In this document: one piece after another, positions 1 to 64,000 of the stretch
How the letters are laid out: every line of letters starts with the position of its first letter
How positions within the stretch are numbered: position 1 is the stretch's first letter
Source of the DNA: a virus
Virus record (IMG/VR): IMGVR_UViG_3300042287_000745
Span: 10,736-74,735 of that record
DNA: 64,000 nt
Direction: 5' to 3' (one strand)
The notes under the pieces: generated by a model
Databases searched by the model: none
Seen by the model: the letters and a program-made list of their open reading frames with translations, nothing else
Told to the model about the DNA's origin: nothing
Translations under genes and position numbers: made by a program

Positions 1-141
1 AGATTGGCGACATTAATGATGGATAGTACAAAATTTTATATTAAAGAAAATTATTTTGTTAGATTAGAGCCTTTATCGTATGTAACTAAAAGATATACAA
101 TATTAGCGTTTAACAATATTGCTAACGTACCAACAATATAA
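1..141 (+). CDS. 3' end of a CDS truncated by the window edge (probably tail/virion-associated)
   Basis: Frame 1 is open from base 1 (RLATLMMD...NVPTI) to TAA at 139-141; the next gene starts 1 nt later. Confidence 0.6.
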   Translation, partial: RLATLMMDSTKFYIKENYFVRLEPLSYVTKRYTILAFNNIANVPTI

Positions 142-142
142 T

Positions 143-1288
143 ATGTCTAACGTATACCTGTTAAACGCATCACAAAATTTAGTAACACTTGGAAATGTAT
201 TTAGTACAGAAAGAAGTTATCTATATAAAAATATAGATCAATTTAATAATTCTGCAAGTTACTCTTTTACAAAAACATTACTATCTGCCGATTTGCGAGT
301 TTATAGAGAAACTGCAACAGGTATTTCATTGACAACATATTCAGATATACAAACTCGAGAAAATTTAGGACAAGATATTCCAACAAAGGGTCCGTTTATA
401 GAAAATTATTCCGTAAATGGTGTTTTAGATGTTAACTCATTTGTTAATCTTTTACTTATAGATAAGCCCCCTGTTAGAACTGGATTTTTTGATTTCTTCA
501 TTGGCGGTTACACTTTTTCGGGATTTATCACAAAATTAGATCAGTATATACATTACAATTGGCAGGAAGTTGCAGGAAAATATGATTATGTGGAGCAACC
601 TACGACTTTAGGATATGGTATAGAAATAAGTAAAAATTCACTATATAGATCAGAATTACAATCCGACGGAACTTATATAATATTCCCAACAGATTTAAAT
701 ATATTCCTACAGAATTTAAATGGGAATGAGGAAATAATATCTACGTCATCTATTGCAAACCCCAATAGTTATTTAAATGTTATACCTGGATTGCCCGGAG
801 ACACTGCAGGGTCATTACCAATTAATCTTTTTTATATCTCAACTGCAGATGCATTAAGGTATATAGCAAGCTATTCGGATTTAATATTATCATTAGGAGC
901 AGATCCTGTTGCAGGGCAAATACATTACGCAAATGAACGTGAAGACCGCACAATAACATTTGATCCAATTGCATATCTTAACAAATATTCGGATATACGA
1001 AGTCAATATGGGTATGATACTTATAATGCAACTATACATTATATAACTATAGGATATTCCCAAGGTAGAACAATAACAGAAGCTAGTGCGGAAAATTCAT
1101 TAGAAGGCGGGTTGTATGATGAACGGTCAGGGGCAATTACATTAACAAATACGAATATAATTTGGCCACTAGGAGAAACTTTGGTTGGTCAAGGGGCTGC
1201 ATTAACATACAAATATAATATTAAAAATTATTTTTTTAATTCTGCACTTAATATTAATTCGAATCTACTTTACCTTGGAGTGCAGTAA
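143..1288 (+). CDS. Hypothetical virion/tail-associated protein with two 'D..Y...Y.D.....G.D......HY' repeats
   Basis: ORF 119..1288; ATG at 143 follows the upstream stop directly; located just upstream of the neck genes. Confidence 0.6.
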   Translation: MSNVYLLNASQNLVTLGNVFSTERSYLYKNIDQFNNSASYSFTKTLLSADLRVYRETATGISLTTYSDIQTRENLGQDIPTKGPFIENYSVNGVLDVNSFVNLLLIDKPPVRTGFFDFFIGGYTFSGFITKLDQYIHYNWQEVAGKYDYVEQPTTLGYGIEISKNSLYRSELQSDGTYIIFPTDLNIFLQNLNGNEEIISTSSIANPNSYLNVIPGLPGDTAGSLPINLFYISTADALRYIASYSDLILSLGADPVAGQIHYANEREDRTITFDPIAYLNKYSDIRSQYGYDTYNATIHYITIGYSQGRTITEASAENSLEGGLYDERSGAITLTNTNIIWPLGETLVGQGAALTYKYNIKNYFFNSALNINSNLLYLGVQ

Positions 1289-1770
1289 TGGGTATTACTT
1301 TAGAAAAAGATAATTTTAGTATAACTAATAGTGCCGGCGATCTTAAGTTTTCTTTAGATAGAAGAATGCCGCATATAATATACAACATCCCAGGCGTATT
1401 ATCTATACCTACGGTATTGGGCGCTGATCCTAATGCAACATATGTCAATAGAACTGATGAATTTGTATTGATAAATAATTCTACAATCACCGATCAAAAT
1501 TATTTCTTAATGCCATTTTATACTATTAACGGCGGAATCTCCGATTCAGGATCATATGTAGTTAGCGGAACAGGTTCAACAATTGTGCGTGTAATACGAC
1601 AACCTAGTACAGGATTATTATTAGGATCTAGTATAATAACAACAGTTGTTGAATCGGGCGTGTTAAAAATTGTATGCAAAAATAATTTCGATAGACAAGG
1701 TTATAACACCGTAGAAGGTGATGCAATTGTAAATCTTGCGTATAGAGTCTATTATGGTAGATTTAGATAA
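1288..1770 (+). CDS. Hypothetical virion/tail-associated protein
   Basis: 160-aa ORF, beta-rich composition, TAATG coupling to the upstream gene. Confidence 0.6.
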   Translation: MGITLEKDNFSITNSAGDLKFSLDRRMPHIIYNIPGVLSIPTVLGADPNATYVNRTDEFVLINNSTITDQNYFLMPFYTINGGISDSGSYVVSGTGSTIVRVIRQPSTGLLLGSSIITTVVESGVLKIVCKNNFDRQGYNTVEGDAIVNLAYRVYYGRFR

Positions 1771-1781
1771 GGAGCAATACT

Positions 1782-2000
1782 ATGAGTTTAAATATAACTA
1801 ATGTTGCAGTAAATTATTTCGAAGATGTGACTAAAGTTACGGTAGAAGTTTACGAAATGCGAGGTTCTATAGAACGCCTTACTGATAAATTGTTAATAAC
1901 ATTACAAGGCAAATATCAGCAAATTGATGACGTTCTATTAGATATTATTGGAAAAGAAATGATAAAAAACGGTTTCGAATACGCACCAACTGTAAACTAA
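1782..2000 (+). CDS. Hypothetical protein
   Basis: 72-aa ORF with AAGGAG RBS. Confidence 0.65.
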   Translation: MSLNITNVAVNYFEDVTKVTVEVYEMRGSIERLTDKLLITLQGKYQQIDDVLLDIIGKEMIKNGFEYAPTVN

Positions 2001-2001
2001 A

Positions 2002-2334
2002 ATGGCAACAACAAAAAATTTAATTATTGATCAGGGCGCTACATTTACTGAATATATAGAATATTTAGATAATAGTAAAAATCCTATCTCGTTATCCGGA
2101 TATACTATTTCTAGCGAAATGCGAAGATCGTATCCTGCTGCAAATTCTATAGTTTTTACCTCAGCTATTATTGATGCTGCAAACGGCAATGTTCAAGTAT
2201 CTTTAGTTGCATCTGCTACTGCAAATTTAAAATCAGGCAGATATTTGTATGATGTACTTGCTACTTCAGGTAATATTGTATTAAGAATAATAGAAGGAAT
2301 TGTCACGGTTAATCCGGGAGTAACACATGGCTAA
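2002..2334 (+). CDS. Virion structural protein (BppU-N-like, 'NLIIDQGATF...GRYLYDV' family)
   Basis: Motifs typical of the small structural protein preceding gp13 in T4-like phages. Confidence 0.65.
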   Translation: MATTKNLIIDQGATFTEYIEYLDNSKNPISLSGYTISSEMRRSYPAANSIVFTSAIIDAANGNVQVSLVASATANLKSGRYLYDVLATSGNIVLRIIEGIVTVNPGVTHG

Positions 2335-3070
2335 AGTAACATCCAGAGAAGGTCTACGAGACTATTGCCTACGTAGGTTAGGATCACCTGTTCTTGAAAT
2401 AAACGTAGATGACGATCAAGTGGAAGATAGAATTGACGATGCCTTCCAATTTTATCGTGAATATCATTATGATGCTATAGAACGGGTATATTTAAAACAT
2501 CAAATTACGCAAGAAGATAAAACTAATCAATATATTACTGTACCCGATACGGTTGTGGGCGTGCAGGAAATTTTTCCATTTACAAATAAATCAGATGGAT
2601 TGAATCTTTTTAGCTTAAAATATCAAATTATGATTAACGATTTGTATAGTTTAATGTCTACGGATTTGATTTACTATTACACTGTGAAAAGAGAAATTGA
2701 ATTAATTAACCAATTACTTGTAGGGCAAAAGCCAATCAGATTTAATCGTCATATGAATAGACTTTTTATTGATATGGATTGGAGTGCTGATGTCGCCGTA
2801 GGCGAATATCTGTTAGTTGATTGTTACCGAATATTAGATCCGGAAACATATCGGGATGTGTATGATGATAGATTCCTTAAAATGTATACTACTGCTTTGA
2901 TTAAACGGCAATGGGGAGATAATCTTAAGAAGTTTTCCGGTATGCAATTACCTGGCGGAGTAACGCTTAACGGTGAAACGATTTATAATGAAGCTATGGT
3001 AGAGATCAAACAAATTGAAGATGATATACAATCCAGTTTTCAGCTACCTGTAGACTTTTTTACAGGCTAA
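2327..3070 (+). CDS. gp13: Neck protein gp13
   Basis: YCLRRLGSPVLEINVDDDQVEDRIDDA and KRQWGDNLKKFSGMQLPGGVTLNG motifs; synteny. Confidence 0.93.
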   Translation: MAKVTSREGLRDYCLRRLGSPVLEINVDDDQVEDRIDDAFQFYREYHYDAIERVYLKHQITQEDKTNQYITVPDTVVGVQEIFPFTNKSDGLNLFSLKYQIMINDLYSLMSTDLIYYYTVKREIELINQLLVGQKPIRFNRHMNRLFIDMDWSADVAVGEYLLVDCYRILDPETYRDVYDDRFLKMYTTALIKRQWGDNLKKFSGMQLPGGVTLNGETIYNEAMVEIKQIEDDIQSSFQLPVDFFTG

Positions 3071-3119
3071 TTAATAATGGAATATAATAATGTAGTGTTT
3101 ATTAATAGGGTACATAGAG

Positions 3120-3148
3120 ATGATAACACCTTGTCAATAGAAAGTCAA
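3120..3148 (-). promoter_or_regulatory. Antisense sigma70-type promoter (TTGACT-N17-TATCAT)
   Basis: Minus strand reads TTGACT ttctattgacaaggtgt TATCAT; the AGGTGTTA extended -10 matches the early promoters at 34075 and 36336. Confidence 0.55.
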
Positions 3149-3156
3149 TACTAAAA

Positions 3157-3897
3157 ATGGCAACAGTTAACCATTATTTTCAATCTGGTAAGAACATAGG
3201 TCGTGCCTCTGAGCAGAATATCTATGAAGATTTAATTATTGAATCGATGAAAATTTATGGATTCGAAGTCTATTATATACCACGTACTCCTAGTAACTAT
3301 GATAATGTTCTAACTGAAGACCCAACTAATACTTTTGATCACGCTTACCCAATTGAGATGTATTTACAATCTAATAATGGGTTCGAAGGTGATAGCGAAT
3401 TATTAACGAAATTTGGTGTTGAGATTAGAGATTCGGCTACATTTGTTGTCGCAAGAAAACGTTGGTCAGATGTAATTGGTAGCACAGGTAATTCTATATT
3501 AACTAGACCGGCAGAAGGTGACGTAATTTATTTTCCGTTGACAAAAGGTTTTTTTGAGATACGAAAAGTCGAACATGCCGTACCATTTTATCAGGTAGGC
3601 AAATTATATGTTTACACCCTATATGGGGAATTGATGCAATATTCTAATGAAAGATTTAACACCGGTGTTGCTGAAATAGATCAATTGGCATCTGGTTATG
3701 ATTTGGGTATAGATAACTTTGAAATAATTTCCGAAAGCGGAGATAGTATATTATTAGAAACTTCTGAATTAACTCCAATGGTATTAGAGGATTATACTTC
3801 GAATAAGCCAACGGTTGGTGCAGATAATGAAAAAATACGAGCAGAAAAAAATGCAGTTTTGGATTTTTCTGAACGAAATCCGTTTGGAGATCCTTAA
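3157..3897 (+). CDS. gp14: Neck protein gp14
   Basis: EDLIIESMKIYG, RPAEGDVIYFP and DFSERNPFG motifs. Confidence 0.93.
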   Translation: MATVNHYFQSGKNIGRASEQNIYEDLIIESMKIYGFEVYYIPRTPSNYDNVLTEDPTNTFDHAYPIEMYLQSNNGFEGDSELLTKFGVEIRDSATFVVARKRWSDVIGSTGNSILTRPAEGDVIYFPLTKGFFEIRKVEHAVPFYQVGKLYVYTLYGELMQYSNERFNTGVAEIDQLASGYDLGIDNFEIISESGDSILLETSELTPMVLEDYTSNKPTVGADNEKIRAEKNAVLDFSERNPFGDP

Positions 3898-4647
3898 ATG
3901 TTAGATCAAAGATTTTATTGGGGAACAGTTAGAAAAGCTATTGTTGCTTTTGGTAATATGTTCAATAGTATAACCATTGAACGAAAAGATGGTAACGGTA
4001 ATACTATAAATGTACAACGGGTACCGTTATCGTATTCTCCTAAACAGAAATTTTTAGCTAGAATAAATCAACAACCAACTATTGAAACAAATCAATTTCA
4101 GGTTATTTTGCCTAGAATGGGGTTTGAGTTAGTATCTTTAGATTATGATCCTAACCGAAAAGTTAGCCCGATACAACAGACAAGAGCATTAGATTCAAGT
4201 ACTACAGCAAGTACACAATATGCTCCTACTCCGTATAATCTATCTATGCTGCTTTATATCTATGCAAGGAATCAAGATGATGGTTTGCAAATAATTGAAC
4301 AAATATTGCCTTACTTTAATCCGGACTACAATTTAACTTTAAAGGCAATCCCAGAATTAAATATACAAAATGACCTTCCTATCTTATTAAATACAATTGG
4401 ATTTGAAGATGATTACGAAGGTGATTTTGTAACCAGACGATCTGTGATGTGGACACTTGGGTTCACGGTTAAACTTAATTTTTATGGTCCTATTAATAAA
4501 CAAGGGGTAATTAAAAAGGTTATTGCCAATACCTTTAATTCTCCAGATTTGACGAACCAACAACAAAAGATTACAGTAGAACCAGATTCCCCCACTGCAA
4601 ATGTAAATGACACTTATGGTTATGTAGAAAGTTTTGAAGATTTTTAA
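3898..4647 (+). CDS. gp15: Tail sheath stabiliser/terminator gp15
   Basis: VPLSYSPKQKF, LPRMGFE and QIIEQILPYFNP motifs. Confidence 0.93.
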   Translation: MLDQRFYWGTVRKAIVAFGNMFNSITIERKDGNGNTINVQRVPLSYSPKQKFLARINQQPTIETNQFQVILPRMGFELVSLDYDPNRKVSPIQQTRALDSSTTASTQYAPTPYNLSMLLYIYARNQDDGLQIIEQILPYFNPDYNLTLKAIPELNIQNDLPILLNTIGFEDDYEGDFVTRRSVMWTLGFTVKLNFYGPINKQGVIKKVIANTFNSPDLTNQQQKITVEPDSPTANVNDTYGYVESFEDF

Positions 4648-5088
4648 ATGAAAAATTTAGAGAATTTGCACGATTTGTTTGATATAGATCCAGTTATGGA
4701 ACAGACCAATGCTCTTACTACGGCACCTGTTGCGTCAAATTTAAATTCTAATAAGGAAACAGATCAAGAAGAAGATTATCAATTAGCAAGAAATACTCTT
4801 CGTACTCTTATTATACAGGGCGGAGACACTTTAGAAAATCTTATAGAACTTTCTAAAAATTCTGAAACTCCTAGACATTATGAAGTTGCCGGGCAATTTA
4901 TTAAAACATTATCCGATGTATCTAAGGATTTGCTTGCATTGCAAAAACAAGTTAAAGAATTAGACAAAGATAAACCAGCAGGACATGGGCACATCGGTAC
5001 TCAGAATAATGTAGTATTTGCAGGTTCAACTGCTGAACTTATGAAATTATTGGGCAATAAAAATGATAGTATCAGCATCGACCAGTAA
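4648..5088 (+). CDS. gp16: Terminase small subunit gp16
   Basis: DYQLARN, PRHYEV and FAGSTAELMK motifs; directly upstream of gp17. Confidence 0.9.
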   Translation: MKNLENLHDLFDIDPVMEQTNALTTAPVASNLNSNKETDQEEDYQLARNTLRTLIIQGGDTLENLIELSKNSETPRHYEVAGQFIKTLSDVSKDLLALQKQVKELDKDKPAGHGHIGTQNNVVFAGSTAELMKLLGNKNDSISIDQ

Positions 5089-6748
5089 GAAAATTTCTTA
5101 TAATGGTAATCCAAATTTAAAACAAGTTGGTACCACCATATCATACACTTCCGAACAAGTATCGGAATTAATGAAGTGCATTCAAAATCCTATATATTTT
5201 ATTGAAACATATTGCAAAATTGTTTCTTTAGATAAAGGATTAATTCCCTTTACTTTGTATGAATGCCAAAAAAGAAAAGTTGATCTTATTCTTAATAATC
5301 GCAAAGTTATATTAATGGAAGGTAGACAACAGGGTAAAACAATTACTTCTGCTGCATGTATTCTATGGTATACTTTATTTCAGTCTAATAAAACGGTTGC
5401 TATTCTAGCAAATAAATCTAGCGCAGCAAGAGAAGTATTATATCGGTATGAATTGATGTATGAATGTTTACCTATCTGGATGCAACAAGGTGTTAAGACA
5501 TTCAACAAAGGCGATATTGAATTAGAAAATGGATCTAGAATTTTTACCGCTGCTACAAGTTCTTCGGGTATTCGAGGAAAATCTGTTAATTGGTTATATA
5601 TTGATGAAGCGGCAATTATTCCCAATAATGTAGCTGAGGATTTTTTCACTTCTGTATATCCAGTTGTATCTGCAGGTGAAACAACAAAAATTCTTCTAAC
5701 TTCCACTCCATTAGGTTATAACCATTTTTGGAAATTTTGGAATGAAGCAGAACAAGGCCTCAATGGATTTGTTCCAATGTTTATTCACTATAGCGAAATT
5801 CCTGGTAGAGATAAAAAATGGGCAGATGAACAAAGGGCTATTCTAGGTGAGCTTAAGTTTAACCAAGAAGTATTATGTAATTTCTTAGGTTCATCGAACA
5901 CATTAGTTAATCCGGATACAATAGGCAGGATGTCATCTAAGCCGTACGTATATAGTAAAGATGGTTTAGATATAATTGTAGAGCCGGAAGAAGATCACGT
6001 CTATATGCTTGTGGCGGATACTTCTAGAGGCGTCGGAGGAGACCATTGCGCCTTTACGGTTATGGATATAACAGCATACCCCTATACAGTGGTGGCAAAA
6101 TATAGAAGCAATAAGATTAGTCCGCTATTATATCCTAACATTATACATAAGGTTGCTAAAGATTACCATAAGGCATATTGTTTAATTGAGATAAACGATA
6201 ACGGGCAACAAGTCGCCGACTCACTGTATACTGATCTTGAATATGAAAACGTATTCTTTGTAGGAAGTAATTCTAAATCTGGACAATATTTATCCGGTGG
6301 ATTTAGTTCTGGAGCTACACTTGGAGTACGAACTACAAAATTAGTAAAAAGACTAGGCTGCACCGCTTTCAAAAGTATGGTTGAAAGTAACAAACTTTTG
6401 ATACATGATACAGATATTATTGGAGAAATTTCAACCTTTATTGAAATACGTGGATTTTACAAAGCGGATGAAGGTTATCATGATGATCTTGTAATGACGT
6501 TGGTACTTTTTGCTTGGGCGTCAAATGAATCTTTCTTTAAAGATTTAACAGATACAAATCTGCGAAAAGTATTGTACGAAGAGCAATTCAAACAAATTGA
6601 AGAAAACCTTACTCCGTTTGGATTTATAGATGAGGGCCCTACTGAACGATCGGTGCCGGAAGAAGATGTGAATGGAGATCTTTGGTTTTCGAATAGTAAT
6701 GGTAAAGATATGAATAAAGTTGTGCTAAATTGGTTGGAAAAAGTCTAA
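5063..6748 (+). CDS. gp17: Terminase large subunit gp17
   Basis: RQQGKT Walker A, YIDEAA Walker B, STPLG and HDDLVM nuclease motif. Confidence 0.96.
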   Translation: MIVSASTSKKISYNGNPNLKQVGTTISYTSEQVSELMKCIQNPIYFIETYCKIVSLDKGLIPFTLYECQKRKVDLILNNRKVILMEGRQQGKTITSAACILWYTLFQSNKTVAILANKSSAAREVLYRYELMYECLPIWMQQGVKTFNKGDIELENGSRIFTAATSSSGIRGKSVNWLYIDEAAIIPNNVAEDFFTSVYPVVSAGETTKILLTSTPLGYNHFWKFWNEAEQGLNGFVPMFIHYSEIPGRDKKWADEQRAILGELKFNQEVLCNFLGSSNTLVNPDTIGRMSSKPYVYSKDGLDIIVEPEEDHVYMLVADTSRGVGGDHCAFTVMDITAYPYTVVAKYRSNKISPLLYPNIIHKVAKDYHKAYCLIEINDNGQQVADSLYTDLEYENVFFVGSNSKSGQYLSGGFSSGATLGVRTTKLVKRLGCTAFKSMVESNKLLIHDTDIIGEISTFIEIRGFYKADEGYHDDLVMTLVLFAWASNESFFKDLTDTNLRKVLYEEQFKQIEENLTPFGFIDEGPTERSVPEEDVNGDLWFSNSNGKDMNKVVLNWLEKV

Positions 6749-6759
6749 TTGTTGGTAAT

Positions 6760-6767
6760 TATAAATA
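6760..6767 (+). promoter_or_regulatory. T4-type late promoter (gp55-dependent)
   Basis: TATAAATA upstream of gp18. Confidence 0.85.
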
Positions 6768-6819
6768 AATAGAAATCAAATTATAGAGAGATATCTATAA
6801 AATTATCAAGGAGAAGAAG

Positions 6820-9486
6820 ATGGCATTTCAGCTTTCACCTGGCGTTGTAGTTACCGAAGAAGATAGAACAACTGTTGTTCCCTCGGTTGCAACTACTGCG
6901 GGAGCATTTTCGGGCGCATTTCAATGGGGACCTGTTGAGCAAGTAGTAACTGTAGATTCTGAAGGAAAACTTGTAGAACAATTTGGTGTCCCAAATGATA
7001 CAACTGCAGGATACTTCTTTACCGCAGCAAATTTCTTATCGTATGGAAACAATTTACAAATAACTAGAGTTGTTGATAAATCTTTAGCGCAAAATGCGGT
7101 ATCGGTGCCAAATGGTACTGTTTCTGCTATCAATATTACATCAAGTGATCGTGGATTTTCTGATGTTAATAGCATCACGCTAACAATTAGTGCACCTACA
7201 TCGCCATTTGGTGGTACGACAGCAACAGCAACGCCAATATTGTATTCGACGGGCAATGTTTTTGGGACGGGCATTTCTACTGCAGGCTTTGGTTATTCTG
7301 TTGCACCTACATTAGTTGTCAACGGAGACGGAGCTGGCGCTATATTAACTGCTTTATTAGGGGCAGGTCAAATCGGAGCAATTAATTTAATTAACTCTGG
7401 TAATAATTATACGACTTTATCCAATGTCGTAATACAGAATCAAGGTTCTACTAGTGCATCTGCTAATTTAGATGTACACTTTAAATTAAAAGATATTCAA
7501 ATATCTACAGCCGGTACAAATTACGGGGATGCGAATATTGTTGTATCTGGTGGTACACTTGTACCTGGTGGACAACATGCAACAATTGTTCCTGTAATAA
7601 CAGGAAACGTAGTGTCGGGTTATACAATTACTAGCAGCGGCAATGGTTATTTAACTGCGCCAACTATAACAGTAAATAGATTAGACGGCAACACCGGTGT
7701 TGATGCAGTATTAACTGCTAATTTAGGTTATGGGTATATTAATAAAATCACATTATTAAATCCTGGCGCTGGCGGGTATGCATTTGCTCCTAATGTTACA
7801 CTTAATAGAAATAATACTTTAGGTGGAACTGACGCAACGGCAAATACGCGGTTAGAGGCAGAAATTATTGATGTGGCAATTACAAATGCCGGATATGGAT
7901 ATACTGTTGCAAATGTATTGGTTGTTCCTGCTACGCAAGATTTGCCATATTTAACAAGTAATGCAGTTATATTAGCTCAAATAGGGTTTCAAGTTGTTGG
8001 TGCAAATATTACAAATTCGGGTAGCGGTTATGTTGCTACACCAACAGTAACAATCACTGAAAATACAGAAGTTGCAAATGCTACGGTGACGGTAGATTAT
8101 GTTTCTCCTTTAATTGAAAACAAAGATACATATATTTCTGCTTATAGCGCAGGTGGTTTAAATTACGGTATGTTTGCTGCTAGATATCCTGGTGCAATGG
8201 GGAACAGTATAAAAGTTTCTTTAGCTGACTCTAGTACATACTCAGGATGGGCATATGCATCAGCGTTTGATTCTGCGCCAGGCACATCTGCGTTGGTTGC
8301 TGCAAAAGGTGGATCTAATGATGAAATACATGTAATTGTTATTGATGTCAGAGGAACATTTACCGGTACTCCTAATTCAGTATTAGAAAAATATTCGTTC
8401 TTATCTAAAGCATCAGATGCAAAGACATCGGATCAAGCATCAAATTACTATAAAGATGTAATTAATGATAGATCAACATATGTTTGGGTATTAGATCATC
8501 CTAGTACAACTTTAGGTGGAACCAATTGGGGCCAAGTTGCTCAAGATACGACCTTCGGATCATTAACAGCAAATGTCACAAATACATTAACACAGGGTGT
8601 ATCTGGAGATACTGTTAGCATTGCAAATATTTTAACGGGTTATGCAATTTTCTCGAACGATGAGGCGTACGACGTTGGATTGATTCCGATGGGACCAACA
8701 ACATCTTATACCGCAGTAAATTCGGTTATCGCAATTGCAGAAAGCAGAAGAGATTGCGTAGTATTTGCATCTCCTCCATATTCAGATGTGGTAAATACAA
8801 CAGGACAGGCATCAAGAATAACTACATATAGAGACAATTTAACATCCTCATCTTTTGCGGTGTTAGATTCGGGATGGAAATATCAATATGATCGTTACAA
8901 TGATAAATATAGATATGTTCCGTTGAATGGCGATATTGCAGGATTATCTGCTAGAACAGATTATATTGCTGATCCTTGGTTCTCTCCTGCAGGATATAAC
9001 AGAGGTGTAATTAAGAATGTTGTTAAATTAGCCTGGTCTCCATCTAAAGCAGATAGAGATACATTATATAAAAAGGGCGTAAATCCTGTAGTAACATTCC
9101 CAGGACAAGGTACATTGTTATTCGGTGATAAAACATTGTTAGCAAGACCAAGTGCGTTTGATCGTATTAATGTACGTAGATTGTTTATTGTTCTTGAAAA
9201 AGCAATTGCAACGGCATCAAAATTTCAGTTGTTTGAATTTAATGACGCATTTACGCGAGCACAATTTAGAAATCTTGTAGAGCCATTCTTAAGAGATGTC
9301 CAAGGACGTAGAGGCGTTACAGACTTCAGAGTTGTTTGTGATGAAACAAACAATACTGGAGAAGTTATAGATCGCAATGAATTTGTTGCTGATATATACA
9401 TTAAACCTGCTCGAGCAATCAATTTTATTCAATTGAATTTTATTGCAACAAGAACAGGCGTATCCTTCGAAGAAGTCGGCGCATAA
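6820..9486 (+). CDS. gp18: Tail sheath protein gp18 with a large internal repeat insertion
   Basis: LSPGVVV, FQWGP, WFSPAGYNRG, RINVRRLF and FEFNDAFTR motifs; 888 aa. Confidence 0.95.
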   Translation: MAFQLSPGVVVTEEDRTTVVPSVATTAGAFSGAFQWGPVEQVVTVDSEGKLVEQFGVPNDTTAGYFFTAANFLSYGNNLQITRVVDKSLAQNAVSVPNGTVSAINITSSDRGFSDVNSITLTISAPTSPFGGTTATATPILYSTGNVFGTGISTAGFGYSVAPTLVVNGDGAGAILTALLGAGQIGAINLINSGNNYTTLSNVVIQNQGSTSASANLDVHFKLKDIQISTAGTNYGDANIVVSGGTLVPGGQHATIVPVITGNVVSGYTITSSGNGYLTAPTITVNRLDGNTGVDAVLTANLGYGYINKITLLNPGAGGYAFAPNVTLNRNNTLGGTDATANTRLEAEIIDVAITNAGYGYTVANVLVVPATQDLPYLTSNAVILAQIGFQVVGANITNSGSGYVATPTVTITENTEVANATVTVDYVSPLIENKDTYISAYSAGGLNYGMFAARYPGAMGNSIKVSLADSSTYSGWAYASAFDSAPGTSALVAAKGGSNDEIHVIVIDVRGTFTGTPNSVLEKYSFLSKASDAKTSDQASNYYKDVINDRSTYVWVLDHPSTTLGGTNWGQVAQDTTFGSLTANVTNTLTQGVSGDTVSIANILTGYAIFSNDEAYDVGLIPMGPTTSYTAVNSVIAIAESRRDCVVFASPPYSDVVNTTGQASRITTYRDNLTSSSFAVLDSGWKYQYDRYNDKYRYVPLNGDIAGLSARTDYIADPWFSPAGYNRGVIKNVVKLAWSPSKADRDTLYKKGVNPVVTFPGQGTLLFGDKTLLARPSAFDRINVRRLFIVLEKAIATASKFQLFEFNDAFTRAQFRNLVEPFLRDVQGRRGVTDFRVVCDETNNTGEVIDRNEFVADIYIKPARAINFIQLNFIATRTGVSFEEVGA

Positions 9487-9501
9487 TAGGAGTAAGAAGA
9501 A

Positions 9502-10089
9502 ATGGCAATACCATTTAATGTAGATAGATTTAAAGCTGAACTAACGAACGGGGGCGCACGACCGAACCAGTTTGCAGTTCAATTAACATTTCCTAACTAT
9601 GTTGCAAGTCGTGCGCTCGCAGTAACTAAAGCTCCATTTTTAATTACTGCGGCAGAATTGCCTGGTCAAACATTAGGTGTCACTCCGGTTTATTATCGGG
9701 GCAGACTAATAACAATGGCCGGTGATAGAACATTTGCACCGTTCAGTTGTACTATACTTAATGATTCGGGGTTTACACTTCGGACTGCTATAGAACAATG
9801 GATGAATGGCATGGAAAATTTAAGAACAAAAACCGGAGCGTTAACTCCTGCGCAATATCAAACAGATATGTTTATATCGCAGTTAGATCGTAACGGTGCT
9901 ATTCTTAAACAATATAAAATGTTGGGTGTATTCCCAACCGATATTAGTGCAGTTGGTTTGGACTTTGGTACAAATGACCAAATATCCTCATTCCAAGTTG
10001 CATTCCAATATCAGACATTTGAAGTTAGCAGTACGCCAGCTTCACAGTTGGTAGATTCGTTGAATATATTTGGTTCAGTCGCAGGTTAA
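9502..10089 (+). CDS. gp19: Tail tube protein gp19
   Basis: GGARPNQF and AGDRTF motifs; follows gp18. Confidence 0.93.
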   Translation: MAIPFNVDRFKAELTNGGARPNQFAVQLTFPNYVASRALAVTKAPFLITAAELPGQTLGVTPVYYRGRLITMAGDRTFAPFSCTILNDSGFTLRTAIEQWMNGMENLRTKTGALTPAQYQTDMFISQLDRNGAILKQYKMLGVFPTDISAVGLDFGTNDQISSFQVAFQYQTFEVSSTPASQLVDSLNIFGSVAG

Positions 10090-10111
10090 TATTATATAAA
10101 GTGATTTAATT

Positions 10112-11653
10112 ATGGCAATTAAGCTATTTGGTTTCACTATCGCTCGAGAAGAAGAGAAGATAGATAAAAGAAATCAAGAATTCATGACACCGGTATCTGA
10201 TGATGGTGCCACTACTATACAATCCAGCGGCATTCAAGCTGGGGGGTATTTTGGCACCTATTTAGATATGGATGCTACGGCAAAATCTGAGTCGGATTTA
10301 ATTACACGATACAGAGAAGCCGCAGCATATTCGGATTGTTCTACAGCAGTAGATGAAATTGTAACCGAAGCAATCGCATCCGTGGATGACGATGTTGTAG
10401 TAAAAATCAATTTGGACAAGTTAGATATTCCGGATGATATAAAAGATACAATTGAAAATGAATTTAATAAAATACTTGAGCTATTAGAATTTAATAATAA
10501 GGCTCATGATATTTTTAGGCGTTGGTATATTGATGGTAGATTATACTATCAAAAAATTATTGATATGAAAAATCCTAAACGAGGGATTGTAGAATTGATG
10601 CAAATCGATCCTAGAAAAATTCGTAAAGTAAAAGAAATTAAGAAGGAAAAGGATGTAAATTCCGGTATAGATATAGTTAAAGATATAAAAGAATTCTTTA
10701 TCTATAACGAAAAGGGAATAAATTATAATCCGAATTATTCATTCTCTACTACTGCAAATCAAGGCATTCGAATTTCACCTGACGCAGTGGCATTTGTTCC
10801 TTCTGGGATGATGGATTTAGAAAAGAATGTTGTACTTGGTTATTTACATAAATCGATCAAGGCAGTAAATCAACTAAAAATGATGGAAGATGCTCTGGTA
10901 ATTTACAGATTAGCAAGAGCACCTGAACGTAGAATATTTTACATTGATGTAGGCAATTTACCTAAAATTAAAGCTGAGCAATATTTAAAAGATATTATGG
11001 CTCGCTACAGAAATAAAATTGTATATGATTCTAGCACAGGTGAAATTCGAGATGATAGGAAATTTATGTCATTGCTTGAAGATTTTTGGTTACCTCGCAG
11101 AGAAGGTGGCAGAGGAACCGAAATTACTACATTACCTGGCGGGGAAAATTTAGGACAGATTGAAGATATTAATTACTTTCAAACTAAATTATATCAAGCA
11201 TTAAATGTTCCTTTATCTAGAATGCAGGCACAATCTGGTATATCTTTTGGTAGAGCAACAGAAATTACTAGAGATGAATTAAAATTTGCAAAATTTGTAG
11301 GTAGACTTCGTAAAAAGTTTAATATTTTATTTAATGATATTTTAAAAACACAATTGCTATTAAAGGGTGTGTTGACAGATAAAGATTGGGAAAGTATTAA
11401 AGAAAAGATTCAATATAAGTATGCGCAAGATCAATACTTTGATGAAATGAAGAGTGCTGAGAATTATAGAAATCAAATTGATTTATTAAATATGATAACC
11501 CCGTATGTTGGTACATATTTTAGTCAACGATTTGTAATGAAAGATGTACTACGTATGTCAGATAAAGAAATACAAATTATGAAAACTGAGATTGAGCAAG
11601 AGCCCGCTCCTCAGCCAATAAATACAGAACAACCCGGAAATCCGCAGCAATAG
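10112..11653 (+). CDS. gp20: Portal vertex protein gp20
   Basis: YRLARAPERRIFYIDVGNLP and EDFWLPRREGGRGTEITTLPGG motifs. Confidence 0.97.
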   Translation: MAIKLFGFTIAREEEKIDKRNQEFMTPVSDDGATTIQSSGIQAGGYFGTYLDMDATAKSESDLITRYREAAAYSDCSTAVDEIVTEAIASVDDDVVVKINLDKLDIPDDIKDTIENEFNKILELLEFNNKAHDIFRRWYIDGRLYYQKIIDMKNPKRGIVELMQIDPRKIRKVKEIKKEKDVNSGIDIVKDIKEFFIYNEKGINYNPNYSFSTTANQGIRISPDAVAFVPSGMMDLEKNVVLGYLHKSIKAVNQLKMMEDALVIYRLARAPERRIFYIDVGNLPKIKAEQYLKDIMARYRNKIVYDSSTGEIRDDRKFMSLLEDFWLPRREGGRGTEITTLPGGENLGQIEDINYFQTKLYQALNVPLSRMQAQSGISFGRATEITRDELKFAKFVGRLRKKFNILFNDILKTQLLLKGVLTDKDWESIKEKIQYKYAQDQYFDEMKSAENYRNQIDLLNMITPYVGTYFSQRFVMKDVLRMSDKEIQIMKTEIEQEPAPQPINTEQPGNPQQ

Positions 11654-11661
11654 GAGTCATT

Positions 11662-11988
11662 ATGGAAAAAGACACAATTAGAAGTATGGTAAGTAATATT
11701 ATCGCTAACCGCGAAACCGATGCTATGCGAGACTTTGATGCGGCTATCGCAGATAAGCTAACAGATGCACTTGACCATAAAAAACAAGAAGTTGCATCTG
11801 GTTTAGGTGAATCAGATGACAATGCACCAGGAGTTGCAAGCGGAAGAGGCCCAGCCGGCGGTTCCGGGTTAACCAAAAAAATACTAGACGTAGCTGCAGC
11901 AATTGGCGACGTGTTTACCGGTGAAGCTGGTAAAAAAATGGCAGAGCCAACTCCTACTCCGCCTGCTACTCCTAAGAAACCAAAATAA
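11662..11988 (+). CDS. Prohead core protein (gp67-like) with C-terminal extension
   Basis: Position after the portal; helical N-terminus ending KKQEVAS; RBS AGGAG. Confidence 0.6.
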   Translation: MEKDTIRSMVSNIIANRETDAMRDFDAAIADKLTDALDHKKQEVASGLGESDDNAPGVASGRGPAGGSGLTKKILDVAAAIGDVFTGEAGKKMAEPTPTPPATPKKPK

Positions 11989-11994
11989 ACTAAG

Positions 11995-13236
11995 ATGAAA
12001 AAATTTAATTCAATTCGAGAAGAGTCTCTTTTAGAAAAATTAAAATCTTCGGATCCTACTGGCAAGTGGATACATGATTTTGTAAAAAGTGACAATCCTA
12101 AATTTGCAGGTAAAAGCAAACAGGAAAGAATCCGCATGGCTTTAGGTGCATCATATGCTGCTAAGCGCAATGAAGAAGTTGAAGTTGAAATTGATGAGCA
12201 AATGGTACCACCTAAAGGGTTTCGTAAACCTGGTGATGACCGAGGCACAGAAATGGGCGGCGGCGGAGCCGGAGTCGGCAGCACTACAACTAGTAATGTC
12301 GGCAAAACAGTTCCAATTGGAGGTGTTTATCGTAGATATGCAGAACCTGCAGCTGAGCCAGTTAAAACAGAACCTGCTAAACCTGATCTTAAAACTAGAT
12401 ATGATGCGGAGATGGAAAAGGTTCGTGCTGGGAATACTAGTACAAAGAAACAAGATTATCCCACATTGACCGACGTAATTCCCGAACCTTCGAAAACTAG
12501 TAAACCCGATCGTGCAGGTAGAAAAGAACCTACAATGGGAGAACCGGTTTCTCCCCCAGATCGTATGGGCAGAAGAGAACCTACAATGGGTGAGCCTTCA
12601 ACAAAACTTACAAAACGAGAAATTGCGTCTCGTCTAAGAGAACCAAGTGGACCAATTGGCGAGGAATTAGACGCACCTAAAACACAAGCATCACAATTAA
12701 AAGATATGTTATCTAATCCACAACATATTAGTAATCCTGAGCATAAGTCGCAATTAGAAAAACGATACAAAATTGCAAAAGATAGAGAAGATTTAGATCA
12801 GGGGCAGGCTGTAGATAAAACAGGTAAAGCAATGGCGGTATTACCACCTGCAGATTTTGCTAAAAAGAATCCGAATTTTAATAAAGAACATTCGGAAGAA
12901 TATGATACTAGTATAACGGCATTAGATGAGATTGCTAAAAAAATAAAAATCAAAATTAATTATCCTACGCAAACTAAAGCAGAAATTGCGCAGGCTAAAT
13001 ATAGAAAACAAAGCGGTTTACCTGATCCTAGCTATTATAAAAAGTATGCTGCCCAGAAACAAGCAGAAATTGATGCTATGAAAAATGAAGCTGCTAAGCC
13101 CGGCCTTTATGCAAATATACAGGCTAAACGTAAACGTATTGCTGCGGGCAGTAATGAAAAAATGCGCAAACCCGGTACTGAAGGTGCGCCAACCGCTCAA
13201 GCGTTTAAAGATGCTGCAAAAACAGCTAAGAAATAA
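11995..13236 (+). CDS. Prohead core/internal head protein (gp68 position), modular and low-complexity
   Basis: MKKFNSIREE start typical of T4-like internal head proteins; located between gp67-like and gp21. Confidence 0.55.
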   Translation: MKKFNSIREESLLEKLKSSDPTGKWIHDFVKSDNPKFAGKSKQERIRMALGASYAAKRNEEVEVEIDEQMVPPKGFRKPGDDRGTEMGGGGAGVGSTTTSNVGKTVPIGGVYRRYAEPAAEPVKTEPAKPDLKTRYDAEMEKVRAGNTSTKKQDYPTLTDVIPEPSKTSKPDRAGRKEPTMGEPVSPPDRMGRREPTMGEPSTKLTKREIASRLREPSGPIGEELDAPKTQASQLKDMLSNPQHISNPEHKSQLEKRYKIAKDREDLDQGQAVDKTGKAMAVLPPADFAKKNPNFNKEHSEEYDTSITALDEIAKKIKIKINYPTQTKAEIAQAKYRKQSGLPDPSYYKKYAAQKQAEIDAMKNEAAKPGLYANIQAKRKRIAAGSNEKMRKPGTEGAPTAQAFKDAAKTAKK

Positions 13237-13245
13237 GAGGCAATA

Positions 13246-13629
13246 ATGGCAGTCACAAAAACAGTACTTAAGAAAGTTAGACAACAAGCTTCGGTAAAAC
13301 TTATTGGAGATGGTCAAGCAAATATAACAACTTTTGATCTTAAGTTGGCGGATGAAACTTTAGACAATGGCAATGTGGCCATGAATATTACCGGTATGGT
13401 GTGGTCTACTCCCGGGGTAACACCAATCGTAATTACGCGAAATGGGAATGTTACGCAATATTTGTCTGGTAATGATAATTGGACATTGACGCAAATGTTT
13501 GGTATTTCTGATACAGTTGCAAATTCTGCAAATATTTCTATCGCAATGCCGGCAAATTCTTTATTGTATTTGTCAATTACAAAAGCTAGCGGATTTATTG
13601 AACCAAATCAACAAATAGTACCTAGGTAA
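13246..13629 (+). CDS. Hypothetical head-region protein
   Basis: 127-aa ORF with GAGG RBS, upstream of gp21. Confidence 0.6.
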   Translation: MAVTKTVLKKVRQQASVKLIGDGQANITTFDLKLADETLDNGNVAMNITGMVWSTPGVTPIVITRNGNVTQYLSGNDNWTLTQMFGISDTVANSANISIAMPANSLLYLSITKASGFIEPNQQIVPR

Positions 13630-13635
13630 ATAGAT

Positions 13636-14286
13636 ATGAGACTAATTAAAGAAGTTGCTCAAGATTTAAAGTACCTCACCGAAGAAAAACAAGGTGGCGG
13701 CAAAACCATTTATATCGAAGGCGTATTTGCTCAAGCAAATAGAAAAAATAAAAATAATAGAACTTATGGCAAACCTATTATGGAGCGCGAAGTTCAAAAA
13801 TATAAAGAGCTAATTGAACAAAAAAGATCTTTGGGCGAATTAGGTCATCCGGATAACCCATCGATTAATTTGCACCAAGTTTCTCATTTAATTACAAAAT
13901 TAGAAATGAATGGTAGCGATGTGTATGGTAAAGCAAAAATACTAGAAACTCCAATGGGTATTATTGCAAGAAATTTAATTGAAAACGAAGTTCAATTAGG
14001 TGTATCAACTAGAGGTCTTGGATCTCTAAAAATGAATTCTGAAGGCGTCAATGAAGTGCAGGATGATTTTCATCTTGCGACAGTAGACATTGTAGCTGAT
14101 CCATCTGCCCCAGATGCCTTTGTTCAAGGTATTATGGAATCTGCGGAATGGATATTAGAAAGCGGTATCTGGAAAGCTGTGCATATAGAAAATGCACAAA
14201 AGGAAATAAGAAAAACTTCTGGTAAAAATCTGGAAGAAACCAAATTAAGAATTTTCGAACAATTCTTATCCCGAGTGTCTAGATAA
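13636..14286 (+). CDS. gp21: Prohead protease gp21
   Basis: GELGHP, GVSTRGLGS and DIVADPSAPDAFV motifs. Confidence 0.96.
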   Translation: MRLIKEVAQDLKYLTEEKQGGGKTIYIEGVFAQANRKNKNNRTYGKPIMEREVQKYKELIEQKRSLGELGHPDNPSINLHQVSHLITKLEMNGSDVYGKAKILETPMGIIARNLIENEVQLGVSTRGLGSLKMNSEGVNEVQDDFHLATVDIVADPSAPDAFVQGIMESAEWILESGIWKAVHIENAQKEIRKTSGKNLEETKLRIFEQFLSRVSR

Positions 14287-14293
14287 CTAGAAT

Positions 14294-14301
14294 TATAAAT
14301 A
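14294..14301 (+). promoter_or_regulatory. T4-type late promoter
   Basis: TATAAATA upstream of gp22. Confidence 0.85.
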
Positions 14302-14336
14302 ATGCTTGAGTATATTCATACAATTAGGAGACTCTA

Positions 14337-15701
14337 ATGTCAGTAGAAAGCAAAATTAAGGAATTGTTGGAGAATGTAAAGGTCAAAGCTTCTTTAGATG
14401 AAGCTGCCGGAAGTTCGTCCAATGTAACAAAGGATTCCTCGATCAAACCTGCCAATGGAGGAGATTCATCTTCTCCTAAACAAGGTAGTTCAGAAGAAGC
14501 ATCCCATGAAGATCGCGGAGAAAATGAAGCAAATCAAGGCGCCATTACTGCAAAAGGTATTTCTAAAAATACTATTGCGATGAAAGGTTCAGTTGGAGTA
14601 GCCCCTAACTTTACTACGGTTCAAGGTACACCGAACCTAGGTGCTAGTTGGCCAGCCATTCCTATGAATACCGGTATTCGTGAGGAAGAAGAAGTTGTTT
14701 CTGAGGCAGATACGGATAGCACAATAAATGACCGATATAAGGACATTCAGACATCCGTAGACGACAAAGGCCGCTTAGTCTACAAGAAAGATAAAAACGT
14801 AGAAGTTAAATCTTCGGTTGACGATCAAGGTCGTTTACAATTTAAAGATACCGCTAGAGGCAATGAAACATCTACAGATAAAGCAGGTAAAATTGTCTTT
14901 AGGCGTGCGGAAGGGGTTGAGACAGGGGACGACGAAAATATGGACGAATTGTCAGAAGCAGATCAAGAATTAAATATTGATATGGCATCTATTTTCGGCG
15001 AAGACTTATCCGAAGAATTTAGAGAAAAAGCAACATCCATTTTTGAAGCAGCAGTCATTGCTAAAGTCAACGATGAAATGGAAAGAGTTTGCGAAGCATT
15101 AGAAGAAAAATATTCTGCAGAGTTTGAAGAATATACAGAAAGCATTGTTGAAAAGGTCGATGCTTATCTAAACTATGTAGTTGAAAACTATATGGAAGAA
15201 AACAAACTAGCAATCGATAATGGGTTGCGTACTGAAATAGCCGAAGATTTTATGTCGGGACTTAAGGCGCTCTTCAAAGAACATTATATTGAAGTGCCTG
15301 AGGAAAAATATGATGTAATAGGTGAATTACAAAGTAAGGTAACAGATTTAGAAGAAAGTCTAGATCGTCAACTAGAACAAAATGTTGGTTTACATACTGA
15401 AGTGTCGTCTTTAAAGAAACATTTAATTATCAGTGAAATGACTGATGATTTAGCTGACACCCAAGTTAATAAATTAACGAAACTTTTAGACGGTGTAAAT
15501 TTTGAGAATGAAGAAATTTACAGAGAAAAGGTTGCGGTAATTAAGGAAAATTATTTCCCAGTAACATCTGGAAAAGAGTCTTTCACAATTTCCCAAACAC
15601 AACCCCTTGTAGAAGAAACTAGTATTGAAGAAAGCTTCGCTTCTAATGATGTCGTATCTTCGTATGCTAAAGCCTTATCAAGAACAATTAAACGAGTATA
15701 A
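14337..15701 (+). CDS. gp22: Prohead scaffolding core protein gp22 with N-terminal insertions
   Basis: LSEEFREKATSIFEAAV, VDAYLNYVVE and GLKALFKEHYI motifs. Confidence 0.92.
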   Translation: MSVESKIKELLENVKVKASLDEAAGSSSNVTKDSSIKPANGGDSSSPKQGSSEEASHEDRGENEANQGAITAKGISKNTIAMKGSVGVAPNFTTVQGTPNLGASWPAIPMNTGIREEEEVVSEADTDSTINDRYKDIQTSVDDKGRLVYKKDKNVEVKSSVDDQGRLQFKDTARGNETSTDKAGKIVFRRAEGVETGDDENMDELSEADQELNIDMASIFGEDLSEEFREKATSIFEAAVIAKVNDEMERVCEALEEKYSAEFEEYTESIVEKVDAYLNYVVENYMEENKLAIDNGLRTEIAEDFMSGLKALFKEHYIEVPEEKYDVIGELQSKVTDLEESLDRQLEQNVGLHTEVSSLKKHLIISEMTDDLADTQVNKLTKLLDGVNFENEEIYREKVAVIKENYFPVTSGKESFTISQTQPLVEETSIEESFASNDVVSSYAKALSRTIKRV

Positions 15702-15739
15702 CTTATAAATTACATAAGTTGTAAATAAAGGAGAATTAC

Positions 15740-17023
15740 ATGTTTTTATCCGAGAATTATCAACAAAAGTGGGGCGCAATTTTAGATCATCCTGATCTAC
15801 CCCAAATTAAAGATTCGTATAAGCGTGCTGTTACTGCAGTATTATTAGAGAATCAAGAAAAATCTTTACGTGAAGAGCGTCAAGCGCTTTTCGAAACACC
15901 TTCGAATAACATCAGCGCAACTGATGGTATTCAAAAGTATGACCCAATTCTAATTGGCCTAGTCCGTCGCGCAATGCCTAATCTAATGGCTTATGACATT
16001 TGCGGTGTACAACCAATGACAGGTCCTACTGGCCTAATCTTCGCAATGCGTTCGATGTATGGTTCGGAGCGTAATAACACTACGACCCGTAAAGAAGCAT
16101 TATTCAATGAAGCCAATACTGGATTCTCTGGCGGCTTTACTGATGGTACAGGTAACAATCCTGTATTCGGTGCTTACAATACAGGTAATGCGATTCCAAC
16201 GGGGTCGATGGAAGCTAAGAGTGATTACGCAGAAATGTCTTTCTCGATTGACAAGACAACAGTTACTGCTAAATCACGTGCATTGAAAGCAGAATACACC
16301 GTTGAATTGGCACAAGACTTAAAAGCAATTCATGGTCTTGACGCTGAAGCAGAATTATCGAACATTCTTTCGCAAGAATTTATGTTTGAGATTAATCGCG
16401 AAGTTGTTCGTACAATCTACAAAGTTGCTAAAGCAGGTTCGCCTTCAACAGCAACAGCAGGTACATTTGACTTAGATATTGATTCAAACGGACGTTGGTC
16501 TGTAGAGCGCTTTAAAGGCTTGTTATTTAATATCGAACGTGATGCTAACCACATTGCACAAGACACTCGTAGAGGAAAAGGTAACTTCATCGTTTGCTCA
16601 GCAGACGTTGCAAGTGCACTAGCTATGTCAGGCGTATTAGATTATGCTCCAGCATTAAGCACAAATCTAAATGTTGATGATACAGGCAATACATTCGCAG
16701 GCGTTTTAAACGGACGTTATAGAGTTTATATTGACCCGTATTCGTCGAATTTGGGTGCTACTAACCAGTTCTATGTAGTTGGTTACAAAGGTACAAGTCC
16801 TTACGATGCAGGTATGTTCTATTGCCCATACGTTCCGTTACAAATGGTTCGTGCAATTGATCCTAACAGCTTCCAGCCAAAAATCGGCTTTAAGACACGT
16901 TATGGCCTAATTGCTAACCCATATGTAACTTCGTCGGATAGCTTGTCGGATTCGGATGGCGATAGCTTCACAGCAAATCGCAATCAGTATTATCGTCGTA
17001 CCAAGGTTGCGAACCTAATGTAA
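15740..17023 (+). CDS. gp23: Major capsid protein gp23
   Basis: LLENQE, GVQPMTGPTGLIFAMR, ELAQDLKAIHGLDAEAEL and FQPKIGFKTRYG motifs. Confidence 0.98.
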   Translation: MFLSENYQQKWGAILDHPDLPQIKDSYKRAVTAVLLENQEKSLREERQALFETPSNNISATDGIQKYDPILIGLVRRAMPNLMAYDICGVQPMTGPTGLIFAMRSMYGSERNNTTTRKEALFNEANTGFSGGFTDGTGNNPVFGAYNTGNAIPTGSMEAKSDYAEMSFSIDKTTVTAKSRALKAEYTVELAQDLKAIHGLDAEAELSNILSQEFMFEINREVVRTIYKVAKAGSPSTATAGTFDLDIDSNGRWSVERFKGLLFNIERDANHIAQDTRRGKGNFIVCSADVASALAMSGVLDYAPALSTNLNVDDTGNTFAGVLNGRYRVYIDPYSSNLGATNQFYVVGYKGTSPYDAGMFYCPYVPLQMVRAIDPNSFQPKIGFKTRYGLIANPYVTSSDSLSDSDGDSFTANRNQYYRRTKVANLM

Positions 17024-17053
17024 TTGAAGTAGCCGACAGTAAGATCGGAATTT

Positions 17054-17082
17054 AAAGGGGGAAGGAAACTTCCCCCTTTTTT
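17054..17082 (+). terminator. Rho-independent terminator after gp23
   Basis: AAAGGGGGAAG-GAAA-CTTCCCCCTTT stem followed by a T-run. Confidence 0.92.
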
Positions 17083-17097
17083 AACCTTTGTATCGGC

Positions 17098-17105
17098 TAT
17101 AAATA
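17098..17105 (+). promoter_or_regulatory. T4-type late promoter
   Basis: TATAAATA upstream of gp3. Confidence 0.85.
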
Positions 17106-17127
17106 ATAAGATGAAGAAAGGAGTACA

Positions 17128-17715
17128 ATGGCATACACTGCAAACATAGACGTTATTCAAAATGCTATATCGGAATCACAAACAACCACATATGATTATT
17201 TACGACCAAATGCGTTTAGATTCAGTTTAAAAGATTTACCTAAAGTCTCATTTACTTGCCAATCAGCAAATCTTCCAGATTTACAATTAGGATATGCTAT
17301 TCAAAGTACTCCTTTTGTGGATTTGCCGACGGTCGGAGATAAAATAAACTTCGGTGAGTTTACAATCAGATTTATTGTTGCTGAAGATATGAGAAACTAT
17401 CTTGAATTGTATCGTTGGATAATTGGTTTGGGATTCCCTAAAGATTATTCACAATTCAAAACATTTTCGGATAATAAAGTAAGTAGATTTCCATTTGTCA
17501 CAAAGAAGGATGGAACTGAGGAAATTTTGGCATACTCGGATGGTACGTTGACTATTCTCGACTCGACAAACTCGCCTAAAGTAAATATAATATTTAAAAA
17601 CCTGTTCCCTATATCATTACAGGCTTTGGATTTTGATATTACTTCTCAGACCGTAGAGTATTTTACTGCAATTGCTACATTTAAATATACTATTTTCGAA
17701 GTAGAACCTTTATAA
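17128..17715 (+). CDS. gp3: Tail completion/tube terminator gp3
   Basis: FTCQSANLP, F.VAEDMRNYLELYRWI, SDGTLTIL and FPISL motifs. Confidence 0.88.
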   Translation: MAYTANIDVIQNAISESQTTTYDYLRPNAFRFSLKDLPKVSFTCQSANLPDLQLGYAIQSTPFVDLPTVGDKINFGEFTIRFIVAEDMRNYLELYRWIIGLGFPKDYSQFKTFSDNKVSRFPFVTKKDGTEEILAYSDGTLTILDSTNSPKVNIIFKNLFPISLQALDFDITSQTVEYFTAIATFKYTIFEVEPL

Positions 17716-17736
17716 TTTTTTTAATTTGGAGTTATT

Positions 17737-18624
17737 ATGAATACAAAAGTAAAACCTATGCCCCTGCCTTCAATTCCTAAATTGCCAAAGGCAGGCGGCA
17801 ATCAAGAGGCAGCAAACAATCCCAACGAAAAAAAGCTAGAAGTAAAACTAGACGACCTTCGTAAAGAACGTATTTTCATTGCCACTCCCTGTTATGGTGG
17901 GCAATTAACCGAAGCATATTTTAGATCAACTATTCGATTACTAACTTTCTGTAATCAACATCAAATTCCTATTGCGTTTGGAACTATTGCGAATGAATCG
18001 TTGGTTACTAGAGCTAGAAATGTTTTGGTGGCATATTTCCTACAAAGCGATTTTACTCGTCTAATGTTTATTGATGCAGATATCGAATTCCAAGTTGAGG
18101 ATGTTATTAAACTTATTGCCCATAATAAGGATGTTGCCGTCGGCGCATATCCTAAAAAGGGTGTTAATTGGCAGCGTATTCGTGAAAGCGTTCGGCAAAA
18201 TGATACTACGTATGACGATAAACAGATTGCATCGTTTGGTAGTGATTATGCAATTAACTTTAAATTTATTAACCGCGAACAAAAACAAATTGCAATTGAA
18301 AACGGATTAATTCGTTTACATGATGGTGCAACCGGGTTTATGATGATTAAGCGAGAAGTTATTGATAAAATGATTGAGGCATATCCAGATCTAAAATATA
18401 ACAATGATTTGAATACACCGCCGGAATTAAATCCTCATTTTTACGCATTCTTCGATACAATGATTGATCCAAAGGATAAACGATATCTATCTGAAGATTA
18501 TACGTTTAGTCGTAGATGGCAAGACATCGGCGGTGAAATTTGGCTTGACCCGTCAATCTCTTTGAACCATTATGGTTCGTTTAATTTCCAAGGTAACCCT
18601 TCTCAAATTATTCAAGTAGGGTAA
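17737..18624 (+). CDS. Glycosyltransferase-like protein (GT-A fold, DxD)
   Basis: IATPCYGG, NESLVTRARN, FIDADI, TGFMMIKR and YLSEDYTF motifs. Confidence 0.75.
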   Translation: MNTKVKPMPLPSIPKLPKAGGNQEAANNPNEKKLEVKLDDLRKERIFIATPCYGGQLTEAYFRSTIRLLTFCNQHQIPIAFGTIANESLVTRARNVLVAYFLQSDFTRLMFIDADIEFQVEDVIKLIAHNKDVAVGAYPKKGVNWQRIRESVRQNDTTYDDKQIASFGSDYAINFKFINREQKQIAIENGLIRLHDGATGFMMIKREVIDKMIEAYPDLKYNNDLNTPPELNPHFYAFFDTMIDPKDKRYLSEDYTFSRRWQDIGGEIWLDPSISLNHYGSFNFQGNPSQIIQVG

Positions 18625-18627
18625 TTT

Positions 18628-19068
18628 ATGAAATTATCCGATCTTCAAGAATCCTGGGCGGAGGATTGTAAGATTGATGAATTGAATCTTGGTCGTGAAT
18701 CTGCCAGAACCCCAAACCTTCACGCCAAGTATTTGAATTATCTAACATCTAGCAAACTAAATCTTCGCAAAGCGGAATCTGATTATTATAATACCAGACG
18801 ATTAAAATATAGGTATTATCGAGGCGAATTAACAAGCGCCGAACTTGCCGAATATGAATGGGATCAATGGCAAGGAAATAAACCGCTAAAAAATGAAATG
18901 GATGAATTTTTGTCCTGTGATAAAGACTTAATAACTCTTGAGGATAAAGTGGAATATTTTAAAACTGTTTTATATCAGCTTGAACAAATTATTCGATCTT
19001 TAAATAGTAGAACATGGGATATAAAGAATTGTATCGAGTGGAATAAATTTACAAGTGGAATGATGTAA
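18628..19068 (+). CDS. uvsY: Recombination mediator UvsY
   Basis: W.EDCKID, P.LHAKYL and IKNCIEW.KF motifs; upstream of uvsW. Confidence 0.9.
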   Translation: MKLSDLQESWAEDCKIDELNLGRESARTPNLHAKYLNYLTSSKLNLRKAESDYYNTRRLKYRYYRGELTSAELAEYEWDQWQGNKPLKNEMDEFLSCDKDLITLEDKVEYFKTVLYQLEQIIRSLNSRTWDIKNCIEWNKFTSGMM

Positions 19069-20552
19069 TGGCTGCGGATATAACATTGATTAAAAAGGAT
19101 GAAGTCTACATAAAAGTATTATGTGAACCTTCAATTGCCCAGGAACTTAGTGACCATTTTTGTTTCGATGTTCCTGGTGCAAAGTTTCATCCATTATATA
19201 AATCTCGTATGTGGGATGGCAAGGTTAGATTATTTTCAATGTTTACGAAAGAATTGTATACAGGGTTAAAAGATTATGTAACTGCATTTGCTAAAGAACG
19301 GGAATACACAGTACAAGATGCAATTGTTCCGAATTTTAAAGATCCAGTAACATATGAACAGGTAAAAGAATTTTGTCTTAGTTTACAATTAGCATCTAAA
19401 GGTCAACCGATTAATATTCGAGAATACCAAATAGATGCAGTATATGCAGCGATTGTTGATAGTAGACGTTTGTTACTATCACCTACAGGTTCAGGTAAAT
19501 CTCTTATAATATATTGTTTATTACGATGGCATGAAAAATTTAATCGACGTCAGCTTATTCTAGTACCAACTACGTCTTTAGTAGAACAAATGTACACCGA
19601 CTTTCAAGATTACTCGTCTATAAATGGGTGGAAGGCATCTGAACATTGTCATCGTATCTACGGTGGGCACGAAAAATCTAATGAATATGATGTTATAATT
19701 AGCACATGGCAATCTCTTTATAAATTACCTAAATCTTTTTTTAGTGATTTTAAAACAATATACGGGGATGAAGCTCATCAATTTAAGGCAAAATCGTTAA
19801 CTACTATTCTAAATAAATGCGACAGCTCACCTTTTAGAATTGGAACTACTGGTACTTTAGATGGTCTTAAAACTCATCGATTAGTGCTTGAAGGTATATT
19901 TGGCCCAGTATTAAAGGTTACATCTACTAAGCAATTAATAACAGATAAAACTCTTGCAGATTTAAAAATATTTAATATTATACTTGAATATCCAGATGAA
20001 ATAAGAAAATCATTAAAAGGGAATTCTTATCAGGAGGAAATGGATTTCCTTGTACAATATGAACCTAGAAACAGATTTATTCGTAATCTTGCTCTAAAAC
20101 AAACTAACAATACGTTGGTACTTTTTCAGTACGTTGAAAAACATGGAAAAAGTCTACACGAAATGATTCAACAAAAAGAACCAAATCGAAAAGTATTTTT
20201 TGTTTATGGGGGAACAGATACAGAGCAACGTGAGCAAATACGAGGATTGACAGAAAACGAAAAGGATGCTATAATTGTAGCATCATATGGAACTTTTTCA
20301 ACTGGGATAAACATTCGAAATCTGCATAATATTATTTTTGCGTCACCTTCTAAGTCTCGTATACGTAATCTACAATCAATTGGCAGAGGCCTTAGAACAA
20401 GTGATAATAAAGATAGTTGTACTCTATATGATATCGGAGATGATCTTACTTGGAAATCTAAAAAGAACTATACTTTACTACATATGATAGAACGTATTAA
20501 AATTTATAATGATGAACATTTCAATTACAAATTAATTAAGGTGTCAATCTAA
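19068..20552 (+). CDS. uvsW: SF2 helicase UvsW
   Basis: WDGKVRLF, SPTGSGKS, DEAH and QSIGRGLR motifs. Confidence 0.96.
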   Translation: MAADITLIKKDEVYIKVLCEPSIAQELSDHFCFDVPGAKFHPLYKSRMWDGKVRLFSMFTKELYTGLKDYVTAFAKEREYTVQDAIVPNFKDPVTYEQVKEFCLSLQLASKGQPINIREYQIDAVYAAIVDSRRLLLSPTGSGKSLIIYCLLRWHEKFNRRQLILVPTTSLVEQMYTDFQDYSSINGWKASEHCHRIYGGHEKSNEYDVIISTWQSLYKLPKSFFSDFKTIYGDEAHQFKAKSLTTILNKCDSSPFRIGTTGTLDGLKTHRLVLEGIFGPVLKVTSTKQLITDKTLADLKIFNIILEYPDEIRKSLKGNSYQEEMDFLVQYEPRNRFIRNLALKQTNNTLVLFQYVEKHGKSLHEMIQQKEPNRKVFFVYGGTDTEQREQIRGLTENEKDAIIVASYGTFSTGINIRNLHNIIFASPSKSRIRNLQSIGRGLRTSDNKDSCTLYDIGDDLTWKSKKNYTLLHMIERIKIYNDEHFNYKLIKVSI

Positions 20553-21031
20553 TGGAAGATATAACATACTATAAACTATTGAAGCTTTCATCTGGAGAGA
20601 ATATTATTTGTGGGACTGAGGACAATTGTAAAAATTTTACAGAAAAAGGTATGATAAGCATATCTAATCCGGTAGTTTTAAATGTACTTAGAACTCCGAA
20701 AGGTAAAAATTTGGTAGAGACGTATATACTTATACCTTGGTTTAGTTTTGCAAATGGCAATGTATATGACATTTCTACAGATCAGATTATTACAGCTATA
20801 GATATTAAGGAATCGCTAAAATCGAATTACTTTTCATATTTAGAACAGCGAGCATTAGAAGATGAAATAGAAGATGGGTTATCAGAAGATTTTGATAATG
20901 AAGATGAGCTTCAGGAAATAGAAGAATTCCTGGAAACCTTGGGAGAAACACATGACGACGAAAATGACTACGATGGACGAGACGACACCGGTACTACAAG
21001 AAGTAGAAGAGGTACGAGAACCCTCCACTAA
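20552..21031 (+). CDS. Conserved hypothetical protein (Sm-like N-terminus, acidic tail)
   Basis: LLKLSSGENII start; usual position between uvsW and gp55. Confidence 0.65.
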   Translation: MEDITYYKLLKLSSGENIICGTEDNCKNFTEKGMISISNPVVLNVLRTPKGKNLVETYILIPWFSFANGNVYDISTDQIITAIDIKESLKSNYFSYLEQRALEDEIEDGLSEDFDNEDELQEIEEFLETLGETHDDENDYDGRDDTGTTRSRRGTRTLH

Positions 21032-21584
21032 ATCTAAAATGGATCCTGCTCATTATGTGGATAATAAAAAATTCTTAGCAGAACTACTAATATACAAAAC
21101 TGCCGTAGATGCAGCGAAGGAAGCAGGCCAAGAAATCCCACAGGTTCCGGATTATATAGGTGAATGTTTTATTAAAATTGCAACTCATCTTTCATATAAA
21201 TCTAATTTTATTAATTATACCTTTAGAGATGATATGATTTCAGATGGTATAGAAAATTGTTTAACTGCCGCAGGAAAATTTGATCCCACAAAATCATCTA
21301 ATCCTTTCGCATATTATACTCAAATTGTTTTCTTTGCGTTTATTCGTAGAATCCAAAAAGAGAAAAAACATCAAGCAACCAAATATAAAATAATTGAAAA
21401 TTTAGACTTAGATTCAATTATTCAGCAAAATGATGATAGCGAATCGGGTAGACAATTAATTGAATTTTTAAAGAAACAATTAGATACAATTGATCCAGAA
21501 AAACGGGAAACCCCATCCGAAACAAAATCTCGAAAAAAGAAGTCTGCTGAAATGGATATTCCTACTATAGACTTACTTACCTAA
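20952..21584 (+). CDS. gp55: Late-transcription sigma factor gp55
   Basis: HYVDNKKF, YIGECFIKIA, MISDGIENC and NPFAYYTQI motifs. Confidence 0.95.
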   Translation: MTTKMTTMDETTPVLQEVEEVREPSTKSKMDPAHYVDNKKFLAELLIYKTAVDAAKEAGQEIPQVPDYIGECFIKIATHLSYKSNFINYTFRDDMISDGIENCLTAAGKFDPTKSSNPFAYYTQIVFFAFIRRIQKEKKHQATKYKIIENLDLDSIIQQNDDSESGRQLIEFLKKQLDTIDPEKRETPSETKSRKKKSAEMDIPTIDLLT

Positions 21585-21596
21585 ATACTATATACT
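21568..21596 (+). promoter_or_regulatory. Putative sigma70-type promoter for the queE cluster
   Basis: TAGACT-N17-TATACT, followed by TGTATAAT. Confidence 0.45.
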
Positions 21597-21622
21597 GTAT
21601 AATTAAATTGATAAAGACTTAT

Positions 21623-22486
21623 ATGAGCAAAATTAAAGTAGCAGAACTATTTTATAGTATTCAGGGAGAAGGTCGGTACATGGGTGTTCCTTCTGTTTTC
21701 TTGCGCACATTTGGTTGTAACTTTAAGTGCGCAGGGTTTGGTATGCCAAAAGGTCAAGTTAGTACAGAAGTAGATGATATTGCATATACGCATATGAATA
21801 TTGAATCATTCCAAACATATCAAGAACTTCCTTTGGTAAGTACTGGGTGTGATAGTTATGCAAGTTGGGATCCTAGATTTAAGGGACTATCTCCTCTCCT
21901 TGAAGTTGACAGTATCGCAAAATCTATTGTAGACCTGTTACCCGCAAAAGGTTGGCAACAAGAGCATTTGGTAATTACTGGCGGTGAACCTTTATTGGGC
22001 TGGCAAAAATCCTACGAAGAATTATTAGAACATCCTTTGATGAAATCTTTAGATGAACTAACATTTGAAACAAACGGTACCCAATCTTTGACTGAGGAAT
22101 TTACTGATTATCTATTTCAAGAATGGACGCGATTTGGTAGAGATTATGATAAATTAACTTTTTCGGTTTCCCCTAAATTATCTGTTTCGGGAGAAAAGTG
22201 GGAAGATGCAATTAAGCCAGATGTAGTTTGTGACTATCAAAAAATAGGCAATACGTATTTAAAATTTGTAGTAGCATCAGAAGAAGATGTCGTTGAAGCA
22301 GAAAAAGCAGTAGCGGAATATCGCAAAGCCGGATTTTATGGGCATATTTATTTGATGCCGGTAGGTGGTATTGAAACCGTGTATTATATGAACAATAAAC
22401 GAGTTGCAGAAATGGCAATGAAGTTGGGCTGGAGATATTCCGATAGATTACAAGTTCCCTTATTTAAGAATCAATGGGGAACGTAA
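21623..22486 (+). CDS. queE: 7-carboxy-7-deazaguanine synthase QueE (radical SAM)
   Basis: ELFYSIQGEG, FLRTFGCNFKC...CDS, ITGGEP, ETNGT, SPKL and RLQV motifs; ATG start at 21623 (ORF track starts at 21608). Confidence 0.9.
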   Translation: MSKIKVAELFYSIQGEGRYMGVPSVFLRTFGCNFKCAGFGMPKGQVSTEVDDIAYTHMNIESFQTYQELPLVSTGCDSYASWDPRFKGLSPLLEVDSIAKSIVDLLPAKGWQQEHLVITGGEPLLGWQKSYEELLEHPLMKSLDELTFETNGTQSLTEEFTDYLFQEWTRFGRDYDKLTFSVSPKLSVSGEKWEDAIKPDVVCDYQKIGNTYLKFVVASEEDVVEAEKAVAEYRKAGFYGHIYLMPVGGIETVYYMNNKRVAEMAMKLGWRYSDRLQVPLFKNQWGT

Positions 22487-22911
22487 TGGAATATAGCTAT
22501 TCTGATTATGATGCTGATATATATTCTTTGTTGGCAAAAATAAAACAACGTAATAAAAAGTATGATTATGTTGTAGGTATTAAACGTGGAGGACTTATTC
22601 CTGCGGTATGTTTATCGCATGCTTTAAATATTCCATTATATAATTTAGATTGGTCTACACGAGATTGGGCGACGCAGGATATTCGTAATCAAGTATTACA
22701 ACCCGAATCTAAAATTTTGCTAGTAGATGATATTTGCGACTCCGGCAAAACTCTAATAACATTGAAAGAACTATATAGTTTTTGTGATATTGATACTGCG
22801 GTGTTAGTTTATAATATAGATCAGATACACATACCAAATTATTATGCAAGAACTATTAATCGAAAATATCAAAAAGAATTTATTAATTTTTGGTGGGAAG
22901 CATATAAATAA
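22474..22911 (+). CDS. Type I purine phosphoribosyltransferase (Gpt-like)
   Basis: GIKRGGLIPA, LLVDDICDSGKT PRPP loop and FWWE end. Confidence 0.85.
   Translation: MGNVMEYSYSDYDADIYSLLAKIKQRNKKYDYVVGIKRGGLIPAVCLSHALNIPLYNLDWSTRDWATQDIRNQVLQPESKILLVDDICDSGKTLITLKELYSFCDIDTAVLVYNIDQIHIPNYYARTINRKYQKEFINFWWEAYK
22903..22910 (+). promoter_or_regulatory. T4-type late promoter upstream of folE
   Basis: TATAAATA followed by hairpin TGTCGC-acaacg-GCGACA (22915-22932). Confidence 0.65.
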
Positions 22912-22971
22912 CTATGTCGCACAACGGCGACAAATTACAAAACTCATATCCGTGTAAGGAAGGATTCTAAA

Positions 22972-23652
22972 ATGTCATACAACAAAACTAAAACAGATTC
23001 AGAATTAGGTCAACAAGTACATGCCTACCTAGTTAAAATGGGAGTTGAAACTCCTACTATTTCTAGACTAATTGATCGTAAAGAAAAAATTGAGATTATT
23101 GAAAAGAATTTCATTAATATTATGGACACACTTGGATTGGACTTATCAGATGATAGTCTAATGGAAACCCCTAAACGGGTCGCAAAAATGTATGTCAACG
23201 AAATATTTTGGGGATTAGATTATGATGCATTTCCAAAATGTACTACGGTTGAAAATAAAATGCGTTATAACGAAATGGTTGTTGAGCGTAATGTAAATGT
23301 TCAAAGTAATTGCGAGCATCACTTTGTAGTTATTGATGGGTTGGCGACTATCGCATATGTTCCTAAAAATCATGTTCTTGGTTTAAGTAAAATTAATCGT
23401 ATCGTAGAATATTTTAGTAAGCGCCCTCAAATACAGGAACGGTTAACAGAACAAATTTTTCATGCATTATGTTTTATTCTAAATACTGACGATGTTGCTG
23501 TATTAATTGATGCTCAGCATTACTGTGTTAAATCTAGAGGTGTTGAAGATACGGGCAGTTCTACTGTTACCGTACGCCTCGGAGGAGGATTTAAGACCGA
23601 CCCCGCAGTAAGAAATGAATTTTTAAGTATTGCGAGAATGGGCAAAAAATGA
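22972..23652 (+). CDS. folE: GTP cyclohydrolase I FolE
   Basis: ETPKRVAKM, SNCEHH, GLSKINR, RPQIQERLT and HYCVKSRGV motifs. Confidence 0.95.
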   Translation: MSYNKTKTDSELGQQVHAYLVKMGVETPTISRLIDRKEKIEIIEKNFINIMDTLGLDLSDDSLMETPKRVAKMYVNEIFWGLDYDAFPKCTTVENKMRYNEMVVERNVNVQSNCEHHFVVIDGLATIAYVPKNHVLGLSKINRIVEYFSKRPQIQERLTEQIFHALCFILNTDDVAVLIDAQHYCVKSRGVEDTGSSTVTVRLGGGFKTDPAVRNEFLSIARMGKK

Positions 23653-24161
23653 CTGTTCATGTTATGATTGATCTAGAAACAATGTCTACAAGATCACATG
23701 CGGCGATTTGTTCAATAGGTGCAGTAAAGTTTAAAGGTAAAGAGATTCTTGATACCTTTTACTGCACCATTGATTTAAAAACGTGTAAAGATGTTGGTCT
23801 ACATATATCGAAGGATACTGTAGAATGGTGGTCTAAACAAAATAAAGAAGCACTAAAAGCTTTAACTAAAAATACTATTCCGTTGGACGAAGCATTAACC
23901 AATTTTGAGGGTTGGTTCGGTCCTAAGAGTTTACCTATATGGGGCAACGGTGCAGTATTTGATAATACAATTCTTACTAACGCATATTTGTATTCCGATA
24001 GAGAACCACCTTGGAAATGTTGGGATGATAGATGTTATAGAACAGTTAAGAATTTATTTAACTGGATTCCTGCAGATGAAAGGGTCGGCGTTCATCATAA
24101 TGCTTTAGATGATGCGTTATATCAAACAAACCATTTAATTAAAATTTTAGGCGATTCGTAA
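23649..24161 (+). CDS. DEDDh 3'-5' exonuclease (exonuclease VIII/Rv2179c-like)
   Basis: MIDLETM, WGNGAVFD and HNALDDA motifs. Confidence 0.88.
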   Translation: MTVHVMIDLETMSTRSHAAICSIGAVKFKGKEILDTFYCTIDLKTCKDVGLHISKDTVEWWSKQNKEALKALTKNTIPLDEALTNFEGWFGPKSLPIWGNGAVFDNTILTNAYLYSDREPPWKCWDDRCYRTVKNLFNWIPADERVGVHHNALDDALYQTNHLIKILGDS

Positions 24162-24192
24162 TACAATATTAAATTGAGTTGAATAATTAACT

Positions 24193-25557
24193 ATGAATAC
24201 GTATAAAAAAAGAATAGCATTTTGTCTTAGTGATCAACATACTATTCCTCACGGCGGATTAGGTCAATTCGCAAAATCCTTTATTGAAACTTTTACTCCT
24301 CTCGGATATAAGGTAGATATTATATTAGATAGACCAGCATCTAATACAGGGTTCAAAACATACTTAGAAGAACAAGGCGCAAGATTTATTTGCGCCGAAC
24401 CTATTAGCTATACAAACCATACAAAAACATTTATGTTTGAGGATTCCTTTAACTTTGAAAAGATGGTAAATTTCAGGGAATCCATGATGAAAGCACTTAA
24501 TGAAAATTTGTATGACATTATTATATGTAATACATTAGAATCATTCCCCGCAATTTATTCATTGAATCTACAAAAAAGTATACAAATAATTTATTATACC
24601 CATAATGAAAGTATGGTATTTTTAGATGATCGTGAATGGAAAAATGAATTTACGGAATCATTTAATGAAACATTTAACGCATTAATGGGCGTTAAAGGTA
24701 TTACGATTGGTACTCAGACTTTGCGAAATTTATCTGAATTACATAAGTCTAAAATACCAAATGCGAAATATTTGCCAATACTTATGACTGAGAAAACATT
24801 ACTACAAAAGCACATTAAGCCTAGAGAAGGTGTATTGTGGATCGGTCGATGGGAACCTAGGAAAAATCCAGAAGCATTTATTGAGATGATTCAACAAACA
24901 GGATTGCCTGCAAAAGTAATTACAAATGCAACAGGCGCAAAGAAGTTTGAAACTGCATTGCAAGCTATTAATGCTAAATATGAAATAAGATCAGGAATAT
25001 ATGGACAAGAAAAGGTAGACTTTTTAACGTCTGCGAGAGTAGCATACAATCCTGCGATACGAGAAAGTTTTGGATTAGCATTTTATGAAACAATAGGGCA
25101 CATGCCGACCGTTGCAATTGAGGGAATGTCCTGGTTAGGAAATTTTCCTAATACTAACTATTTTGCAGTACAGAAAAAAGTAGTACCTAAGGTAATCGTT
25201 GACCTATATGCAAAGTTTAAGAATTCTGAACTTTGGTATCAACAAGGAGTTCTAGAATCAATACGAACTTTAGATAGAAATGGTATAGAAGAATGGGAAC
25301 GGTGTTTTAATTCTTTTGAATATATTAAATCAATTTCTGAAAGAGCTAAAATTAATGAAGTCGATGTATCTACGTATAAAGATTTTATAACTTCTCTAAA
25401 TAGGAAAGCTTTGTCTATTGACGATGTTCGTTCTGTATTGACAAACAAGCATAAATTTAATATAATATACACAGATACACAAACCTATATATCTAAAGAC
25501 AAAAACTTCGTTCCAAAAGAAGAATCTGATAATTCACTAGAAAGTTTATTCGTATGA
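24193..25557 (+). CDS. GT-B glycosyltransferase (GT4-like)
   Basis: HGGLGQF, IGRWEPRKNP and ESFGLAFYE motifs. Confidence 0.85.
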   Translation: MNTYKKRIAFCLSDQHTIPHGGLGQFAKSFIETFTPLGYKVDIILDRPASNTGFKTYLEEQGARFICAEPISYTNHTKTFMFEDSFNFEKMVNFRESMMKALNENLYDIIICNTLESFPAIYSLNLQKSIQIIYYTHNESMVFLDDREWKNEFTESFNETFNALMGVKGITIGTQTLRNLSELHKSKIPNAKYLPILMTEKTLLQKHIKPREGVLWIGRWEPRKNPEAFIEMIQQTGLPAKVITNATGAKKFETALQAINAKYEIRSGIYGQEKVDFLTSARVAYNPAIRESFGLAFYETIGHMPTVAIEGMSWLGNFPNTNYFAVQKKVVPKVIVDLYAKFKNSELWYQQGVLESIRTLDRNGIEEWERCFNSFEYIKSISERAKINEVDVSTYKDFITSLNRKALSIDDVRSVLTNKHKFNIIYTDTQTYISKDKNFVPKEESDNSLESLFV

Positions 25558-26843
25558 GCCGACAATTAGAATATGTTATATCTGGACCAGCATACCTTCG
25601 GTTGGGGTCTGAGCAATGCGATGATCCTGAAACATTGCAAATGATTAATGATTTGATTCTTAAAACGGTTCATAATAAAAATAATCATCAATTTTCTCTT
25701 TTGTATAATGGATTTACAGAAAAGAACTTTGGTAAGAAATTGCAAAAATATAGACCAGCAGTTAAAAATATTCATGCGGACTCTGGTGGTTTGCAGATTG
25801 TTACTCGTGGATTGCAGAATACTCCTGAGACAAGAAACAAAGTATATGAAAATCAGGCAGCATGGGCAGATATTGGAATGGCATTTGATGAGATTCCGGT
25901 AAAATCTACTTCTGCAAGTGGCGTATCCTCAAAAATTGATACTAAACGTAGATATGTTGATATGGAAAATTTTGAGACATATGCAAGACAGACAGGTAAG
26001 AATGTTAAAGATCAAATTTTAAAATTTGATTCTGTTAAAAGTGATTGTCGTCCTTTTGTTATTATTCAGGGGTCAGGGCAAGATACGTATCAGCAGTGGA
26101 CTGAATATATGTTAGATGAAATTCCTAAAGAATTGCATCATCGTATTGGCGGTGTCGCTATGGGATCGGCTGCATTGGGTATGGGACCACTCGAAGATGT
26201 AAAGCGAGCATTTTATGTAAATGCTGTACCTTTTGAAAAACCGTTTCATCTACACGTACTAGGGGTAGGTGCATTAAAACGCATATTGCCGTATTTACTT
26301 TTTAGCCAAACTGGTCTTTATAAAGATATTGATATATCATATGATTCTACAACACATTCTATGTCATTGGATAACGGATTATTTTACTTCTCACATTGTA
26401 AAAAAGGTACACCTGGAGACTATGGTGGATCATCTGTAAAAATGGGTAGACCATATTCTAATATCTATCGGACTGTTACTAACGAAATTAATTCAGTATG
26501 TGGTACAGATTACTCCCCTGAAGAATATCATAAATTGATGAATATTTCAGTCGGTGAATATTTAGAAAAGGGTGGTAAATTTATAGATATTATGCGTGCT
26601 CGACTTTCCTTTATTTTAACAAATGTGCATAATTTTACTATGGATGTCTCAAACTTAATGAATTCTAAAGATGAATTTTTACGTTTCTGTAGAGATAAGA
26701 ATTGTGAAAATGAATATAGTACATTATTCGATGTCAAAACATCTGAGGATTTTATCTATTGGGAAAAACACGTAGGAAAATTTATGGATTCATCTCCGGT
26801 AAATATTATTGCACCATCATCTCTTGAGGACTTATTTGCATGA
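25554..26843 (+). CDS. TGT-fold guanine transglycosylase, DpdA-like (7-deazaguanine insertion into DNA)
   Basis: DSGGLQ, MAFDEIP, IIQG, IGG, HVLGVG and YDST correspond in order to TGT catalytic motifs; no CxCxxC Zn site; lies among que genes. Confidence 0.75.
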   Translation: MSRQLEYVISGPAYLRLGSEQCDDPETLQMINDLILKTVHNKNNHQFSLLYNGFTEKNFGKKLQKYRPAVKNIHADSGGLQIVTRGLQNTPETRNKVYENQAAWADIGMAFDEIPVKSTSASGVSSKIDTKRRYVDMENFETYARQTGKNVKDQILKFDSVKSDCRPFVIIQGSGQDTYQQWTEYMLDEIPKELHHRIGGVAMGSAALGMGPLEDVKRAFYVNAVPFEKPFHLHVLGVGALKRILPYLLFSQTGLYKDIDISYDSTTHSMSLDNGLFYFSHCKKGTPGDYGGSSVKMGRPYSNIYRTVTNEINSVCGTDYSPEEYHKLMNISVGEYLEKGGKFIDIMRARLSFILTNVHNFTMDVSNLMNSKDEFLRFCRDKNCENEYSTLFDVKTSEDFIYWEKHVGKFMDSSPVNIIAPSSLEDLFA

Positions 26844-27259
26844 ATTTTGCTAGCTCAATTATTAATACATCTGACATAATTATGAAACAAACAAGTTATA
26901 TTTGGGTAACATTCCAAAAAGAGGGTATCCACAAATATCCTGCTGCGGCAACGGATCCTAAATTAGCAACAGGCGATTGGCTCGATGTTAGTTTCTTAAG
27001 TACACCACATCGGCATATATTTCATTTCAGAGTTGAGATGCAGGTATTCCATGATGATCGAGATGTAGAATTTATACAAGCAAAACGAATAATGGAACGA
27101 TGGTATTCTGATGGCACATTGCAGTTAGATTATAAATCTTGCGAAATGATGGCTAGAGAGCTATATGGTCGCCTAAATACTATGTGGCCTAATAGAAATT
27201 ATGTTATTGAAGTATCTGAAGATAACGAAAACGGTTGTAAACTATATTTTGGAGAGTAA
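26840..27259 (+). CDS. QueD-like T-fold paralog (possible DpdL-type enzyme)
   Basis: EGIH, PHRHIFHFRV, DRDVEF, SCEMMA and EVSED motifs resemble the PTPS/QueD fold. Confidence 0.6.
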   Translation: MNFASSIINTSDIIMKQTSYIWVTFQKEGIHKYPAAATDPKLATGDWLDVSFLSTPHRHIFHFRVEMQVFHDDRDVEFIQAKRIMERWYSDGTLQLDYKSCEMMARELYGRLNTMWPNRNYVIEVSEDNENGCKLYFGE

Positions 27260-27265
27260 ATACTG

Positions 27266-28438
27266 ATGCGTAAATTGATATACTGTGGACTTGAGCCATA
27301 CGAAGGCCGTTATACTTTGCAGCTTCAGCAATGGAACGAAGCGGCATTTAAACGTAGAGGCATCAATTATGAAATTATCCATGGTGATACTTTGGATAAT
27401 TCTAAGTCAATTGTAACCGGGCAAGTATTGGATGCACATGGTCGTAGTTATTATTCTTTGACACAGATGGCAAAACTTGTTGCAAAGATGAAAGCCGGCG
27501 AAATTCAGTATGATGACATAATTTTCTTCGAAGATATGTTTACTCCTGGTATGGAAGTATTACCTTACATTATGGATCAATGTGGTTGGGAACATCAGCC
27601 TAGAGTTTTTGTTAGGTGTTTAGCTCAGACAATTGATCCCGACGACTTCTTACATGTCTGGGATATGCAAGGATGGATGGCACACTATGAGAAGATGGTT
27701 AATACTTGGGTTAGTGGTGTATTAGCATCAAATGAGGAGATGGTTGCTCATATGAAAATTGCGGGTTGGCAAGTGCCTATGTATAATATCTCAGGATTAG
27801 CATTTGATCAAAATGAGGTTCGTAGTCGAGTAAAGAATATTCGCCCATTCAACGAACGTAAAAATCGAGTAGTGTTCTCTGCAAGATTCGATCAGGAAAA
27901 GCAGCCGGGATTCTTTATGGATATTATAGAACATTTTGGGCCTAAATCGGATATTGAATTCGCGGTGTTGTCGGGTGGCCCTTTACGTAGTAATGACGAC
28001 TCCTATATAGACCGAGCAGTTGAATTAACTAAGAAGCATCCGAATTTTAAAATATACGAAAATCTTAAAAAGGATGAGTATTATGAATTGCTTGCAGATT
28101 CCAAAGTATTATTTAATTGTGCCTTGCAAGATTGGGTAAGTAATACTGCATCAGAAGCAGACGCATTAGGCACAAATTGTTTGTTCCCCGCCTACAGATC
28201 ATTTCCTGAAACATTCGCAAATGATCCCGAATGTTTATATATTCCTTGGTCTAAAGAAGATGCCACAAATAAATTAGAGTGCTTATTGGAAACTCCTAGA
28301 AACGGCATTGGCACATTGGCTAACTGGACCTCAGGAACTATTGACAGATGCCTCGATATTATGTTAGGATTAGATAATGGTAAGTGGAATAGAAATCAAT
28401 CTAATTATAGAAATCATACATCTGAGACCAAGTATTAA
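27266..28438 (+). CDS. GT-B glycosyltransferase
   Basis: FSARFDQEKQPGFF, YYELLADS and LQDWVSNTASEA C-terminal nucleotide-sugar-binding motifs. Confidence 0.78.
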   Translation: MRKLIYCGLEPYEGRYTLQLQQWNEAAFKRRGINYEIIHGDTLDNSKSIVTGQVLDAHGRSYYSLTQMAKLVAKMKAGEIQYDDIIFFEDMFTPGMEVLPYIMDQCGWEHQPRVFVRCLAQTIDPDDFLHVWDMQGWMAHYEKMVNTWVSGVLASNEEMVAHMKIAGWQVPMYNISGLAFDQNEVRSRVKNIRPFNERKNRVVFSARFDQEKQPGFFMDIIEHFGPKSDIEFAVLSGGPLRSNDDSYIDRAVELTKKHPNFKIYENLKKDEYYELLADSKVLFNCALQDWVSNTASEADALGTNCLFPAYRSFPETFANDPECLYIPWSKEDATNKLECLLETPRNGIGTLANWTSGTIDRCLDIMLGLDNGKWNRNQSNYRNHTSETKY

Positions 28439-29413
28439 ATGACTAAGACTGTTATAGTTACAGGCGCCGCCGGTTATATCGGTGGCGCTATTTGCATAGA
28501 ACTTATTACCAAAGGGTATTATGTAATCGGTATTGATCGCCGAGCATTACCTTCGCATTTGGAAATATATTGCGATGAATTTATCCAATCTGATTTTATT
28601 GGTTATGCATCATTAATGCAAGTAGAAAAACAACCATGTGCAATTATACATTGTGCGGGTACAAGTTTAGTTGGACCTAGTATACAAAACCCCGAAGAAT
28701 ATTATGAAAACAATATTCAGAAAACTTTAGAATATCTAAAATATATTCGCAAACGTTCTGCAAATACCAAATTTATTTTTAGTAGCAGCGCCTCTGTGTA
28801 TGGGAATCCTAATACAGATGTACCAATAACAGAAGAACAACCAACTAATCCTATTTCACCTTACGGTGAATCTAAGTTAATGATTGACCGGGCTTTGCAT
28901 TCTTTTAATATCGCATATGGTATGCAATATGTTTCTTTTAGATATTTTAATGCATGCGGAGCAATTGAGAACAGTATACATGGGCAGGAGGCAAACGCTT
29001 CACATATTTTTCCTAGAGTGTTTGAAGCAATTTTAGAAAATCTCCCATTTACATTAAACGGAAATGATTATAATACTAAAGATGGGACCTGTGTTAGAGA
29101 TTATGTTCACGTATCAGATATTGCTAGCGCACATGTAATGGCAATAGAAAAAAATATACAAGGAATATATAATATAGGATCTATCAGAGGTTACTCTAAT
29201 CTGGAGATCATCAAAGAAGTATCTAAATGTTTAGGTAAAAACTTATCTATTGAAATTGCAGATAAGCGTATAGGTGACCCTGCATATCTAATTGCAGATT
29301 CTAATAAATTATTTTTAGATGCGGGTTGGACAGCAAAAAAAGATTTACGTACTATTATTAAAGATTTACATGACTGGTACTTCCCAGAGGCCTCCGGCGC
29401 TCATCCCTCTTAA
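28439..29413 (+). CDS. galE: UDP-glucose 4-epimerase (GalE-like extended SDR)
   Basis: TGAAGYIG, FSSSASVYG, YGESK, RYFNACG and DGTCVRDYVHV motifs. Confidence 0.85.
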   Translation: MTKTVIVTGAAGYIGGAICIELITKGYYVIGIDRRALPSHLEIYCDEFIQSDFIGYASLMQVEKQPCAIIHCAGTSLVGPSIQNPEEYYENNIQKTLEYLKYIRKRSANTKFIFSSSASVYGNPNTDVPITEEQPTNPISPYGESKLMIDRALHSFNIAYGMQYVSFRYFNACGAIENSIHGQEANASHIFPRVFEAILENLPFTLNGNDYNTKDGTCVRDYVHVSDIASAHVMAIEKNIQGIYNIGSIRGYSNLEIIKEVSKCLGKNLSIEIADKRIGDPAYLIADSNKLFLDAGWTAKKDLRTIIKDLHDWYFPEASGAHPS

Positions 29414-29448
29414 AATATTCTGCGTGTCTTCTTTTAAATATGGAGACA
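29386..29448 (+). promoter_or_regulatory. Candidate preQ1-I-like riboswitch plus SD-sequestering hairpin upstream of queD
   Basis: AGAGG/CCTCT P1 stem, loop ending CATC, A-rich linker, CGG/CTG pseudoknot; TGTCTTC/GGAGACA hairpin covers the queD RBS. Confidence 0.55.
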
Positions 29449-29454
29449 AATAAA

Positions 29455-29940
29455 ATGACAAACAAAAAATTCTTTTCTACAAAAACATACAGACAAATCG
29501 GGCCAGTTGCTTACCGGCAATGGCGCGCCGATTCTCATTGCAATTTAATTCATGGTTATGCTATGAGTTTTCACTTTGAATTTGAAGCAGATACGTTAGA
29601 TGCTCGCAATTGGGTTACTGACTTCGGAGGACTAAGACCACTTAAGGATAGTCTAGAAGAGTGGTTCGACCATACTTTACTTGTCGCTGAAGACGATCCT
29701 ATGCGAGACGAACTACTGCACTTAGGTAAAATTGGCCTGGCTAAAATTACAGAAGTAGAACGAACCGGTTGCGAAGGCATTGCTGATTTTCTATATGAAT
29801 ATATTAACACTATCTTTTTACCTAATTGCGGCGCAGAAGAAGCAAAACGGGTCTGGTGCTGCCGGGTAGAGGTCCGGGAAACAGATTCTAATATGGCTGG
29901 CAGAAACGGTCACCGAGAAGATAATGAATTTATGGCATAA
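29455..29940 (+). CDS. queD: 6-carboxy-5,6,7,8-tetrahydropterin synthase QueD
   Basis: HCNLIHGY, WVTDFGGL, FDHTLL, GCE and VEVRET motifs; GGAG at 29442-45 favours the ATG at 29455. Confidence 0.88.
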   Translation: MTNKKFFSTKTYRQIGPVAYRQWRADSHCNLIHGYAMSFHFEFEADTLDARNWVTDFGGLRPLKDSLEEWFDHTLLVAEDDPMRDELLHLGKIGLAKITEVERTGCEGIADFLYEYINTIFLPNCGAEEAKRVWCCRVEVRETDSNMAGRNGHREDNEFMA

Positions 29941-30444
29941 ATGAAAAAAACAAATATCGCAAAGGGTGCTCAAAGTAAAGATGAGTATGTAGGCGATTTA
30001 ACTATTGCATTTATAAATCATAATACATCTGAATATCCGGTTACAGTAGGTGCAGTAAAATTTGCACCTGTTCCTGTAACTAAGCAAAAAGATTTGATGT
30101 TAAATGTTGCAAGATTGCATGCGCAACAAGAGTATGATAGAATTATGGAATTAGTTACTGTGCTACAAAAACAAGCACATGGAATTAAACATAGATTAGA
30201 TTTTACTGATCGAGTACATGCTGCAGAATACTCATTTCAATTATATCATGGACAAACCTATTGGTTAGCATTTGATAAAAAAATACAAAAAACGATTTTA
30301 ATAATCAATGGACCGAATGACTGGTCTACGGGTGCGCCAGCACACTATGACTATATTACACGGGCTAAATGGTTAGGTGATCATACCTGGTTAGAAGTCG
30401 ATGAAGAAGGAAATCCTGTAAATGAAAATAGCGTTAATTACTGA
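29941..30444 (+). CDS. Hypothetical protein (DUF2452-like)
   Basis: 167-aa ORF; resemblance recalled only. Confidence 0.55.
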   Translation: MKKTNIAKGAQSKDEYVGDLTIAFINHNTSEYPVTVGAVKFAPVPVTKQKDLMLNVARLHAQQEYDRIMELVTVLQKQAHGIKHRLDFTDRVHAAEYSFQLYHGQTYWLAFDKKIQKTILIINGPNDWSTGAPAHYDYITRAKWLGDHTWLEVDEEGNPVNENSVNY

Positions 30445-31486
30445 TACACACTTTGGGGCAAGGTCGGATTCGCAACCATTTGATGCATATTTTAAAAGAT
30501 TTTATCAAGAATCATTTTTCCCAGAATTACAAAAACGTAATATTAAAAATATTATTCACCTAGGTGATTGCTTTGATCGTCGGAAATATATCAATTTTAA
30601 TTCTTTAAAATCTTGCCGGGAGTATTTCTTTGATCAAACAAAGTACCTTGGCATTACTATGGATATGATTATTGGTAATCATGATACATTCTTTAAGAAT
30701 ACGAATAATGTAAATTCGCCCGATTTACTACTAACCGAATATGCAAATATTAATGCATATAAAGATGCGACGGAAGTAGACTTCGGTGATTGTACTATAT
30801 TGATGATGCCGTGGTTGTGTGCTGATAATTACGAAGAATCAATGACGCTAGTTAAAAAAACTAAAGCAACGGTGTGTTTTGGTCATTTAGAGTTAGCAGG
30901 ATTTGTAATGTACAAAGGTCAAAATACGCAGGAATCGCATGGCGGTTTAGATTCTAAATTATTTAGCAAATTTGATTTAGTATGTTCTGGGCATTTTCAT
31001 CATAAGCATAGTGGAGGCAATATCCATTATTTGGGTAATCCATACCAAATGTTCTGGAATGATTTTGAGGATCCTAGAGGATTTCATATCTTTGATACTG
31101 TTACTTTGGAATTAGAATTTATTGAGAATCCTTTTACGATATTTGAAAAATATTATTATGATGACGATAAAGAAGATGTGTCGACAATAGATATTACTAA
31201 ATTTGCAAGTAAACTAATAAAATTGATAGTTGTAAATAAAAAAGATTTTATTAAATTTGATACGTTTATTGAAAATATATACAATCAAAATCCAATTGAA
31301 TTAAAAATTATCGAAGACTTCTCGGAGTTTGAGGCAGAAGCCTTAGATGAGACAATTGACTTAGAAGATACTATGACTCTATTATCCAACTATGTTGATA
31401 GTATAGAAACAGATGCGGATAAAGACCGTATTAAAACTTTGATGAAATCGTTATACGTAGAAGCTCAAAATTATGAGGAAGCATGA
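30422..31486 (+). CDS. gp47: Recombination endonuclease gp47 (Mre11-like)
   Basis: ITDTHFG, LGDCFDRR, GNHD and SGHFH motifs. Confidence 0.95.
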   Translation: MKIALITDTHFGARSDSQPFDAYFKRFYQESFFPELQKRNIKNIIHLGDCFDRRKYINFNSLKSCREYFFDQTKYLGITMDMIIGNHDTFFKNTNNVNSPDLLLTEYANINAYKDATEVDFGDCTILMMPWLCADNYEESMTLVKKTKATVCFGHLELAGFVMYKGQNTQESHGGLDSKLFSKFDLVCSGHFHHKHSGGNIHYLGNPYQMFWNDFEDPRGFHIFDTVTLELEFIENPFTIFEKYYYDDDKEDVSTIDITKFASKLIKLIVVNKKDFIKFDTFIENIYNQNPIELKIIEDFSEFEAEALDETIDLEDTMTLLSNYVDSIETDADKDRIKTLMKSLYVEAQNYEEA

Positions 31487-33201
31487 TAAAATTTAAGACT
31501 ATACGTTGGAAAAACTTCTTATCAACAGGAGCACAATTCACAGAAGTTGGATTAGATAAATCAACTACCACATTAGTTGTTGGTGAAAATGGTGCCGGTA
31601 AAAGCACCATTCTTGACGCATTGTGTTTTGTTTTATTTAATAAACCATTTCGTAGTATCAATAAGCCTCAATTACTCAATACGATCAATGCTAAAAATTT
31701 ACTAGTAGAGTTAGAATTTAATATTGGTCCTAAAGAATATAAAATTGTTCGGGGTATTAAACCTGGTATCTTTGAAATTCATGTGCAGAACGTGTTATTG
31801 AATCAAGATGCCGCAGCGAAAGATTACCAAAAATATTTAGAAGATACTATTCTAAAATTAAATTATAAATCATTTACGCAGATTGTAATTTTAGGTAGTG
31901 CATCTTTTACTCCCTTTATGCAATTGCCGTTGGGTCATCGAAGAGAAATTATTGAGGATATTTTAGATATTCAAATATTTACAGTAATGAATTCGGTATT
32001 GAAGAATAAACAAACTGAAATAAAAAATTCAATTTTGGATATAGATTCTAAAGTAGAGTTTGGTAAAAGCAAGGTTAAATTACAACAAGACTACATTAAA
32101 ACCCTTGAAGATGATATACAAAAACGGGCAAAGGATACTACAGTATTAATTGAGACTGCAAATATTGCAATTAACGGTTTTACTACAGAGATAAACACAT
32201 TAAAATCGCAAGTGGATGGATTAAAACTTACAATTTTAGATGATGATGAAACAAAGAAAAAAGAAAAACAAATACTTAAAGTACTGGACAAACTTAAAGA
32301 GAAGTCAAAGAAAGTAAATTCTGACATCACATTCTATCTTAACCACGATGATTGTCCCACATGCAATCAAAATTTAAGTGAGGACTTTAAGGATAAAACG
32401 ATTACGGAACATAAGCATAAATCGTCTGAGGTTGCTGATGCTATAAACGATTTAGAAAACCAAATAACCGATATTAATTTGCGATTAGAAAAAATAGATG
32501 TAGTTAAAACTAAGATTGCAGAATTGAATGAATCTATTATTGAATTTAGCTCTAGTTTAATTGCCGAACAAAACTATATTAAAAAATTAGCAAAAGAGAT
32601 TCAGGATAGTGCTACCAATACTACCAACATAGATGAGGAAAAAACTAAATTAAAGGCATTGGCTAAAGATGTTATTCTTTTGTCTGAAGAAAAAGGTAAG
32701 CAAACAGAAGAAAAACACTATTTTGAGATTGCGGGTATACTTTTAAAAGATACCGGAATTAAAACTAAAATTATTAGACAATATTTGCCAATCATTAATA
32801 AATTAGTAAACAAGTATTTAGTGGCAATGGATTTCTTTTGTCATTTTGAATTGGATGAAACATTCAATGAGACAATAAAGTCTAGGCATCGAGATGAATT
32901 TTCGTACGCATCATTTAGTGAAGGTGAAAAACAGCGTATTGATTTGGCGCTATTATTTACTTGGCGAACAATTGCAAAAATGAAAAATTGCGCTAGCACA
33001 AATTTGCTATTACTTGATGAGGTTTTCGATTCATCTTTAGATGCAAATGGTACAGATTATGTGATGAACCTTATAAATACTTTAGGTGACGAGACTAATG
33101 TATTTGTAATTAGTCACAAGGGAGATCTTCTATTTGATAAATTTAGAAGTGTTATAAAATTTGAGAAACACCAAAATTTCTCTAGAATACAAGGAAGTTA
33201 A
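31483..33201 (+). CDS. gp46: Recombination ATPase gp46 (Rad50-like)
   Basis: GENGAGKST, CPTC zinc hook, FSEGEKQRID and LLDEVFD motifs. Confidence 0.96.
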   Translation: MIKFKTIRWKNFLSTGAQFTEVGLDKSTTTLVVGENGAGKSTILDALCFVLFNKPFRSINKPQLLNTINAKNLLVELEFNIGPKEYKIVRGIKPGIFEIHVQNVLLNQDAAAKDYQKYLEDTILKLNYKSFTQIVILGSASFTPFMQLPLGHRREIIEDILDIQIFTVMNSVLKNKQTEIKNSILDIDSKVEFGKSKVKLQQDYIKTLEDDIQKRAKDTTVLIETANIAINGFTTEINTLKSQVDGLKLTILDDDETKKKEKQILKVLDKLKEKSKKVNSDITFYLNHDDCPTCNQNLSEDFKDKTITEHKHKSSEVADAINDLENQITDINLRLEKIDVVKTKIAELNESIIEFSSSLIAEQNYIKKLAKEIQDSATNTTNIDEEKTKLKALAKDVILLSEEKGKQTEEKHYFEIAGILLKDTGIKTKIIRQYLPIINKLVNKYLVAMDFFCHFELDETFNETIKSRHRDEFSYASFSEGEKQRIDLALLFTWRTIAKMKNCASTNLLLLDEVFDSSLDANGTDYVMNLINTLGDETNVFVISHKGDLLFDKFRSVIKFEKHQNFSRIQGS

Positions 33202-33202
33202 T

Positions 33203-33799
33203 ATGGCAAATGATACTTGGCAATTACAAACGCATACGGTAAATACGTATTGTTATTATTCAGGAGTATTTGATGATGAAATGCTTGACGATATTGTTAC
33301 GTTGGGCGATTCTCTTTTATTAAAAAATGCAGAGGTTGGTGGAAATTTTGATGTGCCAGGTGGCGAAAATGCGGATATTCGAAAAACAACTATTGGTTGG
33401 ATTCCTACAAACGATCAAAATGCTTGGCTTTATAGAAAATTAACAGACAGCATCTTTCAGGCAAATTCAAAATGGTTTAATTATGATCTTAACCATATTG
33501 AATCACTACAATTTTCAGTATATAATGAAGGTGATTTTTATGATGCGCACGTTGACCATCATTATCAAGGCGCAGGGCAATATCCTAGAAAATTGAGTTT
33601 TACTATGCAATTATCAGATCCTTCGGATTATGAGGGCGGCGATGTAAATTTAATTACGTCTCAAACCCCATTTGCAATTCCAAAAGAGCGAGGAACAATT
33701 ACATTTTTTCCTTCGTATACTTTACATGAAGTTAAACCTGTTACCAAAGGAATCCGAAAAGCATTAGTTGGCTGGATTCACGGCCCTAATTGGAAATAA
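33203..33799 (+). CDS. 2OG-Fe(II) oxygenase (prolyl-4-hydroxylase/PKHD type)
   Basis: HVD, RKLSF, YEGG, HEVKPVTKG.R and W..GP.WK motifs; likely start 33203 (ORF track 33161). Confidence 0.88.
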   Translation: MANDTWQLQTHTVNTYCYYSGVFDDEMLDDIVTLGDSLLLKNAEVGGNFDVPGGENADIRKTTIGWIPTNDQNAWLYRKLTDSIFQANSKWFNYDLNHIESLQFSVYNEGDFYDAHVDHHYQGAGQYPRKLSFTMQLSDPSDYEGGDVNLITSQTPFAIPKERGTITFFPSYTLHEVKPVTKGIRKALVGWIHGPNWK

Positions 33800-33802
33800 C
33801 AA

Positions 33803-34078
33803 ATGGCTAACAAAATTCCGTTGGAGTATCTAGAATTAGATAACGATTTTGGTTTCACCGCAGTAAATGAAAAAGATGTTACTGAACCAATATTGGCAGA
33901 AGCCAAAACATCGGTAGATAGTGAAACCAAATTGAAGTTGCAGACTTTAGAAAAAATGGTTATGCCCCTTTTGGTTAATTTGATGAAGAATCCCGAAAAG
34001 GAGTACATACATTGGCCAAATCGAGTTCCTCTCATAGAGAAGCAAATTGAGCGTATTTTAGCTATAACTAGAGCTTGA
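33803..34078 (+). CDS. Conserved phage hypothetical protein
   Basis: DFGFTAV...PLLVNLMKNPEKEYIHWPNR motif. Confidence 0.7.
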   Translation: MANKIPLEYLELDNDFGFTAVNEKDVTEPILAEAKTSVDSETKLKLQTLEKMVMPLLVNLMKNPEKEYIHWPNRVPLIEKQIERILAITRA

Positions 34079-34103
34079 CAACTGATCCTTTAGGTGTTAT
34101 AAT
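34075..34103 (+). promoter_or_regulatory. Consensus sigma70 (early) promoter
   Basis: TTGACA-N17-TATAAT with TG extension. Confidence 0.9.
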
Positions 34104-34128
34104 ATAGAAAAGCCTAAAGGAGATACAT

Positions 34129-36339
34129 ATGATAACCGATTCTAAGTCTATATTAGCAAAACTTTTAGCATCAGAAAACATTCAAGTAGAACATAAGAAA
34201 ACTTCTACCGCATACTTCGATACCAAAAATCGGGTCATGGTCATTCCTATTTGGAAGTCCATGACTCCGTTCTTATACGATTTGCTTCTAGGCCATGAGG
34301 TTGGGCATGCATTGTTTACCCCACCTGACGGCTGGCACGATCAAGTATTAGATGGTACCAAGAAGGGGTTCAAAACATATTTAAATGTTGTCGAAGACGC
34401 TCGCATCGAAAAATGTATTCAAGAAAAGTTTCCTGGGTTGAAGGTATCCTTTAAAAAGGGATATGCTGAACTAATGCAAAAAGACTTTTTCGGAATTCAG
34501 AAAAATGAATGGGATATCAACACACTGCCTTTAATTGATCGTATCAATTTACACTATAAGGTCGGTTCATATTTAAACGTGCAATTCAAAGATGATGAAC
34601 AATATTTTTTAAAACGAATTAATGGTATTAAAACGTGGGATGACGTTGTTTCTGTATCTAACGAATTGTATGAATATGGTAAAACAGAACCAAAATTGCA
34701 AAATTTTGATGATGTCGATTATGTTGAGGATATGGATGATGATTTTGATTCGGAAGATGATACTTGGGAAGAAGTGGAATCTGATTCTGATTCCGATAAA
34801 AAGAGCAAAAAAACAAAAAATAGACGAGGATCGGATATTGGCGAGTTTGATCCAGAGTCAGTAACTGATAAATTTTTTCGGCAAATGGAAAATCAACTTG
34901 TCGACGATTCAGTAAAGCCATACCTTTATGTCAATATGCCTGAGGTTGATATTAGTAAAGTCATTGTACCGTATAAAACAATTCAGAAATTCTACACAAA
35001 ATTTCGGTATCAAGATTATACACTTAATGTTGATACTTTGGATGCATTAGCAATTACACAATCAGAAAAAGCAAAAGAACATTTGTATAAAAAGTTCTTA
35101 GAATCGAATAAGAAATATATAGGTTATTTGGTTAAAGAATTTGAGCTTAAAAAGAATGCTAAACAATATGCAAGGGCATCTATTGCTAAAACTGGCAAAT
35201 TGGATATGAAAAAAATTCATTCTTATAAGACTAATGATGATCTGTTTAAACGAATGACAATTGTCCCAGACGGTAAATCTCATGGGTTATTGATGTTCGT
35301 AGATTATTCTGGGTCTATGGGTGAAAGTATTCAAGCAACAATTGAGCAAACCCTAGTTTTGGTAATGTTCTGCAGAAAAGTAAATATTCCATTTCGTGTA
35401 TATGCATTCACTGATCTACAGAATGATTCAATTAATATTGAACTAGGTATGGAAACTCCAAATACAGAGGACCCGGCTACATATTTTAGAGCTCGTAGTG
35501 TGAATGGATTGGGTAGATTTTCAAAACGAGTAAATGATTTGCATGTTGATGATGTTGCATTCAGATTACGCGAATATGTATCAAGCGAAATGAATTCAAA
35601 TGATTTTAAAGATGCAGTTAAATATTGGTTGCTTGTGGGAGAATTGATGACTTCTCGGTATAACCATAGGGGTAGCACAAATCCTGCGGTTAGTGTACAT
35701 TTAAGAAATTCAGAATTTGAACAATTGAATGGCACCCCTTTGAATGAAGCCATTATTTCTGCAATCGATATTACGGAAGCTTTTAGAAAACAATATAAAT
35801 TGGATGTCGTCAATACAGTATTTTTAACCGACGGCGATTCAAACGATACGGGGGCAGTATATAAAGAAAATGATAAATATCTCAATTACTACGATAAGTA
35901 TGGGAATAATTGTAATGTCATTATTCGGCACACTAAGACTATGCTGGAAGGTAAGAAAATTCCTAATGCGGAATTAACTACTGGTTTGCTAGATTTACTG
36001 AAAAAAGTATCCGGTGCAAATACAATTGGTTTTTTTATTGCTCCTAGATTTGGAAGGAACGTTGTTATGAACAGAATTAGTAAAACGGGTAAATACGTTC
36101 AGAATTTTGATCAGCAATATAAAACGGCAAAACAACAGAAATTCTTCATGTTAAATGATGTTGGATATGATGATTTCTATATTATTCCTGGTGGAAAAGA
36201 TTTGGAAATCACTGAAGATAATTTGGTTGTTTCGGCAGGAGCCAAAAAGACAGAGATTAAAAACGCATTTATGAAAATGCAAAAAAGCAAATCTATTAAT
36301 CGAGTTCTTTTGAGTAGATTCGTTAGTAAAATTGCTTGA
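34129..36339 (+). CDS. Metallopeptidase-like/vWA protein (CobT-like partner of MoxR ATPase)
   Basis: HEVGH, NVVEDARIE, acidic linker, MIDAS motifs DYSGSM, GTPL and LTDG. Confidence 0.85.
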   Translation: MITDSKSILAKLLASENIQVEHKKTSTAYFDTKNRVMVIPIWKSMTPFLYDLLLGHEVGHALFTPPDGWHDQVLDGTKKGFKTYLNVVEDARIEKCIQEKFPGLKVSFKKGYAELMQKDFFGIQKNEWDINTLPLIDRINLHYKVGSYLNVQFKDDEQYFLKRINGIKTWDDVVSVSNELYEYGKTEPKLQNFDDVDYVEDMDDDFDSEDDTWEEVESDSDSDKKSKKTKNRRGSDIGEFDPESVTDKFFRQMENQLVDDSVKPYLYVNMPEVDISKVIVPYKTIQKFYTKFRYQDYTLNVDTLDALAITQSEKAKEHLYKKFLESNKKYIGYLVKEFELKKNAKQYARASIAKTGKLDMKKIHSYKTNDDLFKRMTIVPDGKSHGLLMFVDYSGSMGESIQATIEQTLVLVMFCRKVNIPFRVYAFTDLQNDSINIELGMETPNTEDPATYFRARSVNGLGRFSKRVNDLHVDDVAFRLREYVSSEMNSNDFKDAVKYWLLVGELMTSRYNHRGSTNPAVSVHLRNSEFEQLNGTPLNEAIISAIDITEAFRKQYKLDVVNTVFLTDGDSNDTGAVYKENDKYLNYYDKYGNNCNVIIRHTKTMLEGKKIPNAELTTGLLDLLKKVSGANTIGFFIAPRFGRNVVMNRISKTGKYVQNFDQQYKTAKQQKFFMLNDVGYDDFYIIPGGKDLEITEDNLVVSAGAKKTEIKNAFMKMQKSKSINRVLLSRFVSKIA

Positions 36340-36364
36340 CAAGAATTGCAATAGGTGTTATAAT
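36336..36364 (+). promoter_or_regulatory. Consensus sigma70 (early) promoter
   Basis: TTGACA-N17-TATAAT; shares GCTTGACAA...TAGGTGTTATAATAT with the 34075 promoter. Confidence 0.9.
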
Positions 36365-36397
36365 ATGATGTAGCTTTTAACTTTTGAGGATTATATT

Positions 36398-37669
36398 ATG
36401 TCTAGAACGCATTACAGTGAGCAGCAACGTACCGAATTAGTTATTAAATTAGAAGAAGAATATGGTAGCAAAGTATCTAAAGATGAAATTTTAGAATTTT
36501 GCGATATGCGAAATTTGCCGAATCCGCATTTTTTAGTTTCTCGAAAAGATATTAAGGTCAATAAAGTATATGACCTTAGTCTATTAAATTCTTCGACTAT
36601 TAGCGATCCTTATATGAATGATACACCGATTGTAGCGCCCACCCCATCCGCACAAATTTTGCCTTTGAAGCAACGTAAAATGGTTTCAGAGATTGATAAC
36701 TCTGTGCCAGCAAAAGATAATACGTATGTCCCGTTTGGCTTTTTTAAGCAACTGGAACAAATTTTAAAATCAAGAACATTTTATCCGGTCTTTATTACTG
36801 GTCTATCGGGTAATGGCAAGACTACGATGGTCGAACAAGTGTGCGCAAAACTTGGGCGAGATTGTATTCGGGTAAATGTTAGTATCGAAACAGATGAAGA
36901 AGATCTAATCGGTGGTAATACATTGCTAGATGGCAATGTTGTTTATCGTGAAGGGCCGGTACTAATGGCTATGCGCCGCGGCGCAGTTCTTTTGATCGAT
37001 GAAATTGATCGAGGTTCAAATAAACTAATGTGTATGCAAAGTATTCTTGAGGGCAAGCCATTGTTCAATAAGAAAACTGGCGAGATGATTTATCCCGCGG
37101 CAGGATTTACTGTAGTTGCTACCGCAAATACTAAGGGTCGAGGCACAGACGATGGTCGCTTTATTGCAGCACAAATTTTGGACGAGGCATTTCTTGAACG
37201 CTTCCCTATTACGGTAGAACAAGAGTATCCGTCGACTACTGTTGAACGAAAAATTCTGCAAAATAAAATGGAATTTTTTGGTAAAGTTGATTCTGAATTT
37301 TCTGAGAAACTTATTACGTGGGCAGACATTATTCGTAAGACTTTTCTTGAGGGCGGCGTAGATGAAATTATCAGCACTCGCCGATTGGTAAATATCGTGC
37401 AGGCGTACTCAATTTTTAACAATCAAGAAGATGCGATTCAATATTGCATTAATCGATTCGACGATGATACTAAGTCCGCATTTATGGATTTGTATCAAAA
37501 AATGAGCAATCCGTTGCGTCAGGAAACTACTTCGGAAACAGTATACGATGATACTAAGTCCGCATTTATGGATTTGTATCAAAAAATGAGCAATCCGTTG
37601 CGTCAGGAAACTACTTCGGAAACAGTATACGATGACGGCGAACCTCTTATTAGTAGTCCACAAATTTAA
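36398..37669 (+). CDS. MoxR/CobS-like AAA+ ATPase
   Basis: GLSGNGKT, LLIDEID, ATANTKG, EAFLERF and ISTRRL motifs. Confidence 0.9.
   Translation: MSRTHYSEQQRTELVIKLEEEYGSKVSKDEILEFCDMRNLPNPHFLVSRKDIKVNKVYDLSLLNSSTISDPYMNDTPIVAPTPSAQILPLKQRKMVSEIDNSVPAKDNTYVPFGFFKQLEQILKSRTFYPVFITGLSGNGKTTMVEQVCAKLGRDCIRVNVSIETDEEDLIGGNTLLDGNVVYREGPVLMAMRRGAVLLIDEIDRGSNKLMCMQSILEGKPLFNKKTGEMIYPAAGFTVVATANTKGRGTDDGRFIAAQILDEAFLERFPITVEQEYPSTTVERKILQNKMEFFGKVDSEFSEKLITWADIIRKTFLEGGVDEIISTRRLVNIVQAYSIFNNQEDAIQYCINRFDDDTKSAFMDLYQKMSNPLRQETTSETVYDDTKSAFMDLYQKMSNPLRQETTSETVYDDGEPLISSPQI
37461..37635 (+). repeat. Perfect 84-bp tandem duplication (2 copies + 7-bp ACGATGA)
   Basis: 37461-37544 is identical to 37545-37628; encodes DDTKSAFMDLYQKMSNPLRQETTSETVY twice. 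Confidence 0.97.
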
Positions 37670-38545
37670 TTGATAAAGTATAGCGTACGCAAGTACGCTA
37701 TACCTACGTATATGCACACTAATGAAAATACTTATGATACGTTTATTCCTAGATGGTTTGGCCGTTTAGGTAACAACATACAACAAATATCTAACGGAAT
37801 TTATTTCTGCAGAGATAACAAAATACATTTTACATCACCAGACCACCCCATGGTCGAAGCCATTGATTTGAATTTTGGTGACAATAATTTTAGCATACCG
37901 CCAAATTCTCACAATTGGTTTTATTTCTTTGATGGGTCCGATGCTGACTTTAGTACAAATACCGATGATTTAAATTTTCAACGCAAGCATATCTGCGAAG
38001 AATATATATTACCTAAGCTTAAAATTAATCATATCGAATTAGATAAACCATTGCCCGACGATGTGTTAGTAATTCATATTAGAAGCGGAGACTTATATAC
38101 GAATTGGCCATCTAGCCACCCACAGAATCCTTTTGCATATTATGTAAAATTATTTAATATGTATCATGGTAAAGTAATTTTTCTTGTAGAAGATCTACAT
38201 AATCCGATTGTAGATTATTTTTCTAAAATTTCTACTGATACAAGAGTGTGTTCTATTGAAGATTCATATTTACTTTTACTACAAGCAAGAAACATTGCAT
38301 CATCGGGAGCGGGATCTTTTGTAATGGGCGCTGCTCTTTGTTCTAAAAATATTAAAAAGTTTTATTGTACCAATCTTTGGTTGCCTAATAGTCTAAACCC
38401 TACGATGCTAAAAGATCATCTTGAGGTATACTGCGCACACCTAGTAGGTGATAAATATATAAAAATTGGCGAATGGCATTGCTCCACTGAAACCATTGAT
38501 AAGATTTTAAATTATAACGAAGATATATTATTTGGGAGATTATAA
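37670..38545 (+). CDS. GT11-like alpha-1,2-fucosyl/colitosyltransferase
   Basis: GRLGNNIQQ and IHIRSGD motifs; true start probably an ATG around 37711. Confidence 0.65.
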
Positions 38546-39560
38546 CATGAATAAACAAGTTGCCTTAATTACAGGCATTACCGGTCAAGACGGGTCTTAT
38601 CTTGCAGAATTACTACTAGAAAAGGGATATGAGGTACATGGCGTAGTTCGTCGTAGCTCGTCTAGAAATACTGGTAGAATAGATCACATCTATAGTAATC
38701 CAAATTTACATTTGCATTATGGTGACATAACCGATTCGTTAACCATAATGAACATTCTTAAGAAACACAATCCATCTGAAATTTATAATTTAGCAGCACA
38801 GAGTCACGTAATGGTATCGTTTGAGACACCAGAATATACTGCAAGTGTGGACGGCTTAGGTACTCTAAAATTACTTGAGTCTGTTAGAATTTTGAATATG
38901 GATAAAACAACTAAGATTTATCAAGCATCTACGTCGGAATTATATGGATTGGTGCAGGAAACCCCTCAAAGAGAAACAACTCCTTTTTATCCTAGATCCC
39001 CATATGGTGTAGCGAAATTGTATGCATATTGGATAGTTAAAAATTATCGGGAATCATATAATATGTTTGCGTGTTCAGGAATTTTATTTAATCACGAATC
39101 GCCCCGACGCGGATTTAATTTTGTGACTAAAAAAATTGTAGATGGACTTGTTAATATTAGCGGGGGCTACCAAGATTGTCTATATATGGGTAATTTAAAT
39201 GCTATGCGGGATTGGGGTCACGCCAAGGACTATGTTCGGGCAATGTGGATGATGCTGCAACAAGATAAGCCGGATGATTTTGTTATTGCGACGGGCGAAC
39301 AATATTCAGTCAAAACATTCATTGAAAAATGTGCACCGTATTATGGTATGGATATTCGCTGGGAAGGTGAGGGCATTAATGAAGTTGGTATTGATAATAA
39401 TTCAGGGAAAACTATTATTCGAGTAGATCCTAAATATTTTAGACCGGCCGAAGTAGAAACTTTGCTAGGTGATTCGACAAAAGCTAGAACTATTCTAGGA
39501 TGGTCGCCAGAATATACATTTGATATGCTAGTAAAAGAAATGTGCATGGAGTTTAACTAA
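38532..39560 (+). CDS. gmd: GDP-mannose 4,6-dehydratase
   Basis: [40 protein letters not shown] and FNHESPRRG motifs. Confidence 0.96.
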
Positions 39561-40195
39561 TGTTTCCTCCCTCATACCAAAATATCAATAAAATAGTTAC
39601 GGAAAAATATTTAAATTATGATTTTGGATTTTTTATTGAAGTAGGCGGGGCAGATGGATATACTCAAAGTAATACTTGGTATCTTGAAAAATACAAAAAT
39701 TGGACAGGGGTTTTAGTTGAACCAAATCCGGATTCTGCAGAAATGTGTCGCAATACCAGACCAGATTCTAAAGTATTTAATTATGCATTAGTTGATCGAG
39801 AGTATCCAGATTCGGAAATAACAATGGTACGTAGAATGGTGTATCCGGGCGATCCCGGACTTATGACTGCGGCTAAAGATTCTCCGTTGAGAACTAATTC
39901 CGATTGGATGCAACCGGCAACAAGCATAGATAAAACTGAAGAATTTACTATACGTACTACCACACTTGATGAAATATTAGAATCTTTAGATGTTAAAACT
40001 GTTGATTTCTTTTCTTTGGATGTTGAAGGTTATGAAGTACAAGTATTAAAAGGATTCAATTTGGAAAAATATTTGCCAAAGGTTATACTAATAGAATGGC
40101 ATGACGATATACAAACTATTTCCGATGTCTTATCTAATACCCATAAGTTAGCAGAACAACTATCTAAACATGATTATGTTTTTATTTTAAAATAG
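39560..40195 (+). CDS. FkbM-family SAM methyltransferase
   Basis: FIEVGGADG, SNT, VEPNP and SLDVEGYE motifs. Confidence 0.88.
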   Translation: MFPPSYQNINKIVTEKYLNYDFGFFIEVGGADGYTQSNTWYLEKYKNWTGVLVEPNPDSAEMCRNTRPDSKVFNYALVDREYPDSEITMVRRMVYPGDPGLMTAAKDSPLRTNSDWMQPATSIDKTEEFTIRTTTLDEILESLDVKTVDFFSLDVEGYEVQVLKGFNLEKYLPKVILIEWHDDIQTISDVLSNTHKLAEQLSKHDYVFILK

Positions 40196-40204
40196 GATAG
40201 TAAA

Positions 40205-41146
40205 ATGGAAATGTATAAAAGTAGTAAAATATTTGTTGCTGGTCATAAAGGATTAGTTGGTTCAGCAATAGTAAATAAGTTGCGAAGCGAAGGATTTAAT
40301 AATCTTGTTTTGCGAGATAAGGAATCTCTTGATCTTAGAAATCAATTGGAGGTTAAAGAATTCTTTAAAGCGGAAAAACCAGAATTTATATTTCTTGCTG
40401 CAGCAAAAGTCGGAGGAATAAATTGGAATTATACACATCCCGCCGACTTTATCTATGACAATCTTCTAATACAATCCAATGTTATAGATTCCGCATATAG
40501 AAATGGAGCTAAGAAACTATTGTTTCTAGGATCGGCCTGCATCTATCCTAAGGTTACGCCACAGCCAATTAAAGAAGAATATTTGTTGACTGCGCCATTA
40601 GAACCAACTAATGAGGGTTATGCTTTAGCAAAAATTACTGGTCTAAGAATGTGCGAATATTATAGACGTCAGTATGGTTTCAATGCGATTAGTTGTATGC
40701 CTGCAAACTTATATGGACCTAACGATAATTTTATACCGGAACACGGGCACGTTATTCCTGGCATTATTACGAAGTTACGAAATGCCATCATTAACAATGA
40801 TGACACGATTGAATGCTGGGGTGACGGTACTCCTACACGAGAGTTTTTATATGTAGATGATCTTGCAGACGCATGCGTTTTTCTAATGCAAACTTATAAT
40901 GAGGCACAGTTCATTAACGTGGGTAGTAATGAGGAATTAACAATTAAAGATTTAGCAGAAAATCTTAAATCCGCAATGGGGTTCACCGGAGAAATAGTTT
41001 GGAATACAGATAAACCGAACGGTACACCTAGACGTAAAATGGATAATAGTAAATTGAATGCACTTGGTTGGAATGCCAAAGTAGATTTTAACGAAGGGCT
41101 AAAACGTACAATAGAATGGTATAAAAAAGAAAAGGGGATGCTATGA
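40205..41146 (+). CDS. fcl: GDP-L-fucose synthase / GDP-colitose synthase (Fcl/ColC)
   Basis: AGHKGLVGS, AAAKVGGI, LGSACIYP, EPTNEGYALAK and WGDGTPTREF motifs. Confidence 0.9.
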   Translation: MEMYKSSKIFVAGHKGLVGSAIVNKLRSEGFNNLVLRDKESLDLRNQLEVKEFFKAEKPEFIFLAAAKVGGINWNYTHPADFIYDNLLIQSNVIDSAYRNGAKKLLFLGSACIYPKVTPQPIKEEYLLTAPLEPTNEGYALAKITGLRMCEYYRRQYGFNAISCMPANLYGPNDNFIPEHGHVIPGIITKLRNAIINNDDTIECWGDGTPTREFLYVDDLADACVFLMQTYNEAQFINVGSNEELTIKDLAENLKSAMGFTGEIVWNTDKPNGTPRRKMDNSKLNALGWNAKVDFNEGLKRTIEWYKKEKGML

Positions 41147-42312
41147 GATGGCCGTTGATGGGTGAAACAATTACATTCACCGATAGATTAAAAATGGCAT
41201 ATTTTGCCATGACTGCTGATAAATTCACTAACGGTGAACGAGTAAAGCAGTTTGAAAAAGAATGGAGTACTTGGTTAGGCGCAAAACATTCTTTATATGT
41301 ATCCTCAGGTAGTACAGCAAACTTTTTACTTATTGCCGCCGCAAAAGAATTATACAATTTAAAACCTGGCGACAAGGTATTAGTGCCGGCATGTACATGG
41401 ATGACAAATGTTGCCCCTATTATACAGTTAGGATTAACTCCTATCTTCTGCGATGTTAATCTATCAAACTTTAGTTTTGATCTAACTGATGCTGTTAAGA
41501 TATCTAAAAAGCATGATATTAAAATGGTATTTGTTACGCACCTATTAGGATTTTCTGCAGATAACGAAGTACTAAAACGCATATTTACAAACGCAATTAT
41601 TTTAGATGACGTATGCGAATCGCATGGCTGCACAGACATTGCCGGAATTAAACGAGGCGCAAATAGTTTAGGAGCTACCTTTAGCTTTTACTTCGGGCAT
41701 CATATGTCTACAATTGAAGGTGGTATGATATCTACAAACAACGATGATCTTTATGATTTAATGAAGATGAAACGTAGTCATGGTTTTGCTAGAGAGTCCA
41801 CTCGTTTTGCCGAATATGCAGAAACATATAAAGATATAGATAAACAATTTTTATTCATAACAGACGGATATAATTTTAGAAATCATGAAATTTGCGCTGT
41901 GCTTGGTTCATCCCAACTAAAACGATTAGATGAGATGATATCTATTCGGAATAAAAATCATGAAATATTCTGTAAAATTATTGACAAATATCCGCATCTG
42001 TTTTATAATATTAAAAACTCTATAGGTAATAGTAGTTTCTGTTTGCCGTTTATCTGCAAGTCGCCAGAAATAATGAAGGCAATGAAGGATACGTTTACAA
42101 AAAATGGTATAGAATATCGACCGGTAGTATCAGGTAATTTATTGCGTCAACCGTTTTTAGCAGAATATAGTATTGACACCGATAAAGAAATAACAAACGC
42201 AGATATTATTCAAACACAGGGTGTGTATATTGGCAACAATCACTTTGTTACTTTGGAAGATATGAGATTTTTAGATAAAGTCGTAGGAGAAATATATGTC
42301 AACATTGGGTGA
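41143..42312 (+). CDS. PLP-dependent GDP-4-keto-6-deoxymannose 3-dehydratase (ColD-like)
   Basis: DegT fold (SSGSTAN, DDVCESHG) with SFYFGHHMSTIEGG: His in place of the Schiff-base Lys; no Fe-S cysteine cluster. Confidence 0.75.
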   Translation: MRWPLMGETITFTDRLKMAYFAMTADKFTNGERVKQFEKEWSTWLGAKHSLYVSSGSTANFLLIAAAKELYNLKPGDKVLVPACTWMTNVAPIIQLGLTPIFCDVNLSNFSFDLTDAVKISKKHDIKMVFVTHLLGFSADNEVLKRIFTNAIILDDVCESHGCTDIAGIKRGANSLGATFSFYFGHHMSTIEGGMISTNNDDLYDLMKMKRSHGFARESTRFAEYAETYKDIDKQFLFITDGYNFRNHEICAVLGSSQLKRLDEMISIRNKNHEIFCKIIDKYPHLFYNIKNSIGNSSFCLPFICKSPEIMKAMKDTFTKNGIEYRPVVSGNLLRQPFLAEYSIDTDKEITNADIIQTQGVYIGNNHFVTLEDMRFLDKVVGEIYVNIG

Positions 42313-42643
42313 AAGCATAGAAGCAATTATTAAAAATACAGTTGATCGGGTATGTCAAGAAGATATGCCGGATTCGGAATATATCGCAACAGATAATCTA
42401 GGCGAGATTATCGAGAAATTAGCAATTATTCATATTCGTATGTGGATGTTAGAAGATGCGATGCAAGCAGCAAAAACAGATTCTGAACTTGCCGAATTGA
42501 AGCGCAAGGTTGATATTTGCTTTAAGGTTAAGCGCCCTAAGTATGTACAAGCAATTAACACTATGGTAGATGATGCAATTAGAACAAACAAATCATTAAA
42601 AGAAGATTCTGTAAAATTATATAAAGGCGTAGATAATGGCTAA
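42296..42643 (+). CDS. Hypothetical helical protein (DUF4254-like)
   Basis: LGEIIEKLAIIHIRMWMLED motif. Confidence 0.55.
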   Translation: MSTLGESIEAIIKNTVDRVCQEDMPDSEYIATDNLGEIIEKLAIIHIRMWMLEDAMQAAKTDSELAELKRKVDICFKVKRPKYVQAINTMVDDAIRTNKSLKEDSVKLYKGVDNG

Positions 42644-43610
42644 AATTGTATTCTTCAATCATTACCATAGAGGCGATTTGTTAACGCATAAAGAATATGT
42701 TAGGCAATTAAAACAAGAATTACCTGATGTAGAATTTGAGTATATGCATTTTAATCATTCTAAATTAACTAGAGATTTAGATATTCCGAAGACCGGATCA
42801 CCTACTGATTTAGATGCAAAGACTCCATTCTATCAGGAAGAGGATACCCTTTATATTAATACCTGGATTGGATGTTTTTGGGATATATTCTGCGAGCATG
42901 GTGGTATTAATATGGATTCGCTTTGGCATCAATGGCAGAAAATTTTTGAAACTGTTAATGCCGCATTTGGTGTCGAGTTAAAACTAAATGCAGAAAAAGA
43001 ATCATATTTGCCATCTATTGATTTTAGTAGATTTGATACTACTTCTATTGATCAATATTTAAGTAACTCTATCGGCATTAAGAAAATTTTAATTTGCAAC
43101 GGTGCTCCTCAATCAGGACAATCATTCTCATATGATATGTCTGATTTTATTCATAGTACTGCTAAAGAATATTCTGACGTACATTTTATCTGCACAACAA
43201 AATTTGATACTAAAGAAACAAATATTCTATTTACAGATGATATCATCAAAGATACCGAAATTGAGGATGAAAAACGTGCACCTTGGGAGGATAAAGGATT
43301 TTGCGATCTTCAAGAAATTTCTTATTTAAGTGAACATGCGGATGCGATTGTCGGTAAAAACTCTGGACCCTTTGTATTCTGCGAAACAAAAACAAATTAT
43401 ATGAATTCATCTAAGAAATTTTTATCGTATAATGTTAGTTGGGGTGAAGCATTCCAAACAGGTGCTAAGAAACCAACAGAAACAATGTCGAATAATATGA
43501 ATCTTGAATGCGATTATAAAATTGTTCCTATTTCAGATATTCATAATTTAACAGATGCCGATGCAACTAATATTAAAAACTCTTTAAACGAATTAGCGAA
43601 TAGCCTATGA
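42636..43610 (+). CDS. Putative glycosyltransferase-fold protein
   Basis: HRGD near the N-terminus and IVGKNSGPF GT-B-like motif; glycan island context. Confidence 0.5.
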   Translation: MAKIVFFNHYHRGDLLTHKEYVRQLKQELPDVEFEYMHFNHSKLTRDLDIPKTGSPTDLDAKTPFYQEEDTLYINTWIGCFWDIFCEHGGINMDSLWHQWQKIFETVNAAFGVELKLNAEKESYLPSIDFSRFDTTSIDQYLSNSIGIKKILICNGAPQSGQSFSYDMSDFIHSTAKEYSDVHFICTTKFDTKETNILFTDDIIKDTEIEDEKRAPWEDKGFCDLQEISYLSEHADAIVGKNSGPFVFCETKTNYMNSSKKFLSYNVSWGEAFQTGAKKPTETMSNNMNLECDYKIVPISDIHNLTDADATNIKNSLNELANSL

Positions 43611-44485
43611 AAAAATTAAAATTAGGTTTTACCGATACACATGAACATTTATCTACATTTTTTGCTAGTCTATTAGCTAATAGATTTGATGTAGAAATTG
43701 ATAACGAAAATCCCGATTATTTAATTTTTGGCGATGATAATTTCGGAACAAACAATACTAAATTCGATAAGAAGGATGTAGTTAAGATTTTCTATACTGG
43801 AGAAAATCGTCGTCCAGAGGATTATGATTGCCATTATGCAATATCCTTCGATCATAATTACAGCAATTGGCATTATCGTTTACCGTTATTTGTAATCTAT
43901 ATGTGGTCGCTAGATCAAATTCATAATACTGGTTATGACTATTATCACATTCTTCAGGATAATCAACCTAAGGAAAAAACAGATTTTTGTTCTTTTGTTG
44001 TAGGAAATCCTAAATGCGAAATACGTAATGACTTCTTTCGACGTTTAGGTAAGTACAAAAAAGTTGACAGTGGCGGCACACTATATAATAACATTAATGC
44101 TAGTCTTGACGGGGAACAAGCAAAGATTGATTTTCTATCCTCAAGAAAATTTAATATTTGTTTTGAGTCCAGTGCGAATCCGGGTTATGTGACAGAGAAA
44201 ATTTTACACGCATACTATGCAAAGACTATTCCTATTTACTGGGGCAGCCCAACAATAACTGCAGATTTTAATCCGCTATCCTTTATCAATGTAAATAATT
44301 TCCATGATTTAGATGCAGTAGTAGATTATGTTAAGATGATTGATAACGACGATGACCTATATAACAGAATCTTAGCAGCAAGTCCTTTTGCTGGAAATAT
44401 ACCTAGAGATTATGTTATGCTAAATAATTTCTTAAATTGGTTTGAATCGGTAGTTTATAATAAAATTGACATGAGAGAAGAATGA
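43607..44485 (+). CDS. GT10 alpha-1,3/4-fucosyltransferase-like
   Basis: FYTGEN, YAISFD, KFNICFE, GYVTEKI and PIYWG motifs (Helicobacter FucT-like). Confidence 0.88.
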   Translation: MKKLKLGFTDTHEHLSTFFASLLANRFDVEIDNENPDYLIFGDDNFGTNNTKFDKKDVVKIFYTGENRRPEDYDCHYAISFDHNYSNWHYRLPLFVIYMWSLDQIHNTGYDYYHILQDNQPKEKTDFCSFVVGNPKCEIRNDFFRRLGKYKKVDSGGTLYNNINASLDGEQAKIDFLSSRKFNICFESSANPGYVTEKILHAYYAKTIPIYWGSPTITADFNPLSFINVNNFHDLDAVVDYVKMIDNDDDLYNRILAASPFAGNIPRDYVMLNNFLNWFESVVYNKIDMREE

Positions 44486-45201
44486 AAATACAAACCTTCA
44501 TTTTTAATTGGGTAGGCCAATACGACAATACGTATAACAAAGAACTACAATTAAAAGATTTCAATCCTGTTATTATTAACAGCGATGATATCTATAATGA
44601 TATTCCTGAATGGCATCATATTGGCAATGATGCATACTTTGGAGCACAATTTGCTAAAGCAGTTGAATTATTTTTAGAGACTGATAATGAAGTATTATTT
44701 CATATCCAAGGTGATGCATCATATAATGACTGGCCTAAACTATATGACGATGCAAACAAATATTTTGAGATGTCAGATTGGGGCATTTACGCACCTAATG
44801 TAGATTATACATGGTATGACTCTAGCAGAACAGATATTACTAGTTTATATTTTCCTATTGAAGGATTGAAGATTGTAGCAAATACAGATTGCACCTGTTG
44901 GTTCATCCATAGAGATATTTTAAAACTCTACAAAGAACGTAATCTAAATCTTGAACAATATAAGATGGGTTGGTCTTGGGATATTATATTACCTAGCTTA
45001 TGTTTTATTAATCAGCGACCCGTAATACGAGATTATAATCATACAATCCAGCATCCGCTAGGCACAGGATATGATACTAACCAAGCAGAAAAAGAAATGC
45101 AACAGTTATATGATACTTTGCCCGAGGATCTTCAAGAAGCATTTCGATACATCAAAGGTGATCGAGAAAATTTAACCAAATATTATCAGACGCCGGCATG
45201 A
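44482..45201 (+). CDS. Putative glycosyltransferase (GT-A-like)
   Basis: 239-aa ORF with GWSWD and H..GTGY motifs; glycan island. Confidence 0.5.
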   Translation: MKIQTFIFNWVGQYDNTYNKELQLKDFNPVIINSDDIYNDIPEWHHIGNDAYFGAQFAKAVELFLETDNEVLFHIQGDASYNDWPKLYDDANKYFEMSDWGIYAPNVDYTWYDSSRTDITSLYFPIEGLKIVANTDCTCWFIHRDILKLYKERNLNLEQYKMGWSWDIILPSLCFINQRPVIRDYNHTIQHPLGTGYDTNQAEKEMQQLYDTLPEDLQEAFRYIKGDRENLTKYYQTPA

Positions 45202-45833
45202 AAAAAATTATAGCTTTTAGTCTTTGGGGTAATAATCCTAAATATTGTGCCGGGGCAATACGCAATGCACAATTAGCTAAAACAATTTTTCCAGAATGGA
45301 TATGTATTTTTTATTATAACGATACCGTACCAGCAACTTATATTAAAATACTAAGTGAATTTGATAATGTGGAAGTAGTAAAAATTGCTGATGGATCATT
45401 TGGGGCATTTTGGCGATTTTTTGATATGCTCGAAGATACAATTGTAATATCCAGAGACTGCGATTCCCGCCTTTCTAAAAGAGAGAAACGTATTGTGGAT
45501 GATTGGTTATCTAGCAAAGAAAAAATGTGCGTAATACGAGATCATATTAATCACTATGAGTTTCCGATGCTTGCAGGTATGTGGGGAATTAAAAATGGAC
45601 TTCATATAGATTTGCACAAACCAATGGAACAATATTGGTATACTCATTCGTATTTGGTGGATCAATTTTATTTGCGAGATGTTGTATGGCCGGTGTTAAA
45701 AGATAATTGTAAAATTTATGGTATCAAGGAAACTGCTTGGATGCGAGAAACATATGAAAGTATTGGTATGGACTTTATTGGTCAAACATATTCAGACGAT
45801 GAATCTCCAGTATATCCCGGCGCTTTAGTATAG
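45198..45833 (+). CDS. Putative glycan-modifying protein ('FSLWG..PKY' family)
   Basis: FSLWGNNPKY, WRF, RDCDSR, RDH and AGMWG motifs. Confidence 0.6.
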   Translation: MKKIIAFSLWGNNPKYCAGAIRNAQLAKTIFPEWICIFYYNDTVPATYIKILSEFDNVEVVKIADGSFGAFWRFFDMLEDTIVISRDCDSRLSKREKRIVDDWLSSKEKMCVIRDHINHYEFPMLAGMWGIKNGLHIDLHKPMEQYWYTHSYLVDQFYLRDVVWPVLKDNCKIYGIKETAWMRETYESIGMDFIGQTYSDDESPVYPGALV

Positions 45834-45840
45834 GGTTAAA

Positions 45841-46533
45841 ATGGGTATCGCATTATTACATCATACAGGGTTGGGTGACCATTTCATGTGCAATGGTCTT
45901 GTTCATCAATTAGCTGATAAGTATGGGGAAGTGGATTTGTTCTGCAAAGAGCATTTGTATAAAACTATCAATCACTTATACATGGATTTTCCTAACATAA
46001 AAATTATTCCGATTAAAAATGATTCAGAAGATCCATACCGGTATGCTGCAAATACACAAAAAGATCTAGTACGTGTTGGATTTGAGCATACCGATTTCAA
46101 TAGATTTGAGGAATCTTTCTATGAACAAGTAGGATTAGATGTTGATGATGAATTTGCATACTTTCAATTTCCCTCGGATTTATCTGGATCAAAAAAATTA
46201 TATGAGCAAGTTGTTGCGGCAAGGGGAAAAGATTATATTTTTGTACATGATGTAAGCTCATATAAAGCATTTGATTTAAAAATAGAATCATCCTTGCCTA
46301 GATTTGTAGTTAATAAAACAGATACAGATGACGTATTAGATTATATTGATACTATCTGTAACGCCAAAGAAGTACATATAATAAACAGCGGGTTACATAA
46401 TTTAGTTTTCCAATTACTATGCCATGGAAAAGTAAATTCTGATAACGTATTTTTTCATGATGCAAGAAAACCAAAAGACGGTGGAATTGCTATTAGAATT
46501 CCTAGTGATGTGAAGGTTATACAATATGACTAA
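45841..46533 (+). CDS. Putative glycosyltransferase-fold protein
   Basis: HTGLGDHFMCNG motif; glycan island. Confidence 0.5.
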   Translation: MGIALLHHTGLGDHFMCNGLVHQLADKYGEVDLFCKEHLYKTINHLYMDFPNIKIIPIKNDSEDPYRYAANTQKDLVRVGFEHTDFNRFEESFYEQVGLDVDDEFAYFQFPSDLSGSKKLYEQVVAARGKDYIFVHDVSSYKAFDLKIESSLPRFVVNKTDTDDVLDYIDTICNAKEVHIINSGLHNLVFQLLCHGKVNSDNVFFHDARKPKDGGIAIRIPSDVKVIQYD

Positions 46534-47266
46534 AAGAGTTACAATAATTACACCCACAACAGGGACAGATTACTTAGAACACTGTTTGCAATCAGTTAAG
46601 CAACAAACATATAAAAACATCAATCACTTCGTTGTTATAGATGGGCAACAGTATGCGGAAAAAGCAAACAAAATTTTAGCAATTAATCCGAACGAAGAAA
46701 GAACAGTTTTATGTCTTCCGGAAAATACTGGGGCGGATGGGTATAATGGGCATAGAATTTATGGGTCTATTCCTTATCTATGTAATACTGATTATATAAT
46801 GTACTTAGATGAAGATAATTGGATTGACTCAGAACACGTCCAAAGTTTAATTGACACAATAGATGAAGGCAATGATTGGGCCTTTTCTTTAAGGAAAATT
46901 TATGGCAGCAATGGTGATTTTATTTGTACTGATGATTGCGAGAATCTTGGGCTGTGGCCGACTTGCATCAACGAAAAAGAACTCTTTGTAGATGTGGGTG
47001 CGTATTTCTTACCTACCGCAATTGCTATTCAAATTTCTCCTTTATGGTATAGACGGGCAAGACATCCCGAGGAACAGCCAGAAGTCGATAGACTTATTAT
47101 GCAAATTCTGATAGAATATAATTTTAAATATAACACCAACGGTAGATATACGTTAAATTATAGAGTAGGAAACAGGCAAGATTCGGTACAAAAAGAATTC
47201 TTTTTGTGGGGAAATGCTAAGATGGAGCAAAAATATGGAGATTATTATCCGTGGCGCAAGAAATAG
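46526..47266 (+). CDS. GT2 glycosyltransferase
   Basis: IITPT, SVKQQTY, VIDG and YLDEDNW motifs. Confidence 0.85.
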   Translation: MTKRVTIITPTTGTDYLEHCLQSVKQQTYKNINHFVVIDGQQYAEKANKILAINPNEERTVLCLPENTGADGYNGHRIYGSIPYLCNTDYIMYLDEDNWIDSEHVQSLIDTIDEGNDWAFSLRKIYGSNGDFICTDDCENLGLWPTCINEKELFVDVGAYFLPTAIAIQISPLWYRRARHPEEQPEVDRLIMQILIEYNFKYNTNGRYTLNYRVGNRQDSVQKEFFLWGNAKMEQKYGDYYPWRKK

Positions 47267-47538
47267 AATATAAGTTTAATGAGGGTGATCTGTTGAAAGA
47301 TTTTCAGGCATATGTTGATGCGACATACAATCAACACTACGCCCTAAACAAATATCAAGCAACAGAATTTATTATTGATAACGGACATGGCGTAGGATTT
47401 ACTGCGGGCAATGTAATGAAATATGTCCAAAGGTACGGAAAAAAAGCAGGAAGGAATAGACAAGACTTGCTAAAGGTGTTACACTATGCATTGATGCTGT
47501 TATATGTGCATGACATTGAAACTAAGGAGACTAAATAA
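47251..47538 (+). CDS. Conserved T4-like protein (DUF3310/SaV-like)
   Basis: YKFNE, TYNQHY, GNVMKYVQRYGKK and DLLKVLHYA motifs; GTG start. Confidence 0.7.
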   Translation: MAQEIEYKFNEGDLLKDFQAYVDATYNQHYALNKYQATEFIIDNGHGVGFTAGNVMKYVQRYGKKAGRNRQDLLKVLHYALMLLYVHDIETKETK

Positions 47539-48194
47539 TGCAAATAAGTAAAGAAACAATTGATATTCTAAAGAACTTCGCCTCTATTAATTCTAACCTA
47601 ATGATTCGAAAAGGTAAGACTCTTTCGACTATTAGTACAGGTAAAAACATTTTTAGTAAAGCGGATGTAACTGAGGAATTTCCTCTCGAAGTAGCAATTT
47701 ATGATTTGAACTCATTGCTTGCGCTTTTAACTGTTATGGAAAATCAAGAAGTAGATTTTGGTGAAAAAAGTTTAACGATTTCTAAAGGCAATGGTAAATT
47801 TGAATATTTTTATGCTAGCCCAAGCGTTATTGTTGCCGCACCAGAAAAGAGCATTGAGTTAGATTCGCATTACGAATTTACACTTTCTGCAGATGATGTG
47901 CAGATGATTATGAAGGCAGCGGCAATTACCGGTGCGCCAACTATCACAATTTCTAGTAAAGAAGGCAAGGTTTCTCTTAATATCGGCGATAAGAAAAACG
48001 ATACTGCAAATACATATAAAAAATCAATCGGAGATAGTGAACATACGTTTGAATGTCATATGGCGGTTGAGAATTTTAAAATTATTCCCGACGCATATAA
48101 TGTTACTATTTCTAAAAAGAAAGCATTTCAATTTAAACATGCTACTAAGGTAATTGAATATTTTATTGCAATGGAACCCGATTCAGTAGTTTAA
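47538..48194 (+). CDS. gp45: Sliding clamp gp45
   Basis: ILKNFASIN, IYDLN and YFIAME motifs. Confidence 0.92.
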   Translation: MQISKETIDILKNFASINSNLMIRKGKTLSTISTGKNIFSKADVTEEFPLEVAIYDLNSLLALLTVMENQEVDFGEKSLTISKGNGKFEYFYASPSVIVAAPEKSIELDSHYEFTLSADDVQMIMKAAAITGAPTITISSKEGKVSLNIGDKKNDTANTYKKSIGDSEHTFECHMAVENFKIIPDAYNVTISKKKAFQFKHATKVIEYFIAMEPDSVV

Positions 48195-48228
48195 TGTTGC
48201 TGTACGCCTATTATAATATGGAGTTGTT

Positions 48229-49170
48229 ATGGATTATCGTGAAAATGAATTTCTTTGGGTTGAGAAATATCGCCCGAGGAAATTAGAAGATTGTATTCTT
48301 CCCGCTAGTCAGAAAACTATTTTTCTGGAAATGTTAGCAAAGGGAGAGATACAAAATATGTTATTATGCGGCGGCGCAGGCATGGGCAAAACGACAGTTG
48401 CCCGTGCTTTGTGCGAAGAGCTACAAACAGATTATATCATCATTAATGGATCAGAAGAATCGGGTATTGATGTTCTTCGTACAAAGATTAAGCAATTTGC
48501 ATCTACTGTTTCTTTTAGCGGTAAGCCAAAAGTTGTTATATTAGATGAAGCGGATTATTTAAATCCAAATTCCACACAACCTGCTCTTCGAGCATTTATG
48601 GAAGAATTTTCATCTAATTGTAGATTCATTCTTACTTGTAATTTTAAAAATAGAATCATTCCTCCTCTGCATTCTAGAGCGGCAGTCATTGAATTTAAAT
48701 TGCCAAAAGCAGATAAACCTAAAATTGCCTCAGCATTTTTTAAGCGAGTAAATGAAATTCTCAGCATTGAAAAAGTTGAGGCTGATGGTAAAGTTGTTGC
48801 AAAGGTAATCGAAAAACATTTTCCGGACTATCGTAGAGTTCTAAATGAACTTCAGAGGTATGGTGCATCTGGAAAAATTGATGAGGGTATCTTTGTAAGT
48901 TTAGGTGAGACTAATCTTCAAGAATTGATTGTGTCTTTGAAAGATAAGGATTGGAAGAAGATGCGAACTTGGGTCGTCAATAACATTGATAATGACCCAC
49001 AAACAATTTTTAGAAAACTATATGATGTTCTATGTGATGAAGTTGTGCAGGTTCCTCAATTAGTATTGTTACTGGCAGATTATCAATATAAATCGGCATT
49101 TTGTGCGGATCAAGAAATTAATTTAGTGGCATGCTTAACTGAAATTATGGCAGCAGTAGAATTAAAATAA
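48229..49170 (+). CDS. gp44: Clamp loader large subunit gp44
   Basis: LWVEKYRP, GMGKTT, LDEAD and FPDYRR motifs. Confidence 0.96.
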   Translation: MDYRENEFLWVEKYRPRKLEDCILPASQKTIFLEMLAKGEIQNMLLCGGAGMGKTTVARALCEELQTDYIIINGSEESGIDVLRTKIKQFASTVSFSGKPKVVILDEADYLNPNSTQPALRAFMEEFSSNCRFILTCNFKNRIIPPLHSRAAVIEFKLPKADKPKIASAFFKRVNEILSIEKVEADGKVVAKVIEKHFPDYRRVLNELQRYGASGKIDEGIFVSLGETNLQELIVSLKDKDWKKMRTWVVNNIDNDPQTIFRKLYDVLCDEVVQVPQLVLLLADYQYKSAFCADQEINLVACLTEIMAAVELK

Positions 49171-49454
49171 TGATAAATCCATTTGAAAATATATTTATTT
49201 GGATAAAAGAGGATTGGAAATCTTACCCACTTCGTTTTACGGTTGAGATTATTGCATGGACAATGAGTATTGGATGTACTATGTGGATGGGATACACTTT
49301 GCCGAATCCTCCTTTCATCTATCTATATCCGCTATTCATGGTACAATGTATGTTATTTGCTTGGTCAGCCTGGACTAGAGGATCGACCGGTATGATCGCA
49401 AATTATCTATTAATTGTAACGATAGATGTAGTAGCATATGTGAGGATGTTATGA
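49170..49454 (+). CDS. Small membrane protein (about 3 TM helices)
   Basis: 94-aa hydrophobic ORF translationally coupled on both sides. Confidence 0.7.
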   Translation: MINPFENIFIWIKEDWKSYPLRFTVEIIAWTMSIGCTMWMGYTLPNPPFIYLYPLFMVQCMLFAWSAWTRGSTGMIANYLLIVTIDVVAYVRML

Positions 49455-49891
49455 GTTTATTCGGTAAGCCGGTCGAAAAAATTGAGGAAGTTCCTTATAA
49501 GTCTCCCGCAATATCTCCCTTTGATTTTATTAATTCTATACATTATTCTAAACAAAACTTAATAGTAGATGAATGGTCTGAAAAACAATATAATCCCTTT
49601 ATTATAAACAAAGGATTATCCTATGGACATGATACCGTTATTCCCGCAAATGAGATGAATTCCCGTCCTCATTTGGATAAAATTCTTCAATTTCACTTTC
49701 TCATAAATATTGTTAGACCTAGAAAAAGATTCAATAAATGGATAAAGGTCGATAAAATCGATGAATTGGAAGTTGTAAAAGAATACTATGGCTATAGCAC
49801 AGAAAAAGCCAAACAAGTACTCCCCCTTCTCAATGAGTCGATTCTTGATAAAATGAAGAAAAGCTTAACAAGGGGTGGTAAGAATGAGTAA
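49451..49891 (+). CDS. gp62: Clamp loader small subunit gp62
   Basis: YNPFIINKGLS, ANEMN, RPRKRF.KW and EYYGYS.EKA motifs. Confidence 0.92.
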   Translation: MSLFGKPVEKIEEVPYKSPAISPFDFINSIHYSKQNLIVDEWSEKQYNPFIINKGLSYGHDTVIPANEMNSRPHLDKILQFHFLINIVRPRKRFNKWIKVDKIDELEVVKEYYGYSTEKAKQVLPLLNESILDKMKKSLTRGGKNE

Positions 49892-50318
49892 TGACATCAT
49901 TTCAATAAATTTTCCGGGATATAATCCGTTAGAAGTAATTTTAACTGAACCCGATGATTTTCTTAAGGTAAGGGAGACCTTAACTCGAATAGGAGTAGCG
50001 TCGAGAAAAGATAAAACACTATATCAATCATGCCACATATTGCACAAGCAAGGTAGATATTTTATTGTACATTTTAAAGAGTTATTTGCATTAGATGGAA
50101 AGGTTGCAGATCTCTCTGAAAATGACCTGCAACGAAGAAATACTATTGCCAAATTGCTAGTGGATTGGGGATTGGTAGAAATTAGCAATCCTCACAATTT
50201 TGTAAATTACGCCCCTCTTTCTCAAATAAAGGTTATATCGCATAAAGAGAAAGATGATTGGACATTAGAAACAAAGTATAACATTGGCAAGAAAAAGATG
50301 CCAATGGGATATAAATAA
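49884..50318 (+). CDS. regA: Translational repressor RegA
   Basis: DDFLKVRETLTRIG and QSCHILHKQGRYFIVHFKELF motifs; ATG at 49884. Confidence 0.96.
   Translation: MSNDIISINFPGYNPLEVILTEPDDFLKVRETLTRIGVASRKDKTLYQSCHILHKQGRYFIVHFKELFALDGKVADLSENDLQRRNTIAKLLVDWGLVEISNPHNFVNYAPLSQIKVISHKEKDDWTLETKYNIGKKKMPMGYK
50310..50317 (+). promoter_or_regulatory. T4-type late promoter upstream of pqqA
   Basis: TATAAATA overlapping the regA 3' end. Confidence 0.75.
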
Positions 50319-50433
50319 TATTTTAGATGTAAAATATATTTTACACATTGATCTCACATTGAATTTTTGCTGCAGCATCTTCAATAAACTGATCTGTATC
50401 AGCAGTACTTTTTATTAAAACTAGGAGAAAAAT

Positions 50434-50505
50434 ATGTGGACAACACCATCAGCAATTGATTTGCGTTTCGGGTTCGAAATCACAATGTACATTGCAAATA
50501 GGTAA
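50434..50505 (+). CDS. pqqA: Pyrroloquinoline quinone precursor peptide PqqA (23 aa, MWTTPSAIDLRFGFEITMYIANR)
   Basis: Translated by hand; W..P....R.GFEITMY with the ExxxY precursor motif; AGGAG RBS at 50423-27; absent from the ORF track. Confidence 0.92.
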   Translation: MWTTPSAIDLRFGFEITMYIANR

Positions 50506-50510
50506 TACCG

Positions 50511-50648
50511 CTTTCCTCGGGATGGGAACGTAAAGACTTCACCTTAGGACCGCTTTGGTACGGAGCGTGAATTAAGCTGGCACAACGATAGGGTGTCCCT
50601 GTATTCAGTAAGCAGGATAGCTATGCCTTCGGGGTAGCACTTTTTTTT
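50511..50648 (+). ncRNA. Candidate structured RNA (five consecutive hairpins ending in a UUCG hairpin and U8)
   Basis: Non-coding, GC-richer stretch; stems at 50513-28, 50538-71, 50579-97, 50598-616 and 50620-38. Confidence 0.45.
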
Positions 50649-50670
50649 AACTCGCTTAATAGGAGCACAT

Positions 50671-50967
50671 ATGATTACAGCCGATATTTTTATCGACACA
50701 GTTCAAAACGGCAAACGCCAATTCATTTCTAAATATGTAACGGATAAAGACCTTGCAAAACCACTTAATGATTTTGTGGATGCGCAAACTGTATTCTCGC
50801 ATGCAGTAGTTTCTTCAGTAAAAGAATCTTTTGGTCATCTAAATAAAAAAATAACTCAAAGCAAAATTGAAGAAGTAATCAATCCATTTAATATTGACTG
50901 GGTTCAGGCCGGTATGAAAGCCTGGTTAGATCAACCGGCAACTAAAGCTAAACCGTTTAAGGAGTAA
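50671..50967 (+). CDS. Hypothetical amphipathic protein, possibly phasin-like
   Basis: FIDTVQ..K..F and FVDAQT pattern; AGGAG RBS. Confidence 0.5.
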   Translation: MITADIFIDTVQNGKRQFISKYVTDKDLAKPLNDFVDAQTVFSHAVVSSVKESFGHLNKKITQSKIEEVINPFNIDWVQAGMKAWLDQPATKAKPFKE

Positions 50968-50970
50968 CAT

Positions 50971-51492
50971 ATGGCAACTCCTGCTTTTAGTAATTTTATC
51001 TTTGGCCCAGCGTATAAGGATGTTGAGAAATTCTTTGTCGGATATGATCAACAATTTGATCGCATGGCAAAATTTCATGATGATCTAGCAAAAAACGTAC
51101 CAAACTATCCTCCGTATAACATTAAGAAAACGGGTGAGAATACATACGCTATTGAATTAGCAGTCGCCGGATTTGGTAAACAGGATATTGAGATTGAATT
51201 TGCAGATGATGTATTAGTTGTTAAGGGGAATACTTCCGAAGACAACAGCGATTATTTGTTCAAAGGAATCGCCGCACGTAATTTTACACGTACATTCGCC
51301 TTGAATGAGCAAATTGAAATTAAAGATGCGGAACTTTTTAATGGTATGCTAAAAATAATACTAGAGCGTATTATACCTGAGCATAAAAAACCAAAAAAAA
51401 TTGAAGTGAAAGATACAAGTGAAATTGTTTCTGCTACAGGAAAAAAGTCTAAGAAAGAATTGTTATTAGAGGATACTAATGCAATTGATTAA
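50971..51492 (+). CDS. hsp20: Small heat-shock protein Hsp20 (IbpA-like)
   Basis: YPPYNI, IELAVAGF, GIAARNFTR.F and NGML.I.LERIIPE motifs. Confidence 0.95.
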   Translation: MATPAFSNFIFGPAYKDVEKFFVGYDQQFDRMAKFHDDLAKNVPNYPPYNIKKTGENTYAIELAVAGFGKQDIEIEFADDVLVVKGNTSEDNSDYLFKGIAARNFTRTFALNEQIEIKDAELFNGMLKIILERIIPEHKKPKKIEVKDTSEIVSATGKKSKKELLLEDTNAID

Positions 51493-51637
51493 AAAAGTTT
51501 GTAATCTTTTTTCATTGAAGAATCGCTATAATTCAGATTTAGAAAATTTTATTCTTAGTAATAATCCAAAAGATGTTTCAGATGTAGAGCGGTTGGCAAA
51601 ACAATATGATGCGGCTCGCAAAAACAATTTTTATTAA
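51479..51637 (+). CDS. Small protein, DUF3563-like (52 aa)
   Basis: Translated by hand: MQLIKK...LENFILSNNPKDVSDVERLAKQYD; GAGG RBS; not in the ORF track. Confidence 0.55.
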   Translation: MQLIKKVCNLFSLKNRYNSDLENFILSNNPKDVSDVERLAKQYDAARKNNFY

Positions 51638-51642
51638 ATAAA

Positions 51643-51662
51643 TGCGGGGGGAAACCCCCGCA
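51643..51662 (+). terminator. Strong GAAA-tetraloop hairpin (terminator or stabiliser; no U-tract)
   Basis: TGCGGGGG-GAAA-CCCCCGCA. Confidence 0.6.
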
Positions 51663-51676
51663 ACTGAAAGGACATT

Positions 51677-52015
51677 ATGATTAGATTACTTAAATTGATA
51701 ACCAGTGAAGAAATTGTAGGCGATTGCACTAAACGAGGATCAAAGATTTTTGTAAAAAAACCTTGTGCGATTATGTTGATTCAATCTAGATCGACTCCGG
51801 ATCAACATTCTATGGCATTAATTCCATACGCAGGTTATACTAAAGGGCATGAGGTTCAAATTGAATCTAAGCATATTGTATGGGAAGCTGAGTTGGATGA
51901 GGATGTATTAAATCAATACAACTCATTATTCGGATCAGATATTCAAATTGTGTCTGCCTCAGTAGAAAAACCAACAATCCCTAATACATCTACATTAAAC
52001 ATTGTAAAAAATTAA
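51677..52015 (+). CDS. Conserved hypothetical protein (Sm-like fold)
   Basis: IRLLKLITSEEIVG...QYNSLFGS.I motif typical of the gene near gp43 in T4-like phages. Confidence 0.7.
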   Translation: MIRLLKLITSEEIVGDCTKRGSKIFVKKPCAIMLIQSRSTPDQHSMALIPYAGYTKGHEVQIESKHIVWEAELDEDVLNQYNSLFGSDIQIVSASVEKPTIPNTSTLNIVKN

Positions 52016-52022
52016 TCTAAAA

Positions 52023-52043
52023 AACTAGGGCAACGCCCTAGTT
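52023..52043. terminator. Hairpin terminator between convergent genes
   Basis: AACTAGGGC-AAC-GCCCTAGTT preceded by an A-run (U-tract on the minus strand). Confidence 0.75.
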
Positions 52044-52049
52044 CTAGTA

Positions 52050-52511
52050 TCAAATCGCTTCTTTACCGCATACTGAAATAAAGACTTGCTCGCGAGGCGT
52101 ATTCGGTGCATCTAAATTTGTAATAAAATCCCCCATTTGATGTCGTTGTACCCATACTATTTTATTATTTGCATCAGTGAAAAAATCAGTTATTAGATAT
52201 AACTTAGCAGTATCACATTCAATTAAACCAAAACTATAAATTTTCTTTACCGGTACTGGTATTTGATCATATTTCACTTCATCAGTAAAGACAATCATAC
52301 TATGCATCTTAAACATTTCATCGGACTTAGCAAATCCGCCTTTATTTAAGTATAACTGATATGTAGATTCTTTTGCAACAAATTTCCAGTCAGAATCAAC
52401 ATATGCGATAGTATAACTCTCTTGTTCTTCAATAAAATGGAATTTAAATTCATTTGCTGCGAATGTAACTGATGCGAATGCTAATAGAATAATTGCTAAT
52501 AGTTTTTTCAT
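52050..52511 (-). CDS. Secreted/periplasmic protein with signal peptide and two Cys
   Basis: MKKLLAIILLAFASVTFA signal peptide. Confidence 0.75.
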   Translation of the reverse strand: MKKLLAIILLAFASVTFAANEFKFHFIEEQESYTIAYVDSDWKFVAKESTYQLYLNKGGFAKSDEMFKMHSMIVFTDEVKYDQIPVPVKKIYSFGLIECDTAKLYLITDFFTDANNKIVWVQRHQMGDFITNLDAPNTPREQVFISVCGKEAI

Positions 52512-52531
52512 GTCAATCCTTCGAAGTGAGC

Positions 52532-52831
52532 CTAGTCTCGATTAAAAAATCTTTTCTTAGGCTTAGGTGGTACTACAGGTTTAGGTGGGGGTTCAGGTTC
52601 AGGTTCTTTTTTCTTAATAGAGATATTATCTTCTCTTAACATCTGTTTAACAAGTTGTACGGTTTTCGCAAGTTCTCTATCCGCAACCATTTTTATAGCT
52701 AATAGTTTGCTATCATAATTATTTGCTCCCTCCAGCAAATCTTTAGATATGGTTATCTTCTTTTTTGGTTTTAATGCTTGGAGTTGTTTCTTAAACTCTT
52801 CTGATTCTGGTGTCTTTTCTTCTTCGCTCAT
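52532..52831 (-). CDS. Hypothetical protein with Pro/Lys-rich C-terminus
   Basis: 99-aa ORF in the minus-strand operon. Confidence 0.65.
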   Translation of the reverse strand: MSEEEKTPESEEFKKQLQALKPKKKITISKDLLEGANNYDSKLLAIKMVADRELAKTVQLVKQMLREDNISIKKKEPEPEPPPKPVVPPKPKKRFFNRD

Positions 52832-52838
52832 TTTTTTC

Positions 52839-53489
52839 CTAGGTGCAATCTACCCATCGTAAAGTTGAATACCAATCATACGTTGGACTACCTTTAGGTA
52901 TAAAGCAAGTGCCTAGTTCGGGATTTTGCTGTATCCTATCCTGTACGATCAAATACATACAACCCACGTACAAAAATATTGCAAGTAATATTGTTGCAAC
53001 CCATGAACTATCATTAAGTAATGCTTGTAATTTTCTTCTTCGTCTAGCAGCTTTAGCCATAGCTGCAGCTCGCGCTTCTTTTTGTTCTTTTTCTGCTCGG
53101 TCTCGTTTTTCTTCTATAAGGTCAGACAAACGTTGTCTTTCTGTACTAAATCTACTCCATATATCACCCAACCCAGGCGTTTGATAAATTAACATTTCTC
53201 GCAATTCTACTTCGGCTTGCTCAAGTTGCATCTGCATCATAACATTATTTAAAGCTTGAGAATTCACCTTAGATGGGTCATCACTTTCTTCACTTTCCTT
53301 TTTTGCTTGAGCAGCAGCTTCTTGTACTACTCCTTTGGCATCTAAAAATTTTCCAATATTTCCAGATACCTCCATTGTAATTTCTGATACATCTGCCGCT
53401 GCTGCTTGACATTCTTTATAGAACTCCACACCCGATCTTATTGCTTTTAATGCCCCTTGCGCCATCGCAAAGGCGGTGATTGGATCCAC
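52839..53489 (-). CDS. Coiled-coil membrane protein (MDPIT..A family) with C-terminal TM and Cys pair
   Basis: Helical N-terminal region and TM WVATILLAIFLYVGCMYLIV; AAGGA RBS. Confidence 0.75.
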   Translation of the reverse strand: MDPITAFAMAQGALKAIRSGVEFYKECQAAAADVSEITMEVSGNIGKFLDAKGVVQEAAAQAKKESEESDDPSKVNSQALNNVMMQMQLEQAEVELREMLIYQTPGLGDIWSRFSTERQRLSDLIEEKRDRAEKEQKEARAAAMAKAARRRRKLQALLNDSSWVATILLAIFLYVGCMYLIVQDRIQQNPELGTCFIPKGSPTYDWYSTLRWVDCT

Positions 53490-53506
53490 GTCATTCCTTT
53501 TTCTTC

Positions 53507-53878
53507 TTAACTTTTTAGTTCCTCCGCAGCTTCTTCTGCTTCGGCCCGATTACTAATTTCTGCTTGAAAGGCAGATCTTTGCATTTCTGCGCCTGCCATT
53601 GCCGCTTCCCTGCCTGTACCTGCAAGCATAATACCGCTCAATGTTCCGCATAAAAATGTTGCCACGGGAATAATAAGTTCAAAAAATTTACTATCAATAG
53701 GACTTATTGCATCTAGCGGCTGAGTCACAAAAATAATACTATATAACACTACAAAAATAATGCCAATTAACGTAAATGCTAAACACGCACCAATAAACAC
53801 TTTAAGTCTAACCATAAGTTCAGATTCAGTATATCTTTCTCCAGGTTTAGATACTTTCGATTTTTCGCTATTTTTCAT
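53507..53878 (-). CDS. Two-TM membrane protein (holin-like topology)
   Basis: Two hydrophobic segments; ATGA overlap with the upstream lipoprotein gene. Confidence 0.75.
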   Translation of the reverse strand: MKNSEKSKVSKPGERYTESELMVRLKVFIGACLAFTLIGIIFVVLYSIIFVTQPLDAISPIDSKFFELIIPVATFLCGTLSGIMLAGTGREAAMAGAEMQRSAFQAEISNRAEAEEAAEELKS

Positions 53879-54051
53879 CTTTTCAAATCCTTATTAAAAA
53901 TTAGTTCAGGGCAATCTCGATTCACTTCACATATTGGTTTTTTGCATTGTGGGGTATTCCAATTCCCCGGATCTTGACATGGATATCTAAATGCTTGATT
54001 GCACCCTGCCAGTAGTAAAATTATAAAAATACAATATTTTATATACCTCAT
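53875..54051 (-). CDS. Small Cys-rich lipoprotein (58 aa; LAGC lipobox; RYPCQDPGNW..PQCKKPIC....DCPE)
   Basis: Translated by hand; GAGG RBS; stop codon overlaps the next start; not in the ORF track. Confidence 0.75.
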   Translation of the reverse strand: MRYIKYCIFIILLLAGCNQAFRYPCQDPGNWNTPQCKKPICEVNRDCPELIFNKDLKR

Positions 54052-54052
54052 G

Positions 54053-54328
54053 TTATCCTCGTCTTGTCCATGAACTTATGCCAACGTATGCGCCCACTAC
54101 GCCACCCAATGCAATCCAGTACAATTCCAATGCAGAACTGATTCGTTCAATCCTTGATTCTGGGACAACAAACATAATAGAAAATGCTGTGACAATGATG
54201 GAAATTAACGCTACCCATGCCATTCTTCTTCTATTTTTTGCTCGTTGTTCGTAGATAGTATATTCCTTTTTATCTAAAATTCCATCATGGTTTATATCAA
54301 TAGATTCTAGATTTTCTTCAGTAGCCAT
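54053..54328 (-). CDS. EF-hand plus two-TM membrane protein (holin candidate)
   Basis: DINHDGILDKKE canonical EF-hand loop, then two TM helices. Confidence 0.7.
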   Translation of the reverse strand: MATEENLESIDINHDGILDKKEYTIYEQRAKNRRRMAWVALISIIVTAFSIMFVVPESRIERISSALELYWIALGGVVGAYVGISSWTRRG

Positions 54329-54549
54329 TTACACCTCTCATGTTATGCCGTAAATCTATACGTTAGTATTTCTACGAGTTTGCGTATGAAGGTAATGCTA
54401 TTATAGGTGTGGGGGTAGTGCTCGAATCAGATGCGGTTTAATTTAAACCGAGGACAATGTCATTACGAAGTGCCACTTTGCACGGCCTTCATATTTTTAA
54501 CCCATTTTATTTGGACATTTTATTTGTAAATAATGGTTAATCTCATCTT

Positions 54550-54557
54550 TATTTATA
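54550..54557 (-). promoter_or_regulatory. T4-type late promoter driving the minus-strand cassette
   Basis: TATTTATA on + equals TATAAATA on -. Confidence 0.75.
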
Positions 54558-54614
54558 TAGGTAAAGCCTTAAATATATTATATAATAAGACAAGTAATAT
54601 AAACGAGGAGTTTT

Positions 54615-57110
54615 ATGAAGTTCTACACTAGTGTGAATCAGTATGGTAATAATATTTTGGTTCGGGGTATTAACAATGGAAAGCGGGTTCAGGATAGAAT
54701 TCCGTTTAAGCCGAAACTATTTGTCAAATCTAAAAATGAAGCAAAGTATAAATCGCTGTATGGGCAGAACTTAGAACCGGTTCAATTTGATAGTATTAAT
54801 GATGCAAAAGACTACGTAAGTAAATATAAAGAAGTAGAAAATTTTCCGATATTTGGTAACACTAACTACGGTTATCAGTATATTACGGAAAACTTCTCGG
54901 ATGAAATTGAATTCGATATAAGTCAAATTAAAATCTGGTCATTGGATATTGAAACTTCCGCCGAATTGGGATTTCCTGATGTTGCAAATCCCCAAGAACA
55001 GTTGTTAGTTATCACAACTCAAGATGCAAATACTAAAGAACTGATGTCCTTTGGTCTACACGACTATGTAGTTAAATCAGAAAAACACACGTATATTAAA
55101 TGTAAAGACGAAGTAGATTTATTGAAAAAATTTGTAGACTATGTTGCAGCAGATCATCCGCATATTATTACAGGTTGGAATGTAGAATTTTTTGATATCC
55201 CATATCTATGTAACCGTATTACTCGAATTTTAGGAGAAGATTATGTGAAACGTCTTTCACCCTGGAAAGTTGTTAAAGAAAAAAATATTATTAAACTGAA
55301 GAAAGAAAATATTTCGTTTGAATTGTTGGGTATTGCGATTTTAGATTACCTTGATCTGTATAAAAAGTTTACTTATACCAATCAGGAATCATACAAATTA
55401 GATCATATCGCAAAAGTAGAACTGGGTAAAGAGAAGTTATCGTATGATGAATTTTCGTCATTTACTGAATTCTACAAAAATGATTGGCAAAAATTTGTAG
55501 AGTATAACATTCGAGATGTTGAACTGGTAGATGAGCTTGAAGAAAAGATGAAATTAATTGAACTCATCTTAACAATGGCGTATGATGCAAAGTGTAACTA
55601 TATTGATATTTTCTCTGCAGTAAGAACATGGGATTGTATTCTTTATAATGAACTATGGAAGAAAAATATTGTTGTTCATCAACGGCAGGAAAAAACAGGA
55701 AGAAGTATTGCTGGTGCGTATGTACAAGAACCTAGACCAGGTAAGTATAACTGGGTAGTATCGTTTGATGCGACAAGTCTGTATCCTAGTATTATTATGC
55801 AATATAATATGTCACCTGAGACTTTGGTAAGTACATATCCTAAATTTTATGATGTACAAATGAAGACGTTGCTAAATGGTACAGCCGACTTGTCTGAGCT
55901 AGAAGATAAAAAGTATTGTATGACGGCAAATGGAAGGTGCTTTACGAAGGAAAAACAGGGAGTATTCCCGGCAATTGTTCAGAAGCTATTTGACGATCGA
56001 ACTAAGTATAAGAAACTTATGCTTGAGGCACAATCTCAATACGAGGTAACTAAGAATAAACATTGGCAAAAAGAGATATCCAAATATAATAATTTTCAGA
56101 TGGCTCGTAAGATTCAGATGAATTCTTTGTTTGGTGCAATGGCAAATGAATATTTTAGATTCTATGATGACCATATTGCGGAAGGCATTACCCTTACGGG
56201 GCAATATATTATTCAAAAAGTTGGCAAAGCATTGGACGACTATTTAAATAAAATTTGTGGTACTAAAGATTTTAACTATTCTTTTTATTCAGATACAGAC
56301 TCCTGTTACATAACATTAGATCCGCTAGTACAAAAGTATTATAAAGATCACTCATCTGAGAAAATTGTAGAATTACTTGATAAAATCTGCGAAGATAAAA
56401 TTCAGGAAGTACTTAATAAAGTATGCAATGAAATTTCAGGATACACGCATGCGTTTGATACTAAGATTAATTTTAAGCGAGAAGCAATTGCCGAAACTGG
56501 CGTATGGGTTGCAAAGAAGCGATATGCACTAAATGTTTCTAATAATGAGGGTGTACAATATAAAGAACCGAAATTAAAGGTTATGGGTCTGGAGATTGTT
56601 AGATCATCTACGCCTGAACCTGTACGAGATGCTCTACGAGGCGCGGTTAAATTAATTTTAACTAAAGATGAGGAAGTAGTGCAGAAATATATTATGGATT
56701 TTGAGAAAGAATATAAACAACATGCTCCAGAATTAATTGCATTTCCTCGGGGTGTGAATGGTCTCGGAAAATACTCCGACAGATCAAATATATATAAGCA
56801 TGCGACACCCATGCACGTCCGTGGCGCACTTCTTTATAATTTCTATCTTGACAAGTTTGATCTTGGTAAAAAATATGAACGTATAAAGGAAGGGGATAAG
56901 ATCAAATTTATTTACCTCAAAGAACCCAATACTATAGGTGAAAATTGTATAGCATTTAATACTGTTATACCTTCTGAAATGGATTTAAAGAAATATTCAG
57001 ATTATGATTTGATGTTTCAGAAATCTTTCCTAGAACCTTTAACCACAATTTTAAATGGTATTGGTTGGACCGCAAAACCACAAGCAACGCTAGAAGGATT
57101 ATTTGGATGA
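54615..57110 (+). CDS. gp43: Family B DNA polymerase gp43
   Basis: DIET exonuclease motif, SFDATSLYPS, KIQMNSLFG, YSDTDS and KKRYAL. Confidence 0.97.
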   Translation: MKFYTSVNQYGNNILVRGINNGKRVQDRIPFKPKLFVKSKNEAKYKSLYGQNLEPVQFDSINDAKDYVSKYKEVENFPIFGNTNYGYQYITENFSDEIEFDISQIKIWSLDIETSAELGFPDVANPQEQLLVITTQDANTKELMSFGLHDYVVKSEKHTYIKCKDEVDLLKKFVDYVAADHPHIITGWNVEFFDIPYLCNRITRILGEDYVKRLSPWKVVKEKNIIKLKKENISFELLGIAILDYLDLYKKFTYTNQESYKLDHIAKVELGKEKLSYDEFSSFTEFYKNDWQKFVEYNIRDVELVDELEEKMKLIELILTMAYDAKCNYIDIFSAVRTWDCILYNELWKKNIVVHQRQEKTGRSIAGAYVQEPRPGKYNWVVSFDATSLYPSIIMQYNMSPETLVSTYPKFYDVQMKTLLNGTADLSELEDKKYCMTANGRCFTKEKQGVFPAIVQKLFDDRTKYKKLMLEAQSQYEVTKNKHWQKEISKYNNFQMARKIQMNSLFGAMANEYFRFYDDHIAEGITLTGQYIIQKVGKALDDYLNKICGTKDFNYSFYSDTDSCYITLDPLVQKYYKDHSSEKIVELLDKICEDKIQEVLNKVCNEISGYTHAFDTKINFKREAIAETGVWVAKKRYALNVSNNEGVQYKEPKLKVMGLEIVRSSTPEPVRDALRGAVKLILTKDEEVVQKYIMDFEKEYKQHAPELIAFPRGVNGLGKYSDRSNIYKHATPMHVRGALLYNFYLDKFDLGKKYERIKEGDKIKFIYLKEPNTIGENCIAFNTVIPSEMDLKKYSDYDLMFQKSFLEPLTTILNGIGWTAKPQATLEGLFG

Positions 57111-57865
57111 AAAAACTATTTTTACTTTTGCTATTACCATTTGCAGTATTAGCAAACCCTATCGACGATAAGTGCCCGCAATTTGTTTTCAACGGCGCAC
57201 CTGTTAGTAAACTAACAGAGACTCAATACTTATGCAAAAAGAATTATGCTATTCATTATAGATACAATACTAAGACTGCCGAGTATGTTGTAGAACATAT
57301 TACATTGGCAAACATTACTGGGCCTGCTAAACGTAAAGATGATTTTAGACCGGACTTAGAATTGCCCGAAAAACATAGAAGTGTATTATCCGATTATGCG
57401 GGGCAACCATATGACAGAGGACATTTATCCCCAGGAGCAGATAACAACGCAAATGATATTTACATGAGCGAAAGTTTCTTTCTTAGCAATATGGTACCGC
57501 AAGTTCCAAATCACAATAGAGGCATTTGGAAACAATTGGAAACCGCAGTACGTACTTGGGTAAGAGAAGGAAAGGACATTTATGTAGTTAGCGGAACGAC
57601 ATATTCTGCCGAATATCTTAAAATTGGTAAAGGTGAAGTAGGTGTACCAACAGGACTATGGAAGGTAATTATTGATGCGAAAACTAATAAAGCAATCGCA
57701 TTTGACTTCCCTAATGCTCCTTTGCCTGTAAAAGATTTGCCTAAGTATGCTACAACTGTTAGAGCAGTTGAACAAAAAACGGGGTTAAATTTTCATCCAA
57801 AATTGAAAGATGATTCTGTTGAAACGATCGCACCAAATTTGGCAGAATGGACGGGAATACAATAA
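57107..57865 (+). CDS. Secreted DNA/RNA non-specific endonuclease (NucA/EndoG family)
   Basis: Signal peptide MKKLFLLLLLPFAVLA; YDRGH and SNMVPQ..NHNRGIWKQLE motifs; ATGA overlap with the gp43 stop. Confidence 0.9.
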   Translation: MKKLFLLLLLPFAVLANPIDDKCPQFVFNGAPVSKLTETQYLCKKNYAIHYRYNTKTAEYVVEHITLANITGPAKRKDDFRPDLELPEKHRSVLSDYAGQPYDRGHLSPGADNNANDIYMSESFFLSNMVPQVPNHNRGIWKQLETAVRTWVREGKDIYVVSGTTYSAEYLKIGKGEVGVPTGLWKVIIDAKTNKAIAFDFPNAPLPVKDLPKYATTVRAVEQKTGLNFHPKLKDDSVETIAPNLAEWTGIQ

Positions 57866-58249
57866 ATGAAAACACTTATTACACTATTTTTAAGTATATC
57901 TTTAATTGGTTGCACATCGATTAAAGATAAAGTTCCTAGTTTCTGGGACGATAACCAAAGTAAAATAAGCATAGATATACGACAAGAAATTAATCATTTA
58001 AATTGTACTCAACCGCATTTACCACAAATTGAAAAAATACAAAGTAAGATCGAGTGGTTTATATTATACTCCGAAAGTAAACAAACCAAAGATGTATTAA
58101 AATTGTTAAATCCTATGTCCGAAACTTTGGGGGATTTTTATACTCGAAGTAAAGAAAAAGAAGGTAGTGAAACTTATTGCAACTTGAAAAAGAAAGTATT
58201 GTCGGCTCAAGCAAAATTGATAGCAGAAACTATACATGGGAGATTTTAA
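57866..58249 (+). CDS. Lipoprotein of unknown function
   Basis: MKTLITLFLSISLIGC lipobox. Confidence 0.75.
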   Translation: MKTLITLFLSISLIGCTSIKDKVPSFWDDNQSKISIDIRQEINHLNCTQPHLPQIEKIQSKIEWFILYSESKQTKDVLKLLNPMSETLGDFYTRSKEKEGSETYCNLKKKVLSAQAKLIAETIHGRF

Positions 58250-58477
58250 ATGGACTTAAAGGAAATTGCAAAATGCGGACAGCCTTGGGCAGAAGAAAAG
58301 GCTAAAATTGCATTAGAATTACAGGAGCAATATAATGCTAAAACCATTTCGAAAGATGAATATGTGGAGTTGATCGAAGATATGGCAAGAATGGAATCGT
58401 TGGATGAGGTTTCTTCTGATATGAAATTAAAAACGGCTTTGGTAACCGCGCTCTTTGTTTTAGTGCAGATAGTATAG
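58250..58477 (+). CDS. Small protein with hydrophobic C-terminus
   Basis: 75-aa ORF with GGAG RBS. Confidence 0.65.
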   Translation: MDLKEIAKCGQPWAEEKAKIALELQEQYNAKTISKDEYVELIEDMARMESLDEVSSDMKLKTALVTALFVLVQIV

Positions 58478-58503
58478 ACAAGCGCAAATTTAGAATATAT
58501 AAT
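58475..58503 (+). promoter_or_regulatory. sigma70-type promoter for uvsX
   Basis: TAGACA-N17-TATAAT. Confidence 0.7.
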
Positions 58504-58524
58504 GTAGTATTATAAGGAGTTTAT

Positions 58525-59586
58525 ATGTCGTTACTTGAAAAATTGAAAAAGAATTCTACAATTAAAGAAACTGAAGTATTAAATAAATCCAAATTTTTTG
58601 GTAAAAAGGATATGATCCAAACATCTGTTCCTATGGTGAATGTTGCCCTTTCGGGAAGTTTAGAGGGCGGGTTGACTCCAGGATTAACTGTGTTTGCAGG
58701 GCCATCTAAGCATTTTAAAACTGCGTTCTCTTTGTTGTTGGCAAAATCTTACTTGGACAAATATGAAGATGCTGTTGTACTGTTTTATGATTCTGAGTTT
58801 GGTAGTCCTCAGTCTTACTTTGATTCTTTCGGTATTGACACCTCCCGAGTTCTACATACTCCAATTACCGACATTGAACAGCTAAAGTTTGATATCATGT
58901 CTCAGATTAACAATCTTGAAAGAGGTGATCATATTATCATCGTTGTAGATTCAGTTGGCAATCTTGCTTCTAAGAAAGAAGTTGATGATGCGTTGGAAGG
59001 AAAGTCTGTCGCGGATATGACTCGAGCAAAACAGATGAAATCTTTGTTCCGAATGATTACACCGCATTTGACTATTAAAGATATTCCTATGGTGGTTGTA
59101 AATCATACGTATGCTGAGATTGGTTTATATCCTAAGCAGATCGTTTCCGGTGGCACAGGAATATATTATTCGGCGGATAATATCTTTATTATTGGGCGGC
59201 AGCAGGAGAAAGATGGTACTGAAATTACAGGGTACAATTTTATCATCAATGTTGAGAAATCTAGATTTGTACGAGAAAAATCTAAAATCCCAGTAGAAGT
59301 ACTGTATGAAGGTGGAATTAGTAAGTGGTCTGGTCTTTTGGATGTGGCATTGGAGGGCGGATTTGTAGTTAAACCCTCAAATGGTTGGTATTCTCTTAAA
59401 GGTGAAGAAAAGAAATATCGCAAAGCAGATACATACACAAAAGAATTTTGGATGCCGGTATTGACCTCCAAAGATTTTAGAGACTTTATTGAAAATCGTT
59501 ATCAAATGGCTACAGGCGATCTGATGTCTAGCTCGTTTGATGATGTTGATTTAGAAGAGGAGTTTACAAATGCAAGTGAAGTATGA
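58525..59586 (+). CDS. uvsX: RecA-like recombinase UvsX
   Basis: AGPSKHFKT, YDSEFG, DSVGNLASKKE and VSGGTG motifs. Confidence 0.96.
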   Translation: MSLLEKLKKNSTIKETEVLNKSKFFGKKDMIQTSVPMVNVALSGSLEGGLTPGLTVFAGPSKHFKTAFSLLLAKSYLDKYEDAVVLFYDSEFGSPQSYFDSFGIDTSRVLHTPITDIEQLKFDIMSQINNLERGDHIIIVVDSVGNLASKKEVDDALEGKSVADMTRAKQMKSLFRMITPHLTIKDIPMVVVNHTYAEIGLYPKQIVSGGTGIYYSADNIFIIGRQQEKDGTEITGYNFIINVEKSRFVREKSKIPVEVLYEGGISKWSGLLDVALEGGFVVKPSNGWYSLKGEEKKYRKADTYTKEFWMPVLTSKDFRDFIENRYQMATGDLMSSSFDDVDLEEEFTNASEV

Positions 59587-59866
59587 ACCTTGGCAATTAG
59601 TAAAAGAGGATAAAGAATATTGGGGAGTTAGAATTCTTGAGGGAAAATTTAATGAATTGGCTCTTGCGATAAATGATGTTAAAATGACAGAAGATGATAG
59701 TGTATCTGTAGACTATGACATTATTTATTCTCTATTACCTATAGAAGAAGTTACTGAAAGTCAAGAATTCAATGATACTCTATCTTTTATTATCCAAGAC
59801 ATTTTAGTAAAGGCTATGAATGAGCACGAAAATCGAAACAGTAATACTGCAAAACTTAATACATGA
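59570..59866 (+). CDS. Conserved hypothetical protein (T4 gp40 position)
   Basis: Lies between uvsX and gp41. Confidence 0.6.
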   Translation: MQVKYEPWQLVKEDKEYWGVRILEGKFNELALAINDVKMTEDDSVSVDYDIIYSLLPIEEVTESQEFNDTLSFIIQDILVKAMNEHENRNSNTAKLNT

Positions 59867-61253
59867 TGATGAATACATGAGGAAGGTAATCCCGTTTTTG
59901 AAGCGGGATTATTTTTTAGATACAAATGATAAAATTATTTACGACAAAATTACTGCGTACATTGATGATTACAATTCTTTACCTTCCAAAGATGCATTAG
60001 TTATTTCGATACAGAATGATAAAAATTTAAATGAGGATCAATATTCAGATGTTTTTAATTATGTTCAGCAATTAGAAGCAACTGATCATAACAAAGACTG
60101 GTTGTATAAAGAAACAGAAAAATTCTGTAAGGATAAGGCAGTTTATAATGCAATTTTAACTTCGGTTGCTATTTTAGACGGCAGAGACAAATCTAAATCT
60201 GAAGATGGAATCCCTTCTTTATTGCAAGATGCACTAGGTGTATGTTTTGATAATAATGTAGGGCATGACTATATTTTGAATGCGGATAAGCGATATGAGT
60301 TTTATCATAAAGTCGAATCTCGTATACCTTTTGATTTAGAATATTTTAACAAGATCACTAACGGCGGAATGCCGAATAAAACATTAAATGTGGTCTTAGC
60401 TGGAACCGGTGTGGGTAAAAGTTTATTCATGTGCCACGTAGCAGCAGCTGCCCTAAGTCAAGGCAGAAATGTTCTGTATATTACACTAGAAATGGCAGAA
60501 GAAAGAATTGCGGAACGTGTTGATGCGAATTTGATGAACATTACAATGGATCAATTAAAAGAATTACCTAAAGCCTTATTTGATAATAGAATGGATAAGA
60601 TCAAAGGTAAAACGCAGGGCAATTTGATTATTAAAGAATATCCTACTACAGGTGCACACGTTGGACATTTTAAATCCTTATTAAATGAGCTACAGCTAAA
60701 ACGGCAATTTAAACCCGATCTTATTATTATCGACTATCTGAATATTTGCGCAAGTTCAAGATTAAAAGCAAGCGCAGGCGTTAATTCCTATACGTTAGTT
60801 AAATCGATCGCAGAAGAGCTTAGAGGTCTAGCAGTTGAGGAAAATGTACCTATTCTAAGTGCAACACAAACTACAAGAACTGGTTTTGGAAATACAGATG
60901 TAGAGCTAACGGACACTTCAGAATCATTTGGTTTGCCTGCAACGGTTGATTTTATGTTTGCGCTAATTTCTACAGAAGATCTTGAAAAGATGAATCAACT
61001 TATGGTTAAGCAGTTGAAGAATAGATACAATGATCCTACACTAAATAAAAGATTTGTAATTGGTGTTGATCGAGCAAAGATGAAGTTATATGATCTCGAA
61101 GAATCTGCACAGAAAAATATTTCAGATTCTGGAAATCCGCAAAGACAATCTTTACCTAAATATGATAAGCCACCGCAGTCTAGAGATAGCATGCAGGCAA
61201 ATAAAGATATATTTACAGCCAACAAGCGCGATTTTTCAAAGATTAGATTATGA
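59820..61253 (+). CDS. gp41: Replicative helicase gp41 (DnaB-like)
   Basis: AGTGVGKS, ITLEMAEE, IKEYPT, DYLNI and SESFGLPAT motifs. Confidence 0.97.
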   Translation: MSTKIETVILQNLIHDDEYMRKVIPFLKRDYFLDTNDKIIYDKITAYIDDYNSLPSKDALVISIQNDKNLNEDQYSDVFNYVQQLEATDHNKDWLYKETEKFCKDKAVYNAILTSVAILDGRDKSKSEDGIPSLLQDALGVCFDNNVGHDYILNADKRYEFYHKVESRIPFDLEYFNKITNGGMPNKTLNVVLAGTGVGKSLFMCHVAAAALSQGRNVLYITLEMAEERIAERVDANLMNITMDQLKELPKALFDNRMDKIKGKTQGNLIIKEYPTTGAHVGHFKSLLNELQLKRQFKPDLIIIDYLNICASSRLKASAGVNSYTLVKSIAEELRGLAVEENVPILSATQTTRTGFGNTDVELTDTSESFGLPATVDFMFALISTEDLEKMNQLMVKQLKNRYNDPTLNKRFVIGVDRAKMKLYDLEESAQKNISDSGNPQRQSLPKYDKPPQSRDSMQANKDIFTANKRDFSKIRL

Positions 61254-61468
61254 AATCTTTAAAAAGTACTAGGTTGTCTTCTACTAGGTTGCAAAATGCG
61301 GAAACCGAAGTATTAGTGCAATTAGATAGCCCGATTGCTATAAGTATTAAGGATATTATACCAATGGGTAAAAAAATTAGTTATGTCGAAGATACTCAGG
61401 GATCTGAGGTATCGGAAAAATTTAAAAATGATATGATATGGCAAGAAATCCTTAAAAATACTAAATAA
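61250..61468 (+). CDS. Hypothetical protein
   Basis: 72-aa ORF with ATGA overlap. Confidence 0.5.
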   Translation: MKSLKSTRLSSTRLQNAETEVLVQLDSPIAISIKDIIPMGKKISYVEDTQGSEVSEKFKNDMIWQEILKNTK

Positions 61469-61498
61469 ATAAAAGATAGCATATTCGAAAGGCGCAAT

Positions 61499-62005
61499 AT
61501 GAATCTTACTATACTAGGGGCAAAAGATCGAAAATTAACAAAAATGCTAAGGATGGCGGCAGATTCCTTCGCACATAAGTTACTAACCCCGCAAATGATA
61601 AAACATATAACACTGGAAGTGCATATATGTGATAAGTTATCCGCGGGTGCATATTGTACTATTGCAGATGATTTACCGATACCTAGAAAATTTTTAGTAG
61701 AGATTCATAGAACAAGAAAAAAGATTCATATGTTTACCGCACTTGCACATGAAATGGTTCATCTTAAACAATGGGCCAGTGGTGAAATGAAGGGTAAGAT
61801 AAGAAAAACTAAATATATTACTGTTTGGAGAGGCGAAACATATGAGGATGACGTGTCCTATTGGGATCAACCTTGGGAGTTCGAAGCATATGGACTGCAA
61901 GAAAGTTTAGTCGCTAAATTTTTAACAGAGCACAATCAATTTAAAAATTTAAGACAGCGCCAAGAAGATTGGTTCGTGTATGATGATCTAGAAAATAGGG
62001 ATTAA
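61499..62005 (+). CDS. HExxH zinc metallopeptidase-like protein
   Basis: LAHEMVHLKQ and YWDQPWEFEAY motifs. Confidence 0.8.
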   Translation: MNLTILGAKDRKLTKMLRMAADSFAHKLLTPQMIKHITLEVHICDKLSAGAYCTIADDLPIPRKFLVEIHRTRKKIHMFTALAHEMVHLKQWASGEMKGKIRKTKYITVWRGETYEDDVSYWDQPWEFEAYGLQESLVAKFLTEHNQFKNLRQRQEDWFVYDDLENRD

Positions 62006-62030
62006 AAATGTAGTTAACTAGGAGTAAAAT

Positions 62031-62207
62031 ATGGGAGAACTGATTTTTTCGTTGTATGATCTCATACAAATAGGATTGATGTTGTTAGCTTGCTATTGTT
62101 GCAAAGCATACGGATATCAAAAAGGAATTTTGGAAACGCTAGAGTTCTTTGAAACAAATGGAGTAATTGACATACCCACAGAAGACACAATCGAAGAAGA
62201 AAAATAA
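62031..62207 (+). CDS. Small single-TM protein (58 aa)
   Basis: Translated by hand: MGELIFSLYDLIQIGLMLLACYCC...; AGGAG RBS; not in the ORF track. Confidence 0.6.
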   Translation: MGELIFSLYDLIQIGLMLLACYCCKAYGYQKGILETLEFFETNGVIDIPTEDTIEEEK

Positions 62208-62216
62208 CAATCTGTT

Positions 62217-62253
62217 AATAATACCCTAGAGAAACATTCTGGGGTATTATTTT
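62217..62253 (+). terminator. Intrinsic terminator hairpin
   Basis: AATAATACCCTAGA-gaaacat-TCTGGGGTATTATT followed by T residues. Confidence 0.7.
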
Positions 62254-62268
62254 GGCTAAAAATAGTGC

Positions 62269-62297
62269 TTGACTTCTTGTCCAAAATATGCTATAAT
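62269..62297 (+). promoter_or_regulatory. sigma70 (early) promoter
   Basis: TTGACT-N17-TATAAT with TG extension. Confidence 0.88.
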
Positions 62298-62320
62298 AGA
62301 GGTATAGTGAAGGAGCAGAT

Positions 62321-62710
62321 ATGAACTTTGTGATAGGACAATCGGTAGCAATTCAAACTAAGATGCGGTCGGTGCTTCTTGGAGAGGATTACAAATTTGT
62401 AACATTTACAGGCAAGGTGGTGCCGAACCCAAAATGGGTAGATACCGACTACGTCTGTGTTTTTACCGGTGACCCGAATCACCCTACTTCTGTTATTCAT
62501 AAAAAATTTATTGTAGGTCATACGTTCTCAGAATCTAGAACAAGTGAACGAATATTTCAGGTCAACTCCAAATCAACCGGTAAGACATATATGGTAATAT
62601 CGGTAAACGGAACGGTGTCCTGTAATTGTACGGGATATCAATTCCGTAGAAAATGTAGCCATTCCGACAAAGTTAAACAATTTATCCAAAAAGATGAATC
62701 AAATGCTTGA
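62321..62710 (+). CDS. SWIM zinc-finger protein
   Basis: CNCTGYQFRRKCSH motif. Confidence 0.8.
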   Translation: MNFVIGQSVAIQTKMRSVLLGEDYKFVTFTGKVVPNPKWVDTDYVCVFTGDPNHPTSVIHKKFIVGHTFSESRTSERIFQVNSKSTGKTYMVISVNGTVSCNCTGYQFRRKCSHSDKVKQFIQKDESNA

Positions 62711-62735
62711 CTTTCTATCCGAACGGCTATATAAT
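62707..62735 (+). promoter_or_regulatory. sigma70 (early) promoter
   Basis: TTGACT-N17-TATAAT. Confidence 0.85.
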
Positions 62736-62789
62736 TATGTTGTGGTGTTAAAAAATTGATGTTATTATTTTATTATGGAGATTTAAATT

Positions 62790-63176
62790 ATGTCTAAATT
62801 CACAGTTGCCGGTGTTTCTACTCAAAATGGTATTACCAAAGTTCGTTTTGCGAACGACATTGTTTCTCGTACTAAACTGCTTGCGAAGGGCGGCCATTCT
62901 CCCCTGGAGCTTGTCCAGTTACCAAATGCTATGACCAAGGCAGAAGCTTGTCAGTATCTGCTTGATCTAGGTGGAGTATTTGCAGGTGATGTTAATCTTA
63001 TTACAGAGACAATGGGTAAGAAAAACGGTACGCCAATTGTACAGGCTAAAGCAAACACTAAGGCAGTAAAGGCAGTAGCAAAGTCTGCCGCAAAGTCTAA
63101 GCCGATTAAAGTTGTTGCGCATAAAGTGCAGGAAGAAGATCTTACGATTACAGAGATCAAAGAATTGGCGGCATAA
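62790..63176 (+). CDS. Early hypothetical protein with Lys/Ala-rich tail
   Basis: FTVAGVS...KVRFAND; KAVKAVAKSAAKSK tail; GGAG RBS. Confidence 0.7.
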   Translation: MSKFTVAGVSTQNGITKVRFANDIVSRTKLLAKGGHSPLELVQLPNAMTKAEACQYLLDLGGVFAGDVNLITETMGKKNGTPIVQAKANTKAVKAVAKSAAKSKPIKVVAHKVQEEDLTITEIKELAA

Positions 63177-63198
63177 ATAATAGACAATGAACGTGAGT

Positions 63199-63220
63199 GA
63201 CGGCGCCCTAGGGCGCTGTT
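63199..63220 (+). terminator. Hairpin, probable terminator
   Basis: GACGGCGCC-ctag-GGCGCTGTT. Confidence 0.5.
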
Positions 63221-63239
63221 ATGTCTTTAAGGAGTAATT

Positions 63240-64000
63240 ATGCTAAATGAAAATGTAACTAAAGTAGGTATCGTTGGGCTAGGTTTTGTTGGTGGGGCAA
63301 TTGCACAAAATATGCCCTGCGAACTTCGCATCGTAGATAAAGACCTAACAAAATCTACGCACACATATGCGGAATTGAAAGAATGCGATGGCATTTTTGT
63401 AAGTGTACCGACTCCTATGAGTTTTGATGGAGTGTGCAATACTTCAATTTTGGAAGAAGTATTAGAAAATTTAAAAGATTACACCAATCCAATTATTAGT
63501 AAATGTACTGCACCACCTACGGTGTATACTAAGTTATCAAAACAGTATCCAAATTTGATCCATGCCCCAGAATTTTTAACTGCTGCAAATGCGAAACAAG
63601 ATTACCAGTATGGTAAATTTGCAGTCATAGGTGGATCTAACAGCGCACATATGGATAAGGCAGAAAGTATTATTCGTATTGGACAGCGAAATTTAATTAG
63701 TGTTGCCCGTGTTACAATTGAGGAAGCAGCATTGATGAAATATGGAATCAATACTTTTCTCGCAACTAAAATTGTTTTCATGAACGAATTGTTTATACTA
63801 TGTAGTAAACTTGAAATAGATTATAATAACATTTCTTCACTAATGAAGCTAGACTCTCGTATTGGATCTACGCATATGAAAGTTCCAGGACAAGATGGTT
63901 TAGGATTTGACGGAATGTGTTTTCCTAAAGATACTAGTGCGTTGTATTCATTTGCAAAAGCAAATGGCATTGATATGGAGCTATTGGGACATACAATTGA
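63240..64000 (+). CDS. UDP-glucose/GDP-mannose dehydrogenase family protein (truncated at the window end)
   Basis: Translated by hand: GIVGLGFVG, VSVPTP, PEFL, KYGINTFLATKIVFMNE and GFDGMCFPKD; absent from the ORF track because no stop occurs in the window. Confidence 0.88.
   Translation, partial: MLNENVTKVGIVGLGFVGGAIAQNMPCELRIVDKDLTKSTHTYAELKECDGIFVSVPTPMSFDGVCNTSILEEVLENLKDYTNPIISKCTAPPTVYTKLSKQYPNLIHAPEFLTAANAKQDYQYGKFAVIGGSNSAHMDKAESIIRIGQRNLISVARVTIEEAALMKYGINTFLATKIVFMNELFILCSKLEIDYNNISSLMKLDSRIGSTHMKVPGQDGLGFDGMCFPKDTSALYSFAKANGIDMELLGHTI

Follow-up and report, generated by a model that had tools for sequence, protein, structure and literature searches.

The window, a 64,000-nucleotide stretch of a T4-like phage genome, contains ten genes for deazaguanine metabolism and glycosylation in one cluster at positions 21608-29940, all on the plus strand and at the places where the original prediction had listed them. 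Upstream lie UvsW, UvsY and a gp55-like gene (20952-21584, recognized through a weak sigma-70 region 2 match only), and downstream lie gp47/gp46-like genes, in line with the proposal that the block sits between gp55 and gp47, the interval in which T4 presumably keeps its alpha-glucosyltransferase gene. The cluster is compact: the first glycosyltransferase gene (GT1) overlaps the transglycosylase gene (dpdA) by ATGA (25554-25557), as had been noticed earlier; a second ATGA overlap links dpdA to dpdL (26840-26843), the gene for a small QueD-like protein; and the second glycosyltransferase gene (GT2) does follow this QueD-like gene, starting 6 nt past its stop codon. Given that the gene set was seen again in more than 200 independent viral contigs, its composition is beyond chance. 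The window additionally holds a separate, large and unrelated sugar island with Gmd, DegT, GT10 and GT2-family genes.

FolE, QueD and QueE together convert GTP into 7-carboxy-7-deazaguanine (CDG), and all three are encoded in the cluster. QueE, the radical-SAM CDG synthase, ends at position 22486 and begins either at a TTG (21608) or, more likely, at an ATG (21623); the alignment of homologues begins at residue 6. It matched phrog_2076 (E = 2.4e-52) and the NCBIfam QueE models (E = 1e-16), and shares 48% identity with QueE of Synechococcus phage BUCT-ZZ01. FolE, or GTP cyclohydrolase I (22972-23652), matched PF01227 (E = 3.7e-60, 202.9 bits), and QueD, or 6-carboxy-tetrahydropterin synthase (29440-29940), matched PF01242 (E = 7.4e-16) and phrog_2389 (E = 4.7e-41) with its Cys/His motif retained (SHCNLIHGY). 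Three further enzymes accompany this set. A Gpt/XPRT-like purine phosphoribosyltransferase (PRTase; 22474-22911; PF00156, E = 3.6e-12) has xanthine PRTase as its nearest NCBIfam family, at an E value of 2.8e-9 that falls below the cut-off. An Rv2179c-like DEDDh 3'-5' exonuclease (23649-24161; PF16473, E = 4.4e-46) is of uncertain membership in the deazaguanine pathway. GalE, a UDP-glucose 4-epimerase (28439-29413), scored 286.9 bits with TIGR01179, whose cut-off is 262.3, and is probably the source of UDP-galactose-type donors; given the unrelated sugar island, it need not serve the deazaguanine pathway.

The TGT-fold protein (25554-26843; phrog_10773, E = 9e-95) is a long-form DNA guanine transglycosylase of the DpdA2 family, carrying a C-terminal domain of approximately 155 residues and the invariant motifs DSGGLQ, FDEIP and SYDSTxH. 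Its residues 5-274 are 36-37.5% identical to the DpdA2 enzymes of Vibrio phages nt-1 (YP_008125322) and VH7D (AGB06799), both of which have been demonstrated to insert deazaguanines into DNA (PMC6884629, PMC10516641). A tRNA TGT identity was rejected on this homology and on the score against the Tgt equivalog, which reached 21 bits (E = 1.3e-4) where the cut-off is 307 bits; the earlier assignment of the protein to the DpdA type was thus substantiated.

The gene originally read as a QueD paralog (26840-27259) indeed encodes a small QueD-like T-fold protein, but its identity is DpdL. Its motif LSTPHRHIF fits the LxxxHRHxF consensus of that family (PMC10516641), and it is 34% identical to phiST gp040, which is DpdL, and 59% identical to the homologue in Acidovorax phage ACP17. 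DpdL has been predicted to decarboxylate CDG to 7-deazaguanine (DG) (PMC10516641). QueC was found neither in the 74.7-kb record (estimated by CheckV to be 41% complete) nor in the complete BUCT-ZZ01 and ACP17 genomes. Because DpdL is present and QueC was not found, the inserted base is, judging from gene content, most likely unsubstituted 7-deazaguanine, the form reported as plain 2'-deoxy-7-deazaguanosine (dDG) in phiST DNA (PMC10516641, Table 1). Since plain DG bears no C7 substituent, a sugar on a deazaguanine side chain would have no acceptor.

Pfam matches for the two glycosyltransferases were weak (E = 0.0055 and 1e-4), and their classification was confirmed through AlphaFold2 models, from which we confidently assign both as GT4-type GT-B enzymes; the R/K residues that bind the donor are conserved. 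GT1 (24193-25557; pLDDT 89.8) possesses an invariant GRWE..K motif, an EX7E motif (E291, E299) and a C-terminal extension of approximately 100 residues; its best Foldseek matches were MshA, sucrose-phosphate synthase, tll1591 and BshA (E = 1e-11). GT2 (27266-28438; pLDDT 95.0, pTM 0.93) matched BshA, SenB, sucrose-phosphate synthase and MshA best (E = 2e-13). Among viral models, the ACP17 protein A0A218M2Y2 ranked second against GT2 (TM 0.75/0.85), and T4 alpha-glucosyltransferase-like models ranked 19 and 23 (TM 0.48-0.57). The GT2 family comprises 820 clusters at 50% identity, across which the donor-binding residues R207 and K212 are invariant, indicating that catalysis is under selection. 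The family is essentially virus-only: its atlas clusters are 96-100% viral, and a search of 185,579 species genomes returned only 6 matches, all on MAG contigs. The protein is acidic, with a pI of 5.3 overall and 5.0 in the acceptor domain.

The gene neighborhood of GT2 was surveyed in 160 IMG/VR loci (80 close and 80 distant, with identity down to approximately 30%). DpdL was present in 150 of these (75/80 in each set) and lay within 1.5 kb of GT2 in 148 (73/80 close, 75/80 distant), with median gaps of 39-245 nt. DpdA, as one of three subtypes, occurred in 153/160 loci (74/80 close, 79/80 distant), and the loci without DpdL or DpdA were mostly contig-end cases. The DpdL-GT2 pair was found with three different DpdA subtypes and in both gene orders, which argues that its linkage reflects more than shared descent. 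Furthermore, a GT2 homologue lies within 3 kb of DpdL in phages ACP17, X1, PA5oct, Phosso, BCSR5 and BUCT-ZZ01, and none was detected genome-wide in DpdL phages such as phiST. GT2 is therefore the conserved core glycosyltransferase of DpdL-type systems of this kind. GT1 and GalE, by comparison, are lineage-specific accessories: GT1 was present in 28/80 close but 0/80 distant loci, and GalE in 61/80 close loci, mostly directly 3' of GT2, but in 2/80 distant ones. A separate sample of 79 new GT1 loci represented the same kind of cluster, with QueE in 76, DpdA in 67 and the exonuclease in the same position in 55; in BUCT-ZZ01 the exonuclease gene comes after GT2. PRTase homologues occur in the BUCT-ZZ01 and PA5oct clusters and in 22/160 GT2 loci. 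Co-occurrence with dpdA, which the original prediction had put forward as a test of its glycosylation hypothesis, thus held very strongly for GT2 and extended to GT1.

We favor, with a probability of about 0.5, the interpretation that the locus is an operon for DNA modification with 7-deazaguanine, of the DpdL type and with a glycosylation branch of its own. FolE, QueD and QueE would provide CDG from GTP, DpdL would remove its carboxyl group to give DG, and the DpdA2-type enzyme would swap the guanine of phage DNA for the deazaguanine base, an activity shown for the family. GT2, given its strict gene coupling and its fold, would then use a nucleotide sugar to glycosylate the DpdL product, either as the free base or already in DNA. 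In this lineage, GalE may supply a UDP-galactose-type donor, GT1 may attach a further sugar or glycosylate a second site, and the Gpt-like PRTase may salvage the guanine freed by base exchange. Because DG lacks a C7 side chain, the candidate acceptors are the exocyclic N2, O6 or, by C-glycosylation, the pyrrole ring; of these, N2 has the best precedent, since that is where HuiG, the transferase of huimycin synthesis, attaches sugar to a 7-deazapurine base. The earlier idea that both transferases and GalE sugar a deazaguanine is accordingly retained in part: the coupling of GT2 with DpdL and DpdA speaks for it, as does the lack of a ThyA-family hydroxymethylase in this record, BUCT-ZZ01, ACP17 and X1, whereas the missing C7 acceptor and the lineage-specific distribution of GalE and GT1 do not fit it. 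The likely purpose is to shield phage DNA against both restriction enzymes and defense glycosylases that target deazaguanine. Restriction resistance has indicated modified G in PA5oct DNA, and the literature searched yielded no nucleoside data for any GT2-bearing phage. Given that these glycosyltransferases are built into the deazaguanine set and occur almost nowhere else, a purine decorated with sugar may be present in many environmental phages.

An unlikely yet credible alternative is that the final DNA base is plain dDG, as in phiST, with GT2 acting as an obligatory helper rather than a DNA decorator, for example by transiently glycosylating an intermediate, by partnering DpdL structurally or by modifying a protein. 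DpdL without QueC predicts exactly this base, which offers no C7 acceptor, and the close spacing of DpdL and GT2 suits a complex or consecutive small-molecule steps. Moreover, E. coli carrying ACP17 dpdL and dpdA with the intervening glycosyltransferase omitted produced no dDG, and the authors proposed that enzymes were missing (PMC10516641); the inactivity of these two genes by themselves counts for the favored interpretation as well. However, phiST-type phages produce dDG without GT2, the donor-binding residues are invariant throughout the family, and GalE and a second glycosyltransferase have been recruited into the same operon.

The acidity of GT2 and its closest solved structures, GT4 enzymes acting on small molecules, make a free base or a metabolite a better-fitting acceptor than DNA, so that the sugar may never be transferred to DNA at all. 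GT2 might then make a soluble huimycin-like glycoside from a free 7-deazapurine base in parallel with DNA modification, to serve as an antimetabolite, storage form or export form; HuiG, a PF13439-type transferase, does N-glycosylate the 2-amino group of a 7-deazapurine (bioRxiv 10.64898/2026.04.15.718813). We consider this improbable in view of the presence of DpdA in nearly all GT2 loci, the restriction of the family to viruses and clusters that carry neither transporter nor natural-product tailoring genes. It is very improbable that FolE, a PTPS-like enzyme (QueD or DpdL) and the glycosyltransferases produce a glycosylated pterin, comparable to cyanobacterial biopterin glucoside, with a coincidental link to DNA. 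DpdL is a T-fold PTPS relative, and both transferases showed weak sequence and moderate fold matches to UDP-glucose:tetrahydrobiopterin glucosyltransferase (BGluT; fold rank 37 for GT2, 13 for GT1), but this similarity is no stronger than the resemblance to GT4 enzymes at large (sequence E = 0.9-2.8), the cluster lacks sepiapterin reductase, and QueE, which commits the pathway to deazapurines, stands with DpdA beside the pair almost everywhere. The least probable explanation, that the transferases and GalE modify an unrelated target (hydroxymethyl-pyrimidine DNA, virion proteins or the host envelope) from a hyperplastic T4-like region, draws on the sugar island and on the frequency of glycosyltransferases in variable regions of T4-like genomes, but has against it the lack of a ThyA-family hydroxymethylase in this record, BUCT-ZZ01, ACP17 and X1, and the placement of GT1/GT2 relatives in deazaguanine clusters at nearly all sampled loci across unrelated phage types.

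Among known systems, Cellulophaga phage phiST (Cui et al. 2023, PMC10516641) shares with the window FolE, QueD, QueE, a DpdL with the LxxxHRHxF motif, the lack of QueC, and a TGT-fold DpdA with a DEDDh exonuclease adjoining the cluster. It differs in having DpdA3, a MazG-like gene and an ATPase, and in its DNA the substitution, by plain dDG, is complete; the window instead has the DpdA2-type enzyme, GT2, GT1, GalE and PRTase. Vibrio phages nt-1 and VH7D (Hutinet 2019; Cui 2023) have T4-like genomes with DpdA2 beside FolE, and their transglycosylase catalytic domains are homologous over 270 residues. Unlike the window, they combine QueC with QueF, ArcS or DpdM, insert preQ0, preQ1 or G+ at low levels, and have neither DpdL nor glycosyltransferases; moreover, their DpdA C-terminal halves cannot be aligned with that described here. 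The T4 alpha- and beta-glucosyltransferases are likewise phage GT-B enzymes, and decorate a non-canonical base, 5-hydroxymethylcytosine, with sugar from UDP-sugars after replication. The window, however, has no hydroxymethylase, its expected base is a purine analogue without a hydroxymethyl handle, and alpha-glucosyltransferase-like models are structurally distant. HuiG of the huimycin/dapiramicin pathway, likened here by type and chemistry, is a GT4-type (PF13439) enzyme that places a sugar on a 7-deazapurine derived from FolE, QueD and QueE, and the 2-amino group that it glycosylates is the closest chemical parallel for the acceptor; it belongs, however, to actinomycete secondary metabolism and acts on the free O-methyl-preQ0 base, with neither DpdA nor DNA involved. 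A comparable gene cluster occurs in Acidovorax phage ACP17, Pseudomonas phage PA5oct, Xanthomonas phage X1, Sinorhizobium phage Phosso, Burkholderia phage BCSR5 and Synechococcus phage BUCT-ZZ01, where its genes carry the label of hypothetical protein or generic glycosyltransferase. No chemical definition of their modification was found in the literature searched, the evidence for PA5oct being restriction resistance only. All six share the core of DpdL, GT2-family transferase and DpdA together with FolE, QueD and QueE, and BUCT-ZZ01 further matches the window in having GT1, the PRTase and the exonuclease, with an almost identical gene order.

The window, 64 kb in length, comes from a T4-like myovirus with a GC content of about 34%, lying on a 74.7-kb IMG/VR viral contig that CheckV estimates to be ~41% complete and encoding homologues of UvsY, UvsW, a gp55-like protein, gp47/gp46, gp45, gp44, gp43, UvsX and gp41. 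Because its DNA polymerase is only ~50% identical to those of cyanomyoviruses, the phage has no close cultured relative. Family searches recovered all ten genes that the original prediction had assigned to a deazaguanine DNA-modification cluster, on the plus strand and with the identities proposed: QueE (21608/21623-22486; phrog_2076, E 2e-52), a Gpt-like phosphoribosyltransferase (PRTase, 22474-22911; PF00156, E 4e-12), FolE (22972-23652; E 4e-60), a DEDDh exonuclease (23649-24161; E 4e-46), an accessory glycosyltransferase, here GT1 (24193-25557), the TGT-like protein DpdA (25554-26843; phrog_10773, E 9e-95), DpdL (26840-27259), a second glycosyltransferase, here GT2 (27266-28438), the UDP-glucose 4-epimerase GalE (28439-29413; TIGR01179, 286.9 bits, above the equivalog cut-off of 262.3) and QueD (29440-29940; E 7e-16). 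GT1 and DpdA, and likewise DpdA and DpdL, overlap by ATGA, and 6 nt separate the DpdL stop from the GT2 start; these four genes therefore look translationally coupled. A permissive Rfam scan (E ≤ 1) of 21000-31000, including the stretch ahead of queD (29386-29457), returned no preQ1 riboswitch or other relevant family, and the GalE-QueD intergenic gap is only 26 nt.

Several further features of the region were recorded. A DEDDh exonuclease recurs within or next to the deazaguanine cluster (at 23649-24161 of the window and 3411-4334 of compared locus L013), the window, BUCT-ZZ01 and phiST each showing a different arrangement, and this recurrence could be more than coincidence. Between gp46 and gp45 lies a second, separate GDP-sugar island (37670-47266), comprising a GDP-mannose 4,6-dehydratase, an FkbM methyltransferase, an SDR epimerase/reductase, a DegT-family aminotransferase-like enzyme, a GT10 fucosyltransferase-like protein, a glycosyltransferase of the GT2 sequence family and several unannotated ORFs. 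A 2OG-Fe(II) oxygenase (33161-33799) follows gp46, and the DNA polymerase gene shares its end with an overlapping gene (57065-57865) for a non-specific DNA/RNA endonuclease (PF01223, E 5e-49).

Enzymes of the TGT superfamily carry one aspartate in a DSGG motif, another in xFDE and a nucleophilic aspartate near the end of the barrel. Among 32 relatives of the window DpdA, D76-S-G-G-L-Q, F111-D-E-I-P and S262-Y-D-S-T-x-H were invariant, and we take these motifs to contain the aspartates that serve TGT enzymes in catalysis and substrate binding. The NCBIfam Tgt model aligned to residues 65-245 (E 1.3e-4) but scored 21 bits against an equivalog cut-off of 307, and the protein is homologous to DpdA2, which supports the proposed DpdA-type identity over that of a tRNA Tgt. 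A PDB search with the DpdA sequence gave nothing useful and its family profile matched no TGT chain, so it is the NCBIfam match, the conserved motifs and the DpdA2 homology that carry the link to TGT. Residues 5-274 are 36-37.5% identical to a protein of Schizotequatrovirus and Mylasvirus vibriophages (tblastn, E 1e-47), namely VH7D AGB06799, encoded between folE and queF/queC, and nt-1 YP_008125322, the founding DpdA2 (PMC6884629); the C-terminal domain of the window protein is not shared by these enzymes. In E. coli, the VH7D and nt-1 DpdA2 enzymes insert preQ1, preQ0 as well as CDG (7-carboxy-7-deazaguanine) into DNA (PMC10516641). Judged by sequence and by its encoding inside a 7-deazaguanine base-synthesis cluster, the window protein is a DpdA-type transglycosylase that would, like its family, act on DNA.

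The gene after dpdA had been read as a QueD paralog. It is indeed QueD-like, but its LSTPHRHIF motif and its homology to phiST gp040 identify it more specifically as DpdL, a predicted CDG decarboxylase defined by LxxxHRHxF in place of the CxxxHGH of QueD (PMC10516641); LSTPHRHIF fits this signature. The protein shares 34% identity with phiST CGPG_00067 (gp040), with 87% of the query aligned (tblastn E 3e-8, local blastp E 5e-14), and 59% with its ACP17 homologue; in phiST, gp040 adjoins a MazG-like gene. The window DpdL is accompanied by FolE, QueD, QueE and DpdA, and QueC was found neither in the record (41% complete) nor in the genomes of BUCT-ZZ01 and ACP17, both of which are complete. Given DpdL and the absence of QueC, the pathway is expected to branch at CDG towards unsubstituted 7-deazaguanine. 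This changes the original picture of a sugar on the deazaguanine, because such a base offers no C7 substituent for a sugar. Elsewhere, Vibrio phage Bakedbeans, whose genome lacks a GT2 homologue, fuses DpdL to an unannotated N-terminal domain of ~260 residues (L012, 6209-7390), and in Rhizobium phage RHph_I1_18, likewise without GT2, the gene directly after DpdL encodes a macro-domain (Appr-1-p processing) protein (L011, 7426-8250).

Both glycosyltransferases are, according to AlphaFold2 models, GT-B folds with two Rossmann domains, closest to GT4 members, and both look catalytically competent. A single-sequence search of the PDB with GT2 returned no match; a profile of 62 relatives matched GT4 enzymes at the donor domain, and profile matches of the two proteins include WlaC and MshA. 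The GT2 model (pLDDT 95.0, pTM 0.93) resembled BshA, SenB, sucrose-phosphate synthase, GlgM, MshA and PimA (E 1e-13 to 1e-11), and no T4 glycosyltransferase structure was among the PDB matches listed for it. When viral models were ranked against GT2, the ACP17 protein came second (TM 0.75/0.85) and those annotated as DNA alpha-glucosyltransferases only 19th and 23rd (TM 0.48-0.57). R207 and K212 are invariant in GT2, within SRxDxEKxP, and a Q288-D289...E297 variant replaces EX7E. The GT1 model (pLDDT 89.8) matched MshA, sucrose-phosphate synthase and tll1591 at E 1e-11; this protein has an invariant G218-R-W-E..K224, an exact EX7E (E291, E299) and an extra C-terminal region. Identity with BGluT, the UDP-glucose:tetrahydrobiopterin glucosyltransferase, was considered and rejected, with sequence E values of 0.9-2.8 and fold ranks of 37 (GT2) and 13 (GT1), behind many GT4 enzymes. 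Long GT2 relatives were checked for fusions, and the extra 290 residues of P0169 matched nothing.

The GT2 family is large: matches in metagenomes comprised no fewer than 7,996 clusters at the 90% identity level and 820 representatives at 50% identity (E ≤ 1e-3). It spans T4-like, jumbo and PolA-type phages and three DpdA subtypes. We compared 80 IMG/VR loci of close GT2 relatives (59-98% identity) with 80 loci around a distant member ~30% identical to the window GT2, labelling neighbours by iterated HMM searches. The neighbourhood linkage of GT2 and dpdA that had been anticipated was borne out: DpdL was present in 75 of the 80 close loci (73 within 1.5 kb of GT2) and in 75 of the 80 distant ones (all 75 within 1.5 kb), and a DpdA in 74 and 79, respectively. 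The close set divided into 21 loci with a long DpdA2 and 53 with a ~520-residue DSGGFQ family, the distant set into 58 with phrog_887 (DpdA1-like) and 21 with the ~520-residue family; iterated searches found no phiST-type DpdA3 in GT2 loci. In all five close loci lacking DpdL, GT2 lay less than 1.4 kb from the contig start. Depending on the lineage, DpdL is found either upstream or downstream of GT2, and the persistence of the pair across phage types, DpdA subtypes and gene orders argues for a functional link over shared descent. The case for assigning the GT2 family to the DpdL pathway is a strong one. GT1 showed comparable company: in 79 new loci of its relatives (≥47% identity), the same clusters recurred, with QueE in 76 and a DpdA in 67, and GT1 either adjoins DpdA2 or follows QueE in contigs with the ~520-residue DpdA. 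GalE, in turn, was found in 61 of the 80 close GT2 loci versus 2 of the 80 distant ones. A tight alignment search of 185,579 species genomes, which reaches close relatives only, gave just six GT2 matches, all on MAG contigs.

The ~520-residue DSGGFQ family occurs together with DpdL and GT2 in 74 of the 160 GT2 loci, for example at 5311-6858 of locus L037 and as EST35_0316 of PA5oct (L010, 4239-5861). It has no Pfam or PHROG match, shows 35% identity when the copy of a T4-like IMG/VR contig is compared with that of PA5oct, and aligns to the long DpdA2 family with an hhalign probability of 88.9%; from its sequence, it looks like an unnamed DpdA subfamily. Next to the deazaguanine cluster, 41 loci of the distant GT2 set of 80 encode a DNA polymerase of the A family (L096, 9039-11666), and the member examined carries a fused N-terminal uracil-DNA glycosylase domain. 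A 2026 NAR paper linked this polymerase type to T-modified genomes; here it sits with G-modification genes. A GMP-reductase/IMPDH-family gene directly follows GT2 in L037 (9379-10482), and a cytidylyltransferase-like gene (L037, 11608-12099) recurs in 27 GT2 loci; the two are possible accessories for guanine recycling and for sugar or polyol activation.

Turning to cultured phages, 28 records carry a DpdL homologue, and no more than 3 kb separates it from a GT2 homologue in BUCT-ZZ01, ACP17, X1, PA5oct (E 6e-28), Phosso (2e-31) and BCSR5 (5e-55); BUDD also has a GT2 match. BUCT-ZZ01 keeps the gene order of the window, GT1, PRTase and exonuclease included, PA5oct carries the ~520-residue DSGGFQ family, and ACP17 places its GT2 homologue between dpdA and dpdL. 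Genome-wide, no GT2 homologue was found in phiST, RHph_I1_18, Bakedbeans, D479, Ahp1 or MA9V-3. DpdL systems thus fall into two classes, with and without GT2. Direct chemistry comes from the GT-less class only, in phiST, with 100% of the plain 7-deazaguanine deoxynucleoside (dDG; PMC10516641). In the same study, ACP17 dpdL and dpdA expressed heterologously without the gene between them yielded no dDG, and the authors proposed that further enzymes are needed; motif and homology point to ASD50405 as their dpdL. The phages Moby and pf16, which combine a long DpdA2 with QueC, have neither DpdL nor GT2 in their clusters, and Moby is also GT2-negative genome-wide. In Menderavirus phages such as Stenotrophomonas phage Moby (L005, 5505-6755), a gene annotated as inositol-3-phosphate synthase lies inside a FolE/QueC-like/DpdA/QueE cluster without DpdL or GT2, which hints at a different, polyol-type decoration of deazaguanine.

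Together, these observations suggest a pathway in which FolE, QueD and QueE would convert GTP to CDG by established chemistry, DpdL would decarboxylate CDG, as predicted by others, and DpdA2 would exchange the base in DNA, as shown for its family. GT2 would act on the DpdL product, GT1 and GalE may extend or diversify the sugar in the lineage of the window, and the Gpt-like PRTase probably salvages the released guanine, a role to which the GMP-reductase/IMPDH-like gene next to GT2 in L037 also points. We place at roughly 0.45 the probability that DpdL and GT2 together give rise to DNA whose 7-deazaguanine bears sugar, mono- or di-glycosylated here through GT2, GT1 and GalE, and that this system is widespread; the odds for a glycosylated deazaguanine in DNA as such are about even. 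By analogy, the best-precedented acceptor would be N2, since in huimycin a PF13439-type glycosyltransferase glycosylates a 7-deazapurine base at this position (bioRxiv 10.64898/2026.04.15.718813). Glycosylation of the free base is favoured by how tightly DpdL and GT2 are paired, by the small-molecule GT4 enzymes that are the structural neighbours of GT2 and by its acidic acceptor domain, whereas the T4 precedent, and the fact that DpdA probably has to read the 2-amino group, favour glycosylation on DNA; pI is a crude, non-discriminating test of DNA binding, as DpdA itself has a pI of 6.3.

The leading alternative, unlikely in our estimation, is that the DNA contains plain dDG, with GT2 as a helper. 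A soluble deazapurine glycoside, with which the small-molecule GT4 enzymes structurally nearest to GT2 would agree, appears improbable, and the conserved DpdA genes of these loci speak for DNA. A pterin glycoside is more doubtful still, the proteins matching BGluT no better than any other GT4. Least probable is that the glycosyltransferases and GalE serve unrelated glycosylation, for which the separate GDP-sugar island at 37.7-47.3 kb speaks and against which stands the absence of a ThyA-type hydroxymethylase from the record.

If glycosylation of the deazaguanine is correct, the DpdL-coupled glycosyltransferase family would define a new pathway branch and could also account for the failed reconstitution with ACP17 dpdL and dpdA. 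Its occurrence beside DpdL in six cultured phages makes the question directly testable. PA5oct DNA withstands enzymes whose sites contain G, and for the modified G of PA5oct-like therapeutic jumbo phages a glycosylated deazaguanine would be a concrete candidate. For the defences that target deazaguanine DNA, namely Dag glycosylases, END nucleases and type IV enzymes, this reading predicts new substrates as well as new ways of escape. In Cui et al. 2023 (PMC10516641), the main text nowhere mentions "glycosyl", and the literature searched yielded no description of deazaguanine glycosylated in DNA. In T4-type systems, a ThyA-family hydroxymethylase supplies the acceptor, whereas the record of the window has no such gene; PF00303 matched nothing there or in BUCT-ZZ01, ACP17 or X1. 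Eight 7-deazaguanine derivatives have been described in phage DNA, none with a sugar to our knowledge, and the well-known DNA sugars that we are aware of, glucosyl- and arabinosyl-hmC and base J, all sit on pyrimidines. As far as we know, no natural DNA has so far been found with a purine-type base that bears a sugar, and the predicted product would be the first.

Follow-up and report, generated by a model that had tools for sequence, protein, structure and literature searches.

A phage-specific pseudoknot leader RNA ahead of QueD-like genes, and its candidate role as a translational switch

Among the described systems, the closest in layout to the element discussed here is the preQ1-I riboswitch, a small hairpin that condenses with an adenine-rich tail into a pseudoknot, and whose minimal aptamer, about 34 nt long, includes an adenine-rich tail of 12 nt (PMC3273816). 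A similarly arranged structure lies directly ahead of a QueD-like gene in the window, by which we mean the whole stretch of 64,000 nucleotides analysed here (positions 10,736 to 74,735 of the IMG/VR virus record IMGVR_UViG_3300042287_000745). The first-pass annotation of this stretch called the structure preQ1-I-like; we retain the topology and the cis-regulatory pseudoknot upstream of queD but not the family membership, as the PreQ1 model gives no match. We read positions 29386-29448 as a copy of a leader RNA that is specific to phages and had not been described before, in which the pseudoknot is followed by a helix masking the ribosome-binding site (RBS). In our judgement there is roughly an even chance that this reading holds in full, including stabilisation of the pseudoknot by a small molecule that would turn QueD synthesis on. 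The 7-deazaguanine pathway serves anti-restriction DNA modification in phages, and its FolE-QueD-QueE route leads from GTP to 7-carboxy-7-deazaguanine. To our knowledge, phage-carried riboswitches are rare, and the known ones are copies of bacterial classes. The parts of the locus are as follows.

28439-29413, plus strand: GalE, UDP-glucose 4-epimerase (TIGR01179, 286.9 bits, above the cut-off of 262.3)
29386-29390, plus strand: 5′ strand of P1, AGAGG, pairing with 29406-29410
29391-29395, plus strand: L1, CCUCC, with a variable first base, then a conserved C-U, then variable bases
29396-29400, plus strand: 5′ strand of P2a, GGCGC, partner of GUGUC at 29424-29428
29401, plus strand: conserved U facing the conserved C29423 in a U•C mismatch between P2a and P2b
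29402-29403, plus strand: 5′ strand of P2b, CA, partner of UG at 29421-29422
29404-29405, plus strand: L2, UC, its C abutting the P1 3′ strand; first base U, C or A across the family
29406-29410, plus strand: 3′ strand of P1, CCUCU, partner of AGAGG at 29386-29390
29411-29420, plus strand: L3, UAAAAUAUUC, with the consensus W-U-A-H-A-W-A-Y-U-C and three invariant A
29421-29422, plus strand: 3′ strand of P2b, UG, covarying with CA at 29402-29403
29423, plus strand: conserved C of the U•C mismatch, from alignment conservation
29424-29428, plus strand: 3′ strand of P2a, GUGUC, of which 29425-29428 are common to the strand masking the Shine-Dalgarno (SD) sequence
29425-29448, plus strand: RBS-masking hairpin, with UGUCUUC at 29425-29431, the loop at 29432-29441 and GGAGACA at 29442-29448
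29455-29940, plus strand: QueD-like gene, 6-pyruvoyl-tetrahydropterin-synthase fold, the regulated gene, with its ATG at 29455 (PF01242, E=7e-16; phrog_2389, E=4e-41)

From P1 to the end of P2a, the element is a conserved H-type pseudoknot of about 43 nt, whose loops keep CU in L1, HC in L2 and WUAHAWAYUC in L3. Both P1 strands, the C at 29405 just before the second of them and the A-rich stretch that follows it (TAAAATATTC, at 29411-29420) had already been recognised in the first-pass annotation, and so had the hairpin of TGTCTTC with GGAGACA over the SD of queD (GGAG, inside 29442-29448), which does fold, is contained in the minimum-free-energy structure and recurs in relatives with unrelated sequences. 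Taken together, these features go far beyond chance. The pseudoknot proposed at the time, between CGG of the loop and CUG of the tail, was in the wrong register, since U29421-G29422 pair with A29403-C29402, and GGCGC pairs with GUGUC. Folding of the single sequence is not significant alone (z = -1.15), so the evidence for structure is comparative.

P1 takes the form ANNGG/CCNNU across the family (AGCGG/CCGCU, ACCGG/CCGGU, AGAGG/CCUCU, AGUGG/CCACU and AUCGG/CCGAU), is paired in 98.6-99.6% of cases over 55-122 distinct sequences, and shows compensatory, double-sided changes at two to three of its pairs; the search pattern left out the P1 5′ strand. For the structure as a whole, covariation amounts to 0.276, against 0.097±0.008 in shuffles (0 of 500 reach the observed value) and at most 0.09 in slid registers, and in an unbiased alignment it amounts to 0.188 versus 0.074. 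Covariation in alignments upstream of phage queD homologues, proposed at the outset as a check, is found in P1, P2a and P2b alike.

P2 is composite, being made of a variable P2a, the conserved U•C mismatch and P2b, the latter with a C-G and an R-Y pair. In the window, P2a consists of three G-C/C-G pairs and two G·U pairs. In an unanchored test of P2 the effect was small, owing to the dominance of near-identical sequences. In a representative-based test in which partners are shuffled, the pairing energy of P2a is -4.41 kcal/mol, compared to -3.23±0.27 kcal/mol for the shuffles, none of which (0 of 1000) reaches it. Double-sided changes occur at six of the seven P2a pairs, and the low pairing of P2a in fixed-register alignments (only 63-72%) is partly alignment slippage. 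The C-G pair of P2b is present in 55 of 55 rows. Among 103 unique instances of the R-Y pair, 94 have A-U, 9 have G-C and none has a mixed combination, in at least five sequence backgrounds.

Conservation extends to the unpaired positions. C9 and U10 of alignment A1, both in L1, are at least 90% conserved, the U of the U•C mismatch never varies in alignments free of pattern forcing, and the position of this mismatch follows from the registers of P2a and P2b. The DNA-pattern scan forced L2 and L3, whose conservation therefore rests on the protein-anchored sets. A C abuts P1 in all instances seen except one (L404, C-to-U), and in the window this C, at 29405, is placed like the ligand-pairing C of preQ1-I, an analogy that may extend to its role. 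Other pairings were considered and rejected: an inner hairpin in the P1 loop (GNC…GN′C, ‘P1b’), as pairing of P2a with the tail explains the covariation better and many loops fail to form it; a helix between the conserved CUGC and the 5′ strand of P1, which fits AGCGG variants only and shows no covariation in the other P1 types; and pairing of UCAUC in L2 with the start codon region, where covariation is absent.

The motif is tied to one kind of gene. More than 190 phage contigs of IMG/VR carry it ahead of a QueD-like (phrog_2389) gene, and it is common in phages of freshwater (lakes), with hundreds of contigs. Nearly all of 77 close relatives have it directly upstream of the QueD-like gene, regardless of which gene comes before; loci retrieved via a different QueD-like protein have it in 74 of 80 cases, with five of the six misses lacking upstream sequence; and along a gradient of 100-39% identity 26 of 66 loci carry it, with divergent copies in addition. 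Conversely, when the DNA pattern was scanned for, 113 of the 116 downstream ORFs fell in one QueD/PTPS family. Exactly one copy is present in each of five carrier genomes of 229-382 kb, as in the window's contig. Among 185,579 cellular genomes the motif is essentially absent, as only two of 74 pattern matches are real, both on MAG contigs of 5-6 kb; matches of the Idiomarina type were discarded, since P1 pairing is absent and the site lies in a conserved coding region. Searching 50,697 cultured-phage records (blastn) with galE-queD and a type A leader gave only distant matches to queD coding sequence and no leader, and full-text literature searches found no description of the motif. There is little doubt, then, that the element upstream of queD is a genuine structured cis-regulatory RNA.

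The element's relation to galE is particular to the clade of the window, the only one in which galE and queD are adjacent. The last 28 nt of galE are the 5′ part of the aptamer and its stop codon (TAA, 29411-29413) is the first three bases of L3; as the first-pass annotation had remarked, the end of this ORF (…PEASGAHPS) is aptamer read as codons, over its last 8-9 codons. Compared to the nearest clade galE has diverged by 13-16%, the aptamer has changed at two of its 43 nt (29394-29395, among the variable bases of L1), and both differences in the platform lie within the hairpin loop; aptamer and platform are under purifying selection in the window's clade. Since the galE stop codon sits in L3, ribosomes terminating there would also melt the pseudoknot and the hairpin, which would couple translation of the two genes in this clade. 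The same overlap can be held against an aptamer function, as ribosomes translating galE would disturb the part of the aptamer that lies within it.

Many copies have consensus sigma-70 promoters ending 6-12 nt before P1 (12 of 12 consensus positions matched in the locus L163). Public sequencing runs listed for the window's locus include no RNA run. In type A copies, L3 and the spacer/hairpin loop can also be read as a sigma-70-like promoter (TTTACA-N17-TGnTATAAT), transcripts of which would lack the aptamer; in types B and C, window included, this internal promoter is absent and promoters lie upstream of P1 instead. A purely DNA-level module, in which a terminator of the upstream gene adjoins a promoter of queD and no RNA switch exists, could draw on the type A sequence and on the U after P1, few as they are. 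Such a module is exceedingly improbable and has largely been refuted already by the covariation of P2, as P2a and P2b join both sides of the supposed -35 box and G·U pairs are tolerated on the sense strand. It would also leave aside types B and C with their upstream promoters, and terminator calling returned nothing at the motif, whether in the window, in L163 or in L104; the P1 loop of 15-19 nt, followed by at most three U, differs from the short-loop G+C-rich hairpin and U-tract of intrinsic terminators. A potential uORF in type B leaders (AUG inside P2a) was likewise dismissed, neither its frame nor its stop being conserved.

What such an RNA could do is indicated by its overlap with the platform. 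In 156 of 185 leaders (84%), the 3′ strand of P2a and the strand masking the SD or the start codon have at least 2 nt in common, so pseudoknot and masking helix are mutually exclusive; the overlap of P2a is with the anti-RBS strand, and the SD itself lies outside it. The two alternative structures are similar in stability (-5.2 versus -5.9 kcal/mol), and four platform designs follow one logic, by which the RBS is free when the pseudoknot is formed. The element thus probably acts as a two-state translational switch: folding of the pseudoknot would expose SD and AUG, which would be paired when it unfolds. If a small molecule stabilised the pseudoknot, it would turn QueD synthesis on, and the logic of the platforms suggests a ligand-stabilised ON switch rather than a classic feedback OFF switch. 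Feedback control of the phage's own modification pathway, as originally proposed, is hard to reconcile with this, since four designs that free the RBS speak against simple repression by a product. Still, biosynthetic genes are not usually under control of ON polarity, and no metabolite stands out as the obvious activator.

The same facts could be read without any effector, the structure serving as a folding timer, a thermosensor, a translation enhancer or an mRNA-stabilising 5′ structure. Judging from promoter positions, many copies place the element at the extreme 5′ end of the transcript, where the pseudoknot would have folded by the time transcription reaches the RBS, and the closeness in energy of the two states would suit such a role. 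It is distinctly unlikely all the same, since the invariant unpaired bases of L1, L2 and L3 together with the U•C mismatch exceed what a generic structure needs, and the retention of a masking helix in four designs implies a regulated choice. An effector could also be a protein, autogenous or a translational regulator of the phage, with the pseudoknot as its operator; leader pseudoknots bound by proteins are established in phage and bacteria (T4 gene 32, rpsO/S15), the invariant single-stranded L3 could serve as a recognition site, and the motif occurs in phages alone, once per genome and before a single gene. We regard this as fairly unlikely, given that no candidate protein co-varies with the motif (neighbours differ between carriers), that conservation is concentrated around the P1/P2 junction, in the manner of pockets for small molecules, and that stabilisation of the pseudoknot would activate, whereas most such operators repress.

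For a metabolite, then, the balance is about level: the element could equally well bind one or not. Its genomic context offers some guidance as to which. FolE and QueE-like genes are present in the window and in five of five carriers, while QueC, whose absence had been noted for the window, is missing across the window's contig and from the carriers. In the other carriers, the genes neighbouring queD are not deazaguanine genes. The exact reaction of the QueD-like proteins is not certain, since they score below the cut-off of the NCBIfam QueD model (35 bits for the window protein versus 89). A layout recalling preQ1-I, the C conserved beside P1 and the FolE-QueD-QueE context would make ligands with a guanine-like face the most plausible. 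Candidates are guanine itself and intermediates of the 7-deazaguanine or pterin pathway, such as dihydroneopterin triphosphate, CDG or preQ0. A new, phage-only riboswitch class, in which a compact pseudoknot responds to a purine- or pterin-like metabolite of the route from GTP to 7-deazaguanine and turns QueD on, has a little less than an even chance of being right.

If such interpretation is correct, QueD, the committed enzyme of the viral route to 7-deazaguanine derivatives, would be under riboswitch control, and the phage, sensing directly through RNA, would adjust how far the host's dihydroneopterin-triphosphate pool is diverted. This would reveal how entry into the 7-deazaguanine pathway is controlled in phages, supply a pseudoknot aptamer of the ON type for comparison with preQ1-I, and offer a very small natural switch (about 45 nt) for engineering. 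Abundance, clean covariation, an identifiable platform and association with a single gene make the element a strong orphan-riboswitch candidate, and even with a protein as effector it would be a new, conserved translational operator of phages.

In Rfam 15 the motif is absent. None of the 4227 families, scanned with gathering and permissive thresholds on the window, the element and seven other carrier loci, gave anything relevant, and preQ1-II (RF01054) and preQ1-III (RF02680) in particular gave no family-model match. The search with the PreQ1 model that the first-pass annotation had suggested returned no match at E<=10 on the element (window 29300-29520); in its own contig the model finds three unrelated sites at 12-17 bits, far below the gathering score of 39 and best taken as chance matches, and the element is not among them. 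The element is therefore preQ1-I-like in layout but outside the preQ1-I family (RF00522). It shares with it the H-type pseudoknot on a 5-bp P1 with a 3′ tail pairing into the hairpin loop, the conserved C immediately 5′ of the P1 3′ strand, the A-rich L3, the place upstream of a gene of the GTP-to-7-deazaguanine pathway and, by prediction, control of translation initiation. These likenesses would also suit a divergent but true preQ1-I riboswitch, binding preQ1 or preQ0 and exerting product feedback on queD, as the gene belongs to the queuosine/deazaguanine pathway. That is very unlikely, however: the element gives no PreQ1 match at E<=10 while chance sites in the contig reach 12-17 bits, the seven other carriers have no Rfam match at all, and the carriers, lacking QueC, have no preQ0/preQ1 synthesis of their own. 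The architecture disagrees as well, in size (about 43 versus 34 nt), in the composite P2 and in the tail, which consists of an L3 of 10 nt with an invariant YUC end, followed by UG, C and 4-7 nt, and does not match the Rfam consensus tail AUAAAAAACUAAGG; over the conserved stretch, WUAHAWAYUCUGC departs from the preQ1-I consensus AUAAAAAACUA. Polarity differs too, for preQ1-I is an OFF switch that sequesters the SD or favours a terminator, while P2 of the element contains no SD and competes with the anti-RBS strand, which predicts ON; and the element is found in phages only.

Apart from family membership, the element has two features of riboswitches in general, a covarying aptamer in a 5′ leader and a mutually exclusive expression platform. 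Small pseudoknot aptamers likewise gate the RBS in preQ1-II and preQ1-III, SAM-II and SAM-V, and guanidine-III, but these differ in consensus and size, have no Rfam match here, and most of them sequester the SD inside the pseudoknot. THF-II (the folE motif) and THF-I are, like the element, cis-regulatory RNAs before pterin-pathway genes, and recognise a pterin with a guanine-like edge; their folds are different (THF-II is a hairpin), their distribution is bacterial, and the element gives no Rfam match to them. Finally, T4 gene 32 mRNA, the phage precedent for control by a leader pseudoknot, and the E. coli rpsO/S15 leader, with its pseudoknot versus double hairpin (PMC3985624), share with the element the alternation of pseudoknot and hairpin in translational control; these two bind their own encoded protein and repress, whereas here the pseudoknot would expose the RBS.

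The bases that the first-pass annotation had quoted for its preQ1-class-I-like riboswitch are found at 29386-29457, and the GalE C-terminal tail is, as it proposed, encoded by the element, from which the last codons (...PEASGAHPS-stop) are read. The locus consists of the following parts (window positions):

28439-29413, GalE ORF, upstream of the element (TIGR01179, above cut-off)
29386-29428, leader of about 43 nt, an H-type pseudoknot
29425-29448, hairpin masking the ribosome-binding site (RBS)
29442-45, Shine-Dalgarno (SD) sequence GGAG
29455-29940, + strand, QueD-like gene, start ATG at 29455 (PTPS fold; PF01242 and phrog_2389)

The QueD-like protein scores 35 bits in the NCBIfam QueD model, against a cut-off of 89. 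Single-sequence folding of the window element is not significant (z = -1.15), and the minimum-free-energy fold favours a competing local hairpin over helix P1; the SD hairpin suggested earlier does form in it.

Across the carrier loci the consensus reads P1 / L1 N-C-U(+n) / P2a / (n)U / C-R / L2 H-C / P1' / L3 W-U-A-H-A-W-A-Y-U-C / Y-G / C / P2a', where L1-L3 are loops and primes mark 3' strands. P1 is ANNGG/CCNNU, perfect in 181 of 190 instances and occurring as AGCGG, ACCGG, AGAGG (the window), AGUGG and AUCGG, each paired with the corresponding 3' strand. P2a joins the 3' half of the loop to the bases after a conserved CUGC, and is seen as GGCG/CGCC, GGCU/AGCC, GGUG/CACC, GAAC/GUUC, GGAA/UUCC, GACAA/UUGUC, GACGC/GUGUC, ACGAC/GUCGU and, in the divergent copy L442, GCAGC/GCUGC. 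When each distinct 3' partner is represented once, true P2a partners pair at -4.41 kcal/mol against -3.23±0.27 for shuffled ones, a value reached by 0 of 1000 shuffles. In P2b the 'CA' of L2 pairs with the 'UG' of UCUGC, and in 103 unique protein-anchored instances its second pair is A-U (94) or G-C (9) and never mixed, the G-C cases being spread over four P1 types and differing platforms; in alignment A4 the first pair is C-G in all 55 rows and the second A-U in 50 and G-C in 5. P1 is paired in 98.6-98.9% of cases in alignments A1/A2 and in 99.6% in the unbiased A4, and the covariation scores (0.276 vs 0.097±0.008 in shuffles for A1/A2; 0.188 vs 0.074±0.008 for A4) are reached by 0 of 500 shuffles each, slid registers giving at most 0.09 and 0.077, respectively. 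A U•C mismatch between P2a and P2b is conserved. It is these P2a and P2b pairings that are supported, and not the pseudoknot of loop CGG with tail CUG first suggested.

Promoter sequences accompany the motif. In many type B and C copies a consensus sigma-70 promoter ends 6-12 nt upstream of P1 (a 12/12 match in the large carrier L163), and in type A copies the stop of the upstream gene lies 4-10 nt 5' of P1. In the majority of type A loci, L104 (7007-7035, - strand), L009 and L102 among them, L3 and the spacer also read TTTACA-N17-TGnTATAAT, a sigma-70/T4-early-like promoter with -35 variants TATACA/TTGACA, whose -10 box sits in the masking-hairpin loop, where variants retain TAnnnT; a C in L3 (ACAAA) is confined to type A copies with this internal promoter. 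A promoter/terminator module in place of an RNA is nevertheless largely ruled out, because the P2a and P2b covariation spans the promoter; terminator calls for the window, L163 and L104 returned no terminator-like site at the motif. The element is a leader, and the type A promoter is regarded as a second, overlapping signal. Transcripts started there would carry neither aptamer nor masking strand, suggesting two modes of expression, one regulated and one not.

The first-pass annotation had asked for conservation upstream of phage queD homologs, and the motif does track the QueD-like gene in protein-anchored, pattern-free samples. The window QueD protein found 344 relatives, of which 80 loci were kept, nearly all with the same element immediately ahead of the start codon; GalE adjoins queD in the five closest contigs only. 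Anchoring on a different QueD-like protein gave the element in 74 of 80 loci (five of the six misses are without upstream sequence), and across 100-39% identity it was present in 26 of 66, plus divergent copies (L392/394/395, L397, L442). Homologs below about 60% identity are mostly without it and are tightly coupled to another upstream gene instead. A DNA pattern scan of IMG/VR, using only L2, the P1 3' strand (two bases N) and L3, placed 113 of 116 downstream ORFs, among the matches listed, in one QueD/PTPS family. The other three encode a 113-aa cupin with queD next in line (one contig, L019/L148; L148:6412-6829), a 243-aa protein (L158:4432-5160) and a 282-aa protein with no function assigned (L191:4955-5800). 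The motif occurs exactly once in the window's contig and once in each of five large carriers with genomes of 229-382 kb. Among 185,579 species genomes there are two real copies only, in a Crocinitomicaceae MAG (L266, 6.3-kb contig) and a Bacteroidetes MAG (L231, 5.5-kb contig), both in promoter-motif-queD order; both are most probably phage DNA that was binned with Bacteroidota, a weak hint of the host group. A blastn search against cultured phages gave no match.

The P2a 3' strand overlaps the RBS-masking strand, with at least 2 nt shared in 156 of 185 unique leaders.

Table. Masking hairpins by leader type (strands; what is masked; relation to P2a')
Window type: UGUCUUC/GGAGACA; SD; shares UGUC
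Type A: CCUAUG/CAUAGG; SD; shares CC
Type B: UGUCGUC/GAUGGCA; start codon; shares nearly all of P2a'
L442: AUGUGGUCUC/GGAGGCCACAU; SD and AUG; P2a' not shared, the aptamer's own 5' half masks the RBS

The median predicted stabilities of the two structures are close (-5.2 and -5.9 kcal/mol), and in all designs the folded pseudoknot is predicted to leave the RBS free. Judging from structure, an effector stabilising the pseudoknot would activate translation.

Upstream of queD the window encodes QueE-like, PRTase-like, FolE and DEDD exonuclease-like proteins, a 429-aa weakly Tgt-similar protein, glycosyltransferases and GalE; the search agrees that QueC is absent from the window. The DpdA/DpdL labels given at first are unproven, the 429-aa protein (25554-26843) having weak Tgt similarity (TIGR00430, E=1e-4) and a match to phrog_10773, and the 139-aa protein (26840-27259) matching phrog_17812 only, both phrogs of unknown function. 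Just upstream of the queE-folE operon, an ORF at 20952-21584 has sigma-70/ECF similarity (TIGR02937, E=2e-7, below cut-off). The five large carriers (L012, L116, L119, L144, L163) all have a QueD-like gene as well as FolE and QueE-like genes (54-69% identity), and could make 7-carboxy-7-deazaguanine. In none of them is there a clear QueC or a Pfam TGT hit, and the window's Tgt-like protein has no homolog there. Several type A carriers (L123:863-2896, L096:2685-4688) share a recurring neighbourhood, in which a glycosyltransferase-like gene and one for a 670-aa B12-binding radical SAM protein come after queD. The motif is borne by the QueD-like gene alone, and the QueD step draws dihydroneopterin triphosphate away from the folate branch. 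Our best guess, from the preQ1-I-like layout and from the C conserved beside P1, is a ligand with a guanine-like edge. One copy only (L404:335-386) has U for this L2 cytidine (UCACU); it would be a specificity variant if that C pairs the ligand, as between guanine and adenine riboswitches, or else the change could reflect an error or decay of the copy.

The window copy retains all conserved features and scores 48 bits (E = 2e-10) in the family model, being in its seed by construction. Of galE positions, 13% differ from the nearest clade (16% over the final 300 nt); in the 43-nt aptamer two do, both in the variable L1, and in the platform two, both in the hairpin loop. This distribution indicates that the RNA is under selection in the window clade, including where it doubles as coding sequence. 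Here and in the L011 clade L3 opens with the galE stop codon, and ribosomes terminating there would melt P1, P2 and, probably, the masking hairpin as well, which may add translational coupling in both clades.

The element is thus a genuine, widespread, phage-specific pseudoknot leader and, on the predicted structures, very probably a translational switch for QueD; that it forms a new riboswitch class, with predicted ON polarity, is credible, at a little short of an even chance. Full-text literature searches found the motif nowhere described, and riboswitches go unmentioned in the main phage papers on 7-deazaguanine. The 64-kb window has no Rfam match at gathering score, seven loci with other variants gave none either, and a permissive scan of 29300-29520 returned two chance miRNA matches and nothing else. 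The PreQ1 model, run over the whole 74.7-kb virus record, misses the element; its sites on the window's contig (G000:C1 62741-62769, 22496-22528, 41575-41605) reach 12-17 bits against a gathering score of 39, and are chance combinations of an A-rich run and CUA. The element does not belong to the preQ1-I class, from which it departs in model score, size, tail consensus (the Rfam PreQ1 tail is unlike its own) and OFF architecture. Even so, preQ1-I, a 34-nt hairpin with a 12-nt adenine-rich tail that condense into a pseudoknot (PMC3273816), is the nearest known system, and its topology is common to the new motif.
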